From Mantamonas sphyraenae STR306 (lineage: Eukaryota > Protista > CRuMs), in assembly GCA_026936335.1 (NCBI GenBank), contig JAPMXV010000038.1, positions 62,001-126,000 on the forward strand: a stretch of DNA of 64,000 bases, in the 5' to 3' direction. The translations under genes were made by a program, and so were the position numbers. Numbering within the stretch: position 1 is the stretch's first letter; the number at the start of each line of letters is the position of its first letter. Below are positions 1 to 64,000 of this stretch, in pieces. Below the pieces are notes generated by a model that had not been told where the DNA came from, made no database searches, and was given only the letters and a program-made list of their open reading frames with translations.

Positions 1-167
1 TCGACACTAGTCTCCAACGGCTGTCCTCCAGCATCCACGAGTTGGGTGATGTGTTGACGGCGCAGATGGCCGAAGCCATGAGCGAGTGTGCAACGCAGTG
101 AAGTGTGATCGTGTGTGTGTGTGTGTGTGTGGTATCATGTTCATACAATGTTCAACTTTCCTTTCCA

Positions 168-3100
168 TCACCGATCCATCACCTCTGCCATGATGGAGCT
201 GAGGTGCTCGTCGTGGCCAATGTTGGACGAAATCGATGCAAGATCGTCGCGAATCTGGTGGAACGACGGCCTGTCTGCAGGGTCGCTTGCCCAGCACGCT
301 TGGATCAGGGTGGCAAAGGGTCCGTGTGCATCTGCACCCACCTCGTCCTGGAACGACGGGTGCTTGAGCCACTTCTTCATCAGGTCCACCTCGTCCATGT
401 GTCCCTCGAAAGGCACCTCGCCTGTGCACATCTCGTGCAAGAGCGTGCCAAAGCTGTACACATCGGTGCGCAGATCGTACTCGGACGGGTCGTCGGCCGT
501 CGTTTGCTCGGGGCTCATCCACTGCCAGGCTCGCCTCCTGCTTGCCCACTCGCGGCTGAAATACTTGGTCTGCATCAGGCCATAGTCCGTCAATTTGATG
601 TCACCACGCGACGTCACCAGCACGTTGGCACTCTTCAGGTCACCGTGCATCACCGGCGTGTGGAAGTTGTGCAGCACAACCATGCCCGTAGCCACCTCTT
701 TGGCCACTTCCAGCACCTGCGGCATCGACAGCTTGCGCTTGTGCTCATGCAGCAGCTTGTACAGATCGCATCCATCCACAAGTTCCATCAGCACGCTGAC
801 AGAGCCTTCGTCAACACACAGGCCAGTGAGGCCCACCAGGTTGGGGCTGTGCAGGAAGCTCATGATTTCCAGCTCGCGCACAAAAGCATCCGCCTGCTCC
901 TGGTTCGTAAACTTTTGCAGGTGCAGCTCCTTGATGGCCACCTTGGTGTAGTTGCTTTCGCCCTTGTACACCTTGCCGTACGAGCCCTCGCCAATCACCC
1001 CATCCTTTGTAAACTCGCCGGGCTTGACCACCAGCCAGCCCATGTTCGGCGACACGTTGATGCTGCTGCTGCCACCCTGGCCCTCGCTGCTTCCCTGCGA
1101 CGCACCCACGTTGGGACTGCCAGGTGCCCCCGGCATCGTCGACACGGTGGTTGACGTGGTGCGTGCCGGCGCAGGCGATCCTGATCGAGACGCGCTGCGT
1201 TCCAGCGCCTCGCCAATCAGCGTCGTCGGCGTGTTGCTGTTGGTTGCGCCTCCACGTGCTGCCTCGGCCTTGTACTTGTCCTCCTCCTCCTGGAACGGAT
1301 CGCGGCCACCTGCCTCGGCTGCAGGCGTGCCCGGGCGTGAGCCTCCGGTTTCGCTCATCTCAATGTCGCTCTTGCCATCGTACTCCTCCTTGCGTGCGCT
1401 GATGCTCCACCAGTACAGCATCTTGAGGACGGCAAAGAGCACACCGGCGCCAGAAAACACACACGAGACGACAGTGATGCCAAACGAAAGCGAGGTCGAC
1501 GGGATCAGATTGAGCAGGGCAATCTGCAGTCCAAGCTGCGGCACATCCTCCACAAGGTTGGATCCCAGCTTCCACTTTTCCAACGACTCGTCCAGATCCT
1601 CGTGGGTGTGCACGTCGTACAGGTGGTTCGGCACGGCCTCAATCATGGGCGAGAGCAGCTTGTACGCGTCCAGGTCGATGATGGTGGCCAGAAACAGCGC
1701 CACGTGGCCTCCTGTAGACAACTTGGAGCCCTTGATGAAGTAGCCCAGCGAGGTTTGATACCGTTCGATGAGTTTAAAGTTGCGGAAGGGCTTGACTTGC
1801 ATGATGTAGGGAATCACAAACCAGAAGCGGAACAGGGCAGGCAGACCCACAACCACAGCCGAAATGATGGCCAGCAGCGGGTTGGTGGCCAAGTTGACCG
1901 TAATGGAGAGGATGTCCGAGAGCAAATCGGCAAACGTGAGCACCTGCTTGGCGTAGAACTTCCACTCCATCTTGGCGTCCGGGTTGTTCTTCTTGTCCGC
2001 ACGATGGCGCAGCCACATGGACACAAGGGCAAAGACGACGTACACAAACATGATCACGGCGTACACAATGGGCGCAGCAATGTTGGAGGTTGACGTCACA
2101 CGCACGCTGATCTCACGCGTGAATGTGAGCGGTTTCAAACTCATGAACACGGGGCCCGTGTTGTTCAGCAGAAAGTTGAAGCTGGCGCGTCCAAACGTGC
2201 CCGACTCCAACGGGGTGTACTCGCCCACCGCCTGTTGCTGGCCGCCGCGTAGCTTGGGTTCGCGCGGCAGCGCCTGGAAGCTGCACACGGCAATGCGCTC
2301 GTTGTTCAGATCCCTGCGATCTGGATCCAACTGGCAGCTCTCGATGACGTCGTTCTGGAACACACTCACCACCATGGCTTCAGTCAGGTTGAACTCGATG
2401 CGCATGGTTTCGCCACGGCCAAACTGCAGGCCTCCGGCTCCATCGATGGGCGTGTTCAGGTCCAGCCACACCTCTTGGGACTTGGGCACGTTGGTGATCA
2501 CCAGCTGGCCACCCAGAGGGGCTTGGCCACCCTCTGCTGGCAGCGAGTCCAGGTGGCGCAGGTAGCGACTCTCCAGGGAGTAATCCTTGCGCTTGGTTGC
2601 GTCCGGCTCGTTGTTGATGGCGCGCGCAAACAGGTTGCCCGTGCGGTTCACAGGCACACGTGCGATGGCGTGGTACTGTCCCTGTGCGGAAAAGTCCTTG
2701 GTGGTGCCCTCGGCGCCGTCTTGTGGCTCACGCTCCCACGAGGTGAGAATGGTCATGGGATTGCCATTGGGAGGCACCCAAAAGAACACGGTGGCTGCCG
2801 AGTCGTCCTGCACACGCCATGCCACGTTGGTTTCGTTGACCACCCGCCCGTTGACGTCTTTGCCCGCCTTGATCACTTGCGAGGCCAGCTCCTGCTGGCG
2901 GAAGGGCACACACTGATCAAGGAGCGTGGCGCCCACGGGTTTGGTGTGGCGCGAAGGACACTTGACGGGCGTCACCGTGCCCGGCGCGCACAACTCGTCA
3001 AAGGCGCACGGCAGACACTCGGCCATGCCGGGGTCGGGTTGGTACGTGTCCACGGGACACGGTCCACACTCGGCTGCGTCGGAGCCAGCCGTTGCGTTGA

Positions 3101-6100
3101 GAAACGTTCCAGCGGTGCAGTTTGTGCATTCGGTCAAACCCGTGGAGGCACCGTACGTGCCCACACCACACGACAGACACAGGGTGGCGCCTGTTGCACT
3201 CTGGTACGAGCCGACGGGGCAGGCGTCGCACGAGTCTTCTCCTGCGCTGTCACTCTTGGTGCCAGCGGCGCAGGGCACACACCAACCGGCACTTGTGGCC
3301 TGTGTGCCGTTGCCCGCCGTGCCCTTGGGGCATGCCTGGCAACTGCTCTGTCCGACGACGCCGTTGTACGTGCCCTGTGCACACACCACGCATGCAGCGG
3401 CCTCACTGGTGGCCTTGGTGGCTGTACCATACTTGCCCACAGCACACGGGGTGCACATGGCCATGCCTTGCATGGGTGCGTAGCTGCCTGCGCTGCAATC
3501 GCTGCAGCCGGTGAGCAGATCGGTGGCACCCAACGTCGTGCCCTGTGTGCCCACGGGACACTTGAGACACGAGGTCTGACCCGTCACACTAGCATACTCG
3601 CCACGCGGGCACAGTGTGCACGCCTGTTGGGCACTGGTTTGTGCCGTGCTGTTGCCATACGAACCCGTGGGACACTGGACGCACGCAGTCTGGCCTGCAC
3701 TGCCCTGGTAGGCTCCCTTGGGACAGACGGCACAAGCATTCGACTCGTTGTTGCTGCCTGTCGCCAAGCCATACTTGCCCGGTGCACACAGTGTGCAAGC
3801 GCCGTTTCCGCTTGTGGTGGTGTAGGCACCACGTGCACAGTCCACACAGCCAGTGGCCGCGCTGGTGGTGCCACTCAGAGTGCCATACTTTCCTGCCACG
3901 CAGCCCACACAGGCACTGGCGCCCTCTACGCCCGAGTATGTGCCTGGCGTACACAGGGGACACGCGCTGTCCCGGCTCACGCCCGCCGTGCGGTTTCCGT
4001 AGCGTCCCACGCCGCACAGCAAACACGCGGTGCTGCCCGAGTCGGGCTGGTAGGCGCCTGCGAGACACACGTGGCACTGACCTGCGTCGGTGTTGCCCGT
4101 GGTGTTACCAAACGTGCCTGGTGCGCATGGCGTGCACGCCGTGTTGCCTGTGCCCGACGCATACGTGCCCTTGGGACACACGTGGCACGCCACAGTCTGA
4201 TTGCTTTGGCCCGTGACATTGCCAAATGTGCCTGCTGCGCACGGCGTGCACGACGACGACGCAGGCGACGATGCATACGCGCCTGCAGGGCAGGGTCGGC
4301 ACACGCCGCCCGTCGTGGCACTGCTTGCGTACGTACCCACCGTGCAGTTGGTACAGGTGGTGGCTCCCGTGGCGTTGACGCCACGTCCATCCGCACATGA
4401 CTGGCAGGCCATCGGTTCCGTACTTGCTCCCACAGCCGTGCCAAACTTGCCTACGCCACACAGGGTGCAAGCAGACACGCCACCAACCATGCTGTACGAC
4501 CCTGCTGCACACTGATAGCATGCCGCACTCTCCACGCTCTGTCCTGTGGCATTGCCAAACTTGCCTGCCGAACACAGGGTGCATGTGGCCACGCCAGGTG
4601 TGCCTGCGTACGAGCCTCGTGCACACGGCGTGCACGTGGACGGTGTCGTGGCGCCGTTGCCGCGCACCAGCGCATTGCCAGCGGGACAGGTGGCACACGA
4701 CGTGGCACCTGTGCCCGGGGTATACTCGGCCCCCGAGGTGACACAGGCGTAGCACGCCGCCGCCTGGCTGGTTTGAGCGCTGGCGTTGCCAAACGTGTCG
4801 TAGGGACAGCGCGTGCAGGCCGTGGAGCCGTTGATGGCGTTGTACGTGCCCGGATCGCACACACGGCACGCGGCACTCTCGTTTGCCGCTCCGCTCACGT
4901 TGCCAAACTTGCCCATGGGGCAGAACGCACACGAGGACGCACTCTGGCCCGACGAGAACGACCCGGCGGCGCACGAGAAGCACGCATTGCTCTCTGACGT
5001 CTGTCCGCTGGCGTTCTGGAACGTGCCCGAGGGACACGACGTGCACACGGTGGCGCCTGCGGCCGTGGAATACGAACCGGCGGGACACTCGCTGCACGCG
5101 CTGGTGGCATTCACACCCTCGATCACGTTGCCAAACGAGCCTGCCGCACACAGCAAACACTGGGCCAACCCTGTGGCGTTGGCATAGCTGCCGCGGTCAC
5201 AGGGCAGGCACGCAGTCAATCCCGTGGTGTTGGCAAAGCGGCCCTCAGCGCAGGGTTGGCACGTTGTCGACGCCGCAGAGCCAGAGAACTCACCCACGGG
5301 GCACGCAAAGCAGGCGGTGGCCAACGAAACACCTGCCGTCACGTTGCCTTTTGTGCCTGCGGGGCAGTTGTCACACTGGCCGAGTCCCGATTGCGTGTTG
5401 TACGTGCCCGGCAAACACGAGGCACAGCCAGTGGCGCCGATTGCGCCTGCGTACTTGCCCGGGTCGCACAGGAGACATGCGCTGCGTCCCGCGCTGTCGC
5501 CAAACGATCCGACGTCGCAAAAGAAACACGCATCATTCTCATTCGTGCGTGCGGTCTGGTTGCCGAATTTGCCCGCGGCACAGCCTGTGCAATCCGACGC
5601 CGACGTGCCGCCCGTGCTGCTGCGGTACGTGCCCTTGGCACACGACAGACAGGAGCTCAGGCCTGTGGTGTCGCCGTATGTGCCCGGGTTGCACGCGGAG
5701 CACACCGCACTCGACGTCGCTCCCGTTGCTGTGGAAAAGGAGCCGAGTCCACAGCCTGTGCACGCACTGCGCCCTGTGTTGCCGTTGTACGTGCCTGCGA
5801 CACAGTCGACACACGACGTCGACCCGGCCACTGCCGTAAACTTGCCTGCAGCACACGCGGGACACGACAACGCGTCTGCCTCTGTTCCTGCTGTGCCTGC
5901 AGCACACAGCGTGCACAGGTGGCCGTAGCTGCCACGAGGGCACGTGCTGTTCGTCGACGTGAAAAACCAGTCCTGGTCGCCGGCAGAGGTCTGGTCGTCC
6001 AGAGCACCCGCCGTCATGCCGGCAAGTGCCAAGCGCACGCCGCTGCTGCCCACACGCACGCCAAAGGCACGATCTTCAGACGGTGTGCCGTATTGCTTGG

Positions 6101-7295
6101 CCCACATCAAGGTTCCGTTGTTTGCATGCACACGCATGAGCGCCACGTCCAGGTTGCCTGCGTTGGTGTTGCCCGCGCCTGGCAGCACTCCTTGCGTGGC
6201 ACCCACGACAAATACACCCACGTCCGACAACGTGGTTATGTCCACGTCCACACCGTACGCATAATCCACGCCGCTGGTGCCAAATTGAGCCACAGGGGTT
6301 TGCAAAACTCCAGCGACAGTCGACACACGCGCAACAAACATGTCAAACGAACCCGACGACGACTGGCCTGCCATTGTGCCCAGAGTGTGGCCCACAACGT
6401 ATGCAACGTTGCTGTTGCTGTCCACTGCCACTGCGTGTGCGTAGTCCACCGAGTTGGTACCAATCATTGTCACCCACTGCCTGTTCCCCGAGTTGTCGTA
6501 TCGGGCCACGTAACCAGACAGACTGCCTGGGTTTGTTGTGGTGGTTGGCAGATTGCCTGTGCTGGTGCCCGTCACGTAGATTTCGGTGGTGCCTACGCAG
6601 GCCACCCCGTATGCGGTGTCGTCTGCACTCGAACCCAGCAGTCGTGTCCACACCACCACTCCTGCCGTGTCGTACTTGATGATAAACGCGTCAAAGGCGC
6701 CGTTGGACGTATGTCCACCCAGGTTGCCCCAGACTTGTCCCACCACGATCATGGCGCCGTTGGTTTGGAAGGCGGCGCCCGTGGCCTGGTCGTTTGCACT
6801 CCCACCAATCAGTCGGCTCCACTGTGTGCTTCCATCTGCGTTGAAAAGCACTGCAAATCCATCCTTGAGTCCCTGATTCGTTGTGCCCGTCAGCGAGCCT
6901 TTGGTCCAGCCCACCACCAGCGCCTGACCAGCCCCGTTGACATCAACTCCCAACGCCACATCGTCAGCACTTGTGCCAAACTGACGCGTCCACAGCAAGG
7001 TGCCCACGGCGTCGTGCTTCATCACCACCGCATCCAGTCCTCCCAATGCCGTTTCGCCGTTCAGCGACCCCTCTGTGTATCCCACGGTATAGATGGAGCC
7101 ATCATTGGCCAATGCCACTCCCTGGGCCACATCCGCCTGACTCGATCCGACCTGCCGCGTGAAACCACGCTGCAGCGCCGGCAACTGCGCCTGAGCCATC
7201 GTGCTCACAAGCGCCAAAATCACAATCACAAAAATCACCACACGGCCCCGTTTATGCTGTGCCGCACCCTCTGTGTCAGTTTTCTCTCGCTTCAT
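168..7295 (-). CDS. Giant receptor-like TKL kinase: signal/anchor, SBBP-type beta-propeller, ~20 Cys-rich GCC2/GCC3 (ephrin-receptor-like) repeats, multi-pass XK-like membrane domain, cytosolic kinase
   Basis: Intronless ORF from ATG 7295 (MKREK...). Hydrophobic N-terminus; repeated W.RQFGTS.DD.A.GV..D blades; CxxCxxGxY repeats (~2960-5945); about 4-6 hydrophobic helices (~1400-2080); kinase motifs GEGSYG, VAIK, HGDLKSAN, TDYG, WMSPE, DVYSFG. Confidence 0.9.
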   Translation of the reverse strand: MKREKTDTEGAAQHKRGRVVIFVIVILALVSTMAQAQLPALQRGFTRQVGSSQADVAQGVALANDGSIYTVGYTEGSLNGETALGGLDAVVMKHDAVGTLLWTRQFGTSADDVALGVDVNGAGQALVVGWTKGSLTGTTNQGLKDGFAVLFNADGSTQWSRLIGGSANDQATGAAFQTNGAMIVVGQVWGNLGGHTSNGAFDAFIIKYDTAGVVVWTRLLGSSADDTAYGVACVGTTEIYVTGTSTGNLPTTTTNPGSLSGYVARYDNSGNRQWVTMIGTNSVDYAHAVAVDSNSNVAYVVGHTLGTMAGQSSSGSFDMFVARVSTVAGVLQTPVAQFGTSGVDYAYGVDVDITTLSDVGVFVVGATQGVLPGAGNTNAGNLDVALMRVHANNGTLMWAKQYGTPSEDRAFGVRVGSSGVRLALAGMTAGALDDQTSAGDQDWFFTSTNSTCPRGSYGHLCTLCAAGTAGTEADALSCPACAAGKFTAVAGSTSCVDCVAGTYNGNTGRSACTGCGLGSFSTATGATSSAVCSACNPGTYGDTTGLSSCLSCAKGTYRSSTGGTSASDCTGCAAGKFGNQTARTNENDACFFCDVGSFGDSAGRSACLLCDPGKYAGAIGATGCASCLPGTYNTQSGLGQCDNCPAGTKGNVTAGVSLATACFACPVGEFSGSAASTTCQPCAEGRFANTTGLTACLPCDRGSYANATGLAQCLLCAAGSFGNVIEGVNATSACSECPAGSYSTAAGATVCTSCPSGTFQNASGQTSESNACFSCAAGSFSSGQSASSCAFCPMGKFGNVSGAANESAACRVCDPGTYNAINGSTACTRCPYDTFGNASAQTSQAAACYACVTSGAEYTPGTGATSCATCPAGNALVRGNGATTPSTCTPCARGSYAGTPGVATCTLCSAGKFGNATGQSVESAACYQCAAGSYSMVGGVSACTLCGVGKFGTAVGASTEPMACQSCADGRGVNATGATTCTNCTVGTYASSATTGGVCRPCPAGAYASSPASSSCTPCAAGTFGNVTGQSNQTVACHVCPKGTYASGTGNTACTPCAPGTFGNTTGNTDAGQCHVCLAGAYQPDSGSTACLLCGVGRYGNRTAGVSRDSACPLCTPGTYSGVEGASACVGCVAGKYGTLSGTTSAATGCVDCARGAYTTTSGNGACTLCAPGKYGLATGSNNESNACAVCPKGAYQGSAGQTACVQCPTGSYGNSTAQTSAQQACTLCPRGEYASVTGQTSCLKCPVGTQGTTLGATDLLTGCSDCSAGSYAPMQGMAMCTPCAVGKYGTATKATSEAAACVVCAQGTYNGVVGQSSCQACPKGTAGNGTQATSAGWCVPCAAGTKSDSAGEDSCDACPVGSYQSATGATLCLSCGVGTYGASTGLTECTNCTAGTFLNATAGSDAAECGPCPVDTYQPDPGMAECLPCAFDELCAPGTVTPVKCPSRHTKPVGATLLDQCVPFRQQELASQVIKAGKDVNGRVVNETNVAWRVQDDSAATVFFWVPPNGNPMTILTSWEREPQDGAEGTTKDFSAQGQYHAIARVPVNRTGNLFARAINNEPDATKRKDYSLESRYLRHLDSLPAEGGQAPLGGQLVITNVPKSQEVWLDLNTPIDGAGGLQFGRGETMRIEFNLTEAMVVSVFQNDVIESCQLDPDRRDLNNERIAVCSFQALPREPKLRGGQQQAVGEYTPLESGTFGRASFNFLLNNTGPVFMSLKPLTFTREISVRVTSTSNIAAPIVYAVIMFVYVVFALVSMWLRHRADKKNNPDAKMEWKFYAKQVLTFADLLSDILSITVNLATNPLLAIISAVVVGLPALFRFWFVIPYIMQVKPFRNFKLIERYQTSLGYFIKGSKLSTGGHVALFLATIIDLDAYKLLSPMIEAVPNHLYDVHTHEDLDESLEKWKLGSNLVEDVPQLGLQIALLNLIPSTSLSFGITVVSCVFSGAGVLFAVLKMLYWWSISARKEEYDGKSDIEMSETGGSRPGTPAAEAGGRDPFQEEEDKYKAEAARGGATNSNTPTTLIGEALERSASRSGSPAPARTTSTTVSTMPGAPGSPNVGASQGSSEGQGGSSSINVSPNMGWLVVKPGEFTKDGVIGEGSYGKVYKGESNYTKVAIKELHLQKFTNQEQADAFVRELEIMSFLHSPNLVGLTGLCVDEGSVSVLMELVDGCDLYKLLHEHKRKLSMPQVLEVAKEVATGMVVLHNFHTPVMHGDLKSANVLVTSRGDIKLTDYGLMQTKYFSREWASRRRAWQWMSPEQTTADDPSEYDLRTDVYSFGTLLHEMCTGEVPFEGHMDEVDLMKKWLKHPSFQDEVGADAHGPFATLIQACWASDPADRPSFHQIRDDLASISSNIGHDEHLSSIMAEVMDR

Positions 7296-7846
7296 GGGAA
7301 TCGAATACGTGTGTTGCACACTTGCACACACCCACAAGGAAACGACACCTCAGCGGGCCCCGCCAGGGTTGGTATGGAGTTCTCGGACCTAGGCGGTTTC
7401 GCAAACGCGTGACGGCCCGATCCAGCAAACCCAGGCACGGAACACACACTGCACGTCTTCCGGCGGGTTTGCCATTGGCTGTGTGTTGTGTACATGGGGT
7501 GTTCCATGAGGCGTGTGTTCTTCCCAGTCACACTCGGAGAGTGTTTTTGGTGGATAGGAACCGCCTGGACACACGACATATTTCAAGCACACAACGCGCA
7601 TTCCGTGTTTCGCACTCCTGGGAACGGAATGCCATCATTGACCACCATTCACACATCACAGCCAGACCAAACGGGAGCCAACACGGCGTCGCCCATTCCC
7701 CCATGCATCCCACAGGCCACACACATCGGACACTGACCATTTTCGACTGAGAGCCCGGTGACGTTTTTCGCTGACCCTGCTGCGCGCGAAACGTCGCAAC
7801 GCAAACCCAATCGAGGACACCTGGTCACTCCTACCCTGAGCAAAAC

Positions 7847-10373
7847 ATGGTGCAAGGGACTTCTCTCAAGACAGTGTTGTGTGCGTGCGTGCTTGTGTGG
7901 AGTCTGGCCTGCTCTGGAGGCTTTGTGCAGGCGCAACAGCACCTTTTTGTGTGTAACACAGACGGCACCATGACCTACCTGAACGGGTCCATGAGCACGG
8001 CGTTTGACGTGTACCAGTCGCTGTTGTTCAACGTCACCGCAAACAATGCACAGGTGAACGGATGTGACCTGCGCAACGCGCTCGTGCTGGGCTCGCAGAT
8101 GCTCATGCCGACCAGCGACGCAAACTACTTTGCCCGCCTGCAATCGGGCTCGGTCCTCCCGCTGGCCAAGCATGTCGGCGACTACGTCAAAATCAGTGAC
8201 ACGCAGGCGTACGTGTACCGCCAGGACGCTCCGCCCTACCTGTCGCTCGTGAGCACGTTTGGTTCCGTGAAGAGCGACGGAAACATCAAACGCGGCATCA
8301 CCAGCGCCGTGTGGGACGCCTCGACAGGGCGCCTCTATTTCACCATGGTTGGCAACGCCACAGTGAACACCGGTCTGTACTATGTTCACCGTGACACCTG
8401 GCAGACTGCGGAGCCCGTGCGCCTGGGCCCTGTGGACATTGAGCTGCGTCCGGGCTGTGTCCTCAACGGCAAGCTGTACGGCATCGGCAGCAGCGCCTTT
8501 ACAGGGCTGGGCTACATCATTTCCTACGACAAGATGACCGGCGTACGCTCCCAAGGTCCGGATGTGTTGACTGCCACGGCAAGTCCGGCCTTTCTGGCTC
8601 CCAACCACCTGGCTGTCCTTTACTCCAGCGACGGAGGCGTCACCCTGCGTGGTCTGCGCTTCTATGGCCTCGATGGCACCCTTCAGAACGATGTGGTGTT
8701 GCCGTCAGGTGTCAACCCGCGCGAGATCCTGCTGTCGGAAACAAACCCGCAGTCGTGGTTTGTGGCCACCCCAACCCCCACCCCCGCACCATCTCCTACC
8801 CCGACCCCGTCCCCGACTCCCACCCCCCAGGGCCTCGCCACGGAAAACTTTGACGACTCGACCCTCGTTCCGTGGCTTAAGTTCGCTTTCGGCACGCGAG
8901 GAAACGAATGCAGCACGCGCTCGGGCAGCGCCGCCTGGGTGTTCACCGGTAACAACCGCTACCTGCAAACGGATGTCATCAGCCCCGGCACATCGACATT
9001 GAGCTTTTGGGTGCGTGCAGGCAGCAGCCTTTTGCCAAACTGCGAAACTCCAGATGCGAACGAGAATCTGAATGTGTACTTCTTGTCATCGTCCGATAAT
9101 GGCGTCATCAGCCAGCATTTCATCACACCCAACATGTCAGGCAACATGTTGGACTTTGTGCAGGAGAACCTGACCGTCACGACATCGCAGTCGGGCTACT
9201 TCCGCATTATTCAGATCTCAAACTCTGGTTCCACCTTTGATGAATGGGCCGTGGATGATATGCAACTCATCACCACAGGCTCGGTGGGTCCCACTCCAAC
9301 GCCCACGCCGGTTGCTCAGCACCCCGAAGATTTTGGAAACTCGGCCTATGTGGCATGGGTTGACCGTTCCCGATGGGGAGGAGCAAGCTTCGACGCCTTA
9401 TGCGGCGCCAGGAGTGTCACGAATGCCATGCGCTTCCGCAATACGGACAATTCGCCGCGCTATGTGCAGACTCACATCATTGGCCCAGGTCTGCATACCC
9501 TGGAGGTGTGGGTCAAGGCGGGTGGCTCAGGCACAAATTGCGAAACGCCCGAAACTGGAGAAACCCTGGACGTTGGCTGGTTCTCTTCGGGAGGCACGCT
9601 GAGGAACATTGTGCAGACGGAGCCATCGGTGGCCAAAAACCTTTCTGCGACGTGTACTGACGATCTCTTCGAACGAAGATGGCTTCTTCCGCGTCTACCA
9701 GTCCAAGTCGACGTGTACCACGTCCGTTTGCGATGTGTGGGTCATCGATGACATGGTGTTGACCACCAACGGCGTGATTACGTCGTCCAGCGGCCCGGCT
9801 ATGACGACGGGAAGCAGCAGCAGCTCGTCCACTCCGTCGGAGCTTAGCACCATGGGCACAAAGATGCTCAACAACGCAAAGAGCTGGAACAGGCTGGACT
9901 CTGTGGTCATGCTCATCGAATCCACAAGTGGCACAGTGACGGTGACCGGTGGTGAGAAACTGAGCATCTCTGGCGGCCGGTACTACAAGCTGGACTATCT
10001 CGAGAAGGACATGAACATCACAGTGACGAGCGGACGCAGCAAGATCCTCACAGTATTCCTGAACGCAACCCAGTCTTCCGCCAAGGGCTATTCGTACTAC
10101 TACTACTCGTCGTCCTCGAGCAAGGAAGTATGCACAACTGGGTCGTCGAGCACAAGCCGAGAGATCTGGCGCATCAGGAACTATAGCACCTACTATGGCA
10201 GTTCATTCAACCGAAGGTTGTACACGAGCGGCTGCCGAAGGCTGTATCAGTGGACGTCGGGAAACTACAAACTCAGTGTGCTGGCCGTGTACAACGCCGC
10301 GAGTACACTCGCCCCAGCCATGGCGGTGTTGTTTGCTGTGGTGTTGGCGGTGATGGGAGTGATGATGGTGTGA
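7847..10373 (+). CDS. Secreted/GPI-type surface protein with beta-propeller-like N-domain, PT linkers and two reelin-like subrepeats (frame break near 9610-9640)
   Basis: Signal peptide; repeats ENFDD...C...F.G..RYLQT...CETPD..E...DEWAVDDM; hydrophobic C-terminal tail without a cytosolic domain. ORFs 7847..9751 and 9609..10373 are continuous in repeat register. Confidence 0.75.
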
Positions 10374-10421
10374 GCGCAGATCGAGACAACAAAGACTTTG
10401 TGCCAAAACCTGTCCGGGTCC

Positions 10422-13069
10422 ATGCCATTGCGTCTTCACTCTGTTGCAACGACAACGCTGTTGTTGCTGACTGTGTGCTGTATGCTGCTTGCTTCGACAA
10501 CTGTGGCGCAGAGCGCAGAGCCGTTCCTGATCGGTTGCAGCAACGAGGGCAACTTTGTGTATCTGAACGGCACCCAAACCACGGGGTACGACATCTATGG
10601 ACAGGTGCGGCCCAACGCGTCCCTTCCCACGGGTGGTTACGTGCATGGTTGCGTGTTGCAGCACGCCGTAGTCTTTGTCGACAAGGTGCTGGTGCCGTCG
10701 AACGATGATTTGTGGTTTGTCAAACTCCATGGCGGCAACGCCACTGCGGAACGCAAGTTTCCTGGCCACTACGTGCCCGTGGACTCTCAGTACGCGTTTG
10801 TGTACCAAGATGCCTTCCTGCCGTACCTTTCGCGTGTGGACATGAACAACATGGTGCGTACAAACTCGACACGTGTGAGCACGCCCGTCCTGTCGGCCAC
10901 ATACGACTCAAGCACAGAGCATTTGTACTACGTGACACGTAGCAGCCCCTCCTCGCCGTCCATGCTGTACCGTGTGGCGGTGGGATCGTGGGATGCGACG
11001 TCACACACATTTCTGGGCAACGTGGCGGAATTGGAACTTGGCCCGTCGGACATCTGGGGCAACGCCATCGTGAGCATGTCTGTGGCGCCATCGGGCAAAG
11101 GTGTGGTGCTTGTGCACGACCGCAACGGAGGCGAGCTGTTCACTTCGGACGATGTGTTTGCCGCCTTCCGGTTGGGACAGGCGGTGGATGCAAACACGGT
11201 TGCCGCGCTGAAGGAGGGAGGGCCACAGGGACAGCTGAACCAGCTGTACTTTATGCGCTACTCCTTCCCGTTTGATGCCGTGAACAACTTTGGGGCTACA
11301 CTGGCCACGCAGACGCTGCCAACAGCGCTGACGGATCTGCGATTCGTGAGCGTGGATCCGACGCTGGTGGTCTCTGGGCTGGACCTCACGGGCAAGTTTC
11401 CCATGGAGACGTTTGAGACGCAGTCGCTGCAGCCGTGGATTTATGCTGCGCGAGGATTGCGCAGCATGCAGTGTTCAGCGTATTCGGGCAACTACGCGTG
11501 GGTGATGACCTCGAACGTTCGCGAGCTGCGCATGGTGCTGTTGACCCCGGGCACACACACACTTCGCTTTTATTATCGGGCCGGATCCAGTTCGCAGTGT
11601 GAGCAGCCGGACTTTAACGAGGATCTGATTGTGCAGTTTGTGTATGCATCCGGGAGCGTGCTGACTCAGCGGAATTTGGCGTCGACGTCGGCAACGCGGT
11701 CGCAGTGGACACTTTTCACTTTGCAGGTCACGGTATCGGGCCAGTCAGGCTACTTTGTGATCAAGCAGACGTCATTTTCGGGGGACACGATTGACAACTG
11801 GGGAATCGACAACCTGAAGATGGACAGCACGGCAACGCAGTCGCTACGACGACCACGGTGTATCCGATGGAGACGTTTGAAACAGCGACAACGCAATCGT
11901 GGCTGGTCGCGTCCAGTGGCACGCGTTCAAGCACATGCGGCTCCGAGTCACCGCCGTACGCATTCAAGTTTACGGGCTCGACGCGCTACTTGCAAACAAT
12001 GTCGCTTGCCTCGGGACGACACACACTCTCCTTCTTTTACAACGTGGGAAAGGACGGTTCCTCGGGCTGCGAGCGACCAGACTCTGGAGAGGACCTGGTC
12101 GTGCGCTACCGACAAACGATCCCCACGTCGCAGGAGCAGGTGGAAACGATTTCGTACAGCACTGCCTCAACGACTGCCTTTCGGCAGTATTCCTTCACCG
12201 TGAACGCACCCAACACGGGCTACCTGGAGATCACACAGGCTCGCTTCTCCAGCAGCACCATCGACAACTGGCTGATTGACAACGTGCAGCTGACGACGTC
12301 GACGTACCAAGGCGGGTCGTTGACAACGCCAACACCGACGCCGACCCCGGGGCCTACATCGACATCGACAACCCTTACGTCCATGCGCACGTCTCTATAC
12401 GCCAAACGATCCAGCTGGGTGCGTACAGGCAAGCTGGTGCTGATGTTCCGCCCGTCGCTGGGGTCGGTGAGCGTGCCCAGCAAGGCAACCGGGTTCAAGG
12501 GATCAAACAGCAATGACCAGGCGATCCTGCTGGAAAAGGGATCGTGGAAGATTTCGTGGAACCTTCCCAACGCCAACGTCATCGAGTACACTGTCGTTGT
12601 GTCGGACAAGAAGATCGCGCCAAGCGGAAGATGTAGGTTGATCCTGTTGTGGCGAATCCCTCCACCATCCACTCACTCACACTCGGTTTTCCCCACTTGC
12701 AGATTACATGTATCGCACAAGCAGCAGCTCGACGTCGACGAGTGTGTCATGCACACGGTGGACAAGCAGCACAAGCGACAGCAGCTCGAGCAAGACCCGC
12801 AAAATGCACCAGGTTACCAGCAAGGGCTTAAGCGCAAGCAAGGCCACAGACTACATTTCCACTGTGCGCGCGAGTGCGTCAGGCAGGAGCAGCTGCTACT
12901 ATTACTCAAGTTTGAGGCAACTGCCAAAAGCAGCGCAACGACGACTCAAGACGCCGATCTGCACGTGCTGGAGGTGTATCTGAGTGGTACGTGGAAGATT
13001 GGGGTGCATTTGGGCCATGTGATGGCCATGGCTGCGGCGGTTTTCGTGGTGGGTGGATGGATTGTGTGA
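10422..13069 (+). CDS. Tandem paralog of the preceding surface protein (two reelin-like subrepeats); intron 12633-12702; frame breaks near 11830 and 12909
   Basis: N-domain aligns with the paralog (CSNEGNFVYLNG vs CNTDGTMTYLNG; YVPVDSQYAFVYQD..LPYLS vs YVKISDTQAYVYRQD..PYLS); repeats end DNWGIDN / DNWLIDN; GTAGGT...TTGCAG intron; hydrophobic C-terminus. Confidence 0.75.
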
Positions 13070-13166
13070 GAAGTGGCGATGGGAAACCGGCCGGGAATGG
13101 CAAGTTTGAAAAAGAAACGCTCGGCGTTCGCCCACGCCACCAACAAAATTCAGTCACACCTTCCGC

Positions 13167-14721
13167 ATGAGCAGCAGCACTGGCTGGTGGATTGCCACCA
13201 ACGACGAACTTGCACGTGAGGCAGAGTACGCAATGATGCACGATGTCGAGACCCCGCTGTTTGCGGCCGAGGTGCCCGTGGACGGCGCGGGCAATTTCAT
13301 GCACACCTTGACGACAGACAAGTCGTCTGCACTTCACATCGCAGCACTGCAGTGTGACCTGGCCTTTGAGAGGGCCAAGGAAGAGGCAGCCAAGGCAGCA
13401 AGCGCACAGGGGTGGTTTTGGTCGTCGTCGTCGAATAACGCAGACGAGGCCGAGAACGCCGTCGATGCGGCCGAGTTTGAACCGCCCAAGGATCTGGAGG
13501 CCATCAACGCAGAGGCAAGCCACATAACACCGTGGAGGTAGATCCAAATGCACCTGCTCTGGTGGTGTGTCACGGGTGAGTGCCGTGTGGATGATGGGGG
13601 CGTTGACACGCAGAGAATTCCTTTCCGGCTCGTGTGCTGACGTGGTGATGACGACGTTGGTCGTGGACACCCACCGCAGGTTCGGCGCAGGGCTGGGGTT
13701 CTTTTACAATCAGGTGGACGCCTTTGCGTCGACGGGCATGCGTGTGTACTTTCTGGACTGGCTGGGGATGGGCCGGTCGTCACGCCCAGAGTTTCCCTTT
13801 TCCAAGGACGAGGACGAGGGAGTGCAGCTGGCAGAGGACTTTTTCCTGGATGCACTGGAGGAGTGGCGTAAGAAGATGGGGTTGGAAGAGTTTGTGTTGA
13901 TGGGTCACTCCCTGGGGGGCTACCTGAGTGCTGTGTACACGTTGAAGCATCCCGAGCGGGTCAGGCATCTGTTTCTGGTGTCCCCCGTGGGACTTCCCGA
14001 CCGTCCGGACGACTCGCAGGCGCCACCAGGCGTGCTGTTCAAAGTGGTGCGCTCGCTGTGGAACTCGGGCATTTCGCCACAAAGTGTCATGCGTTTCGCA
14101 GGGCCGTTTGGCAGGGGCATTGCCGACAAGTACGTGGATAGGCGCATGTCACATCTGGAAGACGTGGTGCGCGACCGTCTGGCCGATTATCTGTATCACA
14201 TCAGCGCTGGGGTGGGATCGGGCGAGTATTCGGTGAGTACCATCCTTGCACCGGGCGCCTGGGCACGAAAGCCCCTCGTTCATAGGCTCCAGGACTTGGA
14301 GGTGCCCGTCACGTTTATGTACGGCTCGCATGATTGGATGGGACCCGAGCATGCGCTGGATGCCAAGCAGAACATGAAGGTCCCTGTGCAGGTGGTGCGT
14401 GTGCGCCACGCGGGCCACCACTTGTATCTGGACAACGAAGATTCATTCAACGAGATTTCCCTGCGACTGCTCAACGAGCTGGTGACCACAGACGACGAAG
14501 GGACGCTGGTGTTTGCGGAGCTGAGCCACGACCAGCTGGCAACCACCTTTGAGCTGCTCACGGAGCATGACTCGCTCGAGCATCACCTGGCCAAGGCAGC
14601 CAAGAAAGAGGCCAAGCGGGCACAAGAAGAGGAGCACCTCAGGAAGCTTGCCGAGCAGAAGGATTTGGAAGACGATGCGGCAGGCTCTGCCCTGCCCATT
14701 GTGGCCTCTGTGGAAGAGTAA
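13167..14721 (+). CDS. ABHD4/ABHD5/CLD1-family alpha/beta hydrolase-acyltransferase; intron 13576-13679; frame break near 13527
   Basis: LVVCHG|FGAGLGFFY restored by a GTGAGT...CCGCAG intron; DWLGMGRSSRP, GHSLGGY nucleophile elbow, YGSHDWM, AGHHLYLDN (HX4D). Confidence 0.9.
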
Positions 14722-14809
14722 CGAGCACAATAGAGAACACAATCACTCCAAACACTATGGTATGTGTGTGTGTGTGTATGAAGTTTGCACTCACAGCCTC
14801 TCAGCATGA

Positions 14810-15774
14810 TCACAACACGCTGTCAAACACATTCTTCTCCTTCTTGCGCGTGCCCCGTCCCTTTTTGCGTCCCAACACAATGGTCGACTCGATGCCCACG
14901 CCTGTGATGGTGTCTGTGTCTTTTTCTGTGTCCTCTGTGTTGTCCCCACTGCTGCCTGCTGCTGCCACTGCTACTACTGCTGCTGCTGCTGCTGCTCACG
15001 CCCGCGTCCTCGCTGGCATCACCTTCCAGCTCCACATCTACGGCGTCCTCATCGTCGGCAGTCATGAGCGATGAGTCCTGTTCAAACATCTGGCGTCCAG
15101 TCAGCTTGACCTTGCGCCCGGAGGAGGATTGGGCTCGCCGAGAGTTTTTGCTCTCCCGCGCAGCCATGCGTTCGGCATCAAACTTCATCTTCCACTCCTC
15201 AAAGTTGTCTCGTGTCACAGGAGTGCCAGCACGTCGTTCCCGCTCCTCCTGTTCCAACCGAATGAGCCGTTTGCGCTCCTCTTCGGCTGCGACCTCTTCG
15301 GCCAGTTTCGCCTCTTCCACAGCCGTCACCATGGCGCCGTAGCAGTCGGTCAGCCACTCCTGCATTTCCGACACAAGAGTAAAGCCCACAATCATCCCTT
15401 CGTACTGCTCCATCTGCGTGTGAACAGTGCCGTGGGGAGGGCGTCAGCGTGAGCGGCCATCATGCATTCTCTCGCCCACATTCCCATCCACGTACCGTCG
15501 TCGTCAACAGGGCCAGCAACTCGTTGCGTTGGTCCTCTGTCAGAGTGTCGCTGAGCACGTCGACCAGAGGTGGCGCATCGGACGGGTATTCAGGCACTTG
15601 GGTCATGACCAGCGTGGCCTGCGGCAGTTCCAGCCCCTGCTGGCCCTCCTCCGCTTGTGCTGTGAGCACAATGCCAAACTGGTGCTCGCCCATCTCCTCA
15701 TACTCCTCCGGGTACATCGACTGCAGCGCCTCCATCTCCATTTGCTGCTCCTCGGCGTTTTCTTCCGTGGACAT
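14810..15774 (-). CDS. RWD-domain protein, RWDD1/GIR2-like (DRG-binding); intron 15414-15495; frame break near 14957
   Basis: EEQQMEMEALQSMYPEE, YPSDAP, GMIVGFTLV, GTPVTRDNFEEWKMKF, KLTGRQMFE; GTACGT...CAG intron. Confidence 0.85.
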
Positions 15775-15906
15775 GGCCGAGAGCGGGTGTTTGGGTTGGC
15801 CTGGCCTGGCATTCGAGCTGAACAATGACAAGGAAGCGTGGGCATGGATGGGTGAGGGGAAGGAGGGGGGAATGGGAAAAGCGACTGTGTGGCTCTTTGC
15901 ATTTCG

Positions 15907-17579
15907 TCATCGAAGCCAGCGGTACAGAACGCGTCGAGCTCAAAGTTGACATTGCGGGCGACACTGCGGATGAAATCCTTGTTGACGTTGCACCGCAGCT
16001 TGACTTGTTCCAGGTTGTTGGCGTTGGACATGCGCGAGAGGAAGCCGAGGGATTGAAGGGTGTTGATCTGAAAGTACACCTCGGCGGTGTCTGCCTGGGG
16101 CGTCTCATCGAGAATGGCGTGGTAGATGGCAATCATGCGCTCGAGGGGAAACTGCTTTGGCCCCAACAGTTCCTGTTCGATGCGGTCGCCTTTGGCAGCT
16201 GCACCGCCGCGACGGCGCTTCTGTTTGGCCAGGCGGTCACCCATGGCCGAGGAAAAGTACTGGCGATCCAGTTTGGCCGGGTTGTACGATGCCAAATAGC
16301 TGGCCAGCAGGAGGAACTTGGCGTGGAAAGGGAGTTCAAACTCGAGTTTGGAGCCTGCGGCCTGGAGCTTCTTGAGCTGATCGCTCTTGTGGGAGGCCTT
16401 GCGGTACTGGGTCCACTCGGTGAGGGTAAACTCGCGCAAATAGATGCGATCGAGGACTTGACGCATGTACGGGTGCATGTGGCTGTACAGAGCACCCGCA
16501 TCGCCTGGTGCAGCGGCCCCGCGTTGCACGGGCTCCACGTACACGGGCAGCAGGAGACGGGTCAGGTAGGTGAGTTCGGTGAGATCGCGACAAATGCCAT
16601 GGAAAACCTGTGTGAGCATGGACATGAACGAGTCCATGACACACTGTCGTTGGGCGTCGGAATGTTTGCTCAGCAAGGTGCGCAGCATGGGTGTGTGTTC
16701 CCGCTGCAGGATGGTTTGCAACACCTCCAGTGGATACTCGGGAAAGTGGACGGTGAAGGGTTCGAGCAGAGCGGAGCCACGGTGCATGTCGTGCCAGTCG
16801 ATGCGTGAGGAGAGCAGCACGCACACGTTGGCACCCGTCAGCTCGTGCAGACGCATGAGTGAACTCAACACAGAGTCCCGGTGGCTGCGAAGGCGTTCGG
16901 CGTTGTCAAATACAAGGTAGGTGGTGCCTGTGCACGCGTGTTGCTGCAGATAGGCCGACAGCTGTGTGACAAACGCGTTCATGGTGCCGCAGTGGCCCAT
17001 CCACGGCTCCCTGTCCGTTGTGTGCACCTGTGCCATGATCCGTTCCAGCATGAGACGTACCGTGTATGTTTGGTTGCAATTGACGTAGGCAAAGCGTGCC
17101 TCCACCTCCTGTTCTGCCGCAAGCCGCTTCCAGTACGCCAGCAACGCCTTGAGCACCGCCGTTTTGCCCGTACCGGCATGCCCAAACACATACACAGGCT
17201 CACACTCCTCCTCTGCCTCCCCAGTCAACAGCATCAACTGTCGAATCTGTTCCTCACGTCCCGGAAAAGCTGTGCGTATGTCCTGCAACAACTCGGCCGC
17301 GGTCCCGATTGGATCGCCTCCCGCCGCTGCTGCTGCCGTGGACGGCACAGCCTCCTTTAGCTTCTGTTCGGCTTCCACCCGTTGTCGCTTCCGTTGCCGT
17401 GCCACAATGGCCGTGCTTTCGATGTGGCTGTCGCTGCCACTGCTGCTCCTTGCAGCCGTGGGCAACACCACCAGCTCACCCGACTCGCTATCCGAGTCGG
17501 ACGAGTCTCCGTCCACATGCACCACCTCCACCACCTTTCGCTTTCTCCGCGTCCTTGAGCGGGAGCTGCGTGTAGACAT
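15907..17579 (-). CDS. ORC5: Origin recognition complex subunit 5
   Basis: FPGREEQI, Walker A GHAGTGKT, LVFDNAERL, KFLLLASYLASYNP..D, LLGPKQFPLERMIAIY. One missing base near 15927 restores the C-terminus DAFLYRWLR* (TGA 15907). Confidence 0.93.
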
Positions 17580-17662
17580 CGGGTTGATTCCTGGGTGTTG
17601 GGCTGGGGCGAGGCGAGCGAGCGACCGCTGCCCCACTCCATCACATCACACCCTGCGGTCTC

Positions 17663-20600
17663 ATGGACGACAATCTGTCCGCACTGTTGGCTGCGTGTGA
17701 CAAGCTGCGGACAAGTGGTGCCGCAGATGAAGAGGCTGGCAGGGCCGTGGCTGAGCATTTGGCCACGTTGCAGGTGAGGCACATTGGAGACGAGACGTCT
17801 TGTGGGCTCGGCTCCACACCGTGTGCTGTGCACTCTCTCTGACACACCCCTCTGCGACATCCACACAGGAACTGTTGGACGAAGGAGAAGGCGACGGCAA
17901 TTTGGCAGAGATGATGTCCAGTGTGCATCGTGTGGCGTTGCAGCTGGTGCAGCTCGTGGAACACGACGCAGCGCGCGGCGTCGCCCTGCAACTGCTTGCG
18001 GCGCTGCTGGACGAGTCAGACGAAATGCTAGAGGCCCTGCAAGCGTTGTCGGACAAGCGGTGGATGTCGTTTGTGGACGTGGCGGTGCAGCTTGCGCAAG
18101 AGGTGGAGCTGCAGAGCGATGCGATGGAAGTTGGGTTGCTGGAGGTGAACACGGTGAGCTTACGATGCGCGCGATGATGGCAAGTTGACGCGCACCGACT
18201 ACGACTGACACGTGACACACGCGTGGATGGATGCGCATGGTATGGCGTTGACACACACTGCAGATGTTGGACGTGTTGCATGTGGTGTTGACCCAAGGGG
18301 ACACGGTGTGTCCTTCGTGGTGGCAACAGAGCAAGCTGATCGAATTGTTTGCGTCCATATCCTCGGCTGCATACACACACACTCTGGGAGAAGAGAAGGA
18401 GGCAAGCGAGGAGGACGCCGAGACACAAGACAAGCGTACGCGTGACTGGGATGCATACTTGTCGTGCCACCAGTTGTTGCTGCGCACACACGTGCTGGCA
18501 CTACAGCTACTGCGGCACACGCTGCACGCCGACCCGCAACTGCTGGGCGAGCTGCAACGCGAATGTGCTGTGGTGCAACAGCAGAGTGGCATGCTGCGTC
18601 ATCGTCTCAGTCTCTTCCTCCTGCGTGACCTGGACCCAGAGCGAACGATGCGCTTCCCGCTCAGTTTCGTGGAGCTGACCGAGCTGTTTGCAGTCCTGGT
18701 TGCCGCTGCTCTGGAGGAGCAGGGACACAGCGATGACGATGACGATGACGAGCAGCAGCAGCCACACCCGCTTGCAGATGTGATTGACGAGAGTCTGGTG
18801 GATCTGCTGCTTGATCACTGCCTGTACGACACCTCGTTTGCAGCCAGCAACCTGTTTTACCCTGCGCTTGCGCTGCTGTCTGCGTTGTATGTGAGTGCGG
18901 AATCGCATGAGGAAAGTGCAACGGTGTCGCAGCGTGTGTGGCAAGCTTGTGAAAAGAGGCGGCAGGAGGAGACGGAGGAGGAGGAGGAGGAGGAAGCCAC
19001 GGTGGACGACGATCCGGTGAAGCATCTGCATGAAATGGCACACACGATGCAATTTCTTCAACGGGAGATGCACACGGTGCGCACGAGACACTTTGAAGCG
19101 GACGAGGTTGTGGCCGCACTCGATGCGATGCGAGCCGAGGTCTTTGCCACGCCACGAAGCCAGCATCTGTTTGTGTTGATGCCTTCGGCGTTGCACATGC
19201 TGATTGGCCAGTGTTTGAACAATTTGGACGAGGCAGTGATGACCATGACGCTCAAGACGTGCTACGCCTTGGCACTGGGCAATATCAACACGCAGGCGGA
19301 TCTTATGCGTGCAGGCATCCTCCCTGCGCTGTTGTACTGTCTTGAAGATCCCAACACGGAGATCCAACGGCTGGCTTTGCATCTGCTGGCGCTTCTGGTG
19401 GAGGAGCACGTGGAGGCGCGTGCGGAACTGCGCTTCAACGGGACGTGTGAGCGCCTGGTGACGTTGCTGCAGAGTAGCACGCGAGAAGGAGACCTGGTGA
19501 CCATGGATGCACTGTTGAATGTGCTGAGTCATGTGGTGACCAACAACGCGGCCAACCAGCAGTATGTTTGTTCCCTCGATGTCCTGAGCATCTTGATGGA
19601 GGCTCTGGAGGGTGCTTACGAGCGACTGGAGGGTGGAAACGGTGCCGGTGCCGGCGGCGATGATGATGAAGGCACGCAGGAGGAGGAGGTGGCGGTGGTG
19701 GATGACGCATCGATTGTGGACTTGCTCTTTGTGATGATCAACAACACCATCTACAAAAACCACGCAGCACAAACGCAAGCGGCGGAGCTGGGTGTACTTT
19801 CGTTGTGCTTCCGCATGGCACGTGAGGATCCGCGTGTGAGTGCGTCGGTGAAGGACCGCACGTCTCTGCAGGTGATCACAGATCAACTGCGTGCACAGGG
19901 AGACTCGACAGGACTGGAGGCACACTGGAACCAGCTGGTGGATGTGCTCAACCTTCTGGTGAACCTTGTGGATGGGTGTGTGCCCAACCAAGACCTTGTG
20001 CTGGAGCATTTGGACGAGAGCGACCCTCTGCTCTCTCAATTTCTGAGCCACGAGTCTCCTCACGTGCGCAACATGGGCGTGCTGTGGCTTTCCCACCTGG
20101 CTTGGAGCCATAGGCGCAACCAGGATGCGTTTGGGAGCCAGGAGAACATCGGGTATGTCCTGCGTGTGTTGCGCGATGGCGTAGAAGAACAGAGCGGAGC
20201 CAGCAGCAGCAGTGGTGACAGTACCAACATCAACACGGCAGCGATGCAGGAGTATGGGATCGACATGAGCAGTGGGTCGGTGATCACGGATGATCAGGGG
20301 GTGCCTGTGAGCACCAACATGACTTTGGAACCCGTGGGAGGCGGTGTGGGTGCAAGCAGCCGCAGTGGCCCTGGGCGTAACGAGCAACACGTGGCGGCAA
20401 GTGCACAGGCAGGAGCACAGTTGGCCATGGTGGCGCTGATCAACCTCTCGTTTCAGAACGAGCGCGTGCAAACACACGTGCACGCGCTGGATGGCATTGC
20501 ACCCATCCTCAGCTACCTGGGCAGCAGCCACTACCACATGCGACAAACAGCCACGTTTTGCCTGGGCAACCTGGTCAAGGAGAACGACGCGGTTGCGGCG

Positions 20601-21527
20601 GGTCTGGTGGCGTGCGACGGCGTAGAGCGACTGGTGGATGTCATCAACGACGAGGAAAACGACGAACTGTCGCAAAAGGCATTTGTGACCCTGAGCAATC
20701 TGCGTACGCATGCAGTCGATCGCTTGTGGACGCTGTTGGGCGAGTATGGCAATGCTTTGCCTGCCATTGGCGACGCTGTGTCGAAGCAAGGCGCGCTGCG
20801 AGCCGACGCCATCTACGAGCAGCTGGATAAGTATCTCCCCGTAGCCAATGGGCTGATCTATGTGGCTGACGACAACAGAGAGCACGTGCTGGGGCGTGCA
20901 GACGGGTTGACGGCGGCGGCGCAGTTCCTGGACAAGCAGCTACCGGCGTATCTGTACGAGTACGTGGGCTACATCCTGGAAAATCTGATGGGCCGTATGG
21001 AAAAATCGGTGCAGGAGAATGCGCTGGCCACAGGGGTGCTGTTTACGTTGGCGCGCTTCCTGGTGGCGAGCGGCAGACAGTCGCAAGCGAGCAGCCAGGA
21101 CGCGTTGGAGCTGCTGTCGAGTCGGGCCAGCGTGTATGGCGCCATCAACAGTGCCACACACACATGTAAGGACAACCTGCGTGCGTGTGGTGAGCAGTAC
21201 GAGGAGGCACGGGAGCTGGCAAGCACGATTGTGGCGGATGTCAGCTTGTCCGGCTGGGAGTTTCTGGAAGACATGGACGAAAGCCAGGCCATGGAGGAAC
21301 ACCGCGGTCTGTTGGAAGTGCTCACCGAGTTTCAGGGCAAGGCCACGATGTTGCTTATTGGTCTGTGTGAGATGCCAGAGCTGGAACAGCTCATGCGTGG
21401 CGCGGGTGCCACCGAGCTTGTGGAGGGTCTTGCTGACGACGGCGAGTTGACACAAGTCATTGCTGCCAAAGCACAACGGATTCTTGTGGAGTGGGGCATG
21501 CGTGAGGACACGGCGCGACGAGATTGA
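17663..21527 (+). CDS. Large armadillo/HEAT-repeat protein (~1220 aa); introns 17774-17868 and 18154-18263
   Basis: Helical Leu-rich repeats with ARM-type N..NQ....GI and LGNLV motifs; two in-frame GTGAG...CAG introns link upstream exons to the 1087-aa ORF. Confidence 0.75.
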
Positions 21528-21552
21528 ACGAATGAGGTTGCTGTTTTCAGGT

Positions 21553-22567
21553 TCATTGTTTGCTGGGCCACCAGTCGAATTGGGCCAGTTTGTGAAAGAC
21601 CGGGCGGCCGTGTGGACACTTCAGGGTGTCGATTTCGTAGTGAGAGCGCCATAGGGCCTTGTTGGAGCGCAAGCGGTGAAGGCAGTCGGTGGCGTCGAGA
21701 ACGCCCAAGGCGGTGGTCATGGTGCCTGCCAGACGTGCTGCCTGGTCTCTGTAGTGCGCAAGTACGCGTGGAAGGAGGAGAGATGCAGGAAAGTTGGCAC
21801 GAAGGGGGTCGGGTGAGTCGGGCAGCTCGTGGTTTTCCTGTGCAACGATGACCTTGCGGCACAGTGTCAGGAGGTCAGACAAGCCAAAGTTTGTGATTGC
21901 ACCGGCCATGCCATAGATCTGGAAGCCGTACTGTTGGTCAGAGGTCATCTGGTCCTTGTGTGGGGCGCGTACGCGGAATCCGTTGCGGTCAAGGATGCAC
22001 TCCAGGGTGGGCTGAGGCAAGAGCCAGCCTACGTTGTCTGCGCGCGTGCACTGGGAAACGAGCCACTCAAAGGCAGTGCGGTCGCGTGCGCTCTTCATGT
22101 CGCCAAGGGTGACGTGCTGGGCCGGCTCGACCAGGTCGCACTGGATTGGATTGTGGTTGAGGAAGCCCCAGAGCATGAGCACCTCCTCAGCATGCATCAG
22201 ATCCATGGCATACACCGACGTTTGTCGCTTGGCCAGCTGATTGTACGTGAGTACAAACGTGCACAGACGTTCATCCGGCAATTTGCCCACGACTCGGTAC
22301 GTGTCGTCAGCCATCTCGCTCCTGTCCAGTCGCTGCCGCTTATTGTCTGGCTGCATGCTGCCCATACACCGTTCCATGGTTTCCCACGGTGACAACTTGA
22401 CTGTCGGTGTCGCCTGTGCGGTATCGTCCTCCACTGTGTCGTCAAACATTTCGCTGGCACCGCGTTTCCTGACCGCGCTGGGCAGTTCCAGCCTCATTTG
22501 GCCGTCTGCAAGCGGCGACGAGGTTTTCTTTGAAGAACGTGTGCTGCGCTTGCGCGATGCCGAAGAG

Positions 22568-22609
<42 letters not shown>

Positions 22610-24348
22610 GTGTTGCCACCGCCAAACTGAGACAAGAAGGCGTCCAGGTCTGTGTCAAGATCATCCATGGCGTCTTCAAACCCCCTGCGTGAGCTGGTTT
22701 TGGACTTTGTGGCTGCTGTGCGCGTGCTGCTTCTGCGTGTGGTGCCCGTTGGCTCGGGAGAGGGCGGCTCGTCAAACGCCTCTTGTGTGCTCATTTCAGC
22801 GTCGGCCACAGCTTGGGATGACTCTGCGCCACGTGCAATAAGGCTAGTGACTTCTACTTGCATGCGTTTCTGCTCTGGGGAGGCCTGTGTGTCGTCGTTT
22901 GGCACGTCTTCGGCAGCACTTGTGCGGCCACGACTGCGCGTGCGTGTGGGCGGGGTGGGGTCGTCTGAAGCAAGCACGGTGCTGGTGAGCACCTGCTCGA
23001 CAGTGTCGAGCATCTGTTCTTGGCCCTGGAAGAGCACAGTGCGCTTGTCCGGCGTGACGTTGACGTCGTAGGCCGAGGGCGACGTTTGGATGTGCACCAC
23101 GTACAGGGGAAACTTGCGCGAATCGTCAAAGTGCTCGCGATACGCCTTGTTGAGCAGTTTGGAGAGGGCCGGGTGGTCGATGGGCCGCTTGTTGACGTAG
23201 ATCAAGCCACGCGAACGGCTGTGCATGACAAGCGACGCGTTGGCGTCGGGCTTTGGCAGCCACGCTTCTATGTACACAGGCACACGCTTGGTGCCATCGG
23301 AGCCGGCGTCGCCATGGTTGCTCGCAGCGGTGTCCGATGCGGCCGCGCCTTCGTCCTGCCCGAGAATTTGGTCGCCGCTGGCCGCACTGCTGGGCGTGCT
23401 TGTGTCTGTGCTGCCACTCAGCAGCGAGTGCTGTGAGATGCTATCTGTAGAAGAGGATGATGAGGACGACGGTGTGGTGTGTGTCAACATGTACTGCGGC
23501 TGCAGAGTCATGGTGAACGAGATGAGGTGTTTCTTGAGCTGGTGGGCAACGGTTATGCCCAGCATGTGGGAGATGCACTCGCTGGTGGAGTTGAGAACAC
23601 CCTTGGTGAGGAGGGCCTTTGGGGGATTGCGCAGACGGAAGCGGACGTGTGGGTGAATGATGGCGTAGGCGGTGACGAGATCGTGCACTCGCTTGGCCTC
23701 GGCCTTGATCTGCTTGCGTTGCACCTGTGCTCGCACAGGAAGGTCACGAAACAGGTGTTCCACCGTGACAGTGGTTCCCTGCGCGGCGCTGGAGGTCTTT
23801 GTGTTTGTGACGCCGTTCTTGCTGTCCATCTCCACACTCGTGGCAACCGTGTCCACTGACGTGCGCGTAGTCAATGTCACCTGTGCCAGGGCGCACAACG
23901 AGTGCATTGCCTCGCCACGGAAGCCAAACGAGTCGAGTGTGGTGAACGAGCTCATGTCTGTAAATTTGCTCGTGCGGTACCGCTGGCCCAGGTGCTGCAG
24001 GTTGTCTGCGGCAATGCCACAGCCGTTGTCACGAACCTGGATGCTGCTCATGCCTCCGTCCTGCAGGGAAATGTCCACAGAGGTGGCACCTGCGTCCAGC
24101 GCGTTTTCCAGCAACTCCTTCACGCAGGAAGACACCGACGTGATCACCTGGCCTGTGATGGGGCGCATTTTCATGAGTGGGTGCAAGAGCGATTGGTTCA
24201 CAGTGAGTGTGAGCGTGGGAACATTGTGTGTGGTACATCAGGTGGCAGTGCCGGGGTGATTTTCGTGGCGAAGTGATCACTCACCTGCAGAGATGCGCTC
24301 GGCCACACGTCGGTCCAGTTTCTGCACGGCGGGAGCGGTGGAAGACAT
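21553..24348 (-). CDS. PMS1: MutL-family mismatch repair ATPase, human PMS1-type; intron 24153-24284
   Basis: Spliced N-terminus ...VAERISAG|QVITSVSSCVKELLENALDAGAT, DNGCGI, FGFRGEA, DVNVTPDKR, C-terminal CPHGRP; no intact DQHA(X)2E(X)4E motif. Confidence 0.85.
22562..22609. repeat. (GAGGAC)n hexamer tract encoding poly-Ser in PMS1
   Basis: Direct tandem repeat visible in the sequence. Confidence 0.9.
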
Positions 24349-24473
24349 TGGATGTACACTTGAGGGAGGGGAGGAACGCAACACTGAGGCACACACGCAC
24401 GCTGGAGCACGCTGTGACACGAGTTGTGTTGTGTTGACGTGCGCAGGGCAGGGTAGAGAAAACCACACGCACA

Positions 24474-25535
24474 ATGAGCCAGGACGGCGGCTATTCCAGC
24501 GATGCCAGTGACAGCAGCACGGGCTCGTTCCACTCGGCCGTGAGCACAGCATCCCTGGACGAGAACAACGGACGGTCAGCATCGCCATCGTCGTTTATGG
24601 CGCCGATTGGCATCGGTTCTGTGCGAGCGCACCCAAGCGCTCGGGCAAGCTACGAAGCACAGGGAAGGCGCACGCCGACAGGCTCCTGGCAGCCCGACGG
24701 GCAGTGATGCGTCTGCGTCGCCTCTGTACCACCACCGCTCGAAACTGCGCTACGCAAGCACAGACGGCAGTGGAAGCAGCGGGGCGGAAGATGGCGGCTC
24801 GCCCAGAGGGGCAGCGCCACAAGTGCAGGCCAGTGCACGTGTGCCAGGCCACGAAAGCAGCCCGCCATCTTCAGGGACACACACACACACGTCAGCAGCG
24901 GGATCGAGCAGTAGTGGAGCCGACGGTGGAGCAGGCAACGTGCGACAGCGCGGAGGAAGGGGCGGCCAGAAACGAGCGCGTGGCGTGGCCCCCGTTTACT
25001 TGGCCGGCGCCGTTCCCATTCCACAGGGCCCCGGTGGCCAGCAGGCGCTCACCAAGCTCTCTGTGTTTTACATGGTGGTGGGTGCTGGCATGGCGGCGTA
25101 CTCGTACTGGATCCACGCCTCGGTGGGCAACATCTACGACACCCTTGCGTCGACGCTGGTCATCACCTACATGGCCACCTACGGCGCCACACAGGGCACC
25201 TCCAAGGCTGCCATCATCCTGTCCATGTTTCTGCAGTGGCTCCTCTCTGTATTTGTGGGCCTGCACACCTACTGGGTGCTGATGGAACCCGTGCAGAATT
25301 GGCGTCACAGCTGTGGGCCTCCTTCCTTTCTGCCCTCTTCTTCACCAACCTTATTACTCTGTACATTACCTATCGATTCCTCCTCTTTATTGGTGCCTAT
25401 TGGCGTCACGTCGAGCGCCTGCGCAAGGCCAAGGAACGCAGGGAGGGCGGCGCTGGCGGCGACACTGCCTCCAGGCGTCGCAGCCAGACTGCAGGCAGTG
25501 TGGAACTTGAGGTCAGCGATCAGGAGGATGATTGA
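24474..25535 (+). CDS. Hypothetical protein with disordered Ser-rich N-terminus and ~4 TM helices (frame breaks near 24686 and 25284)
   Basis: ORFs 24474..24707, 24607.. and 25236..25535 join into one coherent protein with four hydrophobic segments. Confidence 0.6.
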
Positions 25536-25601
25536 GGGGCAACGTGGTGGCTGTGCGAGGAGGGATGCAGGGAAACCCAAGGCAGGAAAAAAACCATCAC
25601 C

Positions 25602-26186
25602 ATGTTTGCTCGAGCCAAGACTTCGTTGCGTTGCCATGCGCCTTTGCATTCAGTCGTGACTGCACGGCACATGACTGTGTCCATGGAGGCCGGGGTGGCC
25701 CAGGGTGACGCAGAGCGGTGTCCGTACGGCCGACCTGATGATCGGAAATGGGCCACAGTGGTGCTCCGTGATGTGGAGTGGGGGCACATGGACGCGTTCC
25801 AACACGTGAATAACCTGGTCTACTTGCGCTGGTTTGAAAACGCGCGTATCGACAGCAGCATGCGTCTGTGGAGCTTCGGGTCCGACTCTGGCTCCGGAAA
25901 AAGTGAGGGCAACACCGGTCCCATCCTCGCCAGCACCAGCATCAACTTTCTGGCGGCCGTGGAATTCCCCGACCAGGTGTTGACGCAATGTCGCGTCAGC
26001 CACGTGGGTGGAAAGAGCATCAAGCAGCAGTACGAGGTCTGGTCGCGTCGGCAACAAAAAGTCGTCGCCAGCGGCGAAGCAGTCATCGTGTTCTATGACT
26101 ACAACAACAACAAGGCCATCGAATGGCCACAAGGTGTGCGCAAGGCTGTGTTGGAGTTGGATGGAGAGGTCGAGGGCGTGCTTTGA
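25602..26186 (+). CDS. 4HBT/YbgC-type acyl-CoA thioesterase (hot-dog fold), possible mitochondrial presequence
   Basis: WGHMDAFQHVNNLVYLRWFENAR, GPILAS..INF...VEFPD; Arg/Ser-rich, acid-free N-terminus. Confidence 0.88.
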   Translation: MFARAKTSLRCHAPLHSVVTARHMTVSMEAGVAQGDAERCPYGRPDDRKWATVVLRDVEWGHMDAFQHVNNLVYLRWFENARIDSSMRLWSFGSDSGSGKSEGNTGPILASTSINFLAAVEFPDQVLTQCRVSHVGGKSIKQQYEVWSRRQQKVVASGEAVIVFYDYNNNKAIEWPQGVRKAVLELDGEVEGVL

Positions 26187-26219
26187 AACAACACAACCGT
26201 AAAGAGCGATTGGAAACCC

Positions 26220-26727
26220 ATGGATCTCGTGTCTGTTGCTGATGACAACATTCGACAACAGTCTGCGCTGTCCATTTGTTTGAATCTTGCAGGCGCCGTC
26301 TCTTCTGTTCTGGCGCTTGTGTTTGTGCCGGGGATTGAAGGAGACGGCTTGGCGATCGCCACCGTTGTACTCTTTCTGGTCAGCGCTGCCGTTGGTATTT
26401 GTCTCAATGCATTGGCGCTGGTGGAAGTGTACACGGGCAACACCTTTGCCATGGGTGTGTCCAGCCTGTCCTTCTTTGTCGGGCTGATTTTGTGCGTTGA
26501 GGCTCGGGTGTCGCAGAACGCAGGCCTGGACCTGGAACTGACACCTGGGTTGACTGTGGATTGCTTACAGGATGTTTGTGCACACCGACTTCTGGCTTTC
26601 CACAACGATGGGACAAGTTCTGTACGGTGTGCAGATCTCCGTCGTGGTTCTCTCGTGCTGCCTCGTCGTGTGTTTCGTTTGTGTACTAGGCACAGCCTAC
26701 AATGACAGGGTGCGGATATTTACGTAA
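26220..26727 (+). CDS. Small 4-TM protein, 5S-linked family member A; intron 26492-26570
   Basis: LALVFVPGIEG motif; phase-2 GTGCGT...TTACAG intron gives exon 2 MFVHTDFWLSTTMGQVLY..., matching paralogs B and C. Confidence 0.65.
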
Positions 26728-26931
26728 CAACTGGGAATGGGGAGGTGGGGGGTGGGAAGGCGAAAGGGAGCAGGAGGGGACAGAGACGGAGCTGTGCTTT
26801 TGCGCAGTGGTGCCAACGGATGGACGTGGTTGCGAGGGATGGCAGAATCAACGCATTACGCACACGGAATACATAGCATCAGGTGCGATACTCGACGATT
26901 GGGTCAAAGAATCAAAAAAAAAAAGAGAATT

Positions 26932-27049
26932 ACCAACGTCACAGCCAATTCCCTTGAGGTCCCCCATCAAAGTACTACGGCTGCCATCTCCAGCTTAACG
27001 GTGGGGTTCGGCAGGGACCCTGTGCTTTCTGGAGTGTTTGAACGTTGGT
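26932..27049 (-). rRNA. 5S rRNA: 5S rRNA (118 nt), copy 1
   Basis: ACCAACGTT...GACGTTGGT helix I, CTCCAG/CTGGAG helix II, box A-like GTTAAGC, TAGTACT..GATGGGGGACC...GGGAA; followed by an oligo-T Pol III terminator. Confidence 0.92.
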
Positions 27050-27429
27050 TAGTTTCGATGAGAGGTGTCTGGGGTGCGGACCCGAGCCACCAGACGAGGC
27101 TTGTGTCAGCTTGCGACCACATCGGATTTCTTCAGCACTTGATTTCGCCACACAGCCATTCACTGGGACTCCCACCGGGATTGGTGTGGAGTGATAAAAG
27201 GGATTGGCACATCAGTGGGGATGGGATTTGGCTGCGTGTGGTGGTATGAGAGCACAGGTGACAATTGCGAGGGTTCATGCCAGGTTCAATGCCGGCTTCC
27301 AGCACCCAGACGTGACTTTGGGTGTGCGTGGAGCGGGTTACTCCGCATCACGTGTGACATACGAACCAGGATGTGGACAGAACCGGTGTGGTGCGGTTGA
27401 CGAGGCACAGCGATTCGAAAAAGGCACGC

Positions 27430-27916
27430 ATGGCCACGCCACGGTTCGTGGAAGGACCACTGCAAAGGGACCTTCAGCGCGCAAGCGCCATGTGCGTGTT
27501 GAAAGGAGTTGCTGGCCTGGTGGGACTGTTGGTTGTCCCTGGCGCGTGGGGCAGCGTGATGCAGATCCTCTCTGCGGCTCTGCTCGTTCTAGACGCGGGC
27601 ATCGGCTTCACGGTGTTTAAGCGTGGACTGGCAGGCACACACCCCCCTGGATGGGTAATCAATGTGCTGCTGGCCCTGCCTGTTGTCGCAATGACGTTGT
27701 ACGTGGCTGGAAGTGAGGAAAGGTAGCAGAAGTCGCCCCACACTCACATCCCATGTGCGACACAACACCAGAACGTTTCTGAGGGCGGGTGACTGGTTCT
27801 CCAGTTTCTTGGGTGCTGTGTTCTTTGTGTTGGTTGTCGTGTCTGTCCCGTTGGGGATCTACGCCTGCATCAACCTGAAGATCACCCTGGATTTCCAACG
27901 CACACGGAAAAGGTGA
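27430..27916 (+). CDS. Small 4-TM protein, 5S-linked family member B; intron 27723-27771
   Basis: KGVAGLVGLLVVPGAWG; phase-2 GT...CAG intron (49 nt, CTCAC branch) joins exon 2 TFLRAGDWFSSFLGAVFF. Confidence 0.7.
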
Positions 27917-28153
27917 CTGCAATGAACAGCATGGGTGATACGGTGTATAGAAGTGGAGAGTCGATGGGGTGTAGGGTGACGATGGAGAGTGGAAAGGCAG
28001 CACCTGCAGCGCTGGGTTTGTCGCGTCGTCACCACGATGCAATGTAGCTTCGAGCAAAGTGATGGACGAGGTGGATACACTCTTCCATGCATGCGCATGA
28101 CGATGCGGAAACAAAAAGAGGATGGTGAGGTGAAAAAGAGCAAAAAGAGAATT

Positions 28154-28271
28154 ACCAACGTCACAGCCAATTCCCTTGAGGTCCCCCATCAAAGTACTAC
28201 GGCTGCCATCTCCAGCTTAACGGTGGGGTTCGGCAGGGACCCTGTGCTTTCTGGAGTGTTTGAACGTTGGT
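28154..28271 (-). rRNA. 5S rRNA: 5S rRNA (118 nt), copy 2
   Basis: Identical to copy 1; T-runs downstream. Confidence 0.92.
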
Positions 28272-28729
28272 TAGGTTTGATGGGAGGTGTCGGGGGTGGG
28301 GACCCGAGCCACAAGACGAGGCTTGTGTCAGCTTGCGACCAGCTCGGATTTCTTCAGCACTTGATATCGCCACACAGCCATCAACAGGACACATCGACCC
28401 CCGTCACGTCCTGCAGCCACCCATATCCTTGACCACACGCGTCCGTCCAGTCTCAACCATTCCCTGTGCTGCTTACAGTGATCGCAAGTACATTTCCCTT
28501 CGAAACCTCCTCCCACGTCTCACACCCAACCCTGCCCTCCGCACATCCCACAGTCACACCTCAGCCCATACCGTACACACACCAACCCCACAACCCAGCC
28601 CCATTATCATCCCTTTATCCTCCTCCTCGACCCCATGTCCTAGCCGTTTCTCCTCGCAAGCCACTGCCCACACTCCCCCTGCCCCTCCTCCAGCTCATCT
28701 CCACCCACACACACTTCCACACCCCTCTC

Positions 28730-29050
28730 TCAATGGATGTCTTCCGACTCGTCTTCCTCCAAAACTGCGTTGATCGGCCGCACGCGAATGGGTTTCCGCA
28801 CCGTTTGACCAAACCAGTACCACCGCACAAACGCCGCCACCACAAGCACTGCCGCAAGTGCAAACAGCAGCGGCACCTCCAGAGGCCACGACAGGCCTGT
28901 GCTGTCCGCAGCCAGTGGCTCTCTATACAGCACTGCCACCACACAAAACACCACCGTGCCTCCAAAGCACATCAGCTGGCCCCACCGATCCAGCTGCCTC
29001 GCCTTTCTGCGCTCCCCTTCCATCGCTGCATCCTTCACCGGTGTCAACAT
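28730..29050 (-). CDS. Small 2-TM hypothetical protein (~106 aa), left copy
   Basis: Two hydrophobic helices and an acidic tail; ORF intact in both arms with a synonymous difference (GAC/GAT). Confidence 0.55.
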   Translation of the reverse strand: MLTPVKDAAMEGERRKARQLDRWGQLMCFGGTVVFCVVAVLYREPLAADSTGLSWPLEVPLLFALAAVLVVAAFVRWYWFGQTVRKPIRVRPINAVLEEDESEDIH

Positions 29051-29098
29051 GCCCTGTGTCTTCTCCACTCGGTGTCTCTGCAATCCCTGCGTCGATGT

Positions 29099-30373
29099 TT
29101 ACTCTGCCCCTCCCAACGCACCCAGGATGTCCACCACTGCCCCTGCCAGTCGCTCGGGACACTGCTCCTGCAGAAAGTGTCCTGCCGTGTCCACCAGCTC
29201 AATGGGTCCCTTGTTCAGCTTGGCCATGCGGTAGTGCACCTTGCCCAGGATCGGATCCCGCGTGCCCCACACCCCGCGCCACTCGCCCCTGTACGCAGTG
29301 AACCAGTCATCGGTCATTTCAAACACAGCCAACGAATCGTGTGTCGGCGTGTTGGGCACCATCTTGGCCATGGCCAACGGTGCCGCACGGTCTCGGTGTG
29401 CTCGGAACGGAAACATGTACGCACGCGTCTCTGCAGACAGAATGCGCAGCGAATGCGAGTCACCCTGCACTGCATTCAGGTTGTGCATGGGGAACAGGAA
29501 GGGACGGAACACCCACGGAGCCACGGCTGTGTGTGAGAACCGGTGGAACCATGTGTTGTGGAACTTCTTGGGCACAGACACCGCTGTGTTGGCATACACC
29601 ACTCCCTGGATCGCAACCTGCGTCTCTGCCTCCAGTCGTGCTGCCACAGCTGTCACCGTCGGTCCTCCCCAGTCCTGGCCCATGATCAGCACGGGCAACT
29701 CGCTGTCCACGCCAAGTGCCTTGACCACACTCGTCACCACACTCACGTGCAGCGCCAGACACCCGGCCATGGCATCGTTGTCTGGTTTCCCACTCAATCC
29801 ACAGCCCATCAGATCCGGCGCAATCACACGCAGTCCCTGCGCCGCCTCTAAACCCTCCAGCGCCTTGATCACCTTCCGCCACAGAAACGACCACGTCGGA
29901 TTCCCGTGGAACATCAACACCGTCGCACGCACCGGTGTGTCTGCACCCCCAATCACATGGTCAACCACATGCACAGGCAATGCCCAGTCGTCACTGTGCA
30001 CCACACAAGCACGACGACGCACAGCAAACACACTCTCCACCTCTTCCGGCAACGCTGGCACCTTGTCCAGCAACTCCACCTCGTGGGTGTGCTTCGCCAG
30101 ACTGCGCATTGCCTCTTTGTCTCCTGCACGCACGTTTGCTTCCACCCACCGTCCTCCGTCCATCGACATGGCACGCACTCCACGGGGACACACCTCTGCC
30201 ACACACTTGTTCAACTCAGCCTCATACCCTTCTTGCTGCTTGATCCCATCTGCACTCAGCCCCGCTGGCATTTGCACATAGTTCGTCACCACGTACAGCA
30301 CAACCACAAGCAACACCAGTGCGCAAAGAGCCCAACACGCAACCTGCGCTGCCAACGTGCCAACGTTCTCCAT
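29099..30373 (-). CDS. Haloalkane dehalogenase/OleB-like alpha/beta hydrolase with N-terminal TM anchor, left copy
   Basis: FHGNPTWSFLWRKVI, APDLMGCGLSGKP, GQDWGG (Asp nucleophile + Trp), WGTRDPILG, AGHFLQE; intronless. Confidence 0.85.
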   Translation of the reverse strand: MENVGTLAAQVACWALCALVLLVVVLYVVTNYVQMPAGLSADGIKQQEGYEAELNKCVAEVCPRGVRAMSMDGGRWVEANVRAGDKEAMRSLAKHTHEVELLDKVPALPEEVESVFAVRRRACVVHSDDWALPVHVVDHVIGGADTPVRATVLMFHGNPTWSFLWRKVIKALEGLEAAQGLRVIAPDLMGCGLSGKPDNDAMAGCLALHVSVVTSVVKALGVDSELPVLIMGQDWGGPTVTAVAARLEAETQVAIQGVVYANTAVSVPKKFHNTWFHRFSHTAVAPWVFRPFLFPMHNLNAVQGDSHSLRILSAETRAYMFPFRAHRDRAAPLAMAKMVPNTPTHDSLAVFEMTDDWFTAYRGEWRGVWGTRDPILGKVHYRMAKLNKGPIELVDTAGHFLQEQCPERLAGAVVDILGALGGAE

Positions 30374-30673
30374 CACGGGATGTCTTGGCACAGCCTTCGC
30401 ATCACCCAACCCATCGTCCTCGCCCTCGTCCTCCACACCCACTGTGTCTGTGCGAAAGGCGCTTTTTCACTCGTGTCACCTCCTACGGCGCCCGGGATCT
30501 TTGCGTCGGCGGGTTTTGTTGTGATTTGCGAAAGGCGCCTTGCGCCTATCGACCAAACTCAACCCTGGGCTCCTCGGTGGCACCGACACACATTGGACGC
30601 AGAGCACACCACCCACATCCGACCTTAGAACACACCAAACACACGTGCGAAGCGATCAGCACTCGGGATAGAG

Positions 30674-32611
30674 ATGCGTCGCAGTAGGAGAACTCAAGAC
30701 GGCGGGATGGAACTGGAGTCGCTGGGAGGAAGCGAAGTGAGGCGAACCAAAACACACGCATCGATGTACAGTCGCAAGGAACGGCATGGGAAGAGGACAG
30801 AGCATGGCGGGCGTGGGTATGGCCGTGCGGTGGTTGGCGGAAGGGCGACGGAGGCTTTTTTGAAGACCGGATGGAAGGAAACGGCCGCAGGACAGAAAGG
30901 TCCAGGGGGTGGAAACAGGTATGTGGAGGAAGGGATGGAGACAGAGAGCGTGAGTGGAAGCAGCAGCGAGTCGGAGGTGGAGTGTGGAGACTGTGAAACG
31001 TGCCTGGGCTTCTCTGGGGAGGAGGGAAGGTGGTGTGGGACAAAGAGCGGAAGGGACCGCGACGGAGGAGGAGGAGGGAGCGACGGCGGAGTGCACACGC
31101 TGGACATGGTGACGCTTCGGCTGCCGACGAGGACGGGAGAGGAAGGGGCACAGCGATTGCAGCAGTTGCAGATGCTGGCACAGAAGCAGTCAGAGTCAGA
31201 GTCGGAGGGTGACGTGGAGGAGGAGGGGGCGGAAGGAATGGAGACGGAGAGCTCGGGGAGCAGCAGCAGCCGAAAGAGGATGAGGAAGAAGCACAAGCAA
31301 GCAAGTGGGTTTGATGCACTGCCAGCCGCGGTGGTACAACACATCTTTTCGTATCTGGATCACAAGGACCTGGCACACGGGGTGGCAGGGACGAGCAAGC
31401 GGTTTCGGCTGTTGAGCAACAGCGACGCGGCATGGAAGGCAGCGTTTGTGCGCTTCTTTGGGTACACACCGCGGCATCCGTGTCCTGTGTACTTGAACAA
31501 GCCACTGGACCTTGCCGAAGACAGCACGAGCGAACAACGGATGGTGATGCAGAGCCTGTACGAACAATACCAGGGCAACGCACTGCACCTGCCCGACCAG
31601 GCGTATCGGCACTGCTTTGTCAAGTGCTACCTGGCCGGACTGTCGCACTGCTACGAGAAGCAACGGCGTGCGCGCTCACGTGACTCGACGCCGCAGGTGA
31701 GTGTGGAGGGCCTGTGGGAGGAACTGGGAGACGACGAGACACGATATGCCTACGCAGTGCGTGTGGCAGAGAGCGTGGCACGTCAGAAGGAGGCAAAGAA
31801 GCAGTATCGCAAAGCATACGTGGGGGCATACCTGTTTGGGGAGTTTATGCGGATCACAGAGGAGGAGTTGGAGAGTGGAGAGGAGGTGGGGGTGGAGGAG
31901 GCAAGCTACGTGGGGATGGCAGTGCAGTTTTGCCAGATGAGTGTGTACAAAGGATTGGCACTGCGCAACATGGGCTATCTGACGGGGTCGTCGTATGCGT
32001 ACGTGGAGGTGCTGAACACGTGCAAGCGTGCAAAGCGGTACCTGGGCGGCTGGGAGCCGACGCAGCTGCGGGACTTTCGAGCGACGGCGTATGTGAACCT
32101 GAGTGTGGTGTACAACGAAGGCAAGCTGTACGGGACGGCGCTGGAGTGCATTGACGCAGGGGTGCCGCTGATGCAGGAGCTGATGAAGGAGGTGGAGGTG
32201 GACGGGGAGGCGGAGGTGCTGGAGTTTGAGGACAGAGTGGTGGAGAGGCTGGAGGAGGCCGGAGAGGAGGTGCCGCAGGTGCACAGCGAGAACAGCGTGT
32301 ATGCGGCCAGACTGATGCATCTGCTGAACAACCGTGTGGATGTGCGACTGAAGCTGGGCGAACCGCTGCGCAACGTGGTGGGGGACCTGGCGTTGGTGGG
32401 CAGTGTGGGAGACTTTTACCTGTCACTGTACGACTGGGAGGTGGGACGTGTGCCGGAGCACCTGTACAACGCCATGCACGACGTGTACCTGTGTGTGCTG
32501 TGTCTGGGAGAGGCAGAGACGCGAGAGTGCGTGCGTCTGCTGAATGAGGAGCACTCGGGCTTGTCAGGCTTCTTTCATGCGCTATCGCGAGAGTGGCAGG
32601 ACGAAGAGTGA
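30674..32611 (+). CDS. F-box protein with helical (TPR-like) C-terminus, left copy (true start may be downstream)
   Basis: FDALPAAVVQHIFSYLDHKDL...TSKRFRLLSNSDAAWK F-box; ATAYVNLSVVY...ALECI TPR-like segment. Confidence 0.8.
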   Translation: MRRSRRTQDGGMELESLGGSEVRRTKTHASMYSRKERHGKRTEHGGRGYGRAVVGGRATEAFLKTGWKETAAGQKGPGGGNRYVEEGMETESVSGSSSESEVECGDCETCLGFSGEEGRWCGTKSGRDRDGGGGGSDGGVHTLDMVTLRLPTRTGEEGAQRLQQLQMLAQKQSESESEGDVEEEGAEGMETESSGSSSSRKRMRKKHKQASGFDALPAAVVQHIFSYLDHKDLAHGVAGTSKRFRLLSNSDAAWKAAFVRFFGYTPRHPCPVYLNKPLDLAEDSTSEQRMVMQSLYEQYQGNALHLPDQAYRHCFVKCYLAGLSHCYEKQRRARSRDSTPQVSVEGLWEELGDDETRYAYAVRVAESVARQKEAKKQYRKAYVGAYLFGEFMRITEEELESGEEVGVEEASYVGMAVQFCQMSVYKGLALRNMGYLTGSSYAYVEVLNTCKRAKRYLGGWEPTQLRDFRATAYVNLSVVYNEGKLYGTALECIDAGVPLMQELMKEVEVDGEAEVLEFEDRVVERLEEAGEEVPQVHSENSVYAARLMHLLNNRVDVRLKLGEPLRNVVGDLALVGSVGDFYLSLYDWEVGRVPEHLYNAMHDVYLCVLCLGEAETRECVRLLNEEHSGLSGFFHALSREWQDEE

Positions 32612-32693
32612 AGAGAGAGAGGGATGGTGGTGGTCAACAATGGTATTTAGTATTTACAGCACCCTGGGTGATTGGGTGATTGGGGGGGGGGGA

Positions 32694-33222
32694 TCAGTTC
32701 TTGCGACGGGTGGTGTGTTCAAACACAACCACCTGAAGGTAGTCGGGGTCTTCGATTTCGATGCGCCTGCTGTTGTCGCCCGGAGGTGAGTTGGGATCCA
32801 GGTTGATCTGTTTGCGGTCGCGCTTGTTCTTGAACTGCAGGCCAGACGACGTGACGACCACAGTGAAGTTGGTGGATGATGCACTGGACGACTGTCCCGT
32901 CGCAAAGTTGTAGTACGACAGGTCGCTGGTGCTTGGTACGAGTTTCTCCCTGAGGCGAGGACGAGGGGAAGCAGGGGGAAGCAGGAGAAGGGGATGGACG
33001 ATGAGCAATCTCTCCCACACTCACTCTCACTCTGCTCGTCTGTGGACAATCCCTCCCACTCATGCTTACCCGTCAAAGTACTGTTCAAAGTCTTCTCCTT
33101 CGGCCTGCAGACGTGCTCCGTAGTCTAGGTACCCGCTCACCTCCTGGTGCTTGCTGTTCTCTGTGCGGATGTAGATGATCATCTGTGTGAGGGTGGAGGA
33201 TGTCCAGCACAGGCGAGTGTGT

Positions 33223-33260
<38 letters not shown>

Positions 33261-33788
33261 ATCCCACACCGGAGCAACACTCACCGTCGTCTTGCCACTC
33301 TTGACCGAAGACTCAAAGTGTGCCAGCAGCTTCATCAGTGGCTTGTCCTCCAGGTCTTTGCCATCGGAGAGCAGTCCCACAGAGCGAGTCACTTTGGTCT
33401 TTGTCTGCCTGCTGGCTGCCTTCTTCTCGTCCCACTCGGCTCGCGAGATGCTCTCGCCACTTCCGCGGTAGCCCAGCTCTACAAGCTGTCTGCACAGCAC
33501 CTCATCTTCCAGAAACTGTCGGGTGTGATTTTGGGTGGATGGGTGGGGTGGTGATGGCAGATGGGTGGGTCAGCATGGGTCGAGTGTGCGTGGACGGGCG
33601 ACGGGAGCTGGGAGGCGGGCGAGCGGAAAGCCGTTGCGCAAAGACCCGTGCCACACGCGGGCCACACGTACGTAGAGGTCGGTAGGGGTCACCTGGGAGT
33701 CGAGATAGTCTTCGTAGGTGTCGAATTCCTGGATGTAGCTGTCGATGGTGCCTGCTTGGATCTCGAGGATGTCCTCTGTGCTGGTCAT
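32694..33788 (-). CDS. CFAP299: Cilia- and flagella-associated protein 299 (DUF4464), left copy, 3 introns
   Basis: FDTYEDYLDSQVT..DLY|FLEDE.LCRQLVELGYRG, |MIIYIR...QEVSGYLDY..RL, DLSYYN, GLQFKNKRDRKQINLDP...PGDNS.R. Confidence 0.88.
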
Positions 33789-33895
33789 CGGCGGGGGGCA
33801 GGTTGGTCGGGCATGCGCTGCGCTGCGAACACCAACACATCGCATCCCTGGCTTCCCAGTGTTCTCCTAGGCTCTCACCCCACAGTGTACAAACA

Positions 33896-34191
33896 ATGGT
33901 AGGTGTTTGGGTGTCGTGTCTGAGAGTGCGTGGCGGAAGGGAGGATTTCTCCGTCTCTTGCCACGACCCTAGAGTCGCACTTGCACACATGGCTAGGGGC
34001 TCACGCTCGGTGTTGTGGCGGCGCAGGCAAAGGGAAAGGGAAAGGCAGTGATTGTAAAGCTTGTGAGCACGGCAGGCACGGGGTTCTTCAAAACCACCAA
34101 GAAGAAGGCGAATGCGCCCAAGTTGGCGCTGAACAAGTACGATCCGGTCGTGCGCCAGCATGTGCTGTTCACAGAGGCCAAGGCCAAGTAA
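33896..34191 (+). CDS. MRPL33: Mitochondrial-type ribosomal protein bL33 (55 aa); exon 1 is only the ATG; intron 33899-34026
   Basis: M|[54 protein letters not shown]; ATG|GTAGGT...GCGCAG. Absent from the ORF track. Confidence 0.92.
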
Positions 34192-34293
34192 ATATGTATT
34201 GCAACGAGGAAGTGCATCCTGCCAAGCAGGAACATGGTGGCATCATCCACCCAGTGTGCCGCGCGTTGGAGGATTGAGCTGGGAAGGCGAGTT

Positions 34294-36442
34294 TCATTTC
34301 TTGGCGGCAACGTACACGTTGATGGTGCCATCGTCTCCAGATGTGAACATGTATGGTTTGGTGGGGTGGAAGCAGACACATCGAACCTCTGTCTCTGAGT
34401 GGTCCTTGAGGACAAGGGTGTTGAGTCCGGTGAGGAGGTCAAAGATGTACACATGACCCGTTTGGGTGGGACTAGCCACGTGGGTGCTGGTGCATGCGTC
34501 CTCCATGAGCAGTTGGTTAGACACATAGCCGTCTGCAGAGTACGAACGCACCTGTTCGAGGGCAAACTCGTCGCCTGCTTCCTCGGGCAGGGTGAGCTTG
34601 TACAGGATGAGCTCGTTAGGCTTACTCAACTCGCCATCTTCGTCCAGTGCGTGGCATCCACGCACCAGCAACAGTCGATGTTTGGTGCTGTCCAGCTTCA
34701 GGCTGCTGGCAAGCAGCGGGCTGTACACAAACTGGATGGAGACGGTGCTGAGGGTGAACACATCGTCAAATGCCTGCAAGAAGGCTTCTTGCTTGAGATC
34801 CAGGATTTTGATGGCATTGTCGGCTGCCATGGCCACCAGCCGCTGGCCGGTGCCTGGGATGAGCGTGACATACGCCGCCACGCTGGTTGTCATGTCGTAC
34901 ACCCACGAGCGTTCGCCTGTGTTGTATGCCCAGTCGTCATCCATGGGATGTTTGTACACGTAGCCGTCTTCCGAGCTGGAGATGAGGTAGTGTTTGCCGT
35001 CCAGCGTCACCGTCTGCAGGCTCAGCGCCTCCTCCGTGTGTCCGCTGAGTTCGTTGTACATGTGACCGGACACCACGTCGAAGCACTTGATGGGAGTGTT
35101 GGGCACAATGCTGTTGTCCTGTTCGTCCATGTCGTACTGCTCCCGGTTCTGACGCACTCCACACGCGTACACATACTTGCTGTTGGGTGACCACGTCACA
35201 TGATAAAACTGCTCAATGTGTTTCTCGTCCGAATCCTGCAACTCTTGCACCAACGAAAAGTCGTCCAGAGCGTAGATGCACACCTGCCCCAAAGACGAGC
35301 AGGCTGCCAGCATCCGTGCGTCTGGAGAGATGGCCATGGAGTAGATGTACCCACGCTGCCGAATGGTTTGCAACAGCGTCAATGGATGCTTCTTGCCCAT
35401 TTCCTGGATGGGTGATGGCACTTCCCCGGAGTAGCTAAAGTTGGCCGGCACCGTCTCGTCAAACGCCGACGACGAGTCCTGCAGGAAGCGATAGGACCAA
35501 GCCCACGTGTCTGGATTGGCCTGTGCCTCCTCTGCAAGCTCTTCGGCCGATGGTGCAGGTGGTGCCTTCTTGATTACATACTCCTGGCCATTCAAGAAAC
35601 GACCCCGTCCCACAACCTCTGCACTTGCCGATGACGACGATGCTGCCACTGCTGCCTCCTCCGCTTCCACCGCTGCAGTTTGGGCCATTGTTGACGCTCG
35701 CTTTGACCGCCGCGGACTCTCCTCTTCCTCCACAGCCATCGAGTCTGGAAATGCGCGCCATCGCACAGGCAAGGTGCTCTCGCAGGTGTCAGCACAACGC
35801 ATACATGGACAACAGGTGGATGCACCACGGACAGCTGAGTCACATCGACAAGGAGACGATGCAACGCGATGGATGATACATGCACAACCACCTGCAAGCA
35901 ACAAACCTGTCAGAGCCTTGGTTGGTGTTTTGGGCCCGTCATTCTCCTGGATGGACATGGAGTTGGACTCTGACGTCAGTGCACGGAGTGTAACGTAACC
36001 GGTGGAGCGCAGTGTCAGTGTTGTGTAAACGCGCATACCCCTGTTTGCAACGGAAAGCGGAAGGTCGCACCCAACACACCTTTCTTTGGCGATTCGGCCT
36101 CTTCCATGGAAGCGGCAATGGCCGCCAACAGCGCCTCTTGCTCTTCATCGTTGGCCACCGCCAGATCGGCTGAGACTGAGAGACATTGGTGCGGGTGTTA
36201 GCGAGAGTCCTCGCAGTGGTGTCGCTTGTGAAAGCGTGTGCGAACGGTGATCACAACGACAAAAGTGGACGTGAAACACCAACCCGGACAACCATGACAC
36301 CATTGGGTGTATCCATGCCCCTACACAGCACCAATGTACTGCTCAAACACATTCACGTACCTTTGCGTCTCGAGTTTCGTCTGGGAGACTTTTGGCGCGG
36401 GCTGCTTCGGGTGCCCTTCCTTGCTTTGCCACCACGCTCCAT
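34294..36442 (-). CDS. WD40-repeat protein with basic N-terminus and a ubiquitin-interacting motif; introns 36176-36360, 35970-36079, 35745-35906
   Basis: Three in-frame phase-1 introns; UIM-like DEEQEALLAAIAASMEE; WD repeats LSGHTEE..., VRCVCFHPTKPYMFTSGDDGTINVY. Confidence 0.8.
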
Positions 36443-36551
36443 GCCAAGACTGAGGTGATTTACAGGAGAAGGGAGGGAGTAAAGTCCAGAAGGTAGGCGA
36501 TGTGTTGGTGTTCCCAGCGCAGCGCATGCCCGACCAACCTGCCCCCCGCCG

Positions 36552-37646
36552 ATGACCAGCACAGAGGACATCCTCGAGATCCAAGCAGGCACCATCGACA
36601 GCTACATCCAGGAATTCGACACCTACGAAGACTATCTCGACTCCCAGGTGACCCCTACCGACCTCTACGTACGTGTGGCCCGCGTGTGGCTCGGGTCTTT
36701 GCGCAACGGCTTTCCGCTCGCCCGCCTCCCAGCTCCCGTCGCCCGTCCACGCACACTCGACCCATGCTGACCACCCAGCTGCCATCACCACCCCACCCAT
36801 CCACCCGAAATCACACCCGACAGTTTCTGGAAGATGAGGTGCTGTGCAGACAGCTTGTAGAGCTGGGCTACCGCGGAAGTGGCGAGAGCATCTCGCGAGC
36901 CGAGTGGGACGAGAAGAAGGCAGCCAGCAGGCAGACAAAGACCAAAGTGACTCGCTCTGTGGGACTGCTCTCCGATGGCAAAGACCTGGAGGACAAGCCA
37001 CTGATGAAGCTGCTGGCACACTTTGAGTCTTCGGTCAAGAGTGGCAAGACGACGGTGAGTGTTGCTCCGGTGTGGGATGGACACACACACACACACACAC
37101 ACACACTGACACACTCGCCTGTGCTGGACATCCTCCACCCTCACACAGATGATCATCTACATCCGCACAGAGAACAGCAAGCACCAGGAGGTGAGCGGGT
37201 ACCTAGACTACGGCGCACGTCTGCAGGCCGAAGGAGAGGACTTTGAACAGTACTTTGACGGGTAAGCATGAGTGGGAGGCATTGTCCACAGAGAAGCAGA
37301 GTGAGAGTGAGTGGGAGTGAGTGTGGGAGAGATTGCTCATCCTCCATCCCCTTCCCCTGCTTCCCCTGCTTCCCCTCGTCCTCGCCTCAGGGAGAAACTC
37401 GTACCAAGCACCAGCGACCTGTCGTACTACAACTTTGCGACGGGACAGTCGTCCAGTGCATCATCCACCAACTTCACTGTGGTCGTCACGTCGTCTGGCC
37501 TGCAGTTCAAGAACAAGCGCGACCGCAAACAGATCAACCTGGATCCCAACTCACCTCCGGGCGACAACAGCAGGCGCATCGAAATCGAAGACCCCGACTA
37601 CCTTCAGGTGGTTGTGTTTGAACACACCACCCGTCGCAAGAACTGA
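36552..37646 (+). CDS. CFAP299: CFAP299, right copy, 3 introns
   Basis: Same exons as the left copy. Confidence 0.88.
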
Positions 37647-37733
37647 TCCCCCCCCAATCACCCAATCACCCAATCACCCAGTGTGCTGTAAATACTAAAT
37701 ACCATTGTTGACCACCACCATCCCTCTCTCTCT

Positions 37734-39671
37734 TCACTCTTCGTCCTGCCACTCTCGCGATAGCGCATGAAAGAAGCCGGACAAGCCCGAGTGCTCCTCA
37801 TTCAGCAGACGCACGCACTCTCGCGTCTCTGCCTCTCCCAGACACAGCACACACAGGTACACGTCGTGCATGGCGTTGTACAGGTGCTCCGGCACACGTC
37901 CCACCTCCCAGTCGTACAGTGACAGGTAAAAGTCTCCCACACTGCCCACCAACGCCAGGTCCCCCACCACGTTGCGCAGCGGTTCGCCCAGCTTCAGTCG
38001 CACATCCACACGGTTGTTCAGCAGATGCATCAGTCTGGCCGCATACACGCTGTTCTCGCTGTGCACCTGCGGCACCTCCTCTCCGGCCTCCTCCAGCCTC
38101 TCCACCACTCTGTCCTCAAACTCCAGCACCTCCGCCTCCCCGTCCACCTCCACCTCCTTCATCAGCTCCTGCATCAGCGGCACCCCTGCGTCAATGCACT
38201 CCAGCGCCGTCCCGTACAACTTGCCTTCGTTGTACACCACACTCAGGTTCACATACGCCGTCGCTCGAAAGTCCCGCAGCTGCGTCGGTTCCCAGCCGCC
38301 CAGGTACCGCTTTGCACGCTTGCACGTGTTCAGCACCTCCACGTACGCATACGACGACCCCGTCAGATAGCCCATGTTGCGCAGTGCCAATCCTTTGTAC
38401 ACACTCATCTGGCAAAACTGCACTGCCATCCCCACGTAGCTTGCCTCCTCCACCCCCACCTCCTCTCCACTCTCCAACTCCTCCTCTGTGATCCGCATAA
38501 ACTCCCCAAACAGGTATGCCCCCACGTATGCTTTGCGATACTGCTTCTTTGCCTCCTTCTGACGTGCCACGCTCTCTGCCACACGCACTGCGTAGGCATA
38601 TCGTGTCTCGTCGTCTCCCAGTTCCTCCCACAGGCCCTCCACACTCACCTGCGGCGTCGAGTCACGTGAACGCGCACGCCGTTGCTTCTCGTAGCAGTGC
38701 GACAGTCCGGCCAGGTAGCACTTGACAAAGCAGTGCCGATACGCCTGGTCGGGCAGGTGCAGTGCGTTGCCCTGGTATTGTTCGTACAGGCTCTGCATCA
38801 CCATCCGTTGTTCGCTCGTGCTGTCTTCAGCAAGGTCCAGTGGCTTGTTCAAGTACACAGGACACGGATGCCGCGGTGTGTACCCAAAGAAGCGCACAAA
38901 CGCTGCCTTCCATGCCGCGTCGCTGTTGCTCAACAGCCGAAACCGCTTGCTCGTCCCTGCCACCCCGTGTGCCAGGTCCTTGTGATCCAGATACGAAAAG
39001 ATGTGTTGCACCACCGCGGCAGGAAGTGCATCAAACCCACTTGCTTGCTTGTGCTTCCTCCTCATCCTCTTTCGGCTGCTGCTGCTCCCCGAGCTCTCCG
39101 TCTCCATTCCTTCCGCCCCCTCCTCCTCCACGTCACCCTCCGACTCTGACTCTGACTGCTTCTGTGCCAGCATCTGCAACTGCTGCAATCGCTGTGCCCC
39201 TTCCTCTCCCGTCCTCGTCGGCAGCCGAAGCGTCACCATGTCCAGCGTGTGCACTCCGCCGTCGCTCCCTCCTCCTCCTCCGTCCCGGTCCCTTCCGCTC
39301 TTTGTCCCACACCACCTTCCCTCCTCCCCAGAGAAGCCCAGACACGTTTCACAGTCTCCACACTCCACCTCCGACTCGCTGCTGCTTCCACTCACGCTCT
39401 CTGTCTCCATCCCTTCCTCCACATGCCTGTTTCCACCCCCTGGACCTTTCTGTCCTGCGGCCGTTTCCTTCCATCCGGTCTTCAAAAAAGCCTCCGTCGC
39501 CCTTCCGCCAACCACCGCACGGCCATACCCACGCCCGCCATGCTCTGTCCTCTTCCCATGCCGTTCCTTGCGACTGTACATCGATGCGTGTGTTTTGGTT
39601 CGTCTCACTTCGCTTCCTCCCAGCGACTCCAGTTCCATCCCGCCGTCTTGAGTTCTCCTACTGCGACGCAT
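37734..39671 (-). CDS. F-box protein, right copy
   Basis: 645 aa; two amino-acid differences noticed versus the left copy (NRY/NRH, RKKH/RRKH). Confidence 0.8.
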   Translation of the reverse strand: MRRSRRTQDGGMELESLGGSEVRRTKTHASMYSRKERHGKRTEHGGRGYGRAVVGGRATEAFLKTGWKETAAGQKGPGGGNRHVEEGMETESVSGSSSESEVECGDCETCLGFSGEEGRWCGTKSGRDRDGGGGGSDGGVHTLDMVTLRLPTRTGEEGAQRLQQLQMLAQKQSESESEGDVEEEGAEGMETESSGSSSSRKRMRRKHKQASGFDALPAAVVQHIFSYLDHKDLAHGVAGTSKRFRLLSNSDAAWKAAFVRFFGYTPRHPCPVYLNKPLDLAEDSTSEQRMVMQSLYEQYQGNALHLPDQAYRHCFVKCYLAGLSHCYEKQRRARSRDSTPQVSVEGLWEELGDDETRYAYAVRVAESVARQKEAKKQYRKAYVGAYLFGEFMRITEEELESGEEVGVEEASYVGMAVQFCQMSVYKGLALRNMGYLTGSSYAYVEVLNTCKRAKRYLGGWEPTQLRDFRATAYVNLSVVYNEGKLYGTALECIDAGVPLMQELMKEVEVDGEAEVLEFEDRVVERLEEAGEEVPQVHSENSVYAARLMHLLNNRVDVRLKLGEPLRNVVGDLALVGSVGDFYLSLYDWEVGRVPEHLYNAMHDVYLCVLCLGEAETRECVRLLNEEHSGLSGFFHALSREWQDEE

Positions 39672-39971
39672 CTCTATCCCGAGTGCTGATCGCTTCGCAC
39701 GTGTGTTTGGTGTGTTCTAAGGTCGGATGTGGGTGGTGTGCTCTGCGTCCAATGTGTGTCGGTGCCACCGAGGAGCCCAGGGTTGAGTTTGGTCGATCGG
39801 CGCAAGGCGCCTTTCGCAAATCACAACAAAACCCGCCGACGCAAAGATCCCGGGCGCCGTAGGAGGTGACACGAGTGAAAAAGCGCCTTTCGCACAGACA
39901 CAGGGGGTGTGGAGGACGAGGGCGAGGACGATGGGTTGGGTGATGCGAAGGCTGTGCCAAGACATCCCGTG

Positions 39972-41246
39972 ATGGAGAACGTTGGCACGTTGGCAGCGCA
40001 GGTTGCGTGTTGGGCTCTTTGCGCACTGGTGTTGCTTGTGGTTGTGCTGTACGTGGTGACGAACTATGTGCAAATGCCAGCGGGGCTGAGTGCAGATGGG
40101 ATCAAGCAGCAAGAAGGGTATGAGGCTGAGTTGAACAAGTGTGTGGCAGAGGTGTGTCCCCGTGGAGTGCGTGCCATGTCGATGGACGGAGGACGGTGGG
40201 TGGAAGCAAACGTGCGTGCAGGAGACAAAGAGGCAATGCGCAGTCTGGCGAAGCACACCCACGAGGTGGAGTTGCTGGACAAGGTGCCAGCGTTGCCGGA
40301 AGAGGTGGAGAGTGTGTTTGCTGTGCGTCGTCGTGCTTGTGTGGTGCACAGTGACGACTGGGCATTGCCTGTGCATGTGGTTGACCATGTGATTGGGGGT
40401 GCAGACACACCGGTGCGTGCGACGGTGTTGATGTTCCACGGGAATCCGACGTGGTCGTTTCTGTGGCGGAAGGTGATCAAGGCGCTGGAGGGTTTAGAGG
40501 CGGCGCAGGGACTGCGTGTGATTGCGCCGGATCTGATGGGCTGTGGATTGAGTGGGAAACCAGACAACGATGCCATGGCCGGGTGTCTGGCGCTGCACGT
40601 GAGTGTGGTGACGAGTGTGGTCAAGGCACTTGGCGTGGACAGCGAGTTGCCCGTGCTGATCATGGGCCAGGACTGGGGAGGACCGACGGTGACAGCTGTG
40701 GCAGCACGACTGGAGGCAGAGACGCAGGTTGCGATCCAGGGAGTGGTGTATGCCAACACAGCGGTGTCTGTGCCCAAGAAGTTCCACAACACATGGTTCC
40801 ACCGGTTCTCACACACAGCCGTGGCTCCGTGGGTGTTCCGTCCCTTCCTGTTCCCCATGCACAACCTGAATGCAGTGCAGGGTGACTCGCATTCGCTGCG
40901 CATTCTGTCTGCAGAGACGCGTGCGTACATGTTTCCGTTCCGAGCACACCGAGACCGTGCGGCACCGTTGGCCATGGCCAAGATGGTGCCCAACACGCCG
41001 ACACACGATTCGTTGGCTGTGTTTGAAATGACCGATGACTGGTTCACTGCGTACAGGGGCGAGTGGCGCGGGGTGTGGGGCACGCGGGATCCGATCCTGG
41101 GCAAGGTGCACTACCGCATGGCCAAGCTGAACAAGGGACCCATTGAGCTGGTGGACACGGCAGGACACTTTCTGCAGGAGCAGTGTCCCGAGCGACTGGC
41201 AGGGGCAGTGGTGGACATCCTGGGTGCGTTGGGAGGGGCAGAGTAA
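39972..41246 (+). CDS. Haloalkane dehalogenase/OleB-like hydrolase, right copy
   Basis: Protein identical to the left copy. Confidence 0.85.
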   Translation: MENVGTLAAQVACWALCALVLLVVVLYVVTNYVQMPAGLSADGIKQQEGYEAELNKCVAEVCPRGVRAMSMDGGRWVEANVRAGDKEAMRSLAKHTHEVELLDKVPALPEEVESVFAVRRRACVVHSDDWALPVHVVDHVIGGADTPVRATVLMFHGNPTWSFLWRKVIKALEGLEAAQGLRVIAPDLMGCGLSGKPDNDAMAGCLALHVSVVTSVVKALGVDSELPVLIMGQDWGGPTVTAVAARLEAETQVAIQGVVYANTAVSVPKKFHNTWFHRFSHTAVAPWVFRPFLFPMHNLNAVQGDSHSLRILSAETRAYMFPFRAHRDRAAPLAMAKMVPNTPTHDSLAVFEMTDDWFTAYRGEWRGVWGTRDPILGKVHYRMAKLNKGPIELVDTAGHFLQEQCPERLAGAVVDILGALGGAE

Positions 41247-41294
41247 ACATCGACGCAGGGATTGCAGAGACACCGAGTGGAGAAGACACAGGGC

Positions 41295-41615
41295 ATGTTG
41301 ACACCGGTGAAGGATGCAGCGATGGAAGGGGAGCGCAGAAAGGCGAGGCAGCTGGATCGGTGGGGCCAGCTGATGTGCTTTGGAGGCACGGTGGTGTTTT
41401 GTGTGGTGGCAGTGCTGTATAGAGAGCCACTGGCTGCGGACAGCACAGGCCTGTCGTGGCCTCTGGAGGTGCCGCTGCTGTTTGCACTTGCGGCAGTGCT
41501 TGTGGTGGCGGCGTTTGTGCGGTGGTACTGGTTTGGTCAAACGGTGCGGAAACCCATTCGCGTGCGGCCGATCAACGCAGTTTTGGAGGAAGACGAGTCG
41601 GAAGATATCCATTGA
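41295..41615 (+). CDS. Small 2-TM hypothetical protein, right copy
   Basis: Same as 28730-29050. Confidence 0.55.
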   Translation: MLTPVKDAAMEGERRKARQLDRWGQLMCFGGTVVFCVVAVLYREPLAADSTGLSWPLEVPLLFALAAVLVVAAFVRWYWFGQTVRKPIRVRPINAVLEEDESEDIH

Positions 41616-42074
41616 GGGAGGGGTGTGGAAGTGTGTGTGGGTGGAGATGAGCTGGAGGAGGGGCAGGGGGAGTGTGGGGAGTGGCTTGCGAGGAGAAACG
41701 GCTAGGACATGGGGTCGAGGAGGAGGATAAAGGGATGGATGGGGCTGGGTTGTGGGGTTGGTGTGTGTACGGTATGGGCTGAGGTGTGACTGTGGGATGT
41801 GGGGAGGGCAGGGTTGGGAGTGGGACGTGGGAGGAGGTTTCGGAGAAGGGAAATGTACTTGCGATCACTGTAAGCAGCACAGGGAATGGTTGAGACTGGA
41901 CGGACGCGTTTGGTCAAGGAGATGGGTGGTTTGCAGGACGTGACGGGGGTCGATGTGTCCTGCAGATGGCTGTGTGGCGATATCAAGTGCTGAAGAAATC
42001 CGAGCTGGTCGCAAGCTGACACACGCTCGTCTTGTGGCTCGGGTCCGCACCCCAGACACTTCCCATCAAACCTA

Positions 42075-42192
42075 ACCAACGTTCAAACACTCCAGAAAGC
42101 ACAGGGTCCCTGCCGAACCCCACCGTTAAGCTGGAGATGGCAGCCGTAGTACTTTGATGGGGGACCTCAAGGGAATTGGCTGTGACGTTGGT
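42075..42192 (+). rRNA. 5S rRNA: 5S rRNA (118 nt), copy 3
   Basis: Same 118-nt sequence, followed by AATTCTCTTTTTGCTCTTTTT. Confidence 0.92.
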
Positions 42193-42429
42193 AATTCTCT
42201 TTTTGCTCTTTTTCACCTCACCATCCTCTTTTTGTTTCCGCATCGTCATGCGCATGCATGGAAGAGTGTATCCACCTCGTCCATCACTTTGCTCGAAGCT
42301 ACATTGCATCGTGGTGACGACGCGACAAACCCAAAGCTGCAGGTGCTGCCTTTCCACTCTCCATCGTCACCCTACACCCCATCGACTCTCCACTTGTATA
42401 CACAGTATCACCCATGCTGTTCATTGTAG

Positions 42430-42917
42430 TCACCTTTTCCGTGTGCGTTGGAAATCCAGGGTGATCTTCAGGTTGATGCAGGCGTAGATCCCCAACGGGA
42501 CAGACACGACAACCAACACAAAGAACACACCACCCAAGAAACTGGAGAACCAGTCACCCGCCCTCAGAAACGTTCTGGTGTCGTGTCGCACATGGGATGT
42601 GAGTTGTGGGGCGACTCCTGCTACCTTTCCTCACTTCCAGCCACGTACAACGTCATTGCGACAACAGGCAGGGCCAGCAGCACATTGATTACCCACCCAG
42701 GGGGGTGTGTACCTGCCAGTCCACGTTTAAACACCGTGAAGCCGATGCCCGCGTCTAGAACGAGCAGAGCCGCAGAGAGGATCTGCATCACGCTGCCCCA
42801 CGCGCCAGGGACAACCAACAGTCCCACCAGGCCAGCAACTCCTTTCAACACGCACATGGCGCTTGCGCGCTGAAGGTCCCTTTGCAGTGGTCCTTCCACG
42901 AACCGTGGCGTGGTCAT
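42430..42917 (-). CDS. Small 4-TM protein, family member B' (mirror of 27430-27916), one intron
   Basis: Near-identical to member B. Confidence 0.7.
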
Positions 42918-43299
42918 GCGTGCCTTTTTCGAATTGCTGTGCCTCGTCAACCGCACCACACCGGTTCTGTCCACATCCTGGTTCGTATGTCACTCGTGAT
43001 GCGGAGGAATGCGCTCCACGCACACCCAAAGTCACGTCTGGGTGCTGGAAGCCGGCATTGAACCTGGCATGAACCCTCGCAATTGTCACCTGTGCTCTCA
43101 TACCACCACACACGGAGCCAAATCCCATCCCCACTGATGTGCCAATCCCTTTTATCACTCCACACCAATCCCGGTGGGAGTCCCAGTGAATGGCTGTGTG
43201 GCGAAATCAAACGCCAAAGAAATCCGAGCTGGTCGCAAGCTGACACAAGCCTTGTCTTGTGGCCCGGGTCCGCACCCCAGACACTTCCCATCAAAACTA

Positions 43300-43417
43300 A
43301 CCAACGTTCAAACACTCCAGAAAGCACAGGGTCCCTGCCGAACCCCACCGTTAAGCTGGAGATGGCAGCCGTAGTACTTTGATGGGGGACCTCAAGGGAA
43401 TTGGCTGTGACGTTGGT
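43300..43417 (+). rRNA. 5S rRNA: 5S rRNA (118 nt), copy 4
   Basis: Same 118-nt sequence, followed by ATTCTCTTTTTTGTTTT. Confidence 0.92.
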
Positions 43418-43423
43418 ATTCTC

Positions 43424-43434
43424 TTTTTTGTTTT
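43424..43434 (+). terminator. Oligo-T RNA polymerase III terminator of 5S copy 4 (equivalents follow all four copies)
   Basis: T6 and T4 runs just after the 5S 3' end. Confidence 0.75.
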
Positions 43435-43559
43435 GCTTCTTTGACCCAATCGTTGAGTATGGCACCTGATGCTATGTATTCCGTGTGCGTAATGTGTTGA
43501 TTATGCCATCCCTCGCAACCACGTCCATCCGTTGGCACCACTGCACAGAAGCAGCAGAT

Positions 43560-44029
43560 CTATCGCCAATCGACGCGGTCAAGCATCATCAACACCGGCA
43601 GAGCAGACAGAAAATTCACAACCACGGAGGAAACAAAGAAGAATCCCCCAACGACAGTCTTGAACCACAATCCGGACCCCAGATACAGTCTGTGCAGTGG
43701 GAGAGTCAGTACGGCGACTTTGCCAAGCCGCCCTTCTCCTCGCCCACTCACTGCACCAAGTTGACCAGAGGAACGGCAGCCAGTATCATGGGGGTCGTCA
43801 CGTGGAACCGGTCACCCGGTTGCGACACTTGAAGGAGCAGATTGCCAATCACTGCGTCGAGAAGGAGCACCATCACGGCATTCAGCTGCGGCGGGTTCCC
43901 CCACACGCCAGGCACAAAGACCAATCCCACCACACCTGCAATTCCCTTCATCACATACGTGGCACCTCCCATCAGGTCCGTACAGCCTGCTTGCGATCCA
44001 GCATGCTGGATTCCGCGTCGAGTTTGCAT
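43560..44029 (-). CDS. Small 4-TM protein, 5S-linked family member C; intron 43690-43751
   Basis: MKGIAGVVGLVFVPGVWG; phase-2 GTGAGT...ACTGAC...CAG intron; exon 2 LYLGSGLWFKTVVGGFFF. Confidence 0.7.
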
Positions 44030-44283
44030 GTTGCCATCGTTTCTCTTTCTCGCACCTGCGCACCTGCGCACCTCCTCCTTTCCTCTCCTCCAACCCACCA
44101 CACAGTTCTCAACCCACCATGTCCCCCACCCACCCCCTCCCCATTTGTGTCACAAATCCCAACCTCTCATGCGCGAGTGCAGCCAGTCCGTCACCACCGT
44201 CGCCCCCCACCCCCTCTCTCCAACCACCCAACCACCCAACCCCATCCCATCTTCACCCCCACACCCCGTTCTCCTTCGCCACA

Positions 44284-44857
44284 ATGTCATCTTCGTCTTC
44301 GGCGTCGTCGTCGAGCAGCAGCCCGACGCAAGCGGGGACCACGACGCAGCAGACGCAACAGCAAGGGGATGGTGATGAGCCCAAGATGAATTGGAACATG
44401 TATCAGAAGAGCACGTTGGGATTGGCGCTCACGGAAGCCCTGGATGAGTTGATTCAGGACGAAAAGGTGGATTCGGAACAAGCAACACGCATCCTGGCAC
44501 ACTACGACATCTGCGTCAACCAGGCACTCAATGATCAGTCTCATGGCATTTCACACAACATCAAGGTACGTTGCATGGCACGCCAGCCTTTGTCTGGGAC
44601 TCGTATGGACGCCCCGAAAGCATGCGCTCGAATCACTCACATTCCGCACTCGTCCTCTGGAACACACACGCTCCCTCTCGCAGGCACACCTCGACCACTA
44701 TCGCAATCTAGACGACGTGTGGAGCTTCAACCTGCGTGACGTGAGTCTCGACGTCGGCCAGGAGGAGCAGTTCAAGGTGGACAAGATCAAGATTGTGGCC
44801 ACCGATGGACGCAGCAAGGAGGAACGAGCCAAACCCAAGCGAAAACAGGGCAAGTAG
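44284..44857 (+). CDS. GTF2A2: Transcription initiation factor IIA gamma (small) subunit; intron 44566-44683
   Basis: YQKSTLGLALTEALDELI, YD..VNQAL, HLDHYR..DDVWSF, VDKIKIVA.D. Confidence 0.92.
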
Positions 44858-44949
44858 GACACACACACACACACACATACACATGCTTCGTTGGCATTCT
44901 CTCCCTGTCCATTTTCTCTCTCTTGTTCTGGCTCTCCATTGCACACTCG

Positions 44950-44980
<31 letters not shown>

Positions 44981-45042
44981 CTTGGCAGCTGCCCGGTCTG
45001 CCCCACTGCTTTTCGCGCCACGACGGACCCTCACCGCTCGCC

Positions 45043-47928
45043 ATGGCAGACACAAAGCGCGTGCGACTCAGTCTCGAGTCGTACGTGGGTGCGCCTGTGC
45101 AGGTGATTGAAGACGACGGCAAGCACGTGCTGGAAGAGTGAGTGATCAGGACAACCCTCTGCCCCACCCGCTGCTTTTGTCGCGACGACACCGCAGAACA
45201 CACGCCTCTCTCCCTCCCTCTCTCCCTCCCTCTCTCTTTCTCTCTCTCTCTCACACACTCGATGATATCGCGCATGCTCTGCACGCGGCCACCACAGCGA
45301 CTTGGAGGCGAGCGAAGAGTTTGGACGGACGGTGAAGCGGATCGATTTTGCGGCGCTGCGGAAGCGCAAGGCGCAGGAGGCCGGTTTGGTGACGGGGTCC
45401 ATGGAAGGGATGATGGGCAGACAGGATGGAGGAGTGGCAGACGGTGGTATGGAGGAGAATGCGGAAGAGATGGCGCAGGAGCAGGAGAGGGAACACTGGT
45501 CAGGATGCATGACCCACCTGCAACAGGCATCGATGGAACTGGGCATGTTTGTGGACATGGTTGATTCGTTACGCAGCGAAGGGGGCTTGTTACGCCATGC
45601 CTCTGTGCCCAAGCAGGCGGAGGAGGTGAAGACGGTGCGTGAGTACCAGTTGCAACTGATTGGCAAAGCCAACAACATCCAACGGGCACGCAGCATCATT
45701 GGACGTCGTGTGGATGCCATTCGAGCCATGCGCAAACGCAACGAACGGTCGTGGTACGATCGCACGCGTGCGCTGCAGCGCAATTGGCACGTGTATGCCG
45801 AGTCGTTGCAGGCGTTGCGCACACGGCATCTGCATGTGGACGTGGGCTTTGACGGCCAGCTGGTGGGCAATCTCACACGCACGCTGCCCATCAAGTCGTC
45901 CATGATGGTGCATTGGTCCAGACAGCACGAGACACAGGCCACGCAGGGGTTGCAGGTGGACATCCACCCAGAGGCGGAGTGTACCGTACAGATTCGTGGT
46001 GAGCTGTCCACACATGCCAGCTCGGGCTCTGTCTCATCATCAGCGTCCTCATCATCATCATCATCATCATCGTCCTCATCATCGAGCACCGCCACGTCGT
46101 CCGGCACCAGCACAGCGACTGGCAACCCTTCCACATCCAGAGGCTCCAACTCCACGTCCACACCTACCACCGGCACGACACCGTGGACGAGCGACGACCT
46201 CATGCTGCTGGACACATCGACGGGCAGCGGCAAACCGGGGAACGAGGAGGAAGACACGGGGATGGAGCTGGAGGAGACGACGGGGAGGACCGGTGGAACA
46301 ACCACGACAGCAGCAGACAGAAAGGATGCACACAATGGGGAGAGACATCGCGTTGGCAAAGGTGTGCAAGGAGGCACAGGGAGGGGTGCGTCACGGGTGG
46401 TGGTGCGAAACGACGACGACGTGTTGCACCACTTCCAACAGGGTGTGTTCAACGACGAACTCTTTGCATACATGCGTAGCGAAGCAATGAGTGCGGCCAA
46501 CGTTGACGTGGTGGCCATCGACTCGAAACGCATTGCCGTGCGCTGTGCAGACGGCGCCGTGCTCACTCTCCACAAGGACACGTGCGGATACACGTTTGCC
46601 CAATCGCAGTCCTCCTCCATCTCCACCACCACCACCTCCTCCTCCTCCTCCTCCATGGACATCGAAGGAGAGAGCAGCACCGCCACCGCCACCACCACCA
46701 CTGCTTCCTGGCAACCGCAGTGGAGTGGTCCCATGGCCGTGCTTTCCATTTTCATGCAGCAGCGTCTGCAGCACGCCCACCGCCTCAACATGAAGCGTCA
46801 CCAGGCCAAACGTGACCCAGGGTACCCGCGTTACCGATGGCTGGGCTGGCATGGAGGCATGGACCGCCATGCCATGATCCTGCCAGCTGTGATGGCGTAT
46901 GTCGACCACGTCTCCTTCCGCACCCGTGTGTTTGCCCTCATGGACACCCTTGCCACTGTGTTTCCCGGGCAGTTGGGCGTGTACAGCCTGTCCTGCCGTG
47001 CCATCAACACCTATCGCCTCCTGCTGCGCTTTGGCATGCGCCATCGGGTGAACGTGCTCATCACGAATCCCAACTTGTCGTGCCTGCCACCGACCACCAT
47101 CGTGCTCGCCATCGCCGCCTCGCCCTCCGCTCCGAACACACCATGGCTCTGTTTGTGGCCAAACAACTCGCCTACAGCCGAGCCCTGTGGCTGCGAGACA
47201 CCCTCCTCCGCCTGGGATACTACGACGCCGTCCTGCTGCCGCCCAGTGCCCATTGGGGCGATGTGCAAGCACATGAGAACCAGGATCACAAGCAGGCTGG
47301 TGTCACCGTCCTTCACGCAGTGTGTCTCTTGCGTCTGTCGCCCCATGCAGACATCCGTGTGCGTGTGTTGTACGATCCCCAGCAGCCAACCCGCAGTGGC
47401 ATCACCACACATGTGGTGCATCACACACGCGTACCCTTTCGTCAACTGCCCACCTCCCATCGTCTCATCCGTGTGGGTTATCCGACTCCTTCTTCCTCAT
47501 CCTCCTCCTCTTCATCATCATCTTCAACATCATCATCTTCTCCCGCTGGCAGCACAGCCACAACCACCACGTCATCCTCTTCCTCCTCCTCTTCAACCTC
47601 TGCCTCTGTCTCCAACATGGCCGCTGAATCCGCAGCCAAGTCCTCAGCGTCGACAGGCACCTCAGCACCCACCACCACCACCGCCACAGACTCCTCCTCC
47701 TCCTCCAACACCAATAACTCCTCTTCATCATCCACACCCAAGCCAGGTGTCGCTTCGTCGACCACATCCACGTCGAGTGCACCCTCAGCAGCTGCATCCA
47801 CCTCCGTCTCGACTTCCTCCGCTGCTGCATCGGCATCCATGTCCCACCTGGGCCACATACAGCCCTGGCAAGACATTCCGGGCTCGTCAGACGCCAGCAA
47901 ACTGCTGCACATCATGCGCCTGCATTGA
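45043..47928 (+). CDS. MED17: Mediator subunit 17-like with Ser/Thr-rich insertions; intron 45138-45297; frame break near 47065
   Basis: N-terminus VRLSLES....VQVIEDDG....RIDF matches the MED17 N-terminal pattern; LQQASMELGMFVDMVD, LQRNW, FNDELFAYMRSEA. Confidence 0.72.
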
Positions 47929-47955
47929 AATGTCCATGCATACAGTATTTCGTTT

Positions 47956-49442
47956 TCATTCGTCGTCCTTGGAAGACTGCGTCACTGTGGTGATGTCGAC
48001 CATCGTTCCCTTTGTGCTGCCACTGTTGCCGATTGCCGCATTGCTGCCGCTGTTGTTGCTGTTGTTGTTGTTGTTGTTCTCGGCCACGTCTCCAATGCCC
48101 GGGTTCGTGCCCGTGCTCACCAGTTTCTCCGCAGCTGCTTCCTCCCGTCGCACAGCACCGTACCATGTGATGCCCCCCATGGCCACGACCAAGCCAAGCA
48201 GTGTCACAAACGTGATTGTGGCATTGAACAGCGCCTGGCCGATAAAGATCAGCAGGCATGTCTTCAGGTGACCAACCATTTGGTTGCTGTTTACACATGC
48301 GTGTGTGTGTGTGGGTGTGTCAGCATACAATCCAACCACCTTTCCTCAACCTTCCTTTGGCCCTTCCTCCCGTGGCCCCTACCTGAGCGCCGAGCTGTAG
48401 TCCAGAATCATCAACACCGACAAGTTGACTGCTGCCGCACCAAGGCAGGACAACATGATGGCCACCTGCGAGGATGTAAAAACACACATGCACACCCACA
48501 GAGACAGAGAGATGGAGACAGAGGTCACGACACAAGCACATGGGATAAAGGGCGTCAGTTTTCGGAAACAGCGGCGCGTCGCAGCGCGGCATGTGGCGCC
48601 CTCGGGGAAACGTACCACCAAACCCGACTCGTAGTCGTTGGCAAAGAGCTTGGGCACGTCCTCGAGCACAGGGAGGGATACAAAGAGGATGACGGAAGCA
48701 ATGGGGCTGGTGTAGACGAGCAATTGCTGTGGGGTTGCCTGCACGTCCTTCATCACTTCCTTCGAGTAGATTTGGTTGCCGGCGGTGGCCAAACACATGG
48801 CCAGACCGGCCATAAGACCCGAGAACGACGAAGCAATGTCACGCACCGTGGCCATGCCCACACCAATGCACGACACCAACAACGACAGTTTGATCTTGTT
48901 GCTGAACGACTTGCCCAGCAACACCGACTCCAAGGCAACAATCGTGGGCGCCACAAGAATCTTGAGAATCTGGTGTGGACGGCCCCATTCCTGTGTTAGT
49001 GCATGTCCACACTCGCAAAACCCCACACCGGAGATGGTGAGGGAGGGAGAGGGTGGGAGGAGAGAGCTGCTCCACTGCAACAACCTACCTGGTACACGCC
49101 AATGGTGTTGAGTTTCAAGGAGATGTTGGCAAAGCAGATGGAAAGCACGGCCAGGGCGGACACTTTGGCGCAGTCTTGCCAAGGGAGGATCTTGAGTGGG
49201 AACATGCCCAGGTACCGGCTGGCAGTATACATCACCACACCCGTGATGGACTGGTGGAGAAAGGTCAGCGCATAGATGTGGTTGAACCCGTACGTGGTCA
49301 TGATGATCTTCAGACAAGTCACCAGCGACACCGACGACACCACGTTGAACGCAATGGCTGCCAACATGCGAATCATGTACGCGTTGGTGCCTGGTTGCGG
49401 CTTTTGGCTTTGGGTGCTGGCACCGTCTGCTTCTTCCGACAT
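47956..49442 (-). CDS. Nucleotide-sugar/triose-phosphate transporter (SLC35E3-like), multi-exon
   Basis: NVVSSVSLV, FANISLKLNTIGVYQ|ILKILVAP, QLLVYTSP, VGHLKTCLL; about 10 TM helices. Confidence 0.85.
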
Positions 49443-49482
49443 CTGTGTTGACACCTGGTCTGGCCACCCCAGCGCATCTCCT

Positions 49483-50551
49483 TCATTCCCCACGATGCGA
49501 CCCTCCCACACTTTGTCGCTCCTCCCACTCATTCAACATGCGATCCAATTCCTCCTCCGTGTTGACTCCATCCATGAGTCGATCAAACTCGTCCATGGCA
49601 TCCCGAGACGGCGCCGACGTGTGGATCGTCCGTGTCTTGCGTGTGTCCCGTCCCTCCATTTCATACACCTCCTCCTCCTCCTCCTCCTCATGGCCCTGCT
49701 GATCATGATGATCATGATGATGACGATGGTGATGACGTTGTTGTGTGTGCACAGCCCTGCGAGCGGTCACCGACACGGCGCCGTGGCCCATGGATGCACT
49801 TCGATGCCTCTCCTCATACAACATGCGCTTGTCCACCTTAAAGGTGCCCATGACGCCCTCCAACACCTGCGAGCCACGTCGTTGCAACGTGCGGATGCCC
49901 TGCGAGCCCAGATTGTACACCTGTGCCTTGGCTTGCTCCTGGGCACGCACCACGGTCTCGTCAATCAGCGGCTCCAACTGTTCGATGTGCGGTTCCACAA
50001 AGTTGCGGTACAGTGTGGCTGCCCCACGCGTCTGCGGCAGCAGCATCCACAACACAAACACAAACTTCAACTCCAGGTAGAACGGGAACCAGTAGAACAC
50101 AATGTCCATCCAAAACTCCATAAAGCCAAACAACGAGTACACAACCCTGTGGGAGTGGAAAGAGGGGGATGAGGGCGGGGGAGGGGGGTATGGGATGCGT
50201 TGTGTTTGATGCGTTTGCCAACGTTGTTGGGTGTGCGTGTGTGTGTGTGTGTGTGTTTCGCATGCCACGTCGTCGTGTGAGCGATGACGTCGAAAGTCGT
50301 TGACCCGCCGCCGCCGGAATTGGCTCCCCCACTTTCTTCTGTGTGCCCAGCGCCCCTGACTGTGGGTGCCTCGTACTACGATCCATCCGCATTTGGGTTT
50401 CCCATCATCAAACTCACCAATATGTCAGCCACTGGTGCTGCTCATGCTGATCCCGCAGCCGGATGGCTTTGTACGACTGCAGCGCCGGGTACAGAAATCC
50501 CACCGTGTTCAGGAACGGTTTGGTCACAAACGTGGGCAGAAACGACAGCAT
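49483..50551 (-). CDS. REEP/HVA22 (TB2/DP1) family ER-shaping protein; intron 50147-50417
   Basis: GFLYPALQSYKAI...QWLTYW|VVYSLF..E...YWFPFYLELKFVFVLWMLLPQTRGAATLY. Confidence 0.9.
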
Positions 50552-50707
50552 TTACAAACCCCTTTGCTTTGCGTGTCTATGTGTGTGTATGTGTGTGCTG
50601 TGTGTGTGTTTGTGTGTGTGTGTGTGCCTGCCGTTCCCACCGAATTCACTCTCGCTCTGGCTGCGCCGGCGCCGCCATCCCCCGGGCACCCCACCCCTCC
50701 CCTCCGC

Positions 50708-51874
50708 ATGTCATTGTCACTGAACGATCGCAGCAACCCGTTGTCCAAAGACCAACGACCCACATTCTACGACACACAGGAGCTGGAATGTGTCAAGGTG
50801 CTGGAGGACAATTGGGAGGCCATCCTGGAGGAGTTCCACGCGGTTTGCGAACAAAACCTCATTGAATGGCCGGAAAAGGAACTGTTCAACCAAATTGTGC
50901 AAAGGAATGGTTCCTCCCCGTCCTCCTCCTCCTCCTCCTCCTCCTCTTCTTCTGTGGAGCAGGTGGATGATGATGAAGAGGCCAAGCAAAGACGACGCAA
51001 CCGGAACATCCGTCGCAAACGTGGCAAGGGTTGGAACGTGTACGGTCTCTATGCGTTTGGGGGCAAGAATGAGGAGAACTGTGCACGGTGTCCCGTGACC
51101 ACACGCTGTTTGGATGCCCTGCCCAATGTCAGCACGGCAGCGTTCTCCCTCCTGGAACCCGGGTCACACATCACCCCGCACACGGGCTACGAGGGCTACT
51201 CCAACTATGTCTTCCGGTGTCATTTGGGTCTTATCATCCCAGACGAGGACAAGGTGTGGATGAGTCGCCAGGAGGCCGAACAGAGTCTCGGAGTCGATCC
51301 GTTCTACGGCACCGGCATCCGCTCACGCTGCAACTACGTCCATCGGGCTTCTTCTTCCTCTTCCTCTTCCACGTCGGACGACGACAACGACAACGACAAC
51401 GACGACCACTTTGCCGAGTTCAACTCCAGCCACTATGCGGCCTTGGGTGAGGATGAGATGTTGGAGAGGCAATCGAATGTGGAGGAGGTGGGCTTGCCCT
51501 ATGTGGGTCTCCGCGTGGCGTCGGACGTTGCCACCTGGCAGCAGGGCAAGTGTTTTGTGTTTGACGACTCCCACCTGCACGAAGCATGGAACTTTACGGA
51601 ACAGCCCCGCCTGGTGCTGCTCATCGACTTTGAACGACCCTCGCACTTTCTCTACGGCGACGACGCCTACGAGCGGGGCGAGGTCGACGAGGCCCGCTCC
51701 GTCCAGGACGCACAGAACACACAGGAGGAAAACCCGTTTGCCAAGAAGCGCAAGGGGCGTCTCTACCTCAACGACCTCGTCACTCAGTTTGGGTACGAGC
51801 TCATGGACAAGCAACCGGGGCCCCAACAACAACCCCAGCAGGAGGACGACGACGAGCAATCACCATCCCAATAA
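50708..51874 (+). CDS. Aspartyl/asparaginyl beta-hydroxylase-family Fe/2-OG dioxygenase
   Basis: LEDNWEAILEEF, CPVT, FSLLEPGSHITPHTG, RCHLGL, FVFDDSHLHEAWN, RLVLLIDF. Confidence 0.88.
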   Translation: MSLSLNDRSNPLSKDQRPTFYDTQELECVKVLEDNWEAILEEFHAVCEQNLIEWPEKELFNQIVQRNGSSPSSSSSSSSSSSVEQVDDDEEAKQRRRNRNIRRKRGKGWNVYGLYAFGGKNEENCARCPVTTRCLDALPNVSTAAFSLLEPGSHITPHTGYEGYSNYVFRCHLGLIIPDEDKVWMSRQEAEQSLGVDPFYGTGIRSRCNYVHRASSSSSSSTSDDDNDNDNDDHFAEFNSSHYAALGEDEMLERQSNVEEVGLPYVGLRVASDVATWQQGKCFVFDDSHLHEAWNFTEQPRLVLLIDFERPSHFLYGDDAYERGEVDEARSVQDAQNTQEENPFAKKRKGRLYLNDLVTQFGYELMDKQPGPQQQPQQEDDDEQSPSQ

Positions 51875-51933
51875 GAAACAACCCCATCCCCCACCCCCCC
51901 CCCCCTCATCCGTTGTGTGTGTTGTGTGTGTTT

Positions 51934-52493
51934 TTAGTCATCATCGTCATCATCATCATCCTGAAACATGCGGGTTTGCTCGAGGAGGGGAAGAGCCTCG
52001 GGCACGGCAAGTGCGCCTGCAAACACGCCGCCCACAGCCAGAATGGAACCCAGGGTGAGGCCAGACACGCCGCCATTCTCATAAAAGGGTCCCTCCCAAC
52101 CCGCTCGTTCGGACAGCACGATGCCCGCCCGCAGGCCGCTTGTGTGCGGGTCGGGAAACACTGTGCGTCGTTGTCCAGCCTCCACCGACGCCTCCTCCGC
52201 CGACGCCGCCATACGCGTTGTCGACGTCGACACCATCTGTGTACGCATCACCACACGCGACGTCACACCCACAGATGTCGACACACCTGCCAATCCCAAT
52301 CGCTGTGGTCGTCCCCACTGGGTCAGTGTTGCTTTTTGGGAAGAGGGCTGCTCACACAAACCCACTTCCTCCACCTCCCACCTCTCTCCCCACCCACCCC
52401 CTTCCCCCCCCCCCCGCTCACACCCTTCTCTTTCTCCCAAAACCCCCACTTTCACATGCACGAGTTGAGTTGTCATCCACTCACCGTTGCCAT
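51934..52493 (-). CDS. EMRE/SMDT1-like single-pass mitochondrial protein (125 aa); intron 52303-52484
   Basis: Exon 1 ATG GCA ACG|GTGAGT, branch CACTGAC, CACAG acceptor; presequence-like N-terminus, one hydrophobic helix, C-terminus LLEQTRMFQDDDDDDDD*. Confidence 0.65.
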
Positions 52494-52544
52494 TGCCTGT
52501 TACAAGCTGTTCGATTTGGCGCGCCAGCGCCAGCGGGGGCAGAG

Positions 52545-53255
52545 ATGGCCCCGCCTCCACGACGCAAAACCAAGGGCTGGTCGCAGCCACCGTACGCACG
52601 CAAGGAAAACGCAGCAAGGGAGGACAATGGGATGGCACTGGCACAACGTGGGGCGTGGTCAGTGCGGTCGAGGTGGGTGTGGTGGGGTCTGGGTCTGAGC
52701 CTTTGGGTGCTTCTGGTCATTCTCAGCCACACCAACGCCAACCACCTGTCCACCTGCTCCCTTAACTTTATGCCCCTCATTGCCACCTACATTGGATCCC
52801 TCTCCTGGCTGGGCATGGGCATCCTCGTCGCCCTCGTCGATGAAACCGGCGCCGACGTGACGGTGGGCTTCGAGTCTGAGTTTGGCTCAGTGCACGTGGA
52901 TGAGGAAACAGACGTGCATCCACTGGTCAAGCGAACCACCCAACTCCTGCTCTTTGTTCATACCCTTCTCTGTCTCTTTGCCATCATCAGTGTCAGTGTG
53001 ACCCCAACCCATTGCCAACGCACCCTCCTGGCAACCTCCCAATGGTTCTGGCAGGGTTGGTCCTTTGTCATCCTCATCACCATATGGCTGTGTGTCATCA
53101 CCCTTGTCTACACACTCGCCCTGTGTCTGGAACTGTCCCAGGCCGCCCCATCCGTGGTGGCTCCCCACCACCACGCTTCCCCCACCTCCTCCCGCTCTTC
53201 ATCGCCCTCTACCCTCTTTGCGCCCCACAAGGACCTCCCATCCTCCGAATCATGA
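52545..53255 (+). CDS. Hypothetical 4-TM membrane protein
   Basis: Four hydrophobic segments; divergent from the EMRE-like gene. Confidence 0.65.
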   Translation: MAPPPRRKTKGWSQPPYARKENAAREDNGMALAQRGAWSVRSRWVWWGLGLSLWVLLVILSHTNANHLSTCSLNFMPLIATYIGSLSWLGMGILVALVDETGADVTVGFESEFGSVHVDEETDVHPLVKRTTQLLLFVHTLLCLFAIISVSVTPTHCQRTLLATSQWFWQGWSFVILITIWLCVITLVYTLALCLELSQAAPSVVAPHHHASPTSSRSSSPSTLFAPHKDLPSSES

Positions 53256-53427
53256 ACCCCCAAATGTACATAGCTGTCGATTCGCAAACACCGCCATCCC
53301 ATCCACACAAACCACACACACACAACGCGAGATGTTTACGCGCAGTTGCTCGCTCAGACGCGAGCCTGCGCCATGTGCAGACAATGACACCACATGCCAT
53401 GCACACAGGGCACCCTCGTTACAGGCC

Positions 53428-54745
53428 ATGGTGGTCGCCATGTCTGCTGCCCCACCGGCGGCCATACCCGCCGTGTTGCCCGACGACGCACCTCCGTCCA
53501 CCCTTCCCTTCTGGATGCAAACCCTCGTTTCCGGTGGCGTGGCTGGCATGATTGCCAAAACGGCCGTTGCCCCCTTTGATCGCCTCAAAATCCTCAGCCA
53601 GGTCCGTCCTCCCGGCCCCCTTTTTCCGAACATTTTGCCTCCGATTGCCTCCGAAATCAAGACGACCGCGCATCCCCGCCCCCACACACGCGGCCCCCCG
53701 CACCACACACATACGCAACGCAAACAGGTGCATGCACACACAGTCGACACTGACACTGCGTTTGGGTGCTGCCCGTTTGCCATGTGCCTTTACAGGCTGG
53801 CTCCCAACACTACCACTTTACAGGCTTGCGCAGCTTCGCCGTCCAGGTTGTGGCTCGCGAAGGCGTCCCGTCCCTGTGGAAGGGCAACAGCGCCACCCTC
53901 GTCCGCATTTTCCCCTATGCGGCTGTACAGTTTACTGCCTACGAGCAAACCCGACTTGTACGTGAGCAGGCAGCAGCAGCAGCAGCAGCAGCACACACAC
54001 CCGTGAACCAACCCAGAAGTGCACATGCTGACACGGCCTCGCCCCCCCCCCCCCGCGCCCCGCTTCCCGGGTTCACACACATTCCCACCATGTGCCCCCC
54101 ACACCATAGCTTTTGCGACGCAACAGTCCAGACATGGCAGTGGATGCCAAGTTCACACCGTTGGAAAACATGATGGCAGGGTCGACGGCGGGCGCCTGCG
54201 CGGTGATCTCCACCTACCCGTTGGACCTCGTGCGCTCTCGCCTGGCCTTCCAGGTGTCCCACCGACACTACGAGAGTGTGGGACACGCCATCCGACGGAT
54301 CTACGCCGAGGGTGGTATGCGTGAATTGTACCGTGGCGTGGGTCCCACGCTGATTGGCATCGTCCCCTACGGCGGCGTCAACTTTTCCGCCTACGAGTTC
54401 CTCAAGGGCCTGTTTGCAGACAACACGGGCAACAAGGATGGTGACACGTCCAGTCTGCCCTGGTACGCCAAGCTCATCTGCGGTGGTCTTGCAGGTGCCA
54501 CGGGTCAGACCGTCACGTACCCGTTGGACACCGTACGCAGGCGCATGCAACTCAGCTCCCACCCGGAGAGTGCCCATTTGCCCAACTACAAGAACAGTTG
54601 GCACACCCTCACCACCGTCTTTCGTCATGAGGGCATCCGTGGTCTCTACAAGGGTCTCACCATCAACTACTGGCGCGTCACCCCGTCCGTGGGCATTAGT
54701 TTCATGGTGTATGAGCTCGTCAAGGATGTTGTGGCCAGTGTGTGA
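53428..54745 (+). CDS. Mitochondrial carrier, CoA-transporter (SLC25A16/A42, Leu5) type; introns 53602-53795, 53958-54109
   Basis: Three PxDxx[KR] motifs (APFDRLK, YPLDLVR, YPLDTVRRRMQ); LWKGNSATLVRIFPYAAVQF. Confidence 0.9.
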
Positions 54746-54846
54746 CCCCATTTTGCCCTTTCATCAACGACCAAAATGGACAGACAATGGCACCCGTGCA
54801 CCCAGCCCAAGAACACTCCACCTGCACACACAAACACACACACACA

Positions 54847-54880
<34 letters not shown>

Positions 54881-54884
54881 AGTC

Positions 54885-55523
54885 ATGTCCTCCACGCGAG
54901 CCAAACGCACGCGAAGTGATATGATGCAAGAGACACCTGAGGAGGACAGGGAGCTGGACGTCGACCCACATCACGCCAAGCGCGCGTACGTTCTCCACCC
55001 TCTCCAGCTTGCATCCGTGCACTTTCCCCTCCAGCACACACACACGCCCTTTCCTGCGTGTCTGATGCCCATGTCCACCCATTCACATTCACCCCACATG
55101 TGCTCGCCGGCCCCTGTACCCCGCAGGAAACCCTCCCAGCTGGCCGACATTGCCGCTCGTGTCGCAAGCAACGCCGCTTCCCGCGCCGCTTCCTCCGCTT
55201 CCTCCACCTCCACCTCCACTCCTCTGCCAAGGAGGCAGCCATTGCGGCTGCCCGTGCAGCTGCAGCTGCCCGTGCCAAAGAGCTTGCAGCTGCCAAGGCA
55301 CAGCCCACAGCGCCGCCCAAACACAAGACACTCAGCTCCGCCTCTTCCGGCACGTTCATCCCGGCCCCGCTGCGTCTCGACGCCCAAGGACGCGAGATTG
55401 ACGAGCAGGGCAACCTCATCAAGACAAAGGTGCGCTCAGTGAGCACCCTCAAGGCCAACAAGGACTTTGAGAAGCGTCAGCGCTTCGAGCAGATGCTGAA
55501 GGAGGTCACCGAGCTTGCCTCGG

Positions 55524-55554
<31 letters not shown>

Positions 55555-56878
55555 TGGCAAGCGAACCAACAACCATGGCGACGACGAGGGAGCCACAGCG
55601 GGCGATCTCAAGAGTCAACCCTTCTATGACCCGACAGTGGGTGCGGGCAAGACGCCAGGTGGGCGTCGCGGCCGGCGCGATTTCCACTTTGTGGAGAAGG
55701 GCACGTTTGTGCGCAAGGCTGAGAACCTGCGGCACAAGGAACAGCTCAAGGAGATTCTAGAGATGCAGGCGGAGGAAAAGGCAAGGCGCAAGGAGCAGGG
55801 ATTGGATGACGACGAGGAGGAGGACCACGTGTTTGATCTGCTGCTTGCTCGCAAGCTCCATTCCAAACCAAAGGCACCCGAGGTCGAATGGTGGGATGCC
55901 CCACTGTTGCCCAGCAAGACCTACGACGATGTCATCCTACCCAACGACCTGCAAACCTCCTCCTCCTCCTCATCCTCCTCGATGGATGTGGATGTGGACA
56001 CACGCTCCTGGGAACAGATGTTGGACGACGTCACCGTGCAGTTGCGCCAGGGCAAGATCACACACCTGGTGGAACACCCTGTGCCCATCGAACCGCCCAT
56101 GATGGATGAACCGGTGGTGCGGCAGCCGTTGATGCTCACCAAAGCAGAGAGCAAGAAGCTGCGTCGACGCAGGCGCATGGAAAAGGAGAGGCTGAAGCAG
56201 GAGATGCAAAAGATGAATCTGTTGGCACCCACAGGCGACAAGCTCAAGGTGTCCAACATGATGCGTGTGTTGGGCGAGGAGGCGGTGATGGCCCCGTCAC
56301 AGATTGAAGCCAAGGCCAGGGCTGCCGAGAAGTACAGGCTCACACAGCATCTGCAGAACAACGAGTCACGCAAACTGTCCAAAGAGGCACGCAGGGAGGC
56401 CAATCTGGCCAAGTTGTTGCGTGACCAGGACGCAGGCACAAAGGTGGCCCTGTTTCGTGTGGAACGCGTCAACCACAAGAAACACTACGCAAAACTCAAC
56501 ATCAACGCCCAACAGAACAGACTCACCGGCGCATGTGTATGCCTCCCCGACTTTGCCATCCTCGTCGTCGAGGGCAACACCAAGCCCCGCGAACGGTACA
56601 AGAAGCTCGTCCTGCGCCGCATGAAATGGAACGAATTCCTCGACGAGGAACAGGCTGCCGAGGATGAACAGAGCAAGGAACAGGGTCGCCCTGCACGCAC
56701 CCTGGCTCCAAACTCTGCACAGCTCATCTGGGAGGGCGTCCTTCAGAAGCCAGCCTTTTCCAACTGGCGCATCGAATCCTTCCCCACAGACATTGCTGGC
56801 CGTGCCTTTTTCGAGCAGCATGGCGTGCCCCAGTACTTTGACATGTGCAAAAAGGCTGCCTCCCTGACAAAGTCCTGA
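54885..56878 (+). CDS. PRPF3: U4/U6 snRNP protein Prp3; intron ~54986-55127; frame break near 55219
   Basis: LRLDAQGREID, STLKAN, PEVEWWD, ITHLVEHPVPIEPP, LTKAE.KKLRRRRR, KVSNMMRVLG, NAQQNRLTG, YKKLVLRRMKW. Confidence 0.93.
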
Positions 56879-57030
56879 AGAAGGTTCCCGGGAAATGGAA
56901 ACCACTTCGTCCATCCTCTCCCTGCCCCCAGTCACCTCCCAAACACCCTCCTCACATTCTCCATCACTCCCTTGTGTCCTCCATGTCCATTTCCCGCGAA
57001 TCCCCAACCAACAAAAAAAACACTTTGCCC

Positions 57031-60000
57031 ATGCGCCGCTTGTTGCTGTTGCTGCTGCTGTTCCTGGCAGTCCACGCACAGTACAACCACATCTTCGTCC
57101 CGCCTCCAGGGGTTGGGGGGCAATTCACCACGTTCGCCCCAGCTCCTCCGGGCATGGATACCTTTGTGCTTGGGTGTGGGTCTGTGTATGGCACCATAGG
57201 GGCTCGCACAGACCCATACCGCGGCAACTCGGACGCATGGATCGCCGGCATCTCCGCACAGGGCGAGGTCCTCTTTTCTGTGCCCCTCCCCAACACAAAC
57301 CAGGACGAGTACGTGACAGATATTCGACACATAACTTCAACTCGGTACAGTGCTATCGTGAGGCACGACCCACCCGCAGGCCGCCAGTCCATGGATTCGA
57401 ACACGTTGTCCACGTACACCTTTGTTTCCGTCCAACTCAATCAGGACCCGCAGTTCCCAGGTGTCCTCTCCACAAACCAGGTGGCCCTGACCCCAGGCCT
57501 TGACTACGTGACCGTCTTGGAAACCAACGGTGGCCAGGCCCAGGTGGCGACCACAATCGCGAATGTTGCACCCCCGTTCGGATTGCCCTCCTACGGCGGG
57601 TCTGACATCTATTTGGCCGCGTATGTGACCGACACCTCGGGGACCAATTTCAAACGATCCATTTTGGGCACTCCCGGAAGGGACATGGCGCTTGGAGCGG
57701 TTGTGGACAACACCGCTCACACTCTCATGCTGGCTGGCACCTCCAATGGCAACTTTCCCTGCTCCACCTGCGACACCATTAATGAGAATCAACTGTGGGT
57801 GGCTTGGTTCACACTTGTGGTGGACGATGTTCACACTCTTTCGTCGCCGGAGCACGTGGTTACCGTGAACCAGACCTACTTTGGTGGCAGCCAGCGTGGG
57901 GCTTCTCCCTTTCGCCCTTCCGCTGTGGCCATATCCGCACCCAGGAATGCTGTCTTCTTTGTGGGTCCTTCCGACCTCGACAGTGGTACCGGTGTGGGCG
58001 TGTTGCGTGTGGACAAGTCCCACCAAACCCCCGTCTGGTTTGTCACCGTTCCGCTTCCCATTGCGGTGGTCAGCGAGGCACTGGTGGATGAATCCACCAA
58101 TCTCGTGTGGATTTCCGGGCGCTGGTCCAACAGGGGCCTCGAGTGGAAGTCGTTTGTGGCTGCCTTCCACACGGAAACCGGGGCCATCGTACGCGCCCGT
58201 TTTCCACCTCATCCTGGGACAGCGTTTGGGTTACGGCCATGACTGTATTCGATGGCTATCCCCTGGTGGCTGGCTCGTTCAACAATGTGATGAACTTCAA
58301 TGGCACGACGTTGTCGCCTGGGGTGCCTGCCCTCGAGGCCTCCAACCTTGCCATCGACTACTATTCCACCAACGCCTACGCCGTGGCAGACACCATCAAC
58401 ACAGCTTCACTTCGGGTCAACGACGATGGCACGTACAAGTACAGAGGCCAGCCAACGTACATCATCCACACCAACTTCAGCACACACCACGCCGAGTTGG
58501 TACGCCGTGTACCCGACGCTCTCCTCCAGGACAACACCGTCCTGCTGGCTGTCTCCAACGGCGGTCGCAGCGTCGTCGTCACCTCTCCACGAGCTCCCTT
58601 CCTGTACGACGTGTTGGACAACGATCGAACCATCAAGTACGACGATTCCATCTCCCTGACGATACACAACACCGCCTTCCTGGGCAGCCCCGACCAGCAA
58701 GGCTTCCTGCTGGCCACCACGCGGCAACGCAATGTCACCACATACCAAACCGAATGTCTGTACCTCAACAGCAGCTTGCACGTGACCCACCGCGCCACAC
58801 TGGGTTACACCATGGCCGATGTCGTCATGGCCATGGCTGTGGATCACACCACCAACACCACCGTGGTCGTGCTGCCCTCTCTCTCCCTGCAACGACTGGA
58901 CCCATACGGTGCTCTCATGGGTCCTCGCAGTCCCGCACGAGGTGCTCGCGCCTTTGTGGCCCCTGGTGATTTTGATTCCCTGGATCCCGTGCTTGCTGTG
59001 GACGCACACGCCAATCTCACCGCTGTCCTACAGCAAGGACAGGTGCATGCCTTCAACGACGCCTTTGCCCCGTTGTGGTCCGCCGGTGTCCCTGCCGAGT
59101 CGGCAGGGTTGGCCCTGGATGCCGATGGTACCGTGTGGGTCGTGGGACGCAGTGGCACCAAGCAGGACTTTGGGGTCATCAACAACGTAGCCTCCTTCGT
59201 GATGCGTATCGATCGCAAGTCTGGTGCCGTGTCGTCGTCCCGCTTGTTTCAAAGTGCCTCGATAACACACATGGCCTTTCACAGCTCCGGGCTGCCCACG
59301 CTGGCCTTGAACCAGGGCATCTCCGATAACAACATGGTGGCTGTCCCTAACCTGGTCTACATGGGCTGTCTGCCAGGGTACGGCATGGTGGGTGAATATG
59401 GCAGCGCTCCTTTGGGAACTTGCCTCCCGTGCAGCGTGGGCCTGTACCAGAATGACACCGGCACACTGGAAAAGTCGGTGTTCTGCCAACAGTGTGTCCG
59501 AGGCACGATGAACTCGGGAGTAACCAACACCGATTGTCCCGAAACATACGCTGCCGTATCGGACATCGAACCGAGGCTGACGCTGCTGGGTCCCCACGAG
59601 AATGCTCTCTTCAACATCACCGGCCTGAAACTGGATGCCAGCACCATTCCGACATTGCAACTGTTCAACGGTTCCTGGTCTCCATTCCGCGATTGTGAGC
59701 CCCTGCCCGACTTGAAGCCGTCGGGTTTGCGCTGCAAGGGTCCACTCGGTGTCCAGTTTCCAAACACTCACCAAGTGCTGCTGCAAGCCAATGTGTACAA
59801 CAGACCCTCCAACTTGGGCAGGTTCATCCTGCTGGGCTTCATGAACATGCGCAGTGTGTCGCCTTCCACTGTGCCTGTGGGCGACAAGGCAGGTCGTCCC
59901 CAGTTCCTGATTAGAATCTCCAACGCGGCAGACATAATGTTCTACAAGAGCTATCTGTACCTTGACCTGCTGCCAACGAGCAACTGTGGCACAGAACCTC

Positions 60001-63000
60001 CGCGCAGGATCCCTGCCCTCGTGGTCGGCGTTGATGGGGCCAGCTTTGACGGTTTGGCTGATCTGCCCCAGATGCAAAGTGTCCAAGTGTGCACATACAC
60101 TCTGGTGGCTGTGGTGGCTCCCCCGAACCAGCCAGAATTGCGGCAAAACACCACGCTGACCCTGCGCACGCACAACTTGCCCGTGTTGACCCCCAACGCC
60201 TACTCGCTGAGTCTCGCGGGTGGCTTGTTACACCTGTCCGGCTCCAATCTGTTCTCCACGGCAGAGACGGGCTTTCATCCGCGACTGCTACTGCTGTACA
60301 CAGCGAGAGACTCGATGGAGGTTACGGTGTCGGATTGCAACAGCACAACCACGTCCTTGACCTGCATGGTGCCTCCACTTACCATCGTTGGACGCACAGT
60401 GCCCGCAGTGGCATCCATGGGCGATTCGGTGGCCGTGACCATCCCCCAGGTCAGCGTGGCCATCACCGAAATCCACTCCCAGTTCTGTTCCTCCGACATC
60501 GAACCGCCCGTGAGCAAGCAGGCACGCGATGAAATGAGCCATCCCTTGTATCTACCTCGACTCAACGGCACCGTGCGCGTGATCAACCCGGTGTCAGGCA
60601 CCACGAGCAGTTTGGATTTGTCCAGCAATGATATGTGCTGCGAGGCAAAGTCTTACCAGGGAACCCAATGTGGAGCCATGCTGCGTCCCCAGGGTGGCTA
60701 CGTGCGTGTGGACCTGGACGGCGGTGCACTTGTCAGCCAGGTCATTGTCTCCTGGCGCCGTCCATGCACAAGCCAACCCAAACTGATACGCGTGCACACC
60801 GTCCTACAAGGCGGCGGCTTGTACCTCACCCACAGTCGCATCTCCTGTCAAACCATATCGGGTGAGAACGATCTCTACGGCGTGTGTGCCATTAGCTTTC
60901 CCTTTCCGACCAGTGTGGCCGTGGAGATTCACGTGGAGAACGACACCACCAGCGGCGACAACACACCCCAATCCGACCAGTACTACTGGCTGTCCCACAT
61001 CGAAGTCCGTGGCTTGCCTCCAAACGTGCCTGTAGCTGTGATGGCCACCCTCGTGACGATCGACAACGGTTCACCCCAGTTCGCTACACCCATGTTGACA
61101 GCAAACTACAGCAGCGACGCATCCGACCGCATCTTTGCCTACGCAGCCTATTTCGACGCTGGCAACGTTCCGGTAGTCTCCATGACAGCCAATATCACCA
61201 CGCAGTTGGATGACCAACCTCCCGTGGAACTAATCTTCATGGATGACATCAACCCACCAAGAGCATTGCGCGTATCCCTGCCACCAAATGCCCCCGTGGG
61301 CATACATACCTTTCGTTTGTCCATTCCCACCCAACTTCGACCGTTTCCCAGCTCGGTTGCACAGTATTCGGTTGTACTCAAGGTGCAGATTGTACCTGGC
61401 AAGCCTTCGTCGGTGAACATTGCCATGCTGGATGCTGCGGGCAAGGCTGCACCGCGTTTGATCACTGTCCCTGCACAGGAACGCATCCAACTCGACTACA
61501 GCCTGCATTTGACAATCCGTGACGCTGGTTACAACGATTGTTCGGGTGCAGACAAGGAATCCCGCAACGCCATCTGCACATGGGGCCCCAATGGCCTCCT
61601 CCTTGGTCAGGCTCCCATCGAGAACGGCCATGGCATCATCCGCCCCCTTGTGCTCGTGCACCCGCCCCGCATTCAGCACAGAATCATGGTCACCGTCTAC
61701 TCCGCCTCCTCGCAGAATGTGTTGACATCTGCCGCGCTCGAAGACCCGAATTTCATCCAGGTGATCCTGGTTTGCCCAATTCCATCGTTGTGCGCAGCGG
61801 CCCTCGCCAGATCACCCTTTCGAACCAGTTTGCTTTCCCAGGCCCTAGCTTGATGCTGTATGACGTCACCGACTTTGCCGTCGCCGCTGACAAGACCTAC
61901 AACATTACGGCGACGTACAAACACCCACAGTTGGGCAACACATACACCGTGAAATCCACATGGAGCATCGGTGTCAAGGAGCTGTTGCTGCCCTCGCTGC
62001 CCGTGCTTGATCCTCCCCCCGCTGGCATTTACAATGTTCTCGTCAAGGACGACAACAAGAAACTCACTCCGGCAGAGACCTATGCAAAGGTCGCTTCGGG
62101 TCCCACCAACGCCTTCAAGGTATACTCCCCGGATGGAATTTACCAAGACTTGCCACGGTGGAAGCTGGGTGTGGACTGGAAGGTGCGCCTGCCAGAATTG
62201 CCTCTGGTGCCCCTGGACGTTTCATTGTATCCCACCTCCGTCCCTCCGACAGGCTATTCGGAGGAAGCTGGACGTCTCATCGGCTACGTGGAGTGTACGA
62301 CGCCGTACAAGTACATGGGCAACGAACGCGTGCGTTTCTCCACGCACATGTTGCTGCGCAACACCGTGGTCAGCCGGTCGAGTCGTACCCCCATGTGTGT
62401 GGGCCTGGGTGTGGGTGGGTACCCTCCCGTGGCCACAATGACCATTGAATGGAAGGCCGGTCCGCCACGCTATGTGCTGATCGACTGTCCCGGCAACTTG
62501 GTGGCCGCCGCAAAGACCCCCCTGGACTGCACTCTCAAAATGTCGGATGTGTCCAATCTGCCCGCCGATGTGTCGCTGTGGGATCGCTCCCGCCCCCCCG
62601 TGGACTTTGTGCTCAACCTGACGGCGTTGGATGGCGACCTGGACCAAAACCGTCGCAAGGTTCTGTCCACCTCACGTGCACATTGGAATGGGACCAGTGA
62701 GATGGTTTCCATGAACCAGGTGGTGTTGGACAAGCCCAGTGTGGGGCGTCGTGTGCTGGACGTGTACTTTGTCAACGAAAGCGCACGCTGGGATCCGTTT
62801 CTCGAGTTCAACGACCTCACGGTGGCCGCATACCCATTGATTGTGGTGGTGCCTGGGCCTCCCGTGCGCATGCGTGTGACCCAAGCGTATTGGAGTCACG
62901 TGACGGTGGCCACTGGCATCCCTGTGGCACCGTTGGATTGCTCGATTCTGCGGACAATCCCACGTGTGGAGCAGCCATGCCTGTGCTCACTGCAGACCTG

Positions 63001-64000
63001 GAGGGCACTTCCATCACCCAGGCGATGGACATCCAACCAGACCCGAATCCAAAGACGGGGGCAGTGTGTGCGTTGCAAACGAGCGGCAAGGGTACGGTGC
63101 AGCTGCAGTTTGGCACCACCTATCAGGTGCGTTTGGTGGACAACAGTGCGTTGAAGCTGCCTGTGGTGACAGTGCCCATGACCATGGCTTCGTGTGCCAC
63201 TGTCCACGGCGACGGATGGGTGCCGTGGGCCAGTGCCCCCGACGGATGTGCCTGTGCCCCGGGATCCAGATTGGACAACGACGGACGCTGTCGCACGTGT
63301 GTGCGTGGCACGTACCAACCCAGTGCCACGCTGGAAACAGAGTGTCGTCCCTGTCCCTATGGCACCACCAAGGATGCCGGTGCACGCAGTCTCGACGAGT
63401 GTCTGTGTGGCGTCAACGAGTACCTGTCCCAGGAGGTGGCCTCCAATGGCCAACACAAGTGTGTGCCCTGTCCCTCGCAGTTTGTGTGCGACGGTCGCCA
63501 CGCCGTGGTGGCCAAGGGCTTCTATCCCGACGCACGCAATGCCACCAATGCCTACCCGTGTCCAGTCACACACGCGTGTCAGGGCATGGGCAAGTGTGCA
63601 CAGGGCTACCAAGGTGTGTTGTGCTCCCAGTGTGCCTCGGACTATGGCCGTTCGGGCTCCCAGTGTCTGCATTGCGACTCGTTGGCCGTGGACATTTCCC
63701 TGTTGGTGCTGGGTGGTCTCGTGGCCATGGCAGTGATTGTGTGGTTCATTGTCCACTACCTTCGCCCGTCCAAGGTGTTGTACAACGTGGGCATGCGTGT
63801 GGAACGCAGTGTGTGGAACACCCCGCCCACCCTCGTGGTCAAGATCCTCCTCAATCACGTCCAGGCCATTTCTGTGTTCAGTTCCATCACCGTCAACTGG
63901 ACCCAGGCCTCCCACCAGCTCTTCACCGTCAGTGACACGGCCAACTTTGCCCTGGATGCGGCGCCCCTCAACTGCGTGGCCAGCAATCCCACCCTGGACC
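57031..64000 (+). CDS. Very large (>2300 aa) cell-surface protein: signal peptide, beta-propeller, Ig/IPT-like and Cys-rich repeats, multi-pass membrane C-terminus (truncated by window end; frame breaks near 58203, 61766, 62938)
   Basis: MRRLLLLLLLFLAVHA signal; SBBP-like blades; CxxCxxG repeats; C..GY.G.LC..C..DY.R.G..C then TM and KILLNHVQAISVF....VNW, typical of protist 7TM-like surface receptors. Confidence 0.75.

Follow-up and report, generated by a model that had tools for sequence, protein, structure and literature searches.

In linked (L-type) arrangements of 5S rRNA genes, the 5S gene shares a repeat unit with 35S rDNA, histone, snRNA or spliced-leader RNA genes. The ampliconic palindromes of primate Y chromosomes provide a second point of comparison, with gene-bearing arms that are kept alike by arm-to-arm gene conversion. 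Here we describe a locus in the flagellate Mantamonas sphyraenae at which four of the nine genomic 5S rRNA genes alternate with genes for an orphan four-helix membrane protein. As in L-type arrangements, 5S and another gene lie in one short repeated unit of which the 5S part is uniform. However, there are just two units per arm of a palindrome and no long array, the partner is an orphan protein gene with four transmembrane (4-TM) helices, and participation is partial (4 of 9 5S genes and 4 of 6 copies of the family genes); moreover, concert is limited to the 5S gene and 105 nt, with the remainder of the unit beyond DNA alignment. The palindrome is like those of the Y chromosome in having near-identical inverted arms, a unique spacer and mirror-image genes, although it is small (7 kb arms), its identity declines toward the outer ends, and each of these ends has a 5S gene as its cap, immediately beyond which lies a non-identical paralogue (A or C).

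5S rRNA genes and the repeated unit

All positions refer to the window, which is the whole stretch of 64,000 nucleotides of contig C38 that was analysed. It contains four 5S genes that pass the RF00001 gathering threshold (38 bits) and cover model positions 1–120:

26931–27049, minus strand: 5S gene 1, left arm, outer (RF00001, 86.7 bits)
28153–28271, minus strand: 5S gene 2, left arm, inner (RF00001, 86.7 bits)
42075–42193, plus strand: 5S gene 3, right arm, inner, mirror of gene 2 (RF00001, 86.7 bits)
43300–43418, plus strand: 5S gene 4, right arm, outer, mirror of gene 1 (RF00001, 86.7 bits)

A preliminary description of this DNA reported that the four 5S genes are identical and that each is convergent with a small gene in a repeat unit of ~1.2 kb, and both points hold. 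The genes are tail-to-tail, with gaps between the stop codon and the 5S end of 203 nt (A), 236 nt (B and B′) and 141 nt (C), and the units have a start-to-start spacing of 1222–1225 nt (~1.22 kb), with two units head-to-tail in each palindrome arm. The same description counted four pairs; there are indeed four adjacencies of a 5S gene with a small gene, but B′ mirrors B and the distinct 5S-linked paralogues are three (A, B and C). No SL RNA, snRNA or tRNA was found inside the unit (Rfam at E up to 1; ARAGORN).

Nine 5S copies are present in the genome assembly, all with one identical 119-nt string, and read depth suggests a copy number of ~11–12. The other five are on contig C5, where their neighbours are other genes; no small 4-TM gene was found in any of the five neighbourhoods, and similarity between the C5 and C38 copies extends over the 5S gene and ~20 nt only. 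The 5S genes of M. sphyraenae are dispersed among unrelated genes. The second locus, on C5 (region 151–193 kb), is likewise an inverted duplication, so that both 5S loci lie in inverted duplications; eight of the nine 5S genes are within inverted segmental duplications in which identity decays outwards.

The palindrome

The four units at the C38 locus are arranged about a palindrome:

26795–33849, no strand assigned: left arm (inverted-repeat pairs I1–I15)
36491–43553, no strand assigned: right arm (inverted-repeat pairs, mirror of the left arm)

The arms are ~7 kb long; identity between them is 94% at the outer end and climbs inwards to 100%, with the inner 4 kb being 100% identical and differences of 2–6% near the 5S genes. 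The palindrome is internal to the contig, with a unique centre of 2.6 kb and unique outer flanks, and the depth of short-read DNA contigs on the arms is ~1.4–1.9 times that of the flank (the read-based results, namely X3 RNA contigs and DNA contig depth, cover 25600–28500 of the window). B/B′ and four interior genes are duplicated in mirror image. B and B′ are ~98% identical, with five differences in 408 coding nt (three synonymous, A2T, and an Ala to Gly change), and the lower divergence of coding sequence than of flanks (1.2% vs 2.8%) is a trend toward purifying selection that is not significant (p = 0.12). Genes A and C lie immediately beyond the outer ends of the arms; no mirrored similarity was found outside these genes, and tblastx there gave low-complexity noise only.

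Similarity between units is restricted to 5S and an upstream block

Immediately upstream of each 5S gene is a conserved block, for example:

27050–27160, minus strand: upstream block of 5S gene 1 (~105 nt conserved; aligned among the four copies)
28272–28381, minus strand: block upstream of 5S gene 2 (from the four-copy alignment)

The 105-nt block is 90–95% alike across the four copies and is present nowhere else in the genome. DNA similarity between units is confined to the 5S gene and this block (~247 nt) and drops sharply on both sides; in DNA alignments A aligns with neither B nor C, and B and C align over 120 nt only (67.5%). To judge from these alignments, concerted evolution appears to be confined to the 5S gene and ~105 nt upstream of it, the whole unit not being included. 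The upstream blocks diverge most between mirror partners (6–10%) and their site patterns fit no single tree; together, the mosaic patterns and the differences between mirror partners fit exchange among the four copies.

Gene models and expression

The four membrane-protein genes are organized as follows:

26220–26491, plus strand: gene A exon 1 (ORF from the ATG at 26220; 90 codons and 2 nt; end set by a spliced X3 RNA contig)
26492–26570, plus strand: gene A intron (79 nt, GTGCGT..AG, phase 2; joint 26491>26571, X3 record 18)
26571–26727, plus strand: gene A exon 2 (fourth helix; FVHTDFW...G motif; stop TAA at 26725–26727; X3 RNA contig)
27430–27698, plus strand: gene B exon 1 (89 codons and 2 nt; ORF and spliced X3 contig, record 21)
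27699–27771, plus strand: gene B intron (73 nt, GTACGT..AG, phase 2; joint 27698>27772 in X3)
27772–27916, plus strand: gene B exon 2 (stop TGA at 27914–27916; X3 record 21 spans 27772–28001)
42430–42917, minus strand: gene B′, mirror copy of B (exon 1, 42917–42649; exon 2, 42574–42430)
43752–44029, minus strand: gene C exon 1 (92 codons and 2 nt; BLASTP to B exon 1)
43690–43751, minus strand: gene C predicted intron (62 nt, GTGAGT..AG, phase 2; from sequence)
43560–43689, minus strand: gene C exon 2 (stop TAG at 43562–43560; aligns with B exon 2, z 5.6)

Genes A and B are transcribed, spliced protein-coding genes. Phase-2 introns had been proposed previously but with no coordinates, and the X3 RNA joints place those of A and B, each with GT..AG borders. 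The 3′ UTR of gene B extends at least to 28001 (X3 record 21). For gene C, the predicted intron is the sole GT..AG pair found for which the exon 2 frame is both hydrophobic and homologous. The 3′ end of this gene is seen in RNA, with its last codons and 3′ UTR forming a loose end in an X3 contig. The predicted proteins are 142 aa (A), 137 aa (B) and, using the predicted intron, 135 aa (C), and every gene has three hydrophobic peaks in exon 1 and one in exon 2.

Two types of gene model were rejected. Donors at 26510 (A) and 27723 (B), drawn to match the protein sizes in the preliminary description, are ruled out by the RNA joints, with the true donors being 18 nt (A) and 24 nt (B) upstream. The second is an unspliced 161-aa ORF of A, whose tail is not hydrophobic and in whose frame the polymorphisms hit first codon positions.

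An orphan family with members that are not linked to 5S

All family searches, alignments and statistics were exon-wise, with each exon treated separately. In exon 1, BLASTP matches B with C (E 6e-11, 53% identity over 40 aa) and A with C (E 4e-6); A and B have no BLASTP match, but give z 5.2 against shuffles. All three genes encode the motifs L.[FV]VPG..G and [FY][LV]....W.....G..[FL][FY], as reported earlier, and the homology on which the earlier grouping depended is significant. A, B and C are genuine, very diverged paralogues.

Two more family members, D and E, are present as a tandem pair on contig C14 (region 72200–73650). Their similarity to A is significant, with collinear matches in exon 1 (E 2e-5) and in exon 2 (E 5e-8). 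They are separated by an 88-nt spacer, with an ATG-to-ATG distance of 751 nt vs ~1210 nt for A–B, and their predicted intron is in phase 0, displaced by one nucleotide from that of A, B and C, which is in phase 2. There is no 5S gene within 6 kb around D and E, nor anywhere on contig C14. The family tally is five distinct paralogues in six gene copies, four of which are 5S-linked. A one-to-one pairing does not extend to the genome as a whole, given that five of nine 5S genes have no family neighbour and that D and E have no 5S gene; the preliminary description itself held that relatives elsewhere lacking a 5S association would argue against its proposal, and D and E are two such relatives. That they form a 5S-free tandem suggests that the 5S pairing represents one ancestral adjacency spread by segmental duplication and not a functional module.

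Among A, B and C, the closest pair is B–C, though it is A and C that hold mirror positions, and A is at least as similar to D/E as it is to B and C, being nearest to D/E in exon 2. We note that a simple history of mirror twins predicts neither of these relationships.

We found no relatives in a word search of 5.8 billion proteins with the exon-1 profiles A3 and A7, no matches at E up to 0.001 for profile A3 with HMMER against 1.84 billion representatives, and no relatives in a metagenome scan with the exon-2 profile A8. An ESM Atlas feature search with exon 1 of B and of D returned generic membrane clusters only, with low recognition. Among all exons, the sole Pfam match is to the YrhK-like family (PF14145), and is below its cut-off of 26.1 bits for both D exon 2 (18.4 bits, E 0.002) and E exon 2 (14 bits, E 0.046) in exon-wise searches in which the intron splits the putative domain; no match to Pfam was found for the exons of A, B and C. 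When PF14145 was searched genome-wide, D exon 2 was the only family exon that matched, again sub-threshold (E 0.08). YrhK-like proteins are likewise small and consist of two-helix hairpins, and it is the second helix of the model that D and E exon 2 match, but with D/E scoring below the cut-off and A, B and C having no match, we regard this relationship as a lead only. By these exon-wise searches the family appears to be lineage-restricted, with no detectable relatives elsewhere.

Selection and age

The preliminary description presented the family as fast-diverging and diversifying, and the data do not bear this out. Values of dN/dS range from 0.16 to 0.77 overall (D–E 0.16–0.27, B–C 0.58–0.77), although dS exceeds 1 for nearly every distinct pair and synonymous saturation limits the power of the test. 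The five read variants in A exon 2 (26616, 26628, 26634, 26688 and 26718) are all at third codon positions and all synonymous. The combination of saturated dS, dN/dS below 1 and synonymous-only polymorphism fits old age rather than fast diversification.

Origin of the locus

The locus probably arose by an old tandem co-duplication of a unit containing a membrane gene and a 5S gene, recopied by the palindrome. The starting point would be a segment of ~1.2 kb with one four-helix membrane gene transcribed by Pol II and a convergent 5S gene transcribed by Pol III, which would have undergone an ancient tandem duplication in the M. sphyraenae lineage. Selection and gene conversion may then have held the 5S genes identical (all nine copies have one 119-nt sequence), and at this locus exchange among copies may have kept the upstream blocks alike, while the protein genes, introns and spacers would have diverged beyond synonymous saturation with function retained. 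A later inverted duplication would have doubled the inner unit to give B and B′, with the arms subsequently kept 94–100% alike and the outermost genes, A and C, lying beyond the homogenised arms. The succession of these steps and the part played by gene conversion are inferred, the latter from patterns only.

An alternative is that the membrane-gene tandem came first, and that each spacer subsequently received a copy of the 5S gene with its 105-nt block, by insertion or conversion, as a consequence of 5S mobility. This would fit the tight tandem of D and E without 5S, the sharp edges of the ~247 nt of similarity between units, and the scattering of 5S genes among unrelated genes. It seems unlikely, however, as it calls for two or more insertions that match in relative position and orientation, no target-site duplications or features of mobile elements were seen, and old co-duplication with conversion limited to the 5S gene and block yields equally sharp edges. 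We also think it rather improbable that the few 5S genes are recombination anchors, with repeated exchange at the 5S gene and block having driven birth and loss in the orphan membrane family at this locus; if true, the local turnover of gene families in this compact, deep-branching eukaryotic genome would be organized by 5S genes.

The model of the preliminary description casts the 5S repeat as a recombination vehicle, one that continually amplifies and shuffles a variant membrane family while 5S is homogenised. Much of its basis stands, including the shared 1.2 kb unit, the identical 5S genes, the similar blocks and the strongly diverged protein genes; unequal exchange could plausibly act on the direct repeats of 247 nt, which recur every 1.22 kb, and the upstream blocks look mosaic. 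Its amplification and shuffling of variants do not, and we consider the model quite improbable: each arm has just two units, family members without 5S and 5S genes without family members both exist, the signs of selection are as noted above, no chimeric paralogues were detected, and every distinct duplication is old. The vehicle is also unneeded, because a single ancestral adjacency carried along by duplication suffices. Finally, although long-read assemblers can produce inverted duplications such as false palindromes, and the inner 4 kb of the arms show 100% identity, it is extremely improbable that the duplicated units are an assembly artefact with one real arm, since the palindrome is inside a contig with a unique centre and unique flanks, the arms differ near the 5S genes and have elevated depth, and A and C are distinct genes that are both present in the reads.

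Under the co-duplication reading, the striking 5S and membrane-gene pattern would be an old co-duplicated unit, neither a pairing rule nor a generator of diversity. The locus may offer a small and clean case of concerted evolution restricted to 5S and 105 nt upstream while adjacent protein genes diverge, and the presence of each of the genome's two 5S loci within an inverted duplication is a useful observation in itself. The RNA-checked models of genes A and B describe an expressed, apparently lineage-restricted four-helix family in a deep-branching eukaryote.

Organization of the 5S rRNA genes and their convergent neighbors

Rfam identifies four 5S rRNA genes in the window, and all four are the same 119-nt string.

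26931–27049, minus strand: 5S rRNA gene 1 (Rfam, 86.7 bits)
28153–28271, minus strand: 5S rRNA gene 2 (Rfam, 86.7 bits)
42075–42193, plus strand: 5S rRNA gene 3 (Rfam, 86.7 bits)
43300–43418, plus strand: 5S rRNA gene 4 (Rfam, 86.7 bits)

Each is convergent with one small two-exon gene (A, 26220–26727; B, 27430–27916; B′, 42430–42917; C, 43560–44029), with 203 nt (A), 236 nt (B and B′) or 141 nt (C) between the stop codon and the 5S 3′ end, and the units are spaced by 1222–1225 nt. The tail-to-tail order and the ~1.2 kb repeat unit of the preliminary description are thus both borne out. The pairs are nonetheless not all independent, because B and B′ lie in a palindrome with arms at 26795–33849 and 36491–43553, whose identity is 100% along the innermost 4 kb and drops to 98% near B and to 94% at the outer margin. 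B′ mirrors B, from which it differs at five of 408 coding nucleotides (three synonymous, A2T, and one Ala to Gly change), and there are therefore four 5S/gene adjacencies but three distinct pairs. The arm depth in short-read contigs is ~1.4–1.9 times that of the unique flank, showing that two arm copies really exist. A and C flank the palindrome in mirrored positions, with stop codons 68 nt and 7 nt, respectively, from the arm ends, and no mirrored sequence was found beyond them.

Two further observations concern the 5S units. The depth of the short-read contigs at 26920–27051 and 28142–28273 (468 versus 39 in sequencing run X1, 561 versus 50 in run X2) suggests ~11–12 5S copies versus nine assembled, such that the 5S repertoire is very small and unassembled copies are few at most. 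In addition, at 26875–26917, the 3′ UTR common to A and C extends to ~55 nt from the 5S 3′ end, which brings the ends of the mRNAs almost up against the Pol III terminator; on the mRNA strand the 5S terminator T-run is an A-run.

Gene models and expression

The M. sphyraenae genome is diploid (25.06 Mb, 78 primary contigs, GC 59.19%), and the genome project included RNA-seq and Illumina DNA (PMC10492846). This stretch is covered by four runs from a single study, one of which (X3, labelled 'DNA?') acts like poly(A) RNA, in that its contigs represent genes only, contain GT..AG joints, and skip the 5S genes and spacers. The introns of A (26492–26570) and B (27699–27771) are spliced out in X3 contigs, and both are GT..AG, phase 2 as proposed, and use the expected acceptor. 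The models first drawn, which were fitted to the previously described protein sizes, were discarded, as the true RNA donors are 18 nt (A) and 24 nt (B) upstream; the products are 142 aa and 137 aa. C would encode 135 aa given a predicted GTGAGT..AG intron (43751–43690), and its 3′ end is present in an X3 contig, in which the final codons continue into the 3′ UTR shared with A.

In the spliced frame, five read variants in A exon 2 (26616, 26628, 26634, 26688, and 26718) each fall at a third codon position and leave the amino acid unchanged, which supports both that frame and purifying selection; in an unspliced 161-aa open reading frame, which we rejected, the same five would fall on first codon positions. 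In every paralogue exon 1 shows three hydrophobic peaks and exon 2 a single one, from which we predict a four-helix layout, and the family appears to be an expressed, small integral membrane protein.

Upstream of A on the same strand is a 4HBT-type thioesterase gene (25602–26186; PF13279, E 4e-22) whose stop codon is 34 nt before the A ATG, and the A 5′ UTR must therefore overlap its 3′ end. The read contigs also vary in and beyond A.

26616, 26628; 26658–26874; loose ends at 26822: haplotype-like variation in read contigs

Synonymous variants in the A region are present in RNA contigs and absent from DNA contigs, the DNA contigs at the A 3′ end come in two versions at half depth each, and a second version of the C 3′ end is seen in three runs. 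All of these most likely represent the two haplotypes of the diploid.

The gene family and its association with 5S genes genome-wide

The motifs previously noted are found in A, B, and C, and the three are significantly alignable paralogues. BLASTP of exon 1 matches B with C (E 6e-11, 53% over 40 aa) and A with C (4e-6), with no match between A and B; relative to 2000 shuffles the exon 1 z scores are 14.4 (B-C), 7.0 (A-C), and 5.2 (A-B), and that for B-C in exon 2 is 5.6. An exon 1 profile of A, B, and C matches only the four window genes in the genome. Weak collinear matches from A exon 1 and the exon 2 profile were found on contig C14, at a pair of genes designated D and E.

G000:C14:72234–73591 (L014:2234–3591), minus strand: two tandem two-exon genes, D and E

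D (153 aa) and E (146 aa) have the 3+1 helix layout of the window genes, are 88 nt apart, and share 56% identity in exon 1 and 77% in exon 2; their intron is predicted to be phase 0, displaced by one nucleotide relative to the phase-2 site in the window genes. A and D match significantly and collinearly in exon 2 (E 5e-8, shuffle z 11.1, motif FV.TD[FY]WL.T..G) and in exon 1 (E 2e-5, shuffle z 6.5), and there is no direct exon 1 match of B or C to D or E. On these comparisons A is the bridge between the B/C and D/E groups.

The genome contains nine 5S genes, the other five being on contig C5, and these have only the gene and ~20 nt in common with the window copies. Their neighbors are large unrelated ORFs, with no small 4-TM genes beside them. 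Conversely, there is no 5S or other Rfam family within the 6-kb region surrounding D and E, and no 5S gene on the whole C14 contig. The proposed one-to-one pairing thus fails in both directions: five of the nine 5S genes are unpaired, and family members occur elsewhere without a 5S gene, the latter being an outcome that the preliminary description had named as refuting it. Four of the C5 genes are themselves within an inverted duplication.

G000:C5:151033–159334 and 184847–193137 (loci L015–L020): inverted duplication with 5S genes

Its arms are 8.3 kb, 99.2% alike, and separated by a 25.5 kb spacer, with mirrored similarity dropping to 82% and 77.5% farther out. Two convergent 5S genes lie in each arm, and inverted duplications therefore hold eight of the nine genomic 5S genes.

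Exon-wise searches, which are weaker than searches with the joined spliced protein, revealed no relatives among 5.8 billion proteins (word search), 1.84 billion proteins (HMMER), or in Pfam, Atlas, and JGI metagenomes. The YrhK-like model PF14145 matches exon 2 of D and E through its second helix, at 18.4 and 14 bits (below the cut-off of 26.1), and this is the sole lead on relatives.

Conserved and diverged segments

Similarity between tandem units is confined to 247 nt at 95%, consisting of the 5S gene, a few nucleotides downstream, and ~105 nt upstream.

27050–27160, 28272–28381, 41966–42074, 43190–43299: ~105-nt 5S-upstream blocks, 90–95% alike among the four copies

The block is absent elsewhere in the genome, including at the C5 copies, and matches no Rfam family. 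Between mirror partners the blocks are the most divergent part (10.3% and 6.0%), compared with 1.2% for the B coding sequence and 0% for the 5S genes. With copies numbered left to right, the variable sites conflict, supporting {1,4}{2,3} at two sites and {1,2}{3,4} at one, a faint hint that exchange may have occurred among all four blocks.

The A gene region has no DNA alignment to B or C, and that between B and C (67.5%) is limited to 120 coding nucleotides. Nei-Gojobori dS exceeds 1 for nearly all distinct paralogue pairs (only D-E exon 2 falls lower, at 0.49), indicating that the duplications are old; the 5S gene and upstream block have evolved in concert since then. The family had been described as fast-diverging, but dN/dS is 0.16–0.27 for D-E and 0.58–0.77 for B-C and is nowhere above 1, with no sign of acceleration or of diversifying change.

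Origin of the arrangement

Sharing of a repeat unit between 5S and other repeated genes is well known (PMC3692318), and compared with these the M. sphyraenae case is limited in size and only partial, and its partner gene is unusual. The simplest account is that a single ancestral adjacency of one family gene and one 5S gene was copied by tandem duplication and later through the palindrome; selection and conversion would have kept the 5S gene and upstream block unchanged, with the protein genes drifting under constraint. This does not explain why A and C occupy mirror positions yet the closest pair is B and C, with A nearest D and E in exon 2. Alternatively, a tandem gene array resembling D-E may have existed first, with copies of the 5S gene plus block inserted later into its spacers. 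The earlier suggestion that the 5S repeat is a vehicle for amplifying and shuffling a variant family might hold as a mechanism of unequal exchange, but nothing positively supports it: each arm has only two units, the duplications are old, and neither chimeras nor an excess of amino-acid change is seen. We conclude that the arrangement of 5S and membrane-protein genes is real and that its origin is ordinary.

What the first reader, a model, noticed from the sequence alone, without database searches (positions are those of the whole stretch)
51934..52493. Hidden EMRE-like gene (mitochondrial calcium uniporter regulator) in a flagellate
Seen: a 3-codon first exon plus a canonical intron give MATRLGLAGVSTSVGVTSRVVMRTQMVSTSTTRMAAS...GSILAVGGVFAGALAVPEALPLLEQTRMFQDDDDDDDD* (125 aa). 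The first ~37 residues are Arg/Ser/Thr-rich with no acidic residues, followed by one hydrophobic helix and a poly-Asp end. Established: EMRE has this layout, and its recalled human C-terminus YVGTLISKNFAALLEEHDIFVPEDDDDDD aligns without gaps (G.L.......LLE....F...DDDD). EMRE is known mainly from animals, with scattered homologs in unicellular opisthokonts and some fungi. Inference: this may be a divergent EMRE implying an animal-like MCU-EMRE-MICU complex; if the host is outside Opisthokonta it would move the origin earlier. Caveats: the PxP motif lies further from the helix (FPDP), and GxxxS appears only as an offset GVFAG.
Basis: partly seen in the sequence, partly recalled or inferred. Interest (0 to 1): 0.85.

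Follow-up and report, generated by a model that had tools for sequence, protein, structure and literature searches.

The report
Possible EMRE-like protein in Mantamonas
A deep-branching marine flagellate expresses a small gene built like EMRE, the helper subunit of the mitochondrial calcium channel known only from animals, their relatives and a few fungi; the likeness is better than chance but too weak to prove kinship, and if real it would push EMRE's origin much further back.

Summary
The gene is real. An RNA-derived contig covers exon 2 and joins it to the 3-codon exon 1 exactly as proposed, and codon usage favours this frame. The genome matches Mantamonas sphyraenae (CRuMs, outside Amorphea) and encodes one MCU, a MICU1 orthologue and a second MICU-like protein. 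The 125-aa product has a presequence-like start, one hydrophobic helix and a D8 end. EMRE is its only Pfam hit (E 0.004-0.04, below cut-off) and the top PDB hit for its last 52 residues, but both vanish without the tail. In the tail-fixed gapless register it keeps G66, L67, G77, G81, A82, L92, E93, F98 (P about 0.002 against segment shuffles; gapped tests only 0.045-0.13) and loses S85, K86, A89, E94, P60, P100. The host MCU has an animal-like EMRE-facing helix but gate residues (G290, F294) that free human MCU from EMRE, and MICU1 lacks the KKKKR patch. Verdict: about 55% a remote EMRE homologue, more likely a non-essential accessory than an essential activator; not filed as a family member. 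No homologue was found anywhere. The scan had not noted EMRE before; it had noted the MCU-MICU1 linkage.

The parts
52485..52493 (-). Exon 1 coding part (Met-Ala-Thr)
   Evidence: Sequence; RNA-derived contig of run X3 joins 52302 to this exon
52303..52484 (-). 182-nt GT-AG intron with CTGAC branch-like word; an in-frame upstream AG at 52318 exists but the RNA contig uses 52303
   Evidence: no X3 depth in bin 52356-52509
51934..52302 (-). Exon 2, 122 codons plus TAA
   Evidence: best of six frames by host codon model; X3 contig, depth 174
52201..52302 (-). Rest of the presequence-like N-terminus (residues 4-37): Arg/Ser/Thr-rich, no acidic residues
   Evidence: host MCU and MICU starts are also acid-free but carry more Arg/Lys; targeting inferred, not shown
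52147..52161 (-). VFPDP, the only PxP; about 30 residues before the helix-start Gly instead of 6-8
   Evidence: MAFFT aligns it to the EMRE PxP only with a 23-residue insertion
52003..52062 (-). Single Gly/Ala-rich hydrophobic helix; matches EMRE G66, L67, V75, G77, G81, A82 without gaps, Val at the S85 position
51964..52002 (-). Post-helix segment: matches EMRE L92, E93, F98; Pro at K86 and at position 90, Leu at invariant A89, Gln at invariant E94
51937..51960 (-). C-terminal D8 tail; six or more Asp directly before a stop occur at only 3 places in the genome

Best explanation
A real, spliced, expressed gene for a small single-pass protein (shown). It is imported into mitochondria and sits in the inner membrane with its N-terminus in the matrix and its Asp tail in the intermembrane space (inferred from composition and by analogy with EMRE). 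It is a remote homologue of EMRE (inferred): its Gly-rich helix (G77/G81 face) packs against TM1 of the host's single MCU, and the acidic tail holds a MICU protein electrostatically near the pore. Unlike animal EMRE it is probably not needed to open the channel, because the host MCU carries gate residues that make human MCU EMRE-independent. It would be an accessory, MICU-retaining or stabilising subunit, a state from which strict EMRE dependence later arose in opisthokonts.
For: Gene and splice. EMRE (PF10161) is the only one of 24,736 Pfam families hit (E 0.039; 0.0042 for the last 52 aa); beetle and human EMRE are the top two PDB hits for the last 52 aa (E 0.25, 0.67). Gapless match at eight positions conserved in 82-100% of 139 animal EMREs. 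Tail-free 33-mer: best of 4,575 hydrophobic windows and among the best 2 of 183,000 six-frame windows of host DNA. With V99/P100 and 7 registers allowed: P about 0.002 against helix-preserving shuffles, and none of about 1,680 overlapping host helix decoys given an artificial D8 tail reaches the score. Asp6+stop is rare in the genome. MCU and MICU1 present. MCU TM1 has L240, A241, G244, F247, G248 like 106 animal MCUs and unlike 13 amoebozoan-type MCUs; L240, A241, A244, G248 form the EMRE contact (PMC7764451). Host G290 and F294 correspond to V290G (some EMRE-free activity) and A294F (EMRE-free activity) in human MCU.
Against: Without the tail no Pfam, PDB, HMMER or hhalign match. With the tail fixed, gapped tests give only P 0.045 (HMMER) and 0.13 (hhalign). 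Score 7-14 bits against 51 or more for true members. S85, K86, A89, E94, P60, P100 lost, and two prolines fall in EMRE's helix extension. Host MCU lacks R297, which helps bind EMRE in humans. Host MICU1 has no KKKKR before its first conserved helix (its role). No homologue in 5.8 billion or 1.84 billion proteins, JGI metagenomes or the ESM Atlas, so no bridging sequences. Dictyostelium, which branches between CRuMs and opisthokonts, has no EMRE, so loss there must be assumed. Plant MCUs may share the small-residue TM1 face (my recall, untested), which would make it non-diagnostic.
Confidence: 0.45

Rival explanations
1. An unrelated small mitochondrial inner-membrane protein (for example a lineage-specific respiratory-chain or ATP-synthase accessory subunit or assembly factor) whose Asp run is one of this genome's many low-complexity tracts; the EMRE likeness is convergence or chance.
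For: All database signal depends on the tail; gapped tests are weak; half of EMRE's near-invariant residues are lost; neighbouring proteins also carry Asp, Ser and Glu runs; host MCU gate looks EMRE-independent and MICU1 lacks the basic patch; the finding was picked out of a very large scan, so a P of 0.002 is not decisive.
Against: No other family is hit at all; the register-fixed match beats all host decoys; presequence, helix, 13-residue spacer and tail sit in EMRE's order and spacing; Asp6+stop is rare. A recalled likeness to COX7c/yeast Cox8 was not supported by Pfam or PDB searches.
Confidence: 0.38
2. A true EMRE in the animal sense: the host MCU is closed without it, as in animals and chytrids.
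For: Same sequence evidence as the best explanation; animal-like TM1 face; chytrid EMREs are also highly divergent yet essential (10.1101/2020.03.24.006015); a 6-residue spacer between PKP and the helix is tolerated in human EMRE.
Against: G290 and F294 in the host MCU; post-TM2 stretch resembles amoebozoan MCUs (Tyr-Glu, not Tyr-Pro); Gxxx[G/A/S] at 81-85, reported fully conserved in fungal EMREs, is not kept in the gapless register.
Confidence: 0.1
3. A non-mitochondrial small membrane protein (ER or other), the N-terminus being merely Ser/Thr-rich and disordered.
For: Only 4 basic residues in the first 35, fewer than the 6-7 of host MICU starts; no targeting predictor was run.
Against: No acidic residue until position 39, no N-terminal hydrophobic signal.
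Confidence: 0.06
4. Not a host gene: spurious frame, assembly error or contamination from an opisthokont.
For: No homologue found; codon score of the whole exon is at the low end of host genes.
Against: Spliced RNA contig and two DNA runs support it; it fills the gap between two host genes; no close animal or fungal match.
Confidence: 0.01

Closest known systems
EMRE / SMDT1 (Pfam PF10161 DDDD) of animals
   Same: Size class, presequence-like start, one helix, 13-residue spacer and poly-Asp end; gapless identity at G66, L67, G77 (invertebrate type), G81, A82, L92, E93, F98; partner genes MCU and MICU1 present.
   Different: S85, K86, A89, E94, N95, P76, P100 not kept; PxP about 30 residues from the helix; about 25 residues longer; far below the family cut-off (14-17 against 27 bits); host MCU gate of EMRE-independent type; MICU1 without KKKKR.
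Chytrid EMREs (Allomyces, Catenaria, Spizellomyces; PMC7423614)
   Same: Divergent, found only by iterative search; co-occur with MCU and MICU1.
   Different: They keep Gxxx[A/S/G], carry an extra domain after the acidic tail and are essential for their MCU; their sequences could not be obtained by reference here, so no direct comparison was made.
EMRE-free uniporter of Dictyostelium (MCU + MICU)
   Same: Host MCU shares the helical N-terminal domain (model matches 5z2h/5z2i, TM 0.8) and hydrophobic residue 294, Gly 278 and Tyr-Glu after TM2.
   Different: Dictyostelium and amoebozoan-type MCUs have bulky residues at 244 and lack F247; the host has the animal pattern there, and also keeps the human-type beta-grasp domain.

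Membership tests
EMRE (PF10161) | Profile score at or above the Pfam gathering cut-off (27 bits) | tested here: not met
   14.1 and 17.2 bits; lost without the tail
EMRE (PF10161) | C-terminal poly-aspartate tail | tested here: met
   D8 then stop; only 3 such ends in the genome
EMRE (PF10161) | Single transmembrane helix about 13 residues before the tail | tested here: met
   One hydrophobic peak; low-confidence model shows one long helix; gapless register
EMRE (PF10161) | Gxxx[G/A/S] at G81-S85 | tested here: not met
   G81 kept, position 85 is Val (Ser 98%, Ala 2% in 139 animal EMREs). A G77xxxG81 motif is present one turn earlier, as in 84% of those EMREs.
EMRE (PF10161) | PxP motif 6-8 residues before the helix | tested here: not met
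   Positions 58 and 60 are Phe and Glu; PDP lies 23 residues further upstream
EMRE (PF10161) | (F/L)LEE(N/H)(D/E)(L/I)FVP block before the tail | tested here: inconclusive
   L, L92, E93, F98 kept; E94, N95, V99, P100 not; register-fixed P about 0.002, gapped P 0.045-0.13
EMRE (PF10161) | Mitochondrial presequence and inner-membrane location | tested here: inconclusive
   Composition fits; location not testable
EMRE (PF10161) | Co-occurrence with MCU and MICU1 | tested here: met
   not specific, since EMRE-free lineages have both
EMRE (PF10161) | Partner MCU with small-residue TM1 contact face (240, 241, 244, 248) | tested here: met
   L, A, G, G (contact defined)
EMRE (PF10161) | Partner MICU1 with N-terminal polybasic KKKKR | tested here: not met
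   Absent from both MICU genes; a KKK loop lies about 30 residues further on in MICU1
EMRE (PF10161) | Binds MCU and is required for calcium conductance | not testable with these tools
   Needs reconstitution; no complex prediction tool available
COX7c / yeast Cox8 (PF02935) | Pfam or PDB sequence match | tested here: not met
   No hit at E up to 1-10; genome search for the family returned nothing and is uninformative

The most novel reading that the evidence does not exclude
EMRE is older than Amorphea: CRuMs keep a divergent EMRE that docks on an MCU able to open by itself, a living intermediate showing that EMRE began as an accessory or MICU tether, was lost in Dictyostelium, and became essential only in opisthokonts.
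Probability: 0.45. Interest if true: 0.85.

Novelty: new variant of a known kind. Interest (0 to 1): 0.62.

Why it matters
The largest survey (1,156 genomes, PMC7423614) places EMRE's origin in the opisthokont ancestor, and Dictyostelium's EMRE-free MCU is read as the ancestral state. CRuMs branch outside Amoebozoa plus Obazoa (PMC10492846), so a true EMRE here would make the Dictyostelium state a loss and date EMRE before Amorphea. The host MCU combines an animal-like docking face with a self-opening gate, which makes the open question 'why did MCU become dependent on EMRE?' directly testable in the existing yeast assay with three genes (this one, MCU, MICU1). No paper in the library mentions EMRE with CRuMs or a calcium uniporter with Mantamonas.

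Tried and rejected
Homologue searches with exon 2: none in 5.8 billion proteins, 1.84 billion representatives, JGI metagenomes, exact look-ups, ESM Atlas by features (best 0.84, unnamed green-algal clusters, not meaningful) or by shape (TM 0.42 or less). Genome searches with PF10161 and with an EMRE alignment found no first-look candidate, not even this locus, so they do not show absence of a better EMRE. An attempt to pull non-animal EMREs by a length trick returned only animal-type sequences; chytrid sequences are not in the paper's text supplements. The hhalign P of 1.4e-5 was rejected as evidence: it drops to 0.09 without the tail. The single-sequence model is low-confidence (pLDDT 56). 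The MCU tree puts the host on the animal side of a split from amoebozoan-type MCUs, but it is unrooted, has only these two reference groups and a long host branch, so it does not show orthology. Two allele differences in exon 2 (one silent, one Ser to Ala in the linker) are too few to test selection. A larger genomic null could not be fetched. All database searches used exon 2 or parts of it by reference; the joined search was left out. The three residues of exon 1 were added only inside local scripts to count composition and hydrophobicity.

Full report
Observation. The model is in the sequence as described: ATG at 52493, a 3-codon first exon, a 182-nt GT-AG intron (52484-52303) and a 122-codon second exon ending in eight Asp and TAA at 51934. 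It fills the gap between an aspartyl beta-hydroxylase-like gene ending at 51874 on the plus strand and a divergent plus-strand membrane-protein ORF starting near 52545-52632. A codon model trained on eight host genes ranks the proposed frame first of six; codons 38-114 score in the coding range, the presequence part lower. Run X3, labelled DNA by guess, skips a GT-AG intron at 53598-53793 that runs X1 and X2 retain, so it is RNA; its contig over 51969-52303 continues into exon 1 and not into the intron. The gene is therefore transcribed and spliced as proposed. Contigs cannot give strand or level; the strand follows from the splice signals.

Host. The genome has 25,061,354 bases in 78 contigs, the same as the Falcon assembly of Mantamonas sphyraenae (25.06 Mb, 78 contigs, 59% GC; PMC10492846). 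The four runs of study P1 fit that paper's two Illumina DNA runs and two RNA runs. [quoted passage not shown] The identification rests on these matches, not on a sequence comparison with a named record.

Likeness to EMRE, for. PF10161 is the only Pfam family hit (E 0.039 for exon 2, 0.0042 for the last 52 residues), and beetle and human EMRE are the top PDB hits for those 52 residues. I collected animal EMREs by reference (65 metagenome loci; 120 database proteins). In human numbering the candidate aligns without a gap from position 66 to the tail and keeps G66, L67, G77, G81, A82, L92, E93 and F98, each present in 82-100% of 139 EMREs. The tail-free 33-mer is the best of 4,575 hydrophobic windows and among the best 2 of 183,000 six-frame windows in 154 kb of host DNA. 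Including the unmatched V99/P100 columns and seven registers, helix-preserving shuffles reach the score with P about 0.002, and no host helix given an artificial D8 tail does (about 1,680 overlapping decoys). Six Asp before a stop occur at three places in the genome, and the other two end short frames with no hydrophobic helix.

Likeness to EMRE, against. Every database signal needs the tail. With the tail fixed, gapped comparisons give P 0.045 and 0.13. The score is a fifth or less of true members'. S85, K86, I84, A89, E94, P60 and P100 are lost, and prolines sit at 86 and 90. G81 and S85 form the motif needed to bind MCU (PMC4892889), reported as fully conserved even in chytrid EMREs; here only G77xxxG81 is present. 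The reference set is animal-only and partly selected by its C-terminal motif, which overstates invariance there. No homologue was found that could bridge the gap.

The partners. There is one MCU (G000:C20:202902-203417). Its TM1 carries L240, A241, G244, F247 and G248. All 106 animal-type MCUs retrieved have Ala/Gly/Ser at 244, Phe/Tyr at 247 and Gly at 248; all 13 amoebozoan-type MCUs (one named, Sappina) have Ile/Val/Thr at 244 and none has Phe at 247. L240, A241, A244 and G248 are the human EMRE contact (PMC7764451). The gate is the other way round: G290 and F294, where human V290G gives some and A294F gives clear EMRE-free transport, and Val at R297, which helps hold EMRE. A MICU1 orthologue lies about 16 kb from MCU and a more divergent MICU on contig 34. 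Neither has the KKKKR patch that binds EMRE's tail in humans; MICU1 has a KKK loop about 30 residues downstream that could serve, which is speculation. Transfer of human mutant effects to this MCU is an inference.

Mechanism. Shown: a spliced transcript for a small protein with a basic, acid-free start, one helix and an acidic tail. Inferred: mitochondrial inner membrane, tail in the intermembrane space; helix docking on MCU TM1 through its Gly face; tail binding a MICU; MCU conducting without it. I put remote EMRE homology at about 0.55 (0.45 accessory, 0.10 essential), an unrelated mitochondrial protein at 0.38 and other readings at 0.07.

Comparison with what is known. EMRE is reported from Holozoa and three chytrids and is placed in the opisthokont ancestor; the authors note that its short length and divergence make it hard to detect. 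This protein is built like EMRE and may work like it, but it fails three defining sequence tests (Pfam cut-off, G81xxxS85, proximal PxP), so I do not file it as a member. If orthologues or a binding test confirm it, it is the first EMRE outside opisthokonts that I can find reported.

Limits. Database searches were made with exon 2 and its parts by reference; the joined search was left out. No chytrid, choanoflagellate or plant reference sequences could be obtained, no complex could be modelled, and the M. vickermani run was laid only at 90% likeness, too strict to show an orthologue.

Verdict. Real gene, non-opisthokont host, suggestive but unproven EMRE homology, with an informative mixed signature in the partner MCU. 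Interest 0.62.

Noticed in passing
L001:1426-2573 (G000:C20, about 202.8-204.0 kb, minus): The MCU carries in tandem a human-type beta-grasp N-terminal domain (model matches 5kui/5kug, 43 columns, rmsd 0.7) and the Dictyostelium-type helical domain (5z2h/5z2i, 88 columns, TM 0.8; Pfam COR-A). Preprint 10.1101/848002 calls these two domains completely different; tandem presence suggests an ancestral two-part N-terminus with opposite losses. The model used a mixed alignment, and the beta-grasp sequence match alone is weak. Protein P0007 from an unnamed protist looks similar.
   Followed up: partly
L113 (G000:C20:185876-186505) and L001: MICU1 orthologue lies about 16 kb from MCU on the same contig and strand.
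   Followed up: yes
L014 (G000:C34:514627-515508): Second, more divergent MICU-like gene with a presequence-like start; best PDB hits are MICU proteins.
   Followed up: partly
L114 and L115 (G000:C67:267871, C62:250286): Two genes with MICU-like EF-hand N-termini fused to a mitochondrial carrier (aralar/citrin type); ordinary architecture.
   Followed up: partly
window 52140-53255 +: Head-to-head neighbour encodes a multi-pass membrane protein with no Pfam hit; likely start 52545 or 52632, only 50-140 bases from the candidate's ATG; covered by an X3 RNA contig at 52550-53114.
   Followed up: no
window 50366-51874 +: Aspartyl/asparaginyl beta-hydroxylase-domain gene interrupted by Ser- and Asp-rich low-complexity insertions; ends 60 bases from the candidate's stop.
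   Followed up: no
window 53598-53793: RNA-confirmed intron in a mitochondrial-carrier gene; PRP3 gene follows at 55058-56878.
   Followed up: no
G000:C55:81.7-82.0 kb and 90.3-90.6 kb; C13:173 kb and 223 kb: Calmodulin-like and centrin-like genes each appear as near-identical duplicated copies on one contig.
   Followed up: no
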